A stretch of 64,000 bases of DNA from Selaginella moellendorffii (Eukaryota > Plantae > Lycopodiophyta). Made by a program: the position numbers and the translations under genes. Below the pieces are notes generated by a model. That model did not search any database. It saw nothing but the letters and a program-made list of their open reading frames with translations, and had not been told where the DNA came from. Shown in pieces: positions 1 to 64,000 of this stretch (the first letter of the stretch is position 1; every line of letters starts with the position of its first letter). The stretch lies in contig NW_003314341.1 in the NCBI RefSeq assembly GCF_000143415.4, positions 167,869-231,868 of the forward strand, read 5' to 3'.

Positions 1-10955: not shown

Positions 10956-12559
10956 GTCACGCCAGGCATCTAGTGTGATGCCGTCCGTAGATGCATATAC
11001 GGAGGTTGGGTTCGAGTCCCGACCCTCTAGTGCTTGGGTTCGAGTCCCAAATCACTAGGGCGTGGTGATGGTTTGGAATATGAGGACACTCATATTTCGG
11101 TGGTCATGGACTCTCAGTGGGGAGACTGGTTTGGGCACACCGCCAAGCGAGGGATGCCTCGGAGTCGTGATGCACGGTTAGATTGCTTAGTGTGAAAGCT
11201 CAGCATATCTAACTTGAACACTTTGGTGCAAGTGGCACCAAGGTCGTGGTGAGTGAGATGGGGACACCTAATCTCAGTTGCTATGGACCCTTGGCCGTAA
11301 GGGCTAGCTTGGGTGCACCGCCAAGTGTGGGGGATGCCCCCGGGGTTATAGTCAACAACTTGGAGGTCTGGAAGACCAAGTACCTCTTGGCAACTCTGTT
11401 AAGGTGCCAAGGTGAGATCACTAGGTGATCTTATGGCCAGATAAGGACGAGGTCCTTGGTTGGCTAAGGAATGAAGTTCCTGGTTCAAAATGTTGAAATT
11501 GAACTGTTTAAGGTGGTGTGGCTTGGTCGTGATAACCAAGTGGGAAGAGCACCTAAGGGAAATAAACTATGTCCGTGCGATGGCATAGTGAGTCCGAGGA
11601 AAGTAGTCTCTATAAAAGACCCATGGGAGGGTCACGAAGTTGGGCCGTGGATAGAGCCCATAGCAGAAGATGCTAAAGAGACGTACTAGGGGTGAACATC
11701 CTCCGGACTTGGCAAAGAAGAGTCTTTGCTATGGAACAGAAACAATACCTCAAGGAGGGAGGTAGAGATTCGATGTTGCTTGGTGCAACAATCAACGGAT
11801 AGGAGCAAAAGATGAGTGGCCAAGATAGGGCCGTGGAATCCATTGGAAGGAATCCAAGTGACAAAGTTAGGCGAGGAACACTAATGTGTTGGACGCTAAC
11901 GAGTTGCAGGAAAGGAAGTGTGTTTCCAAGGAGGGATTCCGAAATGCTCCGATTTGGCAAAAGTGGAAGCTCCAAGGGAGGGAGCGGTAAGGTAGCCAAA
12001 TGATAGGGCCATGAACAGCCCTAGCACAAAGCATGATAACTGGAACTTTGGCACGAAATAGAAGAGAGGATGATGGTGCCCTCGAGTAGAGAACTTCCTA
12101 GGATGGGAAGTGGAGTTGCACAAAAGGTGCAAGGCAAGGTGTCGGAGACACCTAGGAAATCGACTCCAAGAAGTCAAAATTCAAAGTTCCAAAGTGCAAA
12201 GGTTATATCGATGGAAATTGAAACTACTCGAGAAGGAGTAGTGGGATTGACTTAGAGAAGGGTCTCTAAGAGGTTTAGCGAGAACTAAACCAATAAAACG
12301 AGAGAACCACTATATGTGGTCCAATCAGTCTCTAAGTTGGAAAGACTACCCTCCTTAGAGGATATGCAAAAGGCATGGTGAGCCTTCAATGTCCAACCAT
12401 TGATGAATATGGAGAAGGCATGGTGAGCCTTCAATGTCACACCATTGACAAATATTGGCTACGCGCCAAGGATTGAAATGGTAACACATGCGGGTGTTAC
12501 TTTATAAAATGGTTCACCGTTCGATGAGGACATCGAACTTCGTCTATGGGTGGTGGAGT

Positions 12560-14446
12560 TGTGAGACACAAAATCCCTAGGCCCCAAAGTGGAGCTGGAA
12601 GGGCGCCACATGGTAGTGGCCGAAGCGAGAGCCAAACGAGCGTAACACGTTTGGACCAAAAGCTCCGACTTGAAAAGTCAAGAGCGGGAGTGGAACTCCC
12701 AACGAAGTGCTCGAGGAACGAGCACGAAGCGAGCAAAAGGCGAGGCTCCAAAAAGGGACCCAAAAGGACCAACACATGACACGTGGGAGTGTCCGAGATG
12801 GACTCGAGATGGAGTCCGAAGTGGAGTCCGAGGTGGACCCGAGATGGACCCGAGTTGGAGTCCGAAGTGGAGTCCGAGATGGAGTCCGAGATGGAGTCCG
12901 AGATGGAGTCCGAGTTGGAGTCCGAGGTGGACCCGAGATGGACCCGAGTTGGAGTCCGAAGTGGAGTCCGAGATGGACCCGAGATGGAGTCCGAGATGGA
13001 GTCCGAGATGGAGTCCGAGGTGGACCCGAGATGGACCCGAGATGGAGTCCGAGATGGAGTCCGAGATGGAGTCCGAGATGGAGTCTGAGATGGAGTCCAA
13101 GATGGAGTCCGAGATGGACCCGAGATGGAGTCCGAGATGGAGTCCGAGGTGGACCCGAGATAGACCCGAAATGGAGTCCGAGATGGACCCGAGATGGAGT
13201 CCGAGATGGACCCGAGATGGACCCGAGATGGAGTCCGAGATGGAGTCCGAGATGGAGTCCGAGATGGAGTCCGAAGTCGAGACCGAGACCGGAACCGAGA
13301 CCGGGACCGAGACCGAGACCGAGACCGAGATCGGGACCGAGACCGAGACCGAGGCCGAGGCCAAGACCGAGCCCGAGCCCGAGTCCGAGTCCGAATCCGA
13401 ATCCGAGTCCGAGTCCGAGTCCGAGTCCGAGTCCGAGTCCGGAGCCTGAGAGGGTGAAAGCCCAAAGCGTTCGTCTCCCAGACCCTGGGGGGTTTGGTGA
13501 GCTCCAAAAGTATAGTAGGGGGAGGACTGCAGTGGAGCCAGTTTGGCCAGGAAAGGCCAGTTTGGCCTAGGAAGGCCAGACCCAGTGTTGGGTGATGAAC
13601 TGACCACTGGGAAGTCCAAGACTAGAGTGAATACGGACCGACAAGCGGGGTAGCTTGGTGAAGTGTTCAAGAGCCGGCTCTAGTTCCCCCGGGAGATCGA
13701 CTGGCCGATGCTCCCAGTCCAAGTGTGGGTGGCACTACCTACTTGGATACCAGGCGTGGCTCAACGGAACCTCGCTCTAAGACCATGGCTAGAGCACCTA
13801 AAGGCGATAGGTGGGGAGAGTACCTAGGTGGCTCGCGTAAGGCCACGGTGTTCCGAAATGTCGTCCCAAAGGCCCAGACTGTGGAAAGGAAGAGGAGCAG
13901 TCCTCTGGGGTAGTGACCAAGGACACAGTCGTGTGGTGAGGAAGTCCCAGAGGACCGTGGGACTTAGTGGTCGGGCCTGTGGGCCTCGATCCAGTGGCAG
14001 TGTTGGCAAACACGGCCAGGGGCAGAAAGGGACTTGGTAGGAACTGACAAAGGGACTTTGGGGAAGGTGATTCCCCAGGTCTGTGGGCATCCTAAGGATG
14101 CTAAGGAGTGGATCTAGGATGACCCCTCGTAGACAGATGGCCCAGTCTTGGAGAGACGGGATGATGATGCAAGTGGTATTGGACCATTTGCGCAGCAAAG
14201 GTGAATGGGCATGGCCTTAGCGTAACGGGCCGAGATGTCAGTGGTACCTTTGGGTGTCGGTCATGGGATCGGACACGTGGAGCACTTGGACCAAGTGCAA
14301 AGGTTGAGTGGCATGGATGCCATTCTCGGGGCTAGCAAGCCCCAAGTCCTGAATGGGACTTATGGAGGTTGTGAATGAGACTCCTCCAAGTGGTCAAAGG
14401 TGTGGTTAAGTGACTAAAGTAGAATGGAAAAATTTAGTCGCTTACA
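12560..14446 (+). repeat. Family A LTR3 (expanded subrepeat array)
   Basis: TGTGAG...GCTTACA; followed directly by family B gag sequence. Confidence 0.9.
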
Positions 14447-17251
14447 AGTACGTGGGGGAGTCAAGCAAAAAGAGACAAACCCACAGATAAGAAGGTCAAG
14501 TTGTATAGCAGCGTGGGAAACAACGTATGCTACAACTGTGGTGAGGCGGGACACATTTCGAGGGAATGTCCCTACCCGAAGAAGGCTAGAGCCAATATGG
14601 CCATTAAGTCGGGTAAAGTCCAAACTGAGGTATGTGATCCAGTCCCTAGCTCAAAGTTACTCATTACACGAGCAACTTTGGTAGAGAGTCGTTCGCGACA
14701 TCTACTAGCCCTCCAAGGGAAGCTCGGTGGTAGCTTTGTTAAGATCCTTATTGACACGGGTGCTTCGGATAATTTTGTGGTTACAGACATAGTCCGGCAA
14801 GCCGGACTAATGGTGTAGCGGCTAGGCAAACCAAGGACTATAAAGTTTGTTCAAGGTAGCCAAAGCACTGATGAGGTACTTCGACAAACGAGAGTCGAAG
14901 TAGGGACATGGAAAGTGGACATGGATTTCACCGTGTTGGACATGGTGAGATTTGACATGATCTTCGGAATGGATTGGTTTAATCGGTTTGTGGTAGCCCT
15001 GCATAGACAAGGTAGAAACCTTGTGGTACTGGCAAATGCCCAAGGAAGAAGATCTAGGGTGGAGGCCCAGGATCTAAAGGTAGGGCAAAGCAAGGCCAAA
15101 GATTCCTGCTTAAACTTGGTGTCCACAAGAGGACAACTCACTAAAGGAACCAAAGCAGCATTTTTGTGCTTACTTTTGGTGAAGAGTGACAAAAAGACAG
15201 GAACGAAAAAAGTACCTTTAGTGATCAAGCGGGTGTTGGACCAATTCAAGGATACCATGCCGGAGGAGCTACCAGCAGCGTTGCCCCCCGCACGACCGAT
15301 AGAACATAAAATTGAGCTGGTTGAGGGTGTTGAGGCGGTGGTTTGTCCCCCCTATCATTTGAACGAAAAAGAACTCGAGGAGCTCAAGCGCCAATTAGAA
15401 GAGTTGGTGGACAAAGGATATGTTAGGTTGAGCAAGTCATCGTATGGGGTGCTGGTGTTATTTGTGAAAAAGAAAGATGGATCTATGCGCATGTGCATAG
15501 ACTACTGGTTGCTCAACAAGTATAAAAAGAAGAACAAGTACCCTTTCTAAGGATTGAGGACCTGTTCGATAGGTTGGGAAAGGCAAAATACTTATCGAGG
15601 ATTGACCTGAGGTCAGGATACTACCAAATTAGGGTAGCAGAGGAAAATGTTGAGAAGAGAACCTGTCGAATTAGGTATGGGAGCTTTGAGTTTCTGGTGA
15701 TGCCCTTTGGGCTGTGCAATGCGCCAGCAACGTTTTCGGCGTTGATGAACCATATCTTTGTACCCTATCTGGATCACTTTGTGGTCGTCTATATCGACGA
15801 CATCCTGATCTATAGTGAGACACTAGAGGAGCATGCCGAACATTTAGCGAAGGTGTTTGAGAAACTAAGGGAACTCAAACTGTATGCTAAAGAGAGCAAA
15901 TGTGACTTTGCTCAACAAGAGGTAAAGTTTCTCGGGCATGTGGTGGGCCAGGACGGGCTCAAGGTGGACCCGAAGAAGGTCCAAGCGATCCAGGAATGGG
16001 AGAGACCAACGAATGTACATGAGTTGAGGGTGTTCTTGAGGTTATGCAACTACTACCGAAAGTTTATTAGACAACATTCGAGAGTAATCTTGCCCTTAAC
16101 GGACCAAACAGGAAAAGGGAAGATGGTTTGGACAGCGGAATGTGAGGCGGCATTCGTCCACCTCAAAGGGAAGTTGAGGAAGGCTCTCGTGTTGGCATTA
16201 CCAAACTTTGGTAAGGACTTTGAGGTAGAAACGGATGCTTCGGACTTTGCGTTGGGCGCAGTTCTGAAGCAAGACAACCATCTAGTAGCGTTCTTCTCGA
16301 AGAAGTTGGACAAGGCTCAACGGAAGTGGCAATACTACCTTGGGAGACACTTCAAGGTTTACACAGACAATGTGGCAACGAAACACTTCTTGTCACAGCC
16401 CGACCAAAGAGGGAAACAAGGTCGGTGGGCCAATGCCTTGGCCGAGTTTGATTGCAAGATTCTGTACAAGCCTGGGAAGAGCAATATCGTGGCAGATGCG
16501 CTAAGTCGAAAAGCGAGCTTGAGGTTGGTGATATCGAGCGCGACAGCAACCTTTTGGGACGATGTGCGGACAGCATATGAGAATGATGGTCTAGCCCAAG
16601 AAGTGTTGCTGAGGAATCTAGAGGCACGGGAAGCTCACCAGAGAGGTGAGCTGCCAACGGAAGAGAAAATGGGCTATGCAGAACGCAACGGACTCATCTA
16701 TTACAAGCAAACGAGGGTGTATGTTCCAGAAGGGGAACTAAGGAAGGTAGCCTTAGAAGAGTGTCATGACGGACCTCTTGTAGGACACGGCAGAGTGCCC
16801 AAGACGATGGGCTTACTCAAGAGGAAGTACCATTGGCCAGATATGGCTAAGGACGTCCAAGACTATGTAAAGACATGTCCAATATGTCAGCAGGTCAAAG
16901 CCATGACTAAGGCTAGTGGGGTCTTGTTGCAAAGCATCCCAATTCCAGATCGTCCGTGGAAATGTCTTACGATGGACTTCATCATGGGGCTCCCCCCAAG
17001 CAAGGGGTTTGATGCGATATTTGTGGTGGTGCACTGATTTTCAAAAATGGCACATTTCATACCCACCACAACGGAAGTGGATGCAGAAGGTGTGGCGAAG
17101 GTGTTTTTCGAACAAATAGTTCGAGTGCGGGGAAGGCCGGAAGAGATTATCTCAGATCGAGATAAGATCTTCACTAGTAGGTTTTGGAGGACTCTCCTGG
17201 AATAGTATCGCACCAAGTTGAAATTCACCACAGCCTATCACCCATAAACAG

Positions 17252-17298
17252 GTATTGGGTATTAAGTCAAGTTTGATGGCACTAACACTTCTTGACAG
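17252..17298 (+). other. 47-nt GT-AG intron in integrase core
   Basis: GTATTG...CACTAAC...GACAG; removal restores the (T)AYHPQT-DGQTER motif, exactly so in copy B4. Confidence 0.85.
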
Positions 17299-17716
17299 AC
17301 AGACAAACGGAATGGGTGAATAGGCAGCTGGAGGATTATTTGCGATGCTATGTCTTGGGAGACCAGACCGATTGGGTAAGTCATTTGGGACTTGCGGAAA
17401 TGTGTTATAACAACTCACCACATTCGAGTATCAGGGTGAGTCCATGGGAAGTCATAAATGGGCGAGCTATTGAAGGTCATGTGGAACTCGGCGTGGCCGA
17501 GTATCATGGAGAGTTACCCGCAGTGGAGGCATTCACGGCGAAAAGACTCAACATTTGGAATCTAGTGAGGGATTCCTTGGAACGGGCTCAACAAAGGCAA
17601 ACCAAGTACGCGAAGCAGAAGTGCCGGGATGTAGAGTTCCAAGCTGGGGAGAAAGTGTGGCTGAACACCAAGAACCTCAAGTTACCAAGTGGCATTAGCC
17701 GAAAGTTGACCCAAAG

Positions 17717-17768
17717 GTAAAAATGCATGTATTCCTGTAAATGAATTGATCTTGAGTTCCTTAAGCAG
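17717..17768 (+). other. 52-nt GT-AG intron before the integrase GPY motif
   Basis: AG|GTAAAA...TAAGCAG|G; removal gives RKLTQR-FAGPYEIEARIGKVAYRL. Confidence 0.85.
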
Positions 17769-18552
17769 GTTCGCGGGGCCTTACGAGATTGAGGCACGAA
17801 TCGGTAAAGTGGCTTACCGTCTCTGACTTCCTCGAGAGATGGGGAAGATGCACCCCGTGTTCCACGTGAACTTACTCAAGCCGTACTTTGAGGATCCTCT
17901 TCGTAAGGACCAAGTCAGACCTTTACTTGAGGTTATCCAAGGGGAAGAGGAATATGAAGTTGAGGCCATCCTCAATGCGCACAAGAACAAGCGACAAGGA
18001 TGCAAGGTGAGAGAGTTGCATGTGAAGTGGAAAGGATTTCCACACTGCGAAGCAACATGGGAACTGGAGGAGAACCTAATGAACGCATGAAATCTAATGG
18101 AGGAATTTCTGCAAGACAAAACTCTATGTACTTATGCAAAGTTCAATTAAAATATCAATTTGTGAAGTTGAGCAAAGGCATATGTTGGGACCTGAAGGCA
18201 CACCGAAGGTAAGCTAATTAGCATGGGTTAGCTAGGTCGACCAAGCGTAGGGCACTACGCCTGACTCCCCGCGGGGATATCAAATCCGTTGACGTATTCT
18301 ACGGAGGTTGGGTTCGAGTCCCAACCCCCTAGTAAAGCAAGGCTGGGTTCAAGTCCCGACCCCATACTAGGGCGTGGTGAGGTGAGGGGTATAGGGACAC
18401 CTATATTCCGTTGTCATGGTCTCTTGGCCGGGGAGGCTAACTTAGGCACACCGCTAAGTGGGGGGATGCCCCCGGAGACATGGTCAACAAGTCGTAGGAT
18501 CAAAAAGAGACGTTCAATATGGGCATCGAACTTCTTCTATGGGTGGTGGAGT

Positions 18553-19717
18553 TGTAAGGAACCGACTCCCCGAGATGTCGTAGGCTAAAGGATCCCCGAA
18601 AGCATGACCGAAATGACAAAAAAGTTCATCGAATGGGACCGAGTCGAAGATCGAGTCCAAGACCGACTCTGAGATCGAGTTCGAGATAGAGTCCGGAATC
18701 GAGCCCGAGGCCGAATCAGAGACCGAGTTTGAGACCAAGTTCGAGACTGAGTTCGAGAAAGAGTCCAAGATCCAAATTGGGTCCAAGACCGAGTCCAAGG
18801 TCGAGTTTGAAGTTGAGTCCGAGATCGCGTCCGAGATCGAGTCCAAGATCGAGTCCAAGACCGAGTCTGAGGTCGGGTCCGAGATCGATTCGGAGATCGA
18901 GTCCGAGACCGAGTCCAAATACTAATACGGGTCAAGGGGTGAAAGCCCAAAGCGTGTGTCTCCTGGGGGGGGGGGGGGGGGGCTGTAGGGGGTTCCAAAA
19001 GTATAGTAGGGATAGTGAGGTCCAGGAACCAGTCTTGAAGGAACTCTCCAGTGGTGCTTCCAAACTGACTTGAGGTTGAGACTGGGGCCGAGGGGCCTTA
19101 GGTGGGAGTGAGCATGGGCTTGAGTGGTGCCGGAGGGGCCACCCAGGGAAGTGCTCAAGAGCAGCTCCCACTCCTGAAAGGGAAACCGACTGCGGTGCTC
19201 CCAGCTCATGTGGAGTGGTGCCCCACTTGAGTACCTTGTGGCTCATTAGTCCTCGCCCTTCCTAGGGGCTTGGGCCTTCCCTTCGGGATGGAAGTGGGGG
19301 GGTAGAGGTACCCATACCAAGCCATTAGGCCACGGTGTTTCGCCCCGATGTCCCAAAGCAAGTGTTGCACCCAAGGCTTGGGATTTAGAGGGCCCCATGA
19401 TCAAGTCTTGTTGTACCAAGGGGTGTTAGGAACCTGGAAGCTTGGTGTGCTTGGTTGCTTGTGCCTGCGGGGAGTGTAGCTAAACCTTAAGTCCAGTCTA
19501 ACCCGGGGAGGGGGATTGGGAGAGATTTGGGAATCCGTGGATGGATGGCTAACGCTCCGTTGCTCGTATAGTGAGTAGCTGAAACCAAGTAGGATGAAGT
19601 AGGAGTTGGTACAATAACTGGGAACCTTGGCGAGGGAACTTAGCACAAGCCAAAGCAGTGTTGGTCGGGTAGACGAGGTAAGCTAGCAAATTGGAAAGGA
19701 AAAATTTATGGCTTACA
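18553..19717 (+). repeat. Family B LTR (B1 3' LTR) with degenerate GAGTCC/GAGATC hexamer array and Pol I promoter-like block (18915-19016)
   Basis: TGTAAG...GCTTACA; TATAGTAGGG at 19002-19011. Confidence 0.9.
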
Positions 19718-20643
19718 ACCATGACAACAGAATATAGGTGTCTCTATACCCCTCACCCCACCACGCCCTTGTATGGGGTTGGGACTTGAACCCAGACTTG
19801 CTTTACTAGGGGGTTGGGACTCGAACCCAACCTCCGTAGAATACGTCTACGGATTTGACATCCCCTTGGGGAGTCGGGTGTAGTTCTCTACGCTTGGTCA
19901 ACGTAACTAACCTATGCTAATTAGCTTACCTTCAGCGTGCCTTCGAGTCCTAACATATGCCATTGCTCAACTTCACAAATTGATACTTTAATTGAACTTT
20001 GCATAAGTACATAAAGTTCTGCATTGTAGAAATTCCTCTATTAGATTTCGTGCGTTCGCTAGGTTCTCCTCCAGTTCCCATGTTGCTTTGCAGTGTGGAA
20101 ATCCTTTCCACTTCACATGGAACTCTCTCACCTTGCGTCCTTGTCGCTTGCTCTTGTGCGCATTGAGGATAGCCTCGACTTCATATTCCTCTTCCCCTTG
20201 GATAACCTCAGGTAAAGGTCTTACTTGGTCCTTGAGAAGCGGATCCTCAAAGTACGGCTTGAGTAAGTTCACGTGGAACACTGGGTGCATCTTCCCCATC
20301 TCTCGAGGAAGTCGGAGATGGTAAGCCACTTTACCGATTCGTGCCTCAATCTCGTAAGGCCCCGTGAACCTGCTTAAGGAACTCAAGATCAATTCATTTA
20401 CAAAAATACATGCATTTTTACCTTTGGGTCAACTTCCAGCTTCTCCCACTTGGTAGCCTGAGGTTCTTGGTGTTCAGCCACACTTTCTCCCCAGCTTAGA
20501 ACTCTACATCCCGGCACTTCTGGTTCACGTACTTGGTTTGCCTTTGTTGAGCCCGTTCCAAGGAATCCCTCACTAGATTCCAAATGTTGAGTCTTTCCAC
20601 CGTGAATGCCTCCATTGCGGGTAACTCACCCCAATACTTGATT

Positions 20644-22610
20644 TGTAAGCTCCTGAGTTTGGTCTTCCCGGGAGGTCACCCAGCTGTCGCGAATGTGACT
20701 TCGGGTATCGAAAGTTACCTGTCGGCTAGTTATTTCGGATATTCTTTCCTTACAGCCATGATGGCAGGAGGTCGGTATTGCTGGACCCATTATCAGTTCC
20801 CACTTGAGCTAGTTGAGAAACTGGTCATTGACCATGCACTTAAATCAGATAAACATAAGGTAGAAACTCCTATGTGTTTCTTGCTGAGCATACTCGGCCC
20901 AATTTGAGAAACTCCTGTCATTGGCTTGCACTTGCTAGTATCAAGAACCCCCGCAATATTGAGATTGGTCCCTCAACATTGCTAGATGATAGCTTACCGT
21001 GTCTGCCAAACACCCTCGCTATCATGCCCTTTGTGTTAGTCTCATTTCAGTCCCAAATGCTATTTATGGAAAGTGTCCAGATTTGCCCATTTGGTATATC
21101 TACGGGATGTAGAGATTGTTCTAAACACAATGGTGTTTGTCCCGTGTCCAAATTCGCAATTTAGGAACATTCCATATTTAGTAAGTTTCGAGCTTGTCTC
21201 AGAGACTAACTCCTAATACTAAGGGAGGCTTGGGGTGAAAGCCCAAAGCGAGTGTTCCTCAAGGGGGGGAGGGGGGGGGGGGCTATGGGGGGTTCCAAAT
21301 GTATAGTAGGGATAGTGGGTAGGTCGGGCATAGCCGACCAACGTAAGGCATAGTCTAGCTCCCGCTTGTGTGCCTATCCTTGTTTTGCGTTCGGCTTGGG
21401 TCTAAGCCCAAGTTCCATTCCATGCTAGCTGGTGGAGTACCCATGTCCTCACGTTAGGCCACCAGTATGCCGAAATAGCGTTAAACTTCGTTTGGCTCTA
21501 TTTTGGGTGCTGGTCCTAGCATTAGGATGCTGGTTACTCCAGGACTGTTCCAAGTCACTCCGGGCTCCTGTCCCTTCACTCCTTTGGCTGTATTCTCGGG
21601 AGTTGCTTCGTGGTTCGGTTTTGTCACTCCTTGGCTCCAAGCTTGGGAGTTTGGCACCGTTCCTTCGTTCAGTGGACGAAGGCTCTGAAACTCGAGTTCC
21701 GCACCACTGTCCTTTGGACATGTGGCATCTGTCACGTGGCACAAAGAGGGTTTAGGTTTCGCTTCGTGGTGTTATCCTATGGTAAATCACCATAGGATAA
21801 AGGGTAAAAACCACATGCGCTACACCAATCTAGTACTATTCAAACCCAAGGACGATTAACCCTAAATATCCCAAGACCCTTAACCAATTGGAAAAGGGGG
21901 CCCCTTGCCTCTATATTTAAACCCCATGGACCGTCTCTCAAGTCGTTCTCTTTGGTTGCTTACAATCCACCATGCTTCCCTACAAGTTCATGCCCTCGTG
22001 AACGGAAGCTAAGAGCCGCAACTCTCTCTCGAGCCCTGCTCTCTTGACACCCTACCTCTCGGGTCGAGCCCAGCCGGAGCAAACTGGACCAGCTCTCTCG
22101 AGAGCCCCGCTCTCTTGACACCCTACCCCTTGGGTCGAGCCCATCGGGAGCAAATTGGACTGGCTAGATGTCAATCAACATGTGGTGTGAGTCACAACTC
22201 TCCCGAGAGCCCCGCTCTCTTGACACCCTACCCCTCAGGTCGAGCCCAGCGGGAGCAAACTGGACTAGCTCTCCCAAGAGCCCCGCTCTCTTGACACCCT
22301 ACCCCTTGGGTCGAGCCCAACGGGAGCAAACTGGACTGGCCAGATTTCAATCAACATGTGGTGTGATTCCCTTAGCCAACCAATAGAGTTAGACCTGAGA
22401 CCGCTCTGATACCAAATGTAAACTCTTGAGTTTGGTCTTTCCGGGAGGTCATCCAACCCAGTACTATTCAAACCCAAGGACGCTTAGCCCCAAATATCCC
22501 AAGACCCTTAACCAATTGGAAAAGAGGGTGCACTCTTATTCATGGGCCTTTTCCCTCTATATTTGAACCCCATAGACCGTCTCTTAAGTCATTTTATTTG
22601 GTTGCTTACA
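20644..22610 (-). mobile_element. Cassandra-type TRIM (5S-derived boxes in LTRs); 3' LTR split by a family C solo LTR
   Basis: 194-bp LTR 22417-22610; PBS TGGTATCAGAGC (rc 22403-22414); second LTR = 21825-21964 + 20644-20684; 5S-like GTTAAGCG..TAGTACT..GTGACCTCCCGGGAAG; ~70-bp internal repeats 22020-22340. Confidence 0.85.
20685..21824 (+). mobile_element. Family C solo LTR (~1140 bp) with Pol I promoter-like block (21233-21316)
   Basis: TGTCGC...GCTACA; degenerate 5-bp TSD CCAGC/CCAAT inside the Cassandra LTR; TATAGTAGGG at 21302-21311; second partial copy at ~31260-31699(-). Confidence 0.75.
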
Positions 22611-23357
22611 CAAATGTGGTGAGTTGTTATAACACATTTCTGCAAGTCCCAAATGACTTACCCAATTGGTCTGGTCTCCCGAGACATAGTATCACAAATA
22701 ATCCTCCAGCTGCCTATTCACCCTTTCCGTTTGTCCGTCTGTCAAGAAGTGTTAGTGCCATCGAACTTGACTTAATACCCAAAACATGTCTGTGGGTGAT
22801 AGGCTGTGTTAAATTTCAACTTGGTGCGATACTGTTCTAGGAAAGTTCTCCAGAACCTACTGGTGAAGATCTTATCTCAATCTGAGATAATCTCTTCTGG
22901 CCTTCCCCACACTTGAACCACTTGTTCGAAGAACAGCTTCGCCACACCTTCCGCATCCACTTCCGTTGTGGTGGGTATGAAATGTGCGATCTTTGAAAAC
23001 CGATCCACCACCACGAATATCGCATCAAACCCCTCGCTTGGGGGGAGTCCTTTAATGAAGTCCATCGTAACACATTTCCACGGACGATCTGGAATTGGGA
23101 TGCTTTATAACAAGCCCCCACTCACCTTAGACACGGCTTTGATCTGCTGACATGTTGGACATGTCTTTATATAGTCTTGGACATCCTTAGCCATATCTGG
23201 CCAATGATACTTCCTCTTGAGTAAGCCCATTGTCTTGGGCACTCTGCCGTGTCCCGCAAGAGGTCCGTCATGACACTCTTCTAAGGCTACCTTCCTTAGT
23301 TCCCCTTCTGGAATGTACACCCTTGTTTACTTGTAATAGATGAGTCTGTTGCGTTCT

Positions 23358-23645
23358 ATGCTTTATTTCGTTAAAGTGGGACTTTTCATTATCCCACTTA
23401 TGGTGTGTGGCCACATGCCATTTTTATAACAACAATAAAAAATTGAAGTTTTAGCTTTATAATTTATAAATTAAAAACTTTTCATATGATTTTGTGTTAT
23501 AATATTGTGAAATATAAAAAAATAAATTAAAAAACTGATAGAAATATTAATAAATATTAATTAAGTACTAGGAAATGGCATGTGGACACATGCTAATTAA
23601 TGTCCCACTTTACTGAATAAGTCCCACTTTAACGAAATAAAGCAT
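23358..23645. mobile_element. 288-bp MITE
   Basis: 27-bp perfect TIR ATGCTTTATTTCGTTAAAGTGGGACTT; 4-bp TSD TTCT; AT-rich core; removal restores B2 pol (GYAERNG). Confidence 0.9.
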
Positions 23646-25491
23646 TTCTGCATAGCCCATTTTCTCTTCTATTGGCAGCTCACCTCTTTGGTGAGCTTCC
23701 CGTGCCTCTAGATTCCTCAGCAACACTTCTTGTGCTAGACCATTGTTCTTATATGTTGTCCGCACATCATCCCAAAAGGTTGTTGTCGCATTGGATATCG
23801 CTAACTTCAAGCTTGCCTTTCAACTTAGCGCATCCGCCACGATGTTGCTCTTCCCAGGCTTGTACAGAATCTCACAATCAAATTTGGCCAAAGCATTGGC
23901 CCACCGACCTTGTTTCCCTCTCAGGTCGGGCTGTGACAAGAAGTGTTTCGTTGCCATATTGTCTGTGTAAACCTTGAAGTGTCTCCCAAGGTAGTGTCGC
24001 TACTCCTTGAGCGCCTTAACCACTGCAAACAATTTCTTCTCATAGGCAGGCCACTTCTGTTGAACCTTGTCCAACTTCTTCGAGAAGAACGCTACTGGAT
24101 GTTTGTCTTGCTTCAAAATTGTGCCTAATGCAAAGTCCGAAGTATCCATTTCTACCTCAAAGTCCTTACCAAAGTTTGGTAACACCAACACAAGAGCCTT
24201 CCACAACTTCCTTTTGAGGTGGACAAATGCCGCCTTGCATTCTGCTGTCCATACCATTTTCCCTTTTCCTGTTTGGTGCATTAAGGGTAGGGCTACTCTC
24301 GAATAGTGTCTAATAAACTTTCGGTAGTAGTTGCATAGCCCCAAGAACACCCTCAACTCATGTACATTCGTTGGTCGCTCCCATTCCTGGATCGCTTGGA
24401 CCTTCTCTGGGTCCACCTTGAGCCCATCCTGGCCCACCACATGCCCGAGAAACTTTACCTCTTGTTGAGCAAAGTCACATTTTCTCTCTTTAGCATACAG
24501 TTTGTGTTCCTTTAGTTTCTCAAACACCTTCGATAAATGTTCGGCATGCTCCTCTAGTGTCTCGCTATAGATCAGGATGTCGTCGATATAGACGACCACA
24601 AAGTGATCCAAATAGGGTACAAAGATATGGTTCATCAACGCCGAAAACGTTGCCGGCGCATTGCACAGCCCAAAGGGCATCACCAAAAACTCAAAGCTCC
24701 CATACCTAGTTCGACAGGTTCTCTTCTCGACATCTTCCTCTGCTACCCTGATCTGGTAGTATCCTGACCTCAGGTCAATCCTCAAGAAGTATTTTGCCTT
24801 TCCCAACCTATCGAACAGGTCCTCAATCCTTGGTAAAGAGTACTTGTTCTTCTTTGTATACTTGTTGAGCAACCGGTAGTCTATACACATGCGCATAGAT
24901 CCATCTTTCTTTTTCACAAATAACACCAGCACCCCATACGGCAACTTGCTCAACCTAACATACCCTTTGTCCACCAACTCCTTTAGTTGGTGCTTGTCCA
25001 CCAAGCACCCATGTCAATAAGGATCTTAACAAAGCTACCTTCGAGCTTCCCTCGGAGGGCTAGTAGATGTCGTGAACGACTCTCTACCAAAGTTGCTTGT
25101 GTAATGAGTAACTTTGAGTTAGGGACTGGATCATGTACCTCAATTTGGATTTCACCCGACTTAATGGCCATATTGGCTCTGGCCTTCTTCGGGTAGGGAT
25201 ATTCCCTCGAAAAGTGTCCCGCTTTGCCGCAGTTGTAGGATACGTTGTTTCCCACGCTCGAGGACCAATGAGTTGCAAGGTACTCAAGTGGGGCACCACT
25301 CCACATGAGCCGGGAACACAAGCCTGACTAGAACTTGTGCCAGGCATGCCGGATTTTCAGCCTTCACATTTTTTTCGAGAGACTGAGAACTTGGTATTCA
25401 TACTGCACTCATTTGTTTCACAAACGTTATACTAAATTTACAATTTAAATTCTCGTTACTTGCTTCTCGTTACTTGCTTACTTCTCGTTCT

Positions 25492-28400
25492 CATGACTAA
25501 GGTGAGTGGGGACTTGTTACAAAGCATCCCAATTCCAGATCGTCTGTGGAAATGTCTTACGATGGACTTCATCACGGGACTCCCCCCAAGCGAGTTGTTC
25601 GATGCGATATTCATGGTGGTGGACCGATTTTTGAAGATGGCACATTTCATACCCACCACAACGGAAGTGGATGTGGAAGGTGTGGCGAAGCTGTTCGTCG
25701 AACAAGTGGTTTGAATGTGGGGAAGGCCAGAAGAGATTATCTCAGATCGAGATAAGATCTTCACTAGTAGGTTTTAGAGGACTCTCCTGGAATAGTATCG
25801 CACCAAGTTAAAATTCAGCACAGCCTATCACCAACAGATAGATATTGGGTATTAAGTCAAGTTCGATGGCACTAACACTTCTTAATAGACGGACAAACAG
25901 AAAGGGTGAATAGGCAGCTGGAAGATTATTTGCGATGCTATGTCTTGGGAGACCAGACCAATTGGGTAAGTCATTTGGGACTTGCGGAAATGTGTTATAA
26001 CAACTCACCACATTTGAGTATCAGGGTGAGTCCATGGGAAGTCATCAATGGGCGAGCTATTGAAGGTCCTATGGAACTCGGCGTGGCCGAGTATCATGGA
26101 GAGTTACCCGCAGTGGAGGCATTCACGGCGGAAAGACTCAACATTTGGAATCTAGTGAGGGATTCCTTGGAACGGGCTCAACAAATGCAAACCAAATACG
26201 TGAAGCAGAAGCGCCGCGATGTAGAGTTCCAAGCTGGGGAGAAGGTGTGGCTGAACACCAAGAACCTCAAACTATCAAGTGGGATTAGCCGAAAGTTGAC
26301 CCAAAGGTAAAAATGCATGTATTCCTATAAATGAATTGATCTTGAGTTCTTTAAGCAAGTTCATGGGGCCTTAGGAGATTGAGGCACGAATCGGTAAAGT
26401 GGCTTACCGTCTCCAACTTCTTCGAGAGATGGGGAAGATGCATCTAGTGTTCCACGTGAACTTACTCAATCTGTACTTTGAGGATCCGTTTCGCAAGGAC
26501 TAAGTAAGACCTTTACCTGAGGTTATCCAAGGGGAAGAGGAATACAAAATCGAGGCCATCCTCAATGTGCGTAAGAGCAAGATTTCCACACTGCGAAGCA
26601 ACATGGGAACCGGAGGAGAACCTAGCAAACGCACGAAATCTAATGGAGGAATTTCTGCAAGACAGAAATTTATGTACTTATGCAAAGTTCAATTAAAATA
26701 TCAATTTGTGAAGTTGAGCAATGGCATATGTTGGGACCCGAAGGCGTGCCGAAGGTAAGCTAATTAGTATGGGTTGGCTAGGTCGACCATGCGTAGAGAA
26801 CTATGCCCGACTCCCCGCGGGGATGTCGAATCCGTAGACGTATTCTACGGAGGTTGGGTTCGAGTCCCAACCCCCTAGAAAAACAAGGCTGGGTTCAAGT
26901 CCCAACCCCCTACTAGGGCATGGTGGGGTGAGGGGTATAGGGACACCTATATTCCGTTATCATGGTCTCTTGGCCGGGGAGGCTAACTTAAGCAACTGCT
27001 AAATGGGGGGATGCCGCCGGAGACATGGTCAACAAGTCGTAGGATAAAAAGAGACGTTCGATGTGGGCATCGAACTTCTTCTATGGGTAGTGGAGTTGTA
27101 AGGAACCAACTCCCCGAGGTGTTGTAGGTTAAAGGATCCCCAAAAGCATGACCAAAATAACAAAGAGTTCATCGGATGGGACCAAGTCGAAGATCGAGTC
27201 CAAGACCAACTATGAGACCGAGTTTGAGATAGAGTCCGGGATCGAGTTCAAGGCCAAATCAAAGACCGAGTTCAAGACTAAGTTCAAGACAGAGTTTGAG
27301 ATCCAAATCGGGTCTGAGACTGAGTCCGAGGTCAAGTCTAAAGTCAAGTCCGAGATCGGGTCCAAGATTGAGTCCGAGATCGAGTCCGAGACCGAATCCT
27401 AAGTCGGGTCCGAGACCGAGTCCGAATACTAATACGGGTCAAGGGGTGAAAGCCCAAAGCGTGCGTCTCCCCAAGGGGGGGGGGGGGGGGGGAGCTGCAA
27501 GGGGTTCCAAAAGTATAGTAGGGATAGTAAGGTCCAGGAATCAGTCTTGAAGGAACTCTCTAGTGGTGCTTCCAACCTGACTTGAGGTTGAGATTGGGGC
27601 CGAGGGGCCTTGGGTGGGAGTGAGCATGGACTCGGGTGGTGCCGGAGGGGCCACCCAAGGAAGTGCTCAAAAGCAGCTCCCACTCACCAAAAGGAAACCG
27701 ACTGAGGTGTTCCCAGCTCATGTGGAGTGGTGCCCCACTTGAGTACCTTGTGGCTCATTGATCCTCGCCCTTCCTAGGGGCTCGCCCTTCCTAGGGGCTT
27801 AGGCCTTCCCTTCGGGATGGAAGTCGGGGGGTAGAGGTACCCATACTAGGCCATTAGGCCACGGTGTTTTGCCCCGGCGTCCCGAAGTAAGTGTTGCATC
27901 CAAGGTTTGGGATTTAGAGGGTCTCATGATCAAGTCTTGTTGTACCAAGGGGTGTTAGGAACCTGGAGGCTTGGTGTGCTTGGTTGCTTGTGCCTGTGGG
28001 GAGTGTAGCTGAACCTTAAGTCCAATCTAACCCGAGGAGGGGGATTGGGAGAGACTTGGGAATCCGTGGATGGATTGCTAATGCTCCATTGCCCGTGCAG
28101 TGAGTAGCTGAAACCAAGTAGGACCAAGTAGGAGATGATACAATAGGCAGGAACCTTGGTGTGGGAACTTAGCAAAAGCCAAGGCAGTGTTGGTCGGATA
28201 AATGAGGTAAGCTGGCAAACTGGAAAGGAAAAATTTGTCGGTTACAATTTGGTATTGGAGCCTTTTCCTCAATTCTAGCGAAGGATAGAGGTGGATTGCT
28301 GGGAGATGGCAAAGGTAGGGCATAAACGAACCCAAGCGGCGACGGAACCTCAGCCAGAGTTGGAGCCTCCGGTCAAACAAGAGGCTATGGATGAGGAATC

Positions 28401-28597
28401 CTTGCATGAGGAGGACTCCAGTGAGGAAACTTCCAAATAGGAGTCCGGTGGCGAGGCTCGATCATTCAAGGCTTGATTGGACGTTCTAGAAGGACAATTG
28501 GCACAAACCAATGCCCTGCTGGAGACTCTCGTGCGCAAGTTAAAGCGTGACGAGAAGCGGAAGAAAAAGTGAAAGACTATTGATGCTAGTAGCGCAG
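25492..28597 (+). mobile_element. Family B copy B3: integrase/chromodomain remnant - LTR (27097-28246) - PBS - gag start
   Basis: Homologous to B1/B4; TATAGTAGGG at 27514-27523; PBS TGGTATTGGAGC 28250-28261; intron remnants 25842-25888 and 26307-26358. Confidence 0.9.
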
Positions 28598-28963
28598 TTA
28601 GTAAAGTTTAGATAGACTATTATAAATAGGTAGTTAGAGTTCTTTACACAGTCATACCTTTTTTAATGAAATAAAGAACATTGAGAGAGAGGGGGGTGAT
28701 ATGACTAGTTGACAGTAGCTACCCCATAACTAAAGATGTCACTATGCACACGAAATGCTAAAGATAGTCTGCCTATGCTGACCCAAACTCAAAGATCAAT
28801 AGATAAACCATATCAAAGTCAAAGACAAAATAGAATTCACTATCCAACAAAATTCAATAGCAAGTGTATCATTAAGAAAACTCAATAATAAAACTTAACT
28901 ACAGATAGTATATCAAACAACTTACAGAAAATAATTAAAGAATACAAAGTATCATTAACAGAT

Positions 28964-29720
28964 TGTAAGCAACCAAAGAGAACAATTTAAGAGACGGTCC
29001 ATGGGGTTCAAATATAGAGAGAAAGGGCTCATGAATAAGAGTGCACCCCCTTTTCCAATCGATTAATAGTCTTGGGATACTTGAGGTTAAGCGTCCTTCG
29101 GTTTGAATAGTATTGAGATGGGTGACCTCCCAGGAAGTCCAAACTCAAAAGCTTATATTTGGTATCAGAGGGGGTCTCGGGTCCGACTTTGTTGGTTAGC
29201 TTAGGGAAATCACACCACATGTTAATTGACATCTGGCTGGTCCAACTTGCTCCCACTGGGCTTACCCGAGGGGTAGGGTGTCAAGAGAGTGGGGCTCTCG
29301 GAAGAGTTGTGGCTTTTAGCTTCTGTTCATAAGGGCGTGAACTTGTAGGGAAGCGTGGTGGATTGTAAGTAACCAAAGAGAACGACTTGAGAGACGATCC
29401 ATGAGGTTCAAATATAAAGGGAAAGGGCCCATGAATAAAAGTGCACCCCCTTTTCCAATTGGTTAAGGGTCTTGAGATATTTGGGGTTAAGTGTCCTTAG
29501 GTTTGAATAGTACTAAGCTAGGTGACCTCCCGGGAAGTCCAAATTTAGGAGCTTACATTTGGTATTAGAGGGGTCTCGAGTCCGACTCTATTGGTTGGCT
29601 AAAGGAATCACACCACATGTTGATTGACATGAATAAGAGTGCACCCCTTTTTCCAATCGGTTAAGGGTCTTGGGATACTTGAGGTTAAGCATCCTTGGGT
29701 TTGAATAGTACTGGGCTGTA
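28964..29720 (+). mobile_element. Cassandra-type TRIM, complete unit 28964-29557 plus partial tandem unit
   Basis: 194-bp LTRs 28964-29157 and 29364-29557; PBS TGGTATCAGAG 29160-29170; PPT GGGAAGCGTGGTGGAT; 5S box A/IE/C homology at 29085-29140; second PBS after LTR2. Confidence 0.88.
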
Positions 29721-30044
29721 TCACCTGAAGGAAATAACATCATAATCTATCAAAATTAACTCGAGTAACAATCAACAAAACAAAATGAATATGATAAGAC
29801 TAACAAATACTTATTTATACCAATTATCTCACCAGCTAATCTGAATAGATCCTGGTCAATAATATGAAGGAACTCAAGTTGCTTAAGCAAGCATCAACAA
29901 CATCCTACTAATGTCTCAAACCTAAAAGACCAATCTAGAGCAAACCACAAAGAATATATGGCAAATGCAAAAAGCCATAAGTTATCAAAGTGAATAACTA
30001 ACTATTATGAAAGATCATCAATCACCTCATCAATAGAGAAATAC

Positions 30045-30347
30045 TATAAGTAACCAAAGGGAACGACTCGAAATACGATTCATATAGGTTCAAATATAAA
30101 GGGAAAGAGCCCATGAACAAAAGTGCACCCTTTTTTCCAATCGGGTAAGGGTCTTAGTATATTTGGGGTTAAGCGTATTTGGGTTTGAATAGTACTGGGC
30201 TAGGTGACTTTGCAGGAAGTCTAAACTCAGGAGTTTACATTTGGTATCAAAGAAGTCTCGGGTCCAACTCTATTGGTTGGATAAGGGAATCACACCACAT
30301 AATCACATCACACCACTCCTAGGAAGTCTAAACTCAGGAGTTTACAG
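30045..30347 (+). mobile_element. Degenerate Cassandra LTR + PBS + partial internal region
   Basis: Homologous to 29364-29620; LTR 30045-30239. Confidence 0.8.
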
Positions 30348-31259
30348 ATGCATAATCATCATTGAAGAAAGAATCCACCATTCCAAAGAACGATAGATCA
30401 TTCACCACCAAGTAAATCTCTTAATAAGAACAATCAATTATCCCAAGATGATAGTCATTAATTAGCAATGATTGATAGATGCAAATATTAACTTCAACAT
30501 CAAAGTCAATAAGCCGAAATACATTCCTCAAAAACTATTAACAAATGAAACAATGAGTATAAAATTTAAAGAACCAAAAGTTTGAAGAAGCTTATATCCA
30601 AGTCTTGCCTAATAATGATCATAAGTCTTACATGAACTAATTTCAATGTTGAAGAAGAAATCATGGTACAATCTATAATATCCTTCTCAACACATCCATA
30701 AACTAAACTTCATAATGCTAAAGCTAATGAAAAGCATATCTACGTCAATCTAAAAGCTAAGCATAACGAAGTTATACTCAATAAGTGATCACCAAACGAT
30801 TCTCCATGAATCCATCTATAACAAGATGTAACTCACTTCATAACAAGTATAAGAAGAATCATTAATAATCGATACATCTTCAACTCAATTCCAATAAGGA
30901 AGTAATAATTTTAATATCGATCACTAACTCTTCCTTTAGTAAAGCTAGTCTAGTTTATGATTAAATCACTTTTCAAGGAAAAGCCAAAGCTAAATCCCTA
31001 CTAAATAATCTCATCTAAAACACAACTAACTCAACTTGCTACTTAGTTTGTTTGAATGCCAACATAGTTGCTAATAGCAAATGTATGAATGCCAATAATA
31101 TAAAGCTACAACCAAATCATTAACAATATTTGCACTGAGATTAATGAAACTCAATATCAATGCTACGGAGAGATATTTCATTTCATTTAAATCTCAATAT
31201 CAATAATGTAAATGACAAGGCATCACTTTAATGCCATTAACACTAAAACAAAGTTAGAA

Positions 31260-31699
31260 GAAAGCAAGAGTGAATCCCATTTTGTAGATATGCCAAATTA
31301 GCAAATCTAGACATTTTTTATAAATAACAATTAGAACCAAACGGTACTAACACAAAATGCATGATAGTGAGGGTGTTTGGTAGACATGGTAATTTATTAT
31401 TTGGCAATATTGAGGGATTAATCTCAATATGAGAGGGTTTTTGCCAGGCAAGTGCAAGACAAAGCAAAAGAAAACTAAGAGCCAGACCGAGTATGCTTAG
31501 CAAAAAATACATAGGAGTTTCTACTTTATGTCCATTTGGCTAAATACAAATGCTAAGCCCAATTTACTAACACTTGAATAAAAGGGACTGATAAAGGGTT
31601 TACCAATACCGACTTTTTACTATTGTGGCAATAAGGAAATAATATCCGAAAGGACTAGTTAACAGGTAACTTTCGATACCCACAGTCATATTTGCGACA
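31260..31699 (-). mobile_element. Partial family C LTR (5' part)
   Basis: Reverse complement TGTCGCAAATATGACTGTGGGTATCGAAAGTTACCTG matches 20685 onward. Confidence 0.75.
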
Positions 31700-32898
31700 C
31701 TTTGTCTCATACTTCCTTATATTTCTTCCATTCCTTTGACTTTTATATCTCTTTGTCCCTTTTCTTCTAACTCTGTTTCCATCAGTTTTGTCTCCCCATT
31801 ACTTTCTCCTATGTTTTTGTTTTGTTCCTTTCTTCCCTTTTCTAATCCCTCATACAATCTTTGTATTGCAGTGGTTGGCTGGATCATGAAGGAGTATGCC
31901 GATCTCTTTGAATTTAACCTGTCATCTGAGGCTAAGATTGCCACATCATCCTATTCCAATTAGGGATGCTCATCTAATTAAGGTTCAAGTTCATTGTTGA
32001 TCACCTAAAAAGATCAAGATTTTACATGCAAATGTTAAGAAGATGTTGGAAAAGGGTGTTATTCGAGTCCTTAGGCATGTAAACTTCATCTTGTGACAAA
32101 GACTAATGAAAGTATTTGTTTCTACATTGACTATAGTTTATTAAATGAAGTGATGGTTCTGAATGTGTACTTTCTTCCTCATACTACTAATCTCTTGGAT
32201 TATCTAGGGAGAGGTTGTTGGTTCACCAAGTTAAATTTTGTTTTTGGGTACTGGCAAATACCGATAGCCAAAAAAAATTATTTTTAAGACTACTATTTGT
32301 ACACTGTTTGGTTTGTATGAGTTCTTAGTGATGCTATTTGGTTTGAACAATGCCCTAGTAACTTTCTAGCGTATGATGGACAAGGTTCTTTACAATATGC
32401 TAGAGGTGACTGCTAATTTCATCAATGATATCTTGATCTACTTAGAGGGGAGGTGGGAGGAACACATCTATGATGTTCGTAAGGTGTTGGATTGGTTACG
32501 GGTTAGTTTAAAGCTAAAGCAGTCGAAGTGCGTGTTTAGGTCTAAGGACACGACTTATCTTAATATTGTATTTCTCGTGAGGGTTTGCAAGTTAGTCCTA
32601 GCAAAGTTGTGGCTATTCTAAAATTCCCTACTCTGAAGTGTATAAATGATGTGTAGTGCTTATTAAGCAAGATGTAGTATTTCAGTTGTTTTGTTAATCA
32701 TCTTTCTAATTGCATTACACCATTGCAAGTGTTGCTGAAGTCATCAACATCATCTTTCATCTAGTCTGTAGATTGTGAATGGGCATTTATGGATCTTAAA
32801 GAGCTCTTTACAACTCCTCTAGTTTTAGCGTATCCTGACTACATTTGACCTTGCTTTTGATATCAATCTTAAAGGTGTGTTGATACAAGAGAGCCTAA

Positions 32899-34369
32899 TA
32901 TGAGATACAAACCCCTAAGCCCCAAAGTGGGGCTGAAAGGGTGCCATATAGTAATGGCCAAAGCGAAAGCCAAACAAGTGTAACATGTTTGGACTAAAAG
33001 CTCTGACTTGAAAAGTCGAGCGTGGGAGTGGAACTCCCAACGAAGGACTCGAGGAATGAGCTCGAAGTAAACAATAAGTGAGTCTCTAAAAAAGGGACAC
33101 AAGAGGACCAACAAGTGACATGTGGAAATGTCAAGATGGACTTGAGATAGAGTCCGAGATGGAGTTCGAGATGGAGTTTGAGATAGACCCGAGATGGAGT
33201 CCGAGATGGACCCGAGATAGAGTTTGAGATGTATCCGAGATGGAGTCTGAGATGGAGTCCGAGATGGAATTGAGACCGAGACCGAGACTAAGTCCAAAGT
33301 TGAGACCAAGATCGAGTCCGTTTCTAAGTCTGAGTCTAAGGCGGAGTCCAAATACTCATACAGGTTGTTGGGTGAAAGCCCAAAGCAATCATCCCCCAAG
33401 GGGGGGGGTTCCAAAAGTATGGAGCGTGTGTGTGGGGGTTAGACCCTAATGGAGCTAATTTGGCCAAGAAAGGCCAATGTGACCCAAGAATGGTATTCCT
33501 AAGTGTTGGGTGATGATATATCCACTGAAGAGTCCAAGGCTAAAGTGAATATAGACTGATAAGTGTGGTAGCTTGGAAAAGTGTTCAAGAGTTAGCTCTA
33601 GTTCTCTCAGAAGATCAAATGGTCAATACTCCCAGTCCAAGCATGGGTGGCACTACCTATTACCTACTTGGATAACTAGCATGGCTCAATGGAACCTGCT
33701 TTAGCCCCATAGCTAAAGCACCCAAAGGTAGAAGGTGGGAAGAGTACCCATGAGGCTCGCGTAGGGCCACGGTGTTTTGAAATGTTGTCCCAAAATCCCA
33801 GACTGTAAAAAGGAAGGGGAGAAGTCCTTTGATGTAGTGACCAAGGATATGGTCACATGGTGAGAAAATCCCAAAGGATAGTGGGACTTAATAGTTGGGC
33901 CTATGGGCCTTAATCCAGTGGCAATATTAGTGAACACAGTTATGGATAGAAAGGGACTTGGTAGGGACTGAAAAAGGGATATTAGGGAAGGCTATTTCCC
34001 ATGTCAGTGGGCATCCTAAGGATGTTAAAAAGTGGATCTGGGATGACCACTTATGGATGGAAGGCCCAATTTTTAAAAGATAGGACAGGGATGTAGGTGG
34101 TGTTGGACCACTAGTGTGGCAAAGGTGAATGGGCATGGCTTTAGCGTAACAGGCTGATATGTCAGTGGTACCATTGGGTGTCAGTCATGGGATTGGATAT
34201 ATGAATCACTTGGACCAAGTGCAAAGGTTGAATGGTAGGGATGCCATTCTTAGGGCTAGCAAGCCCCAAGTCTGGAATAGAACTTATGAAGGTTATGAGT
34301 CAGACTCTTCCAAGTGGTCGAAAGTATGGTTAAGTAACTAAAGTAGAATGGAAAATTTAGTCGCTTACA
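32899..34369 (+). mobile_element. Older, diverged family A solo LTR
   Basis: Collinear with 3423-5139; ends TCGCTTACA; 5-bp TSD CCTAA/CCTAG; decayed promoter block 33370-33420. Confidence 0.85.
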
Positions 34370-35009
34370 CCTAGTGTGCCTAATTAGCACCATCTTATTA
34401 TATATATTAGCCGTACATTAAAACCTATGGAGATGAACTACTCCACGACAAAGAAGGAGTGTTTAGTAGCAATTTGGGGTTTCATGAAAAACTTTATGCA
34501 TATTTACATGGTTCTCGAACGTTACTAAAAGGTCATCATGTTGTAATTACTTAATGGTTGTATTGCTTAGTAGGCTTTAAAGCTTCAAATATATAATTTT
34601 GATGTTGTTTATTGCTCTGGAAGATGGTGATGCCTTTTCTCGAGCTCCTCTTCCTTCTTCACTTTCTTTTCATATTTCTAATGAGCCTATGGTTCTAGCA
34701 TTTGTGGATTTTTTGGATGAAGATTCTATGTCATTAGTGGTTGCTATACTTGATATTTAAGTATGCAAGGCTTAAAAGATTGAGCCATGGATTTGAAGGC
34801 TCATCACTTGTTAATGACTTGCCATTTTAGCATTTACATTCTTAACATAACCTTGAGGATGGTCTTCTTTATTTTATAGGGATGGATCCTAATAATCATT
34901 TACAGCTGGTGGTCTCTTTGATCTTTATTCTATGCTTCCTCCATGCCTAAAAGGATTCTTCTATTTTAAGTGCACATATGGGACATCATCATGTGACCAA
35001 GAAGCTATG

Positions 35010-38000
35010 TGTAAGGAACCAACTCCCCGAGATGTCATATGCTAAAGGATCCCCGAAAGCATAACCGAAATGACAAAGAGTTCATCAGATGGGACCGAGT
35101 CGAAGATCGAGTCCAAGACCGACTTTGAGACCAAGTTCGAGATAGAGTTCGGAATCGAGCCCGAGGCCGAATCAGAGACCTCTCCAATAGTGCTTCCAAA
35201 TTGACTTGAGGTTGAGACTGGGCCGAGGGGCCTTGGGTGGGAGTGAGCATGGGCTTGGGTGGTGCCGGAGGGGCCACCCAGGGAAGTGCTCAAGAGCAGC
35301 TCTCACTCCCGAAAGGGAAACCGACTGCAGTGCTCCTGGCTCATGTGGAGTGGTGCCCCACTTGAGTACCTTGTGGCTCATTGGTCCTCGCCCTTCCTAG
35401 GGGCTTGGGCCTTCCCTTCGGGATGGAAGTGGGGGGGTAGAGGTACCCATACCAAGCCGTTAGGCCACAGTGTTTTGCCCCGATGTCCCGAAGCAAGTGT
35501 TGCACCCAAGGCTTGGAATTTAGAGGGTCCTATGATCAAGCCTTGTTGTACCAAGGGGTGTTAGGAACCTGGAGGCTTGGTGTGCTTGGCTACTTGTGCC
35601 TGCGGGGAGTGTAGCCGAACCTTAAGTCCAATCTAACTCGGGGAGGGGGATTAAGAGAGCTTTGGGAATCTGTGGATGGATGCTAACGCTCCGTTGCTTG
35701 TGTAGTGAGTAACTGAAACCAAGTAGGACCAAGTAGAAGCTAGTACAATAGGTGAGAACCTTGGTGAGGGAACTTAGCACAGGCCAAGGCAGGGTTGGTC
35801 AGATAGACGAGGTAAGCTGGCAAATTGGAAAGGAAAAATTTGTGGCTTACAATTTGGTATCGGAGCCTTTTCCTCAGTTCTAGCTAAGGATAGAGGCGGA
35901 TTGCTGGGAGATGGCAAAGGCAGGACATAAGCGAACCCAGGCGGAGACAGAACCCCCACCAGAGCTGGAGCCTCCGGTCGAACAAGAGGCTATGGATGAG
36001 GAATCCTTGCATGAGGAGGACTCCAGTGAGGAAACTTCCAAACAGGAGTCCGGTGGCGAGGTTCGGTCGTCCAAGGCTCGATTGAACGTTCTAGAAGGAC
36101 AATTGGCGCAGACCAATGCTCTACTGGAGACTCTCGTACGCAAGCTAAAGTGTGACAAGAAGCGGAAGAAAAAGAAAAAGACTGCAGATGCTGGCAACGC
36201 AGAAGGTGTGGACCCTTCGACAAGGACTGAGGCAAAACCAGACAAGGTTAAACAAACCGAAGTGGAATCAGTCCTTCAGGTAGTTCCCAAGTACAAACCA
36301 AAGCCCCCACCGGTCTTCAAGGGAGTGAACGATTATAAGGTGGTGGAGGATTGGTTTTACGATATGGAGGACTACTTCTGAGCGTTGCGGTTACCGAGCT
36401 CGGAGAAGGTCCCATATGCAAAACTATACTTGGCAGATAATGCCAAGTCTTGGTGGAGAACGACAGAGGCCAACGAAGGACCAGTGGCCACTTGGGAAAT
36501 GATGAAGGTGAGGATCCGCGTGACTTATGTTCCTCCGAATGCTACTCTACATCTAAGGGACGAGCTGAGTAGGCTGAAGCAGACCGGAACCATTCAAGAA
36601 TATGTGAATGGGTTTATGGCAAAGAGGATACTTGTCACGGACATGGGGGATATGGATGCGTTCCATGCCTTCATATCAGGTTTGCAAACCTGGGCTCGCG
36701 GTGAGGTGATGCATTGGAACCCAACCAACTACAAGGAAACGTTGGATGCGGCCATCAAGGTGCATTTCATCGTTTATCATTTCAACGTTTTTGGCGTTGA
36801 TGAACCATATCTTTGTACCCTATTTGGATCACTTTGTGGTCGTTTATATCGATAACATCCTGATCTATAGCGAGACACTAGAGGAGCATGCCGAACACTT
36901 GGAGAAAGTGTTTGAAAAACTAAGGGAACACAAACTGTATGCTAAAGAGAGCAATGCTCAACAAGAGGTAAAGTTTCTTGGGCATCTAGTGGCCCAGGAC
37001 AAGCTCAAGGTGGACTTGGAGAAGGTCCAAGCGATCTAGGAATGGGAGCGACCATTGAATGTACATGAGTTAAGGGCATTCTTGGGGCTATGCAACTACT
37101 ACCGAAAGTTTATCAGACACTATTCGAGAGTAGCCCTACCCTTAACAAACCAAACAGGAAAAGGGAAGATGGTTTGGACAGCGGAATGCGAGGCGGCATT
37201 CGTCCACCTCAAAGGGAAGTTGAGGAAGGCTCCCGTGTTGGCATTACCAGACTTTGGTAAGGACTTTGAGGTAGAAACGGATGCTTCGAACTTTGCGTTG
37301 GGCGCAGTTCTGAAGCAAGACAACCATCTAGTAGCATTCTTCTCGAAGAAGTTGGACAAGGCTCAACAGAAGTGGCCTGCCCACGAGAAGGAATTGTTTG
37401 TGGTGGTCAAGGCACTCAAGGAGTGGCAACACTACCTTGGGAGACACTTCAAGGTTTACACAGACAATGTGGCAACGAAACACTTCTTGTCACAGCCCGA
37501 CCAAAGAGGGAAACAAGATCAATGGGCCAATGCCTTGGCTGAGTTTGATTGCAAGATTCTGGACAAGCCTGGGAAGAGCAACATCGTGGCAGATGCGCTA
37601 AGTCAAAAAGCGAGCTTGAGGTTGATGATATCGAGCGCGACAGCAACCTTTAGGGACGATGTGCAAACAGCATATGAGAATGATGGTCTAGCCCAAGAAG
37701 TGTTGCTGAGGAATCTAGAGGCACGGGAAGCTCACCAAAGAGGTGAGCTGCCAACGGAAGAGAAAACGGGCTATGCAGAACGCAACGGACTCATCTATTA
37801 CAAGCAAACGAGGGTGTATGTTCCAGAAGGGGAACTAAGGAAGGTAGCCTTAGAAGAGTGTCATGACGGACCTCTTGCAGGACACAGCAGAGTGCCGAAG
37901 ACGATGGGCTTACTCAAGAGGAAGTACCATTGGCCAGATATGGCTAAGGACGTCCAAGACTATGTAAAGACATATCCAACATGTCAACAGGTCAAAGCCG

Positions 38001-40744
38001 TGACTAAGGCTAGTGGGGTCTTGTTGCAAAGCATCCCAATTCTAGATCATCCGTGGAAATGTCTTACGATGGACTTCATCATGGGACTCCCCCCAAGCGA
38101 GGGGTTTGATGCAATATTTGTGGTGGTAGACTGATTTTCGAAAATGGCACATTTCATACCCACCACAACGGAAGTGGATGCGGAAGGTGTGGCGAAGCTG
38201 TTCTTCGAACAAGTGGTTCAAGTGCGGGGAAGGCCGAAAGAGATTATCTCAGATTGAGATAAGATCTTCACTAGTAGGTTCTGGAGGACTCTCTTGGAAC
38301 AGTATCGCACCAAGTTGAAATTCAGCACAGCCTATCACCCACAGACAGGTATTGGGTATTAAGTCAAGTTTGATGGCACTAACACTTCTTGACAGACGGA
38401 CAAACGGAAAGGGTGAATAGGCAGCTAGAGGATTATTTGCGATGCTATGTCTCGGGAGACCAGACCAATTGGGTAAGTCATTTGGGACTTGCGGAAATGT
38501 GTTATAACAACTCACCACATTCGAGTATCGGGGTGAGTCCATGGGAAGTCATCAATGGGCGAGCTATTGAAGGTCCTATGGAACTCGGCATGGCCGAGTA
38601 TCATGGAGAGTTACCCGCAGTGGAGGCATTCACAGTGGAGAGACTCAGCATTTGGAATCTAGTGAGGGATTCCTTGGAACGGGCTCAACAAAGGCAAACC
38701 AAGTACGTGAACTAGAAGCGCTGTAATGTAGAATTCCAAGTTGGGGAGAAGGTGTGGCTGAACACCAAGAACCTCAAGCTACCACGTGGGATCAGCCAGA
38801 AGTTGACCCAAAGGTAAAAATGCATGTCTTCCTATAAATGAATTGATCTTGAGTTCCTTAGGCAGGTTCGCGGGGCCTTACGAGATTGAGGCACGAATCG
38901 GTAAAGTGGCTTACCGTCTCTGACTTCCTCGAGAGATGGGGAAGATGCACCCCGTGTTCCACGTGAACTTACTCAAGCCGTACTTTGAGGATCCTCTTCG
39001 CAAGGACCAAGTAAGACCTTTACCTGAGGTTATGCAAGGGGAAGAGGAATACAAAGTCGAGGCCATCCTCAATGCGCGCAAAAGCAAGCGACAAGGATGC
39101 GAGGTGAGAGAGTTCCATGTAAAGTGGAAAGGATTTCCACACTGCGAAGCAACATGGGAACCGGAGGAGAACCTAGCGAATGCATGAGATCTAGTAGAGG
39201 AATTTCTGCAAGGCAGAACTCTATGTACTTATGCAAAGTTCAATTAAAATATCAATTTGTGAAGTTGAGCAAAGGCATATGTTGGGACCCGAAGGCGCGC
39301 CGAAAGTAAGCTAATTAGCATGGGTTGGCTAGGTCGACCAAGCGTAGGGCACTATGCCCGACTCCCCGCGGAGATGTCGAATCCATAGATGTATTCTACG
39401 GAGGTTGGGTTCAAGTCCCAACCCCCTAGTAAAGCAAGACTAGGTTCAAGTCCTGACCCCATACTAGGGCGTGGTGAGGTGAGGGGTATAGGGACACCTA
39501 TATTCCATTGTCATGGGCTCTTGGCCGGGGAGGCTAACTTAGGCACACCACTAAGTGGGGGGATGCCCTCGGAGACATGGTCAACAAGTCGTAGGATGAC
39601 AAAGAGACATTCGATGTGGGCATCAAACTTCTTCTATAGGTGGTGGAGTTGTAAAGAACCGACTCCCCGAGATGTCATAAGCTAAAGGATCCCCGAAAGC
39701 ATGACTGAAATGACAAAGAGTTCATCGAATGGGACCGAGTCGAAGATCGAGTCCAAGACCAATTCTGAGACCGAGTTCGAGATAGAGTCTGGGATCGAGC
39801 TCGAGGCAGAATCGGAGACCGAGTTCGAGACAAAGTCTGAGATCCAAATCAGGTCCGAGACCGAGTCCGAGGTCAAGTCCAAAGTCGAGTCTGAGATCGG
39901 GTTTGAGATCGAGTCCGAGATCAAGTCCGACACCGAGTCCGAATACTAATACGGGTCAAGGGGTGAAAGCCCAAAGCATGCGTCTCCTAGGGGGGGGGGG
40001 GGGGGCTACAAGGGGTTCCAAAAGTATAGTAGGGATAGTGAGGTCCAGGAACCAGTCTTGAAGGAACTCTCTAGTGGTGCTTCCAAACTGACTTGAGGTT
40101 GAGACTGGGGCCGAGGGGCCTTGGGTGGGAGTGAGCATGGGCTTGGGTGGTGCCGGAGGGGCCACCCAGGGAAGTGCTCAAGAGCAGCTCCCATTCCCGA
40201 AAGGGAAACCGACCGACTGCAGTGCTCCTGGCTTATGTGGAGTGGTGCCCCACTTGAGTACCTTGTGGCTCATTGGTCCTCGCCCTTCTTAGGGGCTTGG
40301 GCCTTCCCTTCGGGATGGAAGTGGGGGGGTAGAGGTACCCATACCGAGCCGTTGGGCCACGGTGTTTCGCCCCGATGTCCTAAAGCAAGTGTTGCACCCA
40401 AGGCTTGGGATTTAGAGGGTCCCATGATCAAGCCTTGTTGTACCAAGGGATGTTAAGAACTTGGAGGCTTGGTGTGCTTGGCTGCTTATGCCTGCGGGGA
40501 GTGTAGTTGAACCTTAAGTCCAATCTAACCTAGGGAGGGGGATTGGGAGAGATTTGGGAATCCGTGAATGGATGGCTAATGCTCTATTGCTTGTGTAGTG
40601 AGTAGCTGAAACTAAGTAGAACCAAGTAGGAGCTGGTACAGTAGGTGGGAACCTTGGCGAGGGGACTTAGCAAAGGCCAAGGTAGTGTTGGTTGGATAGA
40701 TGAGGTAAGTTAGCAAATTGGAAAGGAAAAATTTATAGCTGACA
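35010..40744 (+). mobile_element. Family B copy B4 with both LTRs (35010-35851, 39650-40744); deletion from gag into RT
   Basis: PBS TGGTATCGGAGC 35855-35866; gag ATG 35911; RT/RH/INT ORF 37055-38134; introns 38349-38395 and 38814-38865; chromodomain ~39040-39187; TATAGTAGGG 40025-40034. Confidence 0.93.
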
Positions 40745-42299
40745 ATAAACTCTTATATAGTCATGATCCAATACTACCAACAAAGTTGGGTGTACCTTTG
40801 CAATTGTCATGGGCTATTAATGTTAAGTATTTAATGAACATTCTTCCACTTATTCCAATAGAGTTTGTTGAACACTTGGGCCATATACAAGTGTGACAAC
40901 AATAGCACTATAACTCCCATTTTGTAAAGTATAAAGTGGATGATTTAGTATTAGTCTATTTTCCCCATCTTATGGTATGTGGTTTATCTAAAGGGATCGA
41001 TCCTTGCTCAATGGAAAAGACTATATTAAGTGTTATAACAAATTAGACCACAAGTTTATAAAGTTTGGCATAACATCCAATAGCCCAATCCTCTATAAAT
41101 TGTACATGTACAATAATTGAAATGCTTTGTACAAAGGGATCATGAATAACTGGCACCATTTATAGATCAACTAATGCCTTCTTTTGATATTCCTCCAGAT
41201 CCTCTAGATGAGAGAATCCTGATGGTATTTCATCATTTCGAGAGGGGATGATATGAGGTCCAAGTGTACAGCTATAATGCTATATACTAATATTATTATA
41301 ATGGGATTTTGGCAGTTGTTAAATTTGTTTTAATTCAAACCACTCGCTCTTGTATATAAACTAGGGTTTTTGGGTTAATTGAGATGCACATTTCTGTATT
41401 TCCTTTCCTTATTCTATGCACTCAAAGATTGTTATATTATTGATAATTAAAAGAATATTAGTGTTAGATAAATTTAAATTATTAATTACAAGATATTTAC
41501 AATTGATATTTCCTCTTTCTACTACCAAAAGAAAAAAGGAAACAATAAATTCATGGAAAATTCTACCATAATTTAAGATCATACATCATCCAAAAAGTGA
41601 ATTATTCTTTATATTATCTAATTATAGTAACAAATTAGAATTATAATTTATATTAAATTTATTTTTCTTTCTAATATTGATAGCCTCATATGTATCAAGC
41701 ATATAAAGTTATCTATATAATGGTAGTGTGCTGGTAGCAGAATATGTTGATGCCATATTGATAAATTTGACTATGTATTCTAAAGTAATATATGCCTTTA
41801 GTATTTAAATTCATAACAATTAAAATTTTAATTTAATTTAATTTACTATCAATAATTTATAAACAATACAACTATGATGATTGTGTGTTATCATTTTCAA
41901 AGTATATATTTATATGAGTTTTATCTCTTGAGTTTATATTAGTATTGTCAAGGTCTAAAGTTTAGCATGCTCAACATTTAAATTATTACATTAGCATGTT
42001 CAAAGTTATTTTGAGTGTGAATATGTAATAGTTCAAGGCAAGTAGTGACATATGTCTCCTAATATTTAAACACTTTAAATTTTCAGAGAGTGTTTTTTAA
42101 GAAAAAACCCTAAAAGGACCTAAACTCCAATGAGCCACAAGAAAATAATACTATTTCAAGGTCACCTAATAAATTAGCTGTTTTTCTTCACAAAACAGGA
42201 GCTTCCTAGAGTTGCCCAATGTCTCACCCAGATTAGCTGTTCTTTGCATAGCAAGAGCACAATTTACACACACCTTGAACTGTAAAAAAGGGGAAGTTG

Positions 42300-42920
42300 T
42301 GCTAGAGCAAGCAACAAAATGATTGGCATGCCTTTTTGAGGCCATGGTGAGCTTAAAGCTTCACATGCTTTTCATTGCTTTGACCACCACTACCACTGCA
42401 GAAATCAAGAACCTAATCCAATTGTTTGGTGTGTCTTATGCTTGTCTCCTGGAATGCTCTAATGCTAGGATATGTAAGGAACCTAACCACTCATAATGGC
42501 AAAGTTGTGTGGTGGAGCTTTTGAGGTAATTTGGTGGTGATGTACCTCAAGAAAAGGCATAGCATCTTTTGTCTTTTAGTGCAGATCATAGTTTAGGGCA
42601 GCTAGACTTTCTGTCTTTTAGGGCTGGATCATAACTCAAAGAACTAGTAAGGAGAGATGGCTCTTGAGTTTCTGGACAGGATAGAGGTTGAAGGAGTGGA
42701 TGCAAGCTATGCTGTTGCTTTCAAGGCTTGCTTGGGCTTGGTGGCTTAAGAATAAGGGAAGCTTGTCAAAGTTTTAGCTCTAGAGAATACAATGACACTT
42801 CAGCTATGAGAGGTAGATGGGGTTTGCAAGCTATGGCTTTGAGAACTTACCTTAACCTTGTTCTTTATAGGACTAGAGCTGAACTCTTTGATGGTTCTGG
42901 CTGTGTTGAAGGCTAGCTGT
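42300..42920 (+). pseudogene. Degenerate PLS-type PPR gene remnant
   Basis: Fragments read LVSWNALMLGY (~42441), MALEFLDRIEVEG and AVAFKAC; many stops and frameshifts. Confidence 0.45.
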
Positions 42921-43179
42921 AACTCTACCACTCCACATATGCCATGACATACCCAAATAGACACATGTCAAATACCTATATTACCTCTCTCAAGCCAATG
43001 AGCACCAAAGTTATAGTGCTTTTCCATTGTCCAAAACTAATATCAAGAATTTTTTTTTCATGACCATGCCTGGGATCCAATGGCCAGTGAACCTCCCCCT
43101 TATCAGTAAATTATAGATATTAATGAAGGTCTTTTGTAAAAAGACTGAATTCTGTTTAGAAGTACATCAAGACGGAGTA

Positions 43180-44391
43180 TTAACTATCACTACGCAAGAA
43201 CGATGGAACTTGCTCTCCCAGTTCCTGACCTGCCATGCCCTCCATAACCACTCTTTGGAAGAATGCTTCCAATGTATCAGTGCCATAGCTGGGTGTCGCA
43301 TCGGCATCATAGCATCCGGTGTCCGGATCTAGCACTAGCATGCTCTCCGCTGCGTAGTATCTCCCAATCTTCGCGTACTCGGCAGCATCCTGGATGCCCG
43401 CATTGTCTGGGAAGAATCCAGCTACGGAATCGAGCAGCCCAATCGCGAAATCCATAATCTGGATTGGAACCTTAACAAATCTTCGCGACTTCCCGGTGAT
43501 TTCAAAGAGGAGGTCGCCCTGTTCCAGAGGAGTGTAGGCTCGGCCAGGACCACCGATTGGCAGCAGCTTCTGGTGCTTGGATTCATCCGAGATGCAGTCG
43601 CAGATAAAAGATGCGAGGTCAGATTCGCTGATGGGCTTGCAAGAACAGAGGCGTCCATCGCCAAACACCACAAATGGCCCCCCGGCCTTGACGATGTCCA
43701 CCTGGCCGGCCAAGCTCTTGAAAAACGCCGTGGGCCGCACGATGCTCCACGTCGGATTGGATGGCAGCCCTTGGATCTCCGCCTCGAGCTTGAGCTTGGC
43801 TCGCTGGAAATGTAGGAGTGGCTTTTGCACGCAAATCGCCGAGAGGAGCACCAGATGTGATGCTCCAAGCTCCAATCCCACATCGAAGCTGTTGCGACTG
43901 GCCTGGTAATCAATGTTCCATGAATCCGCCACTCCGCCGCTCCGGCTCGCCAGGCAGCACACCACCACATCTATCTTCCCAATTCCCTGCGATGTTAGCG
44001 ACTTCTCCAGGGATTCCTTGTTGGTCACATCCCCCGTAACACACTCTAAGGATCCGGAGGAGGATTTCTCTTCTTCCACGGAGGGATTTGCGTTTGATCC
44101 CTGGCGTGCCACTGCCACGACCTTGTAGCCCCGATTCAGGAGCTCCTTGACCACGAATCGACCAATGTAGCCTGTGCTGCCGGTGACCATCACACTCACC
44201 TCCTCGGCTGGCTTGCCACCATAGCCGTAGTTAGACTTGCTCGATACGCATTGGCACCACCACTTGAAATTTCTTGAGCTCTTGAACCCGCGATGGAGAT
44301 TCCAATTCCATGCCTTGTTTCTGCCGCTCCAGCCACTGTGATTGAAAGGTGCGGCTGCTCCATAGCTTGCTGCGAGAAAAGCAGCGGCCAT
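43180..44391 (-). CDS. DVR: Divinyl chlorophyllide a 8-vinyl reductase, chloroplastic
   Basis: Intronless 403 aa; transit peptide; VTGSTGYIG Rossmann motif; [28 protein letters not shown] and [11 protein letters not shown] motifs. Confidence 0.93.
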
Positions 44392-44680
44392 AAAAGCCTA
44401 TCTATCTTGTTTCTATATCTTGATTTTCATGGGTGATTAGATTAAGATAGAGCGTCACCTTTAGCTTTCTTTGTTTGTGGCTAGAGCACGACAAGATCTT
44501 CCGTATATTTCTGGTTTCTGGAGGATGACTTTTAGAGTCCAGAGCGAGAACTCAGCCGACAAAGGTCGCTTTTTTTCTTTTTTCTGTTCTGTTTGGAGCG
44601 TCTCCTGCGGCTCCATACCTATCCCCTGCCTGAACAAAACTAAGAAAACTTTGCTTGCTGTGCTGCTGCTGCTGCTGCTT

Positions 44681-45901
44681 CTAGATCGAGTCGCCAATCT
44701 CCATACCACCGTCAAACCACCCATGCAGCACCTGCGAGTTGGACGGCACAAAGTCGGCTAGGCAGTGCGGCGCGGCCACCGAGTGCCACTCGACGCTCGT
44801 CGTGGTGGTGGTGGCGGCGCTGGTCATGTCGTGCGCACCCGTCGTGTGCGTGACCTTCCCAATCGCGACGTGGAGACTCCTGGCCACCACCAGGAGCTTG
44901 CCATTGAGCGTGTTCACCGAGAAGGGCTTGACCATGTTGGGCGGCATGGCCGATCCGCTCACGCACCTCCAACTGTCGGTCCCGGTGTCATAGACTTTGA
45001 GCTTGACACTGTCCTCGAGATCCGAGATGATGAACAAGTGTCCGTCCAGTACCACGCTCAGGCCCGTCCACCCTTCTCGCATGCCCAACCTCATGTTCTC
45101 CCAGCGGTCCGCCTTGGGATCGTAGATCTGTCCTCGCGGCGAATACAAAAACGGCCAACTCCACCCCTCGGTCACGTAAAGCTTGCCATCCAGCACCGCT
45201 GCATCGTACCTGGCCATGTTGGTCCCCATGCTCGCCACCGGCCTCCACAGATCCATCACCGGGTCATACACCTCGGCGGAGCTGAGGTAGCGGTCGGCGC
45301 TGTTGCCCCCGGCGGCGTAGATGCGGCCGTCGATCATGCCGCTGGCGAAGAAGGAGCGCGGCGTGGACATTTTCCCCGCCACCGTCCACCGGTTCTTGCG
45401 CATCTCGTACTTGAGCACCGAGTCCATCGGGCAGTCCATGTCGGTTTGCATGCCGCCGCACACAAACAGCACGCCCTGGTCCGCTATCGACGCGCAGCCG
45501 AATCCCGGCGGGCACACCCGGCCTTTGCACGGCATGGCCGGCAGGAGGTGCCACTTTTGCCGCAGCGGATCGAATGCCTGCCACTGGATCTTGCCGCTGC
45601 TCTTGTGGAAGGCCAGCACGCACAGCCACTGCTCCGTGAATCCCAGCCCCCGCCGCCCCTGGAAGTATTCCCTGCTCGACAGGGACACGAGCCACGACTT
45701 GGACACCAGCCTCGCCACGGCCTGGCTCGCCAGCGGGAGGCGGAAGAGGCAGTAGAAGGCGAGGTCGTGTGACAGACCCGGAATGAGAGCTTCGGTCGAC
45801 TCCTCCGGCGTCTGTTGGCGAGAGATTGACGTGCAGGAGGACGAGGGCGATGCGGCCACGTCGTGGACCGGAGCTGGAAGAGCAGCAGCGGCATAATGCA
45901 T
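44681..45901 (-). CDS. F-box/kelch-repeat protein
   Basis: LIPGLSHDLAFYCLFRLP F-box followed by kelch repeats (LFVCGG, IYAAGG..SAEVYDP, LYVTEG); first in-frame ATG at 45901, start uncertain. Confidence 0.88.
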   Translation of the reverse strand: MHYAAAALPAPVHDVAASPSSSCTSISRQQTPEESTEALIPGLSHDLAFYCLFRLPLASQAVARLVSKSWLVSLSSREYFQGRRGLGFTEQWLCVLAFHKSSGKIQWQAFDPLRQKWHLLPAMPCKGRVCPPGFGCASIADQGVLFVCGGMQTDMDCPMDSVLKYEMRKNRWTVAGKMSTPRSFFASGMIDGRIYAAGGNSADRYLSSAEVYDPVMDLWRPVASMGTNMARYDAAVLDGKLYVTEGWSWPFLYSPRGQIYDPKADRWENMRLGMREGWTGLSVVLDGHLFIISDLEDSVKLKVYDTGTDSWRCVSGSAMPPNMVKPFSVNTLNGKLLVVARSLHVAIGKVTHTTGAHDMTSAATTTTTSVEWHSVAAPHCLADFVPSNSQVLHGWFDGGMEIGDSI

Positions 45902-48730
45902 GGCTGCGTGATATCGCTCCTCCTCCTCCTCCTCCTCCGCAAGGCTTTTCTTGCTTTGCCAGCCTTTTGTTGACAACACTCCCTTCCGCTGTTGTGCCAC
46001 TGACTTTGGCTTGCGCGCGTAGGTAGGCGGGGCGAGTTTTTTAATCTGCAGCGCAGCAAGGGTAAGAAGAAAAAGAGAGAGTTGCGAGGATCAAAACCAC
46101 ATTTTTCCACCGCGGAGGCAAACACATGCACGCACCCAAGTGTCACTTTCGAGCAAGGCATTAGAGTATTTGTCACAAGAATGCCCCAGCCTGACTAGCC
46201 ACAAGAAGATGCCCATTTTTCAAACTTATTCAGAGGTACCTAAGCGCTGTTCATCACCTTTATGCTAGCCAGATAACAGACAATGTGTGTGTATGACACC
46301 ACCAGTGTGCGAAATGAAAACCCGCAGCGGCAAGCAGCAGCACAGTGCCCAGCCAGCCAACCAGCCAGCCAACACACTCGCACAAAAGGAAAAAAAGAAA
46401 AAAGAAAAGATGGAGGAGAGAATAATCTAGACCTCAGTGCAAATGCACAACACAACATTGTGTATCTATCCATCTCTCAACAAACACACACATAGAGCAA
46501 GCAAGGAGAACACGCAAGGAGAACTGGAAAGAAAAAAGAAAGCAAAGCGAAGGATAGAAGAGAGAGCCGAAAAGTGAAAAAAGAAAAGGAACCAAGGACC
46601 CGTTTGCGTAGTGCGCCTTGTACCGCGGCACTGCTCCAATCCAGATGGAGAAGGAGATCAGATCCCGATCTCCTCCTCTCCCTTAGACCAAGGTAGGAAC
46701 GGATAGAAGTGTCTTGGTTAAAGTGATAGAGATCACAAGTGGAGTGGAGGAGTGTGGTGACATCAACCATGAAGAAAAAGAAAAGAAAAGAATTAAGTGA
46801 GAGAGAGAGGAAGGGAGACAGACCTTGGAGGAGCCAAGAGAGAAGAGTTCCACTCACTCACTCTCACTCTCTCTCTCTCTCTCTCTCTCGTACAAACACA
46901 TCTCTCTCTCTCTCTCCCCCACCGGGAGGTCACGCGAATTTAATACCATCCACCCGCAGCGGCCGAGGAACAATTGGGGGAATTCCAGCAAAACGCCAAA
47001 AGCACTCCAATCGCTCAATCAAGTCAACTCCATGCAAAGGACTCGGAGAAGCAAGAACTAATGGAGTGATGAGTCAGATGTTCTATCTTGCCCACACGCG
47101 CACACAGCCAAACACACCAAGCAAAGATTGGCCCGGAGAGACACGAGAGTCGTACCTGGCGTCTGCCAATTCAAGCGCTTGGGCGATTGAGAGATTGTCC
47201 CAGCTCCAGCTCCAGCTCCAGCGAGAGAGCCGAATCAAATGGCCGAGACCTACTGTCTGTGCCTCCGAGGAAGGAAGCACCGATCTCTTCCTTCTCGTGC
47301 TCGCGCTATCGCTAGCTCAACTCAGCCTCCTCTCTCTCGTGCTAGATGGCGATGGCGATGGAGCAAACAAACAAATGCGATGCGATGCGATGCGATGCGA
47401 TGGAGGAAGAGCTTTCTTCTCGTCTTTCTCTTCTTTCTCTCTCTTTCTGCCGCTTTAGCTTAACCTAAGCGATGGTAAATAAAGTGTTCACCTACCGGGC
47501 GCTGACGTGGCCCGGTTGAAAATCATTGCCGAATCATTTGGCGCGGCCGTACAGCGCGAGCACAATTTTCGCGGGCGATTTGCTAATGCGGCCCGGATTA
47601 GGGCTTGTTTCTTGGCGCGGCCGGAGCGTGAAATTCTGGAACAAACGCGACAACGGAATTGACGTTCACATGATAGACGATGGAGATTGATCCTCGTCTC
47701 CCCCACCAAATGATTTGGCATGTTTGTAGCGTGGCCACGACGAGCCAATGGAATGCGCAGATGCAAAGCTACAAGGAGGAATACGAGTGAGTGAGTGAGT
47801 GAGTGGAGACGTCCACGAAAACATTGATGAATCAGTCATTGATTCCTGGCTAGAGCCGCGCGTATACCTTGTTTGTATGCCGTATAGGCCTTTAGCTACA
47901 CGAGTCGGCGTTTTCTTCTTCGTCTTTCTCCTGTTTGGATGGGCAAATGAAGTTAGAGAAGTTAGTGGGAGCGTGGACCAGCCACAGTGAAATCTCTCCT
48001 ACCGCCTTTTGCGATTGAATCAAGGGATGTGATATATGTGTGGGGCTGGGTTGGTTGGCTCCAAATTCAATTCAATTCAATTCAATCCAGCCGGGTGCTC
48101 TTCTCGCCCACGAAAGCTCGCCACCTTTTCCAAGTTCAAACCCCCATTTTCTTTTAATCTTAAGCAAAGCCGGGGAGGAACAAGGATCAGAGCTAATCCC
48201 AGCACGCCACACGAATCCATCGATTATCAATGGATGGCATTTGGTACTACCATCTCAATTTTCTTTCAGTTTCACATGGTCCACCAACCTAAGTGGGGCG
48301 TGGGCCATTCCAAGAACATTTTCAAATTATTTTCTTCATCACGCTCTAGGCTGCATCCGGAGGAGGCCGTACCAAAAGCACCGGCATTTACTGCGCACAT
48401 GGATTAAACGCTTTGTTTACGCAAAAGCCGAGTCCTAATCCCCAGGGGAAGGAATATGCGACTTGCGGCGCGGATATTCAGGTGCCTGACCGTTTTTTGG
48501 ACCCACCGACAAAATGAAGCCGTTGGATATTAAGATTGGCCAGCCTTGGATCCTTACCGCATCGGGGCCGTCCACGTGGCATCCCACAGCTTGGAGGAGC
48601 GTGTCTTCGCTGTGCGGGCAGAAGAAAGAGGCTTGTTCGCTCGCCCGCGAGTAAGCTTAGTGGCTCTGCGCTGATCCTCGTAGCGTTAAGTAATATAGCT
48701 AGCAGCGAGGGAGGAGGAGAGATTCGATCG

Positions 48731-50080
48731 ATGGCGTCGTCGCTGGTAATGCTGCTGCTCATCATCGGCATTGCGGCGCCGTGGTCGCCCACGGCGCTCG
48801 CGAAGACCGTGAACTCCACCCGGGTTCTCGCCAAGTTCGACCATCTCTCCACATTCAACAGGTATCTGTCCGAGACGGGCGTGATCAAGGAGGTGGACTC
48901 GCGCTCCTCCATCACGCTCTTCATCCCGCCCAACGCCGTGCTCGACCCGGTCATCGCCTCCGTGGGCGCCAACAATCTCCTCGTCATCGCCGACATCCTG
49001 CGCTACCACTGCGTGCTACAGTACCTGGAGATCAAGGAGATCCGCTCCATGACCAATGCCACCGGCATTGTGCTCGCCACGCTCTACCAGACCACCGGCA
49101 AGCCCACGGGTGAGTATGGCTTCGTCAATGTCTCCGTCTCGCACGGCGGGCTCATCCATCTGGGCGTCCCCGGCGCCGCCTCCAACGCCACCGTCGTCAA
49201 GAACGTCACGCAGCACCCGTACGACATGAGCTACATGGAGCTGGATCATCCGCTCATGCCCATGGATCTGGGCATCGACCAGGGCGCCGCCCCCAGCGTC
49301 AACAATCTCACCGCCGCGCTCAAGGCCAAGGGCAACTTCAACACCTTCCTGGGCCTCCTGGCCTCCACCGGCGTGGACAAGTCCCTCCGATCCATGTCCG
49401 CGGTCACGCTCCTCGCCCCCGACGATGACGCATTCAAGGCGCTCCCGCCCAATGCTCTGGCGGAGCTCTCGCAGGCCCAGAAGATCGCGCTGCTCCAGTT
49501 CCACGCCATCGCCACGTACTTCACCATGGGATCGCTCCGGTCGGTGGCCACGCCGCTGCCCACCGTCGCCTCCTCCAGGATCGGCGGCTTCGAGCTCAAC
49601 GTCTCCACCGCCGGCGGCAAAGGCGTCAGCTTCGTCACTGGTCTCAACCGGGCCGACGTCACGGACACCGAGCTCGACACTCCTCCAGTCGCGGTCTACG
49701 CCGTCAATCGCGTGCTGCTGCCTCCGGAGATCTTCGCGCTCGCTCCCGCGGGAGCCCCGGGACCTGCATTGTCCGTGGCTCCATCGCTAGCTCCCGAGCT
49801 CAGTCCAGCGCCCACTCCGGGACCGAGCTCCAGCCCGAGCCCGAGCCCCAGCCCGAGCCCGAGCCCCAGCCCCGAGAGCGCTCCCAGCCCGAGCCCGGTG
49901 ATGGTTCCAGCCGCGTCGCCACCCGCGCCGCCCTCCTCTGAGACGCCGTCTTCCTCCTCCTCGGCTCCCGAGGAAGCTGCCCCAGGAAGATCGCCAAGCG
50001 CTGCCCGAGCGAGCGTGTCGCTGGATGGAGGTGCTCTTGTTGCCGCTGGAATCTTGGTGTGGAGCTGGATGTGTTTGTGA
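48731..50080 (+). CDS. Fasciclin-like arabinogalactan protein (two FAS1 domains, AP/SP-rich region, probable GPI signal)
   Basis: Signal peptide MASSLVMLLLII; ITLFIPPN..LRYH and VTLLAPDDDAF..LLQFH; VYAVNRVLLP; hydrophobic C-terminus. Confidence 0.92.
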   Translation: MASSLVMLLLIIGIAAPWSPTALAKTVNSTRVLAKFDHLSTFNRYLSETGVIKEVDSRSSITLFIPPNAVLDPVIASVGANNLLVIADILRYHCVLQYLEIKEIRSMTNATGIVLATLYQTTGKPTGEYGFVNVSVSHGGLIHLGVPGAASNATVVKNVTQHPYDMSYMELDHPLMPMDLGIDQGAAPSVNNLTAALKAKGNFNTFLGLLASTGVDKSLRSMSAVTLLAPDDDAFKALPPNALAELSQAQKIALLQFHAIATYFTMGSLRSVATPLPTVASSRIGGFELNVSTAGGKGVSFVTGLNRADVTDTELDTPPVAVYAVNRVLLPPEIFALAPAGAPGPALSVAPSLAPELSPAPTPGPSSSPSPSPSPSPSPSPESAPSPSPVMVPAASPPAPPSSETPSSSSSAPEEAAPGRSPSAARASVSLDGGALVAAGILVWSWMCL

Positions 50081-51055
50081 AAGTTGCCGTGCCGATTTGT
50101 TGTTTGCTATGTGGGTATGGATCGATCACGCTCTTTTTGTTTCCATTTCCTTTTAGAACTTTCGATTTCATGGTTGTGACTGATATGATGGACTAGGCTC
50201 GTGCTCTTGATGATGGTTTTTGCTTCCTCCCTTCTATACTTAATAATAACCAGGGATGTATGTTCACGTGACTTCAGTCTCTAGTTATAATCCAAGTAAA
50301 TTTCTTGATTTGTGTTGGTTGAATCTCAGCAAGAAGTACTCGACTGCCAGGATGAGCACAGAAACGTCCTCGTCTCGTCGCAGCACTGCCGGCGATCCGA
50401 AGAGATCACAAACAAGTAGACCTGACCTCCCTCTCCTCTCCTTTTCATCTTTTCTCCCTTCCCTCCACGCACCACTCTTTTATCGTCTTCGAACAGCCAT
50501 AACTCTGTTGCAACCGCAACAGCAACACCTGGAGGGGCTGGCTGGATGCTGTGCGATTGGGATGCGAGCAGCGAGCGGCAGCACAAGCTCTGTGGCCCGT
50601 GTAATCTTAGGCACAAGAAGTTGGTATGAAGGATTCAATGCTCCTCCTCCCTCCTCCACTCGGTTTAAAAACACCAGGCATATAAAAAACTATCAGGCTA
50701 GGCAAGCAGCAAGAAGCTTTAAACCAAAGCTTTAGTATTTCGCAGCCAGCTTCTGCAATACAGCCGATAGAGCATTTTCTACAGCCAGCCCTGAGAGATT
50801 GTGCTTGTATGGGGGCCCCAGGGCAACGCGACAAACAAAGATGCCTACGCAAAGAGAGAAGAAAAGAAAAAAAAAAAAAGGAAAAGGTGACGAGCACCAG
50901 CAGCCTTGCCTGGATCTCATTATACCTATGAATGTAGTGCAGGGACAGTTAACCGCAATCCAAATTCATCCACTCACATTTTTCTGCTGCAATCTCATTC
51001 TTTATTCTTCCGTGGCTGCTTCCATCCAGAGGGGCGATGAGAGCTTCAGCCTCCG

Positions 51056-53064
51056 TCAGCCTCCAGAGTGAGCCACTGGCGTCGTCACGAAGCGACCGTC
51101 TTCATACACATTGACAAATTGCTCTGGCAGGGCGTGCTCCACCTGACACGAAAAGATTGCAAACCGATTTAGCCTGTGCCAGCAAAAACACGCAGTCTTA
51201 CATAGTCGTCCTCGGCAGTAGAACCAGGTACGAGGACGTTGATCTCGCTGGATTTGGCGGTGGTAATAGACGCCTTTAGAGACTCTGTACTCAAGTAGAG
51301 CTGACATCCGTTCGTGTTGTCCACTGCGATAGTTGGTGCCATTCCCTGCAAAGCACTGGATGAGACCAAGGCTGGCTGGCAACAGCTTAAGTCCCACCTG
51401 GCATTGGACCTCGACGCTCGTACAGTTCACAACCTCGCAAGCGGCAACAACGTCCTGGAAAGACACTTCACATGCTCGGAATGAATCAAACAGGGCGCGT
51501 CATTTTCACCTTGAACACCAGGCCCGTCTTAGAGCACTTGTCAAATGTCACGTTATTGACTTTCCCTGCGCAATGGATTCCAGCACAAATATCTCTCTCG
51601 TAAAACTTTACCTCGAATCTGAATGACTGAGCCCTTGCAGCCAAATATGTACACGGACTGCCTTGGATTGCACTCGCTTATTATAATCTCCTTGTTGTTC
51701 GTCTGGTTCTCTACCACCCATCTGTCAGCACAAATATTGCGTTCGTTAGCACAAATATCACGGAAAGGACACTGCTCACTTTCGATCAAGTTGCAGTTCA
51801 AATACGGGAGTAGACGCCTTCGGCTGAGTGACAGCAACGTTTGACGTTTTCTCAGATGCCTGGACAAAGCCCGGCCTCTCAGCTCTGTTCTTCGTCTTCA
51901 TGTCATCGGTCACTTTCCTTAATCCTGAAAACCACAGGCACACCAGTCACGTGAGCTTCCAGACAAGACCAAAGGAGCCAAGCAAAGCTTACCTGACGTC
52001 ACTGATCCACCCTTGTTGATGTCCTTAAATACTGCGCTCATGGACGGTTTGGAGGCACCAGCCGCTGCAGGCACTGGAGCTGCTGCAGTGGGGAGAGGTG
52101 GAGGACCTGGAGGCGGTGGAGGACCCGGCGGCGAGGGCGCTTTTGGTACTTTCGGAGGGGCTGGACCTTCCAGATACTGCTTCACCTCAACGCCTTTGGG
52201 ATTCCAAGATGGCCCAGTCGCATGAAACTGCTTGACGTAATCTCTCAATCCGGGGAAGAAAAGCTCCTTTATGGCCTTAGCCCACTCGGCTTGGTCTGGA
52301 TTCTTCGCTCGGAATTCAATGAGAACCTGTCATGAATGCAAATGCGCAAAGTTACGGGGAGAAACTTCAACCAGGCCTTACATGCCTTATTGTTGTAGAA
52401 CTCCGCCGACTGCCAGCTTTCCTCCACTTGACTTATGGGCTTGGGCATGCCTAGATAGATAACAACACAGATAAGAAGTTCCGAAGAACAGTCGATTTCG
52501 AGAGTGACGAACTTTACCCGATTGTTTGGTGTAGACGACCCATGAGAGAGATTGCAAGCTTTCCGCTATAACTTTGACATTGTTGAAGGCATCCGTCCTC
52601 CTTCCTTCCGTTAGAGAATGCGCCTTCATCAACAGCAAAGCTAACGGATGCACTAGCTTTTGGAGCTCCTCCATGCTCGGTTCCTACCAAAGTACGTAAA
52701 GGTTTTAGCTCAGATCTAGATCTAAGTCAATGGAAAAAATTTCCCAACATACCTTGCATTGGGAGATCGCTCGCACGATTTTCCTCTCTTCTTCAAATGC
52801 CTCCTTGATCAGCTTGCTAGCTTCCAAGACCTGGCCTCCAATCTTCTCCGCAGCTGCCATCACCCTGCCAACGCTTGCCGATACAAGCTCCTCAAATGCA
52901 GCCACCGAGGGTGCTCCCGCCGATTCCAGCTCCAGATTTGCTGCATCGGGGAATCGCTCGGACTTGACACCGCCACCTCCAGCAGCAAGGCGGGATTCTA
53001 GCGCCTCCAAGCGCCCCACCGCAGCCTCCAGCCGGCTCACGGCAGCCTCCAGCGCCTGCGCCAT
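51056..53064 (-). CDS. CAP1: Adenylyl cyclase-associated protein (multi-exon)
   Basis: AVSRLEAAVGRLE N-terminal motif; GPSWNPKG; poly-Pro; WH2-like AVFKDINKG; WVVENQ; APTIAVDNTNGCQLYLS; ITTAKSSEINV; EHALPEQF..VTTPVAHSGG*. Confidence 0.93.
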
Positions 53065-53142
53065 TGGAAGAGAAGAAGAACCCTAAAAAGAGAGAAGTGC
53101 TCCTCCCCAGGGTTTATGTCGATATTGTAGGGCTAATGCGAG

Positions 53143-54789
53143 ATGGCGATTGCAATGGCGCTGTCAAGAATGCCACCGCCGATGATCGGGCACGCGATCG
53201 GCAATGGACAAGCGGCATGGCCTGGCAAATGCTGTCAGCTGGAGGAAAGGCTGATGAATCTCGAGAGGCACCAGGTAAACAGAGTGGTGCCGGCAATCAG
53301 GCAATGGATCCGGGAAGGAAATAGTGTGACCAGCTGTGGCCTGGATCGTGTAGTGCGGAGGCTTCGCTCCAGGAAGCGCTATCTTCAAGCTCTCATGGTA
53401 AGCTTTACTTCGCTTGTTTTCGAGGAGAGAAATAAGGTTGTTTTCAAGGCACTGGACTGGGTTGCAAACGAGAAAGTGATCCCATTCGGCTACCACGAAA
53501 CTCTCCAGCGCCTCGACCTTTGCTCGCGTTGTCACCACGTAACGAGGACACTTCTACTCTTTCGGAGGCTTCCAAAGCAGTGGAGGAGTGAGGACGCCTA
53601 CTGCATTCTTCTCGAACTGTACTACAAGAGGGACATGCTGGAGGACGCGGAGAAGACAATGCAAGAGCTGAGAGGGATTGGGATCAAAAGCTTGCAACCT
53701 TACCATCTCATGCTCTCGTTTTACAAGCTCCGGGGCATGGAAATGAGGTTTGAGCGTATGGTGACGGAGATCAAGGGCTCCGGGTTGGCACTCGATCGCT
53801 CTTTCTATACGATTCTGCTGGCTGCTCGTGACAGCTTTGGAGGTGACATGGTTGCTGTGGAAGACGTTCTAGCCGAGATGGAAGGCAGAGGGTTGAAACT
53901 CGATGCAGTGGGGTGCTTGGCGGTGGCTGGGATTTATCTCAGGAGTGGACTGCGCCACAAGTCGGAACGGGTCTTACAGAGGTTGGAAAAGTCACTGAAG
54001 TCAGGTGAGTTCAAGGACTCGAATTCTATACGAAGGAGGATGCTGGCCATGTTTGGGAAACTAGGAGACAGGGATGCAGTTGACAGGATTTGGCATTCAA
54101 TAGAGCGCTCTGCAAGTACTACCGTGGAGGATTTCATCTTTGGCATTGAAGCGTTTGGTAGAGTGGGAAAGATGGACGAAGCCGAGGATATGTATATGCG
54201 AGTAGGATGCAACAGCTGCAATCCGAGGCTACACAATGCCTTTCTCGCTGTCCTCGTGGAGCAGGGTGATGTGATTCGAGCCGTTGCTTTAGTGGAACGT
54301 ATGAAGGGTGTCAGATGTCTTCTGAGCACGGTCACTTATCATCTTCTCATCAAGGTCTACCTGAAGGCTGGCGATGTGAGCCGAGCTACGCTCGCATTCG
54401 AGAGCCTAAGATCGGCTTTCGGGAAACTGGAGTGGCCGCGTCCTTCTTCAGAAACACTAGCGGTAATGCTGGAGTTTTTCGTTGGAATAGGAGACGTGCA
54501 GGCCAGTGAACGTCTTGTCAAGAAGTGGATGGAAGATGGCTTTCCCTTGAGTGCCGCGGTTTTCCACTCCCTTTTCAGGGTATATGCGAAAGGCGGAGCT
54601 GGTGTTGACAACTTTCCTGGACGAATGCTCAGTGCTGGAGTTGAGCCAACTCGTGAGACGGAGCAGCTTTTGAGGCAAATCTCGACGTTTTTGCGCGAGA
54701 ACAGCAAAAAAGATTTTCCTTTATCCGATCGCCGAGGTGAAACAAGTTCATGCAGATGGCTACGTACTAGGCACTTACTGGTAAGCTGA
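53143..54789 (+). CDS. P-class pentatricopeptide repeat protein (probable short intron ~53398-53448; 3' end uncertain)
   Basis: 548-aa ORF with PPR-like helical repeats (YCILLELY, YHLMLSFY, HNAFLAVL, TYHLLIKVY, FHSLFRVY). Confidence 0.8.
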   Translation: MAIAMALSRMPPPMIGHAIGNGQAAWPGKCCQLEERLMNLERHQVNRVVPAIRQWIREGNSVTSCGLDRVVRRLRSRKRYLQALMVSFTSLVFEERNKVVFKALDWVANEKVIPFGYHETLQRLDLCSRCHHVTRTLLLFRRLPKQWRSEDAYCILLELYYKRDMLEDAEKTMQELRGIGIKSLQPYHLMLSFYKLRGMEMRFERMVTEIKGSGLALDRSFYTILLAARDSFGGDMVAVEDVLAEMEGRGLKLDAVGCLAVAGIYLRSGLRHKSERVLQRLEKSLKSGEFKDSNSIRRRMLAMFGKLGDRDAVDRIWHSIERSASTTVEDFIFGIEAFGRVGKMDEAEDMYMRVGCNSCNPRLHNAFLAVLVEQGDVIRAVALVERMKGVRCLLSTVTYHLLIKVYLKAGDVSRATLAFESLRSAFGKLEWPRPSSETLAVMLEFFVGIGDVQASERLVKKWMEDGFPLSAAVFHSLFRVYAKGGAGVDNFPGRMLSAGVEPTRETEQLLRQISTFLRENSKKDFPLSDRRGETSSCRWLRTRHLLVS

Positions 54790-55153
54790 CGTCCACCCCT
54801 TTCTGCATTTCTTCGATCCACTCTCCAGTGGTCTGAAATCGCATGTGGACTGCGATTATTTGCAGGTCTGATTTGAAGCTGCAGTGTGTGCTGCTGCAGA
54901 CGAAAGTGAGACGAGGAGAAGGATGGCTTACTTTCTCGGTGGTGGAAAGCCTCCTGATCTCGATCGGTTTGAGAATGTGATCTACTTCTTCCAAGTCGCT
55001 CCCGCCCTCAAGACCGTCCATGAGCTCCCAGGTATTGATTATCTCCGCGCTTGCATTTTCCATCTTTTCCTGCGCATCTCGGTACTGACTTTCTGCTTTT
55101 TCAGCTGGCAGAGAGCTCTGAGGTGCCGCCTGTTTGGATAGTATGCATCCCAT
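54780..55153 (-). pseudogene. Possible N-terminal fragment of a plant glutaredoxin-domain family protein
   Basis: MGCILSK lipidation-type N-terminus and EIINTWELMDGLE motif; no glutaredoxin domain found downstream. Confidence 0.35.
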
Positions 55154-55557
55154 TGCAAGATCAGTGGGCGAGTCCTTGTGCTGCCTGGCCTGCAATTATT
55201 TATTCTCTGGCAATGATGGCAAGGTGGTAGATTGTGGAGGTGGCACTCATTGCAGAGGAGATTCGGTTTGCAAGAAAGGAATGGGTTTAGATCCGAGTTA
55301 AGAGACCTACACTCAGAATATCTGGGGTGGATTGGCGTGGAAGCCATGGCATGGAGAGAAAATTCCGTCGAATCGAAGATTTGATAACTGACAAAACAAG
55401 CCAAGTCCAGGAATCGCTTGGGATGAAATTATGTTCCTGAAAAGAGCTGCACTCCTTTACTCTTCTACAACGTCAGTGCTTTGCTAAAGAATCAACGACA
55501 AATGACGAGAAACCACCTCCCTAGTGTACAGAGAGAAGATGCGCAAAATCCGACTGC

Positions 55558-57486
55558 TTACTTTGCTGGATAGTTGCAGCCACCGTAACCTGAGACAACA
55601 AGAAGTTTGACAAGGACGGGGCGGAAGCTTGGTTAGCTGATTACAGAGTAAACTGGTAGAGGTAGCTTGCTTACTGGGGTCCGAGATGGCGACAACGGCA
55701 TTGTTCCTGAAGTCACAGTTCCAGTAGTTTCGGCCGTGCCTCTGGTAGTAACTGTTGAAGGCGTATGAGGCGTGCGAAGTGACATCGTTGGGATAGTAAC
55801 AGGCTCCTCCCGGTTGGATGGCTAAGCAGTCTGCCCCTCCTTCTCCGCAGGCAAAGCCAAGAGCAGCTGCAAGAGAGGTGGCGTCTGCGTTTGGCTTTGC
55901 AACGCACCACACTGGCGCTCCGTGCCCGCCCGAAGGCGTCGATGGAGTTCCAGAGTATGGTGGAGTCGGCGGAGTCATTGGAGCGGGATAGACGATGACT
56001 GGAGAGGGCGGGATCATTGGAGCTGGGAAGGTGACTGGAGATGGCGGAGGTTTTGGAAACGACGGAGTCATCGGGGATGGATAAGTTACTGGAGCTGGCG
56101 GAGCTCCCACGGACGGTGGAGTTGGGGGTGGATAAGTTACTGGAGCTGGCGGAGCTCCCACAGACGGTGGAGTTGGGGATGGATAAGTGACTGGAGCTGG
56201 GGGAGCTCCCACAGATGGTGGAGTTGGAGTCGTAACAGGTGATGGTGGAGTTGCAAACGGAGGGCGAGATGGCGGCGGCGGCGGCGGCGGTGTGATGGGA
56301 ATTGTTACTGGCGTCGGGGGGTTGGGAGAGACAAAGGGACTGGGTGGAGTGATGACAGAGCCGCTCTTCAAAATTCCGACGTCATAGACTGTGGAACCAT
56401 CTGGCCGAAACAGTCCGTAATTCCTCTCCGACGCCGGTCCTTCTTTCAAGTTCTCGTTGTAAAGGGAGAAGATGTAGGTGTCGATCTGCTGCTTGGGCCT
56501 GAGAGGAGTTCCCGGACTGCTGCTGATGTAAAACACGAGGTTCCTGTTGTACAGCATGGCGTTTCGCAAGCTCACTTCGGCTTCACTGGGGTCTCCAAGT
56601 GATGGCCACCCCGTCTCGGACACTCCAATGCGGACGTCCGGGAAGCGCAACTTTTTCATGGCCGAGATGACAGCGTCCAGCATTGCTCCAAACATGTTGC
56701 TGTAGAGGAACTGTGTTCCCGGGTCCGTGACACCGGAATTTGGAAGGAAGAGGCAGTAGGCAAGCGAGACGTCTCGGGGGTTGCTGCGGTAGGCCATGAA
56801 GGGATATGCATTCACCATGAAGGTGGAGTTTGTGGCCTGGAGGAAGGTGAGGAGAGGAACGAGCGCGGACTGAGCGAGGTCGGGCCGGAACGTCCCACTC
56901 GAGGGTGGAAAAGAAGTGCTGAGAGTTGCAAGGGACTGGGGAGCTGTGATCTTGATAAGATCGTTGAGCTTGAGAGTGACGAGCGCCGACTGGAGGCTGT
57001 TCATGGCGGGAACGAGCTGCGCCGCAAGCTGCTGGTTGGAATTCTTTCCGGCGAGAACCTCGTTACCGACGGCAATCCCACGTATCCTCGTATCCGGCAA
57101 GTACGTCACCACGTTCTGCCGCATCCACGACAGCGCTGCTCCTTGATCAACCAGCGACGGTATCTGCTCGTTTGGGATGCCAACAGTGATGTCAAAGCTG
57201 GTTCCGGCGAAGGCCCGCAGGATGGCTGGATTCGCGTCGTAGAGCTTCACCTTGCCAATGTTGGTGTTTTTGAGGAGCTCCACAACTTGAGATGGTGGAG
57301 GCAAGTTGTTCCCGCGTGTTCCATAGTTGACACCGATGGGATTGTCAGCTGGGACGAATCACACAAAACAAGACGCGGGTGAGCAAAAACTTTGAGACGT
57401 TTTCTTCCTCTTTGACACTTACTTGCAGACTCAGACTCGTGGAGAAGCAGCAGCACTAGAAGCAGCAGCAGCAGAAGGCTCTTCAT
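55558..57486 (-). CDS. Glucan endo-1,3-beta-glucosidase (GH17) with Pro-rich linker and X8/CBM43 domain
   Basis: Signal exon MKSLLLLL; IGVNYG; IAVGNE; NAYPF; VSETGWPS; FSLYNENLK; WCVAK..HASYAFNSYYQ; last exon YGGCNYP (exact stop uncertain). Confidence 0.92.
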
Positions 57487-58312
57487 TTCGTTGACGCAGG
57501 CTGGAACAAGAGCTCTCGAGCTTGCTAGCTAGCTATCTCTCTCTCTCTCTCTCTCTCTCTTTCGTGTCTGTCACAGTATGCAAGTAGTATATAGATTGCA
57601 CTAAGGTTAAGAGAGGCGCTTGATGAGCTCGTTTTTATGTTCCAGAGTCTTTCATCTGGTGATGGGACAGCGCGCTCTCCAGGAGAGGGGAGAGCATTCA
57701 CAATTGGGCTAAAAGCGTGGAAATGCGCTGGGGAATCCCGATCCAACGAGGGAAGCATCTGCTTTCCGCTAGGCCACCCAGGAAGCAAGCAATGGATGGG
57801 AAATAAATCTGCGAGGCTCTTTCTTTCTCTCTCTCTCTCTCTCTCGCGTATGCGTACTTGGGCGACTGAGAAAAAGCTCATTTTTGGAAGCGGGCAGCTT
57901 GTGGATGCGTGGATATTCGCAGCCTTGTTACAAAGCAAAAGACTTGGAGAGAGCCTTTGTCGTGCCTTGCAATGCACAACTAAACTGGGTGTCCGACAGG
58001 AGGTATAAGAGGGGAGAGCTGTTACTTGCTTAACTCGGGGATCTCTTGTTGATCGATGCCGAGCTGATAAGTTACTGTGAGGTGTCACTGCGTTGGAGCG
58101 AGCAGTCTGTGTCACCAAAGTGGCTTTGTTTGTGGACCCGTTTGGTTTTTCTTTAGCTTTCCTGTTTGCGATCTGACCCGACCGACCGACCGACCGACTT
58201 GTTAATGCTCCGGGGCTCCTGCTAAAGTATCCCCTTTTTTCTTTCCTTCTTTCCAGCCAAAACAATCTCTCCTGGGCGATTGAGACGCATCCTTCCCAGT
58301 CTCTTTCTCTAC

Positions 58313-58757
58313 CTAGTAGCTATTGCCCGTGAACAAGTCCTCCTTGACAACCGCCAGGATCTCGTCGTCCTCGTACAGCTCAAACCTGCCAATGGTTCAA
58401 AGATCAATCCATGCTTTCATGGAAGTTGTTCTTACTCCCTGTCGTAGAGGCGAATGGTGGTGCCCGGATGATCCGGGAGGAGAACCGTGTCCCCGACCTT
58501 GACAGTGTTTGGGATGCGTTTCCCAGTCTCCGTCACCTTGCCCCCGCCCACGGCAACCACTCTCGCCGGAACGCACTATGGAACCACAGACAAGAATCAT
58601 GAGGGACAAGTCTCACAAGTGGAGAAAGAGCAACCTTGCTTAAGCGCAGCCGCGTGGGGAGATAGAGGCCGGCGGATGTTATGTCCTTGAAATCGATCTT
58701 CTCCAGCAGCACCTTGTCCAGGATTGGAACGAACTTCTTTACCGCCGCCGACGCCAT
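58313..58757 (-). CDS. CPN10: 10 kDa chaperonin (Cpn10/GroES family), 3 exons
   Basis: FVPILDKVLLEK..TSAGLYLP; VVAVGGG..VKVGDTVLLP; FELYEDDEILAVV. Confidence 0.8.
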
Positions 58758-58819
58758 CGCGCGCTCTCCTTAAACCCTAAACCCCTTCCCCCCTTTTAGG
58801 GCTCCATCGAGTTGCTGCC

Positions 58820-61800
58820 ATGGCGGAGGAGGAGGTTGCGCTGCGCCTGGAGGCCGTGGATGCTGAGCTCCAGGGGGTTCAAGGTAGGAAACGGAAAATG
58901 TCCTCCAGGAGCGTGATCTATTTGCTTTCACAGCTCAGATTGCCGTTCTCTGCGATCGCCAAGCGCGTCTTCTTGAGGAGCAAGCGGAGCTTCGCCAGCT
59001 GATCGACTGCTGCAGAGCTTCCGAGGAGGATGATATCCAAATCATTGAGCAGGACTGGTCTGGAAACTTTGAGTGGGATAACGAGGCATCCAACTTGCTA
59101 CTCAATGTCTTTGGCATTTCCACTTTCAGGCGGAACCAGAGAGAGGTCTCGTTCTCCAGTTTCCTTTTTTTTGTTTTTTTCTTTCCTTTTGTGTGTGTGT
59201 GATTTGTTCTTGCTTGCTCCTTGCAGATTGTAAACGCGCTGATGAGTAACAAGAATGTGGTCGTTGTTATGGCGGCAGGAGGGGGGAAGAGTCTGTGCTA
59301 TCAGCTTCCAGCTCTTCTCCGGCCAGGAATTGCTCTTGTTGTTAGTCCTCTTCTGTCCCTTATTCAAGACCAGGTACTTTTTTTTTTTCTTCCTTTCGTT
59401 GGAGCTTCGTTGATTGACAGTAATGCAGGTCATGGGACTGGCTGCTTTGGGAGTCTCTGCCGCCATGCTGACTTCGACAACCTCCAAGGAGGAAGAAAAG
59501 GAGATTTATAGAGTTCTTGAGAAGGGCGACGGAAACTTGCGGATTCTATATGTTACTCCGGAGAAGATTGCGAAAAGTAAACGTTTCATGTCGAAGCTTG
59601 AAAAGTGTAACCGGGCCGGACGTCTCTCTCTTGTAGCTATCGATGTGAGTTTTCCTTTTATGCTATTCCTTTCAGCTCTTTGTAAGATTTACTTACAGGA
59701 AGCACATTGCTGCAGCCAATGGGGACACGACTTTCGGCCGGATTATAAAAACTTGGGGATTCTGAAGAAGCAGTTTCCTAAAGTACCTATGATTGCGTTA
59801 ACTGTGAGTTACATCTCAATTTTTCTCTGTTTAATCGATCGTGAACATTTTGCAAAGGCCACTGCAACTGGACGAGTTCAAAGAGATTTGCAGGAGATGC
59901 TGCAAATCCTGCCATGCGAGAGATTTACAAGCTCCGTCAATCGTCCGAACCTTTTCTACGAGGTATTTCGTTTCGTAAGGCGCGATGATCGGCATCTCTT
60001 GTTTTTTTCGTTTTCTATTTTGATTTCTTTTGTCCAGGTCCGTGATAAAAAGCAGGTTGCGGCCGACGTTATTGAAGACATCGCATTGTTTATAAAGGAG
60101 ACTTATCCATCCAATGAGTCCGGAATCGTTTACTGTTTCTCACGTAAAGAGTGTGAGCAGGTACTTGGCTTTACGATTTCAAACAAGAATCGTGTGCCCT
60201 GCATCAAACAGGTCGCTGACGCTTTGCGGAAGCGTCAAATATCTGCTGCTCATTATCATGCGGACATGGACTCTGGTCTTCGAACAAATGTTCATCGAAG
60301 GTATTCTCGTAAGCATAAGTAGAACAGACGTGATACTTTCGTTCAGGTGGAGTAGCAACCAGCTCCAAGTGATTGTTGGCACGGTAAATCGGTCTTTTAT
60401 AGTTTTTTCAAGAAATAAACATGAGATACAGGTGGCCTTTGGCATGGGAATCAACAAACCAGATGGTTAGGTGTTTTTGTTCTATGGTCTGAATGTGACC
60501 TTGTGTTTGCAGTGCGTTTTGTTATACACCATACCCTCAGTAAATCCTTGGAGACGTATTATCAGGTGTTTTTCCACCATTTCCTGCTTGTAAACTGCTA
60601 ACACTGCTTGGCCAGTAGGAGAGCGGACGTGCTGGCCGTGATGGACTTCCATCTCGCTGCGTATTATATTTCAGGCCAGCTGATGTCCCTCGACAGGTAA
60701 AAGCTCTTTATATTCATCTCTTGTGGAACTGACAGTACAAATTATGTAGAGCTGCATGGTGTTCTCCGAAAATACGGGCTTGCAGAATCTTTACGCAATG
60801 GCTCGCTATTGTCAGGTTCTCTTCTGTTTCTTTTAAGAGATTGTATTCTACAATGATGACCTTGATGCAGTCGAAACAAAGGTGTCGGCGAGCGGCGTTT
60901 TTTCAATATTTTGCCGAACAAGTACAAGAATGCAACGGTACGGTTTGATTGTTGATTAAGCTTTTTGGCTGATACCAGAGGTGTCTACTCAGGAATGTGC
61001 GATACTTGCGCATTTGAGAACGACGTTGTTGAGAAGGATGTCACGGGTACATTTGCCCTTGAACTTACATTTTCTGTTGCATTAAGGCGCGTGCATGTTT
61101 TGCAGAGTACGGCAAGTCCCTCGTGCAGTCTGTAATGGACGTTGCGGAGAGTGACAAGAAAACTACGTTGCTGCAGCTTGTGGATCTGTGGAGAAGTCAG
61201 CTACGACAGGCAGGTAACCATATGAGCGGCGTTTACGGGCATATATTGCAATCCCAAACAGGTGACAAGGAGATGAGTAAGGACGATGCAGAGCAGATCA
61301 TTCTTCAACTAATTCTAGATGGCACATTGGCAAGTTTTATTCTGTGTAAACTGTGTGACCCAAACTTTTGATATACAGCGAGAGGACTTTCAACATACTG
61401 CTTATGCTACAAATGCCTACGTAAAGGCAGGATCGGCAGCAAGACTTATATTGCAAGGTGACCTTCCTTCATGTATATCTTTGACATGAAACATGGTATT
61501 TGTTTGACCGCAGGCAAAAGAAAGGTCATCCTTGAACAATGTGAGAAGAGAGGACCTGTGAAGACAACTCTGGACGATTGCGCCATGCAGTCTGGCATGG
61601 CTCGTATGCTTGATAAACTTCGCCAGACACTGGCTGCTGCCGACGGTGGCCTTTTTCCTTATGCTGTGCTTTCTTCTGAGCACATCAAGAGACTGTCCTC
61701 ACAAGTCCCCACATCAATCACGGAGGTAACTATTTGGCTGATTCTGCTTTGACGCTTTTGTTATTACATTGGTAAGCTGGACGAAATCATTGGCAAAACC

Positions 61801-61956
61801 AAGTCATCCAAGTATGGAGAGCAGATAATTACCGCCTTAAACGAGTATACTACAAAGAATACAGATGATCCGGACACGAAGGAGGCGTCTTCCAGCAAGA
61901 GGGTGGCCACAACTGGCGGTCAGGCGAGGCAAACTAAAAGAAGCAGGAATGCATGA
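58820..61956 (+). CDS. RECQL2: RecQ family DNA helicase (RecQL2/MED34-like), many short introns
   Basis: [15 protein letters not shown]; [19 protein letters not shown]; [17 protein letters not shown]; [14 protein letters not shown]; [10 protein letters not shown]; [11 protein letters not shown]; C-terminal HRDC-like region. Confidence 0.92.
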
Positions 61957-61978
61957 CCAAAAGGTTAGTTTTATTTTG

Positions 61979-63862
61979 TCAACTGTTTCCATCTGATCTA
62001 ACTCGTGTTCTAGATCTCAGTCTTGTCTGAACAGCCTCCGCCTCTCTGATCCTGCCAGCAGCAGCATACACGTTAGACAGCAGTGTCAGAGCCGAATTGG
62101 CAGCTCTATTTCCTGGATCGAGCTCAACGATGTTCTCGACCGCCCTGGAAGCTCGATCAACATCACTGTATGTCTTGCAAGCTCCCAAAAGTGATCCCCA
62201 CTCGACGACTCCCGGCTCAAACGGCATCGACTCAACGAGCTCTTCCGCATCTCTCAAACGACCGGATCTTCCCAGCATGTCCACCATGCAGCAGTAGTGT
62301 TCCCGGGACGGAGATAGGCTGCTGCGCTCCACTGACGAAGAAGCCTTCAAGCGGCCAAAGTAGCTCAAGCCTTGCTCGCTCAATCCGCCATGGCTGCAAG
62401 CGTTGAGAAGGCTCATGAAGCTCAAGTCATTAGGCTCCAGACCGACGAGCTCCAACTCTCGAAACAGCTCTAGAGTTTTCGAGCCTTGGCCAGCGGAATC
62501 CGAGTAGCTCTCCATCATCGCATTCCACGACACGAGGCTTCTCTCCGGCATGGCACCGAAGACGCTGTCGGCCCGCTCGAGTCGTCCACACTTGGCATTG
62601 GCAGTCACCATAGCCGTCCACGACACAACGTTATGCTCGGGCATCGCCCAGAAGATGTGCTCCGCCCCATCAAGCTCGCGGTTGTCGGCATAAGCCTGGA
62701 GCATTGCGTTCCACGACACGACATTCTTGTCGCTCTCCGGCAATGTCGCAAACAAGATCTTGGCCTCGTCCAGGTGGCCGTGTCGGGCATAGGCACTAAT
62801 CATGGCGTTCCACGTCACCGTGTTCCCGTCCCTCACCATTTCAAATGCGTTTCGCGCCTCTTCCAGGTGGCCGGCGTTGCCGTACGCCACGAGCATGGCC
62901 GTCCACGTCACTGCGTTAGGGTTGGGCATTTCGTGGAGGAGCGCTCTCGCGGCGTGGAGGCTCCCAGCCTCCACATAGGCGCTGATCATCACATTCCAGC
63001 ACACGGGATCTTTTCGAGGGATCTTGTCGAAGATGTTCCTTGCAGAGAGCAAATCTCCGGCGCGGGCGTAGGCAGTGACCATGGACGTCCAGCAGACGAG
63101 ATTGGGGCGATGGATGAGCTTGAACAGCTCGATCGCTCGCTGGAGCTGGGCCTTTTGCGCGAATGCTGCCAGGAGGATGCTGTAGGAGATGAGATCCGGA
63201 TTGGGCATGGCATCAAACGTGGACTTTGCGCGATCCAGCTGGCCTTGCTGTGCAAAGGCGAGGATCATCGCGTTCCAGGACACGGCGTCACGGCCGGGCA
63301 TTGCGGCAAAGATCCACACACATTCGTCCAAGTGGCCTGATGTGGCATACCCGGTCAGGAGTGCGTTCCAAGTCACCGTGTTCTTGTGGGGCATCTTGTC
63401 AAAGAGCTCTTGCGCCTGCTCCATTTCCCCCCTTTTGGCATGCGCAGTAAGCATGGCAGTCCAGGAGATGACATTCTTGTGGGGCATCAAATCGAAGATT
63501 CTTCTAGCTTCTCGAATGCGGCCTCTGCTGGCATATGCCTTGATCATTGTGTTCCAGGCGGCGGTGTCTCTCTCCGGCATTGTGTGGAACGCATTCTCGA
63601 CCTGCTCCAGATGCCCATTAGCGGCATACGCTTGCATGAGAATTGTCCAGGAGAAGACGTTTGGTTCTTGGATTTCATCGAAGACGCGGCGCGCGTCCTT
63701 GGCGCTGCCGCATTTGCCGTACATGTGAGCGCACAGATTGGCCAGGTACGTGCTGTGGCGCTCGCAACTGCGCCGGAGCCTCGAGTAGAGCTCGTGCGCT
63801 CGGGACAGATCCTTGGAATCGCCACACCGCCTGATGAGGCCGGCGAAGGAGCTCTCATCCAT
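61979..63862 (-). CDS. PLS-class PPR protein with E domain (organellar RNA-editing factor type), intronless
   Basis: Repeated VSWNAMI/VTWTAML motifs; ACSHGGL, HYCCMVDMLGRSGRL, MPFEPGVVEWGSLLGAC, LLSNVYA; no DYW domain. Confidence 0.93.
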   Translation of the reverse strand: MDESSFAGLIRRCGDSKDLSRAHELYSRLRRSCERHSTYLANLCAHMYGKCGSAKDARRVFDEIQEPNVFSWTILMQAYAANGHLEQVENAFHTMPERDTAAWNTMIKAYASRGRIREARRIFDLMPHKNVISWTAMLTAHAKRGEMEQAQELFDKMPHKNTVTWNALLTGYATSGHLDECVWIFAAMPGRDAVSWNAMILAFAQQGQLDRAKSTFDAMPNPDLISYSILLAAFAQKAQLQRAIELFKLIHRPNLVCWTSMVTAYARAGDLLSARNIFDKIPRKDPVCWNVMISAYVEAGSLHAARALLHEMPNPNAVTWTAMLVAYGNAGHLEEARNAFEMVRDGNTVTWNAMISAYARHGHLDEAKILFATLPESDKNVVSWNAMLQAYADNRELDGAEHIFWAMPEHNVVSWTAMVTANAKCGRLERADSVFGAMPERSLVSWNAMMESYSDSAGQGSKTLELFRELELVGLEPNDLSFMSLLNACSHGGLSEQGLSYFGRLKASSSVERSSLSPSREHYCCMVDMLGRSGRLRDAEELVESMPFEPGVVEWGSLLGACKTYSDVDRASRAVENIVELDPGNRAANSALTLLSNVYAAAGRIREAEAVQTRLRSRTRVRSDGNS

Positions 63863-64000
63863 CGGGGCTTAGGGTTAGAAATGCATGGAAATAGATGGCA
63901 ACCTGGTAGCGGTAGCGCATGAAAGAAGTGGCAATCCATGATCACGGCATGCGCCGCCAAGGGGAGGCATTGCAAGCGTACGTGAGAATGTGGCAGGAAT

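Follow-up and report, generated by a model that had tools for sequence, protein, structure and literature searches.

Two putative host-sized introns interrupt the integrase of a Selaginella moellendorffii chromovirus that is very likely SM1-Galahad

The integrase of a Ty3/gypsy chromovirus of Selaginella moellendorffii is interrupted by two short inserts of 47 and 52 nt that are almost certainly real introns. Both occur at identical places in all four copies of the element (B1–B4) within the window, the whole 64-kb stretch of DNA that was analysed, and a transcript-like contig omits both of them exactly. On balance, we favor a model in which a spliced mRNA makes the integrase and a pool of unspliced RNA is reverse-transcribed, much as in BARE1.

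Results

Position, ends and composition of the inserts

The inserts and the exons that they delimit are listed below in window coordinates; contig set X1 and run X15 are described with the transcript data.

B1 intron 1, 17252–17298, forward strand: 47 nt, GT..CAG, phase 1, in-frame TAA at 17263–17265
B1 integrase exon 2, 17299–17716, forward strand: 418 nt, starting just before the catalytic Glu; 318 bp from ATG to stop
B1 intron 2, 17717–17768, forward strand: 52 nt, GT..CAG, phase 2, TAA immediately after the donor G
B1 exon 3, 17769–18150, forward strand: GPY motif and chromodomain; 309 bp from ATG to stop
B2 intron 1, 22739–22785, reverse strand: 47 nt
B2 intron 2, 20370–20421, reverse strand: 52 nt
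B3 intron 1, 25842–25888, forward strand: donor GT lost
B3 intron 2, 26307–26358, forward strand: acceptor AG lost
B4 intron 1, 38349–38395, forward strand: skipped exactly by an X1 contig and by one X15 raw read
B4 intron 2, 38814–38865, forward strand: skipped exactly by the same X1 contig
B4 exon 3, 38866–39247, forward strand: chromodomain (Chromo PF00385, E 5.5e-14)

Both inserts are bounded by GT..AG with a YAG acceptor in B1, B2 and B4, i.e. in three of the four copies at each site, and the sites of B3 have decayed. The intron 1 donor of B2 retains its GT within an altered surrounding context. Each insert shifts the reading frame and contains an in-frame TAA, and the GC content of 38% (intron 1) and 35% (intron 2) compares with 46–51% in the adjoining exons. 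When random stretches of equal length were placed at the two sites (200,000 trials each), GT..AG ends appeared in any equivalent register in 0.8–1.0% of trials at the intron 1 site and 1.4–1.7% at the intron 2 site, which corresponds to a joint probability of about 1e-4. A branch-like CTAAC motif lies 17 nt before the end of intron 1, and intron 2 offers only TTGAT at −23; a branch-point-like motif was found in 6 of 13 host introns. The introns of the host RecQ gene, whose identity was confirmed, measure 40–81 nt, with 12 of 16 at 46–56 nt, and the 23 introns of two host genes of the window measure 40–86 nt with a median of 54; both sets come from a rough script parse in which some introns are missed or misplaced. 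The spliceosomal nature of the inserts is therefore supported by their ends, size, composition and exact register, and by the joined form reported below.

RNA folds of the two introns were no better than those of shuffled sequences (z 0.13 to 1.89), and no second copy of either was found within the 64-kb window with up to 12 mismatches allowed. With respect to origin, neither a local duplication nor a likeness between the two introns was detected. Five and four letters fit either side of the two joints (38343–38391 and 38811–38864), as in proto-splice-site gain or short direct repeats; the splice consensus accounts for most of them. There was no clear sign that the introns are more conserved than the exons (5.7% and 7.1% versus 4.3–9.6%).

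Integrase reading frame and homologues

B4 was translated with an X at each break and compared with 152 homologous proteins, 151 of which could be aligned. Junction 1 is ungapped in 137 of the 151 and gapped in one (13 do not span it), and the codon split at this junction corresponds to Asp in 128 of the 138 spanning homologues. Junction 2 is ungapped in 105, gapped in 11 and not spanned by 35. Once the inserts are removed, the catalytic triad has a spacing of 35 between its second Asp and its Glu (D,D35E). The intron 1 site is located four residues before the catalytic Glu, and the intron 2 site precedes the GPY motif and the chromodomain. In the unspliced form, the open reading frame (ORF) ends ahead of the catalytic Glu; if intron 2 alone is kept, the ORF ends immediately beyond the donor, short of the GPY motif and chromodomain. 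With the two breaks placed ahead of these parts, the need for a spliced mRNA to make the integrase, proposed in the preliminary description, follows from the anatomy of the element.

Most of the preliminary description of the locus is borne out by these data. Its eight coordinates are all correct; the shifted frames and in-frame stops that it reported are present, with a TAA in each insert; the splice sites of B3 that it called partly mutated have lost one site per intron; the size that it likened to that of the RecQ introns (47 and 52 nt against 40–81 nt by the rough parse) is indeed similar; and precise removal restores the integrase, with homologues mostly ungapped at both junctions and the expected D..E spacing of 35.

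The best named matches are chromodomain-bearing polyproteins of angiosperms, at 42–47% identity. The protein libraries contained no close relative, with nothing long above 47% identity and one partial match of 52% over 32% of the query, a weak negative because the family seems to be absent from those libraries. Among metagenome contigs one distant locus (L001) was found; no relative was present among viral contigs, and no match to exon 2 in the PDB.

Organization of the copies

The remaining parts of the element that could be delimited are as follows.

B1 exon 1 remnant, decayed, 14448–17251, forward strand: CCHC knuckle, protease (PR), reverse transcriptase (RT), RNase H and N-terminal part of integrase
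B1 3' LTR, 18553–19717, forward strand: TG..CA ends, poly-G tract
LTR after B3, 27097–28246, forward strand: followed by a presumed Met-tRNA primer binding site and the start of gag
B4 5' LTR, internally shortened, 35010–35851, forward strand: presumed Met-tRNA primer binding site at 35855
B4 exon 1, 35911–38348, forward strand: gag, internal deletion at about 36770–36783, end of RT, RNase H and N-terminal part of integrase
B4 3' LTR, 39650–40744, forward strand: 1095 bp, poly-G tract, 8.4% different from the 5' LTR

Domains identified by Pfam and tblastn follow the gypsy order of Gag, CCHC, PR, RT, RNase H, integrase and chromodomain. The LTRs are 1095–1165 bp long with TG..CA ends, and three of four contain a poly-G tract of 16–18, which is missing from the shortened one. 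Judged by domain order, TG..CA LTRs and primer binding site, the element is a Ty3/gypsy chromovirus. A scan of the four LTRs gave no TATA or AATAAA motif, and the element yielded no recognizable promoter pair, R region or packaging signal. B4 is the only copy with two LTRs and is old and rearranged; its flanks differ, so that no 5-bp target-site duplication was found. The LTR downstream of B3 (window 27097–28597) has the primer site and gag start next to it, as if tandem elements shared one common LTR.

The copies are embedded in other repeats. On its 5' side, the B1 exon 1 remnant adjoins the LTR end of a different family, and the end of its 3' LTR is flush with the 3' UTR of B2, i.e. a nested insertion. 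The different family occupies 2937–14447 with long, repeat-rich LTRs in tandem (2937–5137 and 8755–10955 are 99.5% alike); a primer site lies at 5143, tblastn gave no match to pol, and the final LTR stops within the gag of B1, at 14447. Foreign insertions have lengthened exon 2 of B2 to 2317 nt. Short, roughly 270-bp repeats at 21823–22610 and 28961–30300, one of which sits inside this exon, have primer-site-like motifs at 22414 (reverse strand), 29160 and 29560 and likely represent a small non-autonomous LTR element. B2 also contains an AT-rich, MITE-like insertion (23358–23645) that is about 290 bp long and has long terminal inverted repeats, and an old AT-rich reverse transcriptase remnant of a different element lies at 32063–32570. 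Host genes fill 43183–63868 and encode divinyl chlorophyllide reductase, kelch, fasciclin, two PPR proteins, a GH17-X8 glucanase and RecQ. The reverse-strand genes at 51000–53100 and near 58320–58760 are presumably cyclase-associated-protein-like and chaperonin-10-like, respectively.

Family identity

One of the host genes in the window groups with named S. moellendorffii proteins. We take the primer binding site to be that of Met-tRNA from its motif, alongside the published description of SM1-Galahad, a family of the same host. In the sections of PMC3350952 that deal with this family, it is described (Novikov, Smyshlyaev and Novikova 2012) as having LTRs that exceed 1 kb and contain poly-G, a primer site of the Met type, and a consensus in which the ORF ends in the core integrase and is followed by two more ORFs, one of 316 bp and a last one of 309 bp that carries a group I chromodomain. 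The element studied here shares all of these features: host, LTR length, poly-G, primer site, an ORF that ends in the core integrase, and a chromodomain in the last of two downstream ORFs, which measure 318 bp (316 in the published consensus) and 309 bp from ATG to stop in both B1 and B4. The element is thus very likely SM1-Galahad, matched by description, not by consensus sequence. The one difference is in interpretation: PMC3350952 refers to "additional short ORFs", and the word "intron" is absent from its main text and supplement text. Both breaks are probably family-wide, and were seen in 2012 and not recognized as introns.

According to the same sections, SM1-Galahad has hundreds of copies with a mean similarity of 95%, among which an intact copy was not found; intact copies were found for three other families, and the sister family SM2-Galahad has one ORF (PMC3350952). 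No target-site duplication is given there for SM1-Galahad. The introns would explain this oddity of three ORFs and no intact copy. Membership in the Tcn1 clade was considered and ruled out: the descriptions of that clade in PMC2864245 and PMC6317226 give no tRNA primer binding site (self-priming) and, for SM-Tcn1, a short LTR, whereas the present element has a primer binding site and an LTR of about 1.1 kb.

Relationship of the four copies

Private changes in the four copies number 30, 50, 48 and 32 across an alignment of 1397 columns and are chiefly C>T and G>A; the 2:2 splits between copies (21, 12 and 10) are mutually incompatible. No stop codon is common to all four in the stretches tested, and the LTR-LTR distance of B4 resembles the distance between copies. 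This pattern fits separate retrotransposition events from a source that would have had open exons and both inserts, followed by decay.

No further frame-breaking insert common to the copies was found in PR-RT-RNase H; a stretch of gag is missing from all four copies. A frameshift of B1 near 15530 is absent from B2.

Joined form in probable transcripts

Three raw RNA-seq runs (X15, X16 and X17, about 12% of each) and contig set X1 were compared with B4. X1 derives from a run that was only guessed to be RNA, its library type not being on record. Record 5 of X1 (1083 nt, about 94% like B4) skips exactly 47 and 52 letters, both with GT..AG. No X1 contig covers either insert (the depths of 5.25 and 4.81 amount to 9.36 when counted over exon letters alone), which fits what a translated pool would give. 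One of the nine matched raw reads of X15 skips the 47 nt of intron 1; X16 gave two partial reads and X17 none. At intron 2, no raw-read joint was seen in these portions of X15–X17, and the X15 bin across it has a depth of 0.66, above what one spliced read would yield. The junction reads named as a check in the preliminary description were therefore obtained in part: a contig that joins both exon pairs, from a set guessed to be RNA, and a raw read for intron 1, but none for intron 2. Its candidate further splice donor, near 36760 in gag, is not supported: another contig is collinear with B4 up to 36769, the point of the internal gag-to-RT deletion of B4.

Lineage of the joined form

Among the 158 changes counted for X1, 111 are A>G or T>C, opposite in direction to the deamination that predominates in B1–B4. 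Selection was assessed on 40 of these 158 differences, all inside a coding span of 605 letters. The contig has a letter seen in none of B1–B3 at 13 of them, and third codon positions account for 12 of the 13 (4/4 in exon 1, 8/9 in exon 2). This excess is significant both against an expectation of one third (p 1.7e-5) and against the 30 of 74 private letters of the window copies (Fisher p 6e-4). In addition, the contig shares none of the three stop codons of B4 in the 605-letter span. Since private letters concentrate at third positions and the B4 stops are missing, the joined form comes from a lineage in which purifying selection has continued to act on the integrase, also on the exon that follows intron 1; on this pattern, the joined integrase of the family is functional. 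At 2.1% of the 605 sites the contig is unlike any of the four copies, which places it in a younger lineage; its source locus, represented here by the contig alone, is younger than B1–B4.

Discussion

Proposed mechanism

We infer that copies with both introns must stem from unspliced RNA and integrase from spliced RNA. In the model that we favor, the spliced mRNA would yield the full integrase with its chromodomain, and a separate unspliced pool would be packaged and reverse-transcribed, so that new copies inherit both introns. The joined form would arise by splicing, and most SM1-Galahad copies would carry both inserts. That unspliced RNA serves as the template for reverse transcription is suggested by the four independently decayed copies, all of which contain both introns, together with the published three-ORF consensus. 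The persistence of the introns across many copies calls for sorting, because a copy without introns would have full coding capacity and would breed true. By analogy, this sorting may be like that of BARE1: a capped, polyadenylated, spliceable pool would be translated, and an unspliced pool with R repeats would be packaged. Translation of the unspliced RNA, should it occur, would produce Gag-PR-RT-RNase H followed by an integrase truncated ahead of the catalytic Glu, and in a single-ORF element this would also shift the Gag-to-integrase ratio upward. With regard to the preliminary interpretation, spliceosomal introns and the need for a spliced mRNA are retained, the candidate gag donor is not supported, and the unspliced template is a deduction from the four copies and the three-ORF consensus.

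A stronger version of this model is more tentative, and we would not bet on it. In what would be an autonomous, high-copy family, every active copy might keep both micro-introns, with intron-less copies nearly absent; splicing might mark an RNA for translation and bar it from reverse transcription; and retention of intron 2 alone might give an integrase without GPY motif and chromodomain, as a target-site switch. If true, the strategy would be the inverse of that of Copia.

Alternative explanations

The introns could instead belong to an older lineage, and a young expressed subfamily could have lost them via spliced RNA or never had them, in which case the contig is a transcript of intron-less DNA. 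This explanation is unlikely, although it would account for a contig lineage that is distinct from B1–B4 and under selection, and for the lack of either insert in any X1 contig. It is also in line with the single ORF of the sister family SM2-Galahad (PMC3350952) and, from the part of PMC12786077 that deals with reporters, with the disappearance of introns put in LTR reporters from new copies. Against it, no intact SM1-Galahad was found among the hundreds of copies at 95% mean similarity, though three other families yielded intact copies, and the consensus has three ORFs (PMC3350952); the lack of a long protein above 47% identity in protein libraries points the same way, weakly, as the family seems to be absent there.

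Somewhat less likely again is a scheme with no dedicated sorting, in which only part of the RNA is spliced, spliced and unspliced forms are both packaged, and the genome comes to hold a mixture of copies that have two introns, one or none, the intron-bearing ones being better expressed or less silenced. Ogre and EVD transcripts are as a rule only partially spliced, according to portions of PMC6317226 and PMC5580714, and neither intron resembles a packaging signal. Such a scheme is hard to reconcile with both introns in all four copies, with both breaks in the published consensus (PMC3350952), and with the expectation that an intron-less, fully coding copy should breed true and accumulate.

We consider it very improbable that the copies are DNA-level duplicates of one intron-bearing element, such that no intron ever survived reverse transcription. 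The clustering of the copies in 26 kb, the 2.2 kb near-identical repeat of another family in the window and the lack of a target-site duplication at B4 would agree with duplication. These are outweighed by the star-like divergence without a stop common to all four, the differing flanks, the flush end of the B1 LTR inside B2, the LTR-LTR distance (8.4%) as large as that between copies, and the hundreds of copies genome-wide (PMC3350952).

Chance inactivating insertions in a non-autonomous sublineage are scarcely credible: all four copies are indeed decayed, with stops and deletions, but the joint GT..AG probability, the host-like size and composition and the branch-like motif of intron 1 speak against them.

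Implications

The textbook demonstration that LTR elements transpose through RNA is that introns are lost from their new copies. A family that depends on the removal of two introns to make integrase and nevertheless keeps them in its copies would be a natural reporter of the separation between mRNA and genomic RNA, and each precisely intron-less copy would be the record of a sorting error, countable in the existing assembly. Relative to the single-ORF sister family SM2-Galahad, the two introns would represent intron gain in a retroelement. The organization described here also suggests that ORF-based searches for intact elements overlook intron-bearing families.

Comparison with known systems

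Foamy viruses translate Pol, including integrase, from a spliced RNA and package the unspliced one. The proposed scheme resembles this in that integrase would come via spliced RNA and unspliced RNA would be packaged; it differs in that the single large intron of foamy viruses removes gag and does not split the integrase domain.

Plant LTR elements are generally without introns, with Ogre and EVADE as the exceptions named in the relevant part of a 2025 review (PMC12786077). Splicing in LTR elements is thus known; obligatory micro-introns inside the integrase are apparently unreported. Full-text literature, apart from most subscription journals, Repbase and two large REXdb supplements, gave no report of host-sized introns inside an LTR-element integrase or of introns in SM1-Galahad. 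An analysis of Arabidopsis Ty3/gypsy elements, presented in PMC5580714, found no conserved splicing. Penelope-like elements, as characterized in sections of PMC8557442, are likewise retroelements whose introns are retained after retrotransposition, but they are not LTR elements and have no DDE integrase, and the intron of those studied is in the 5' UTR.

The Ty3/gypsy element Ogre (Tat lineage) contains an intron between ORFs that, in the account excerpted from PMC6317226, is spliced from a subset of transcripts to give the whole polyprotein; the likeness is that intron removal enables translation and that genomic copies retain the intron. Bagy2 and CRR also splice, as listed in the portion of PMC3735527 on such elements. 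In BARE1, translated and packaged RNA pools are kept apart, as that portion also describes (PMC3735527). Like the element described here, the Ty1/copia elements BARE1, EVD/ATCOPIA93 and Drosophila copia retain a small or alternative intron in their genomic copies. According to the passages on them in PMC5580714 and PMC3735527, these three splice to make Gag only and leave the enzymes to the unspliced RNA, whereas in the present chromovirus only the spliced RNA can encode integrase.
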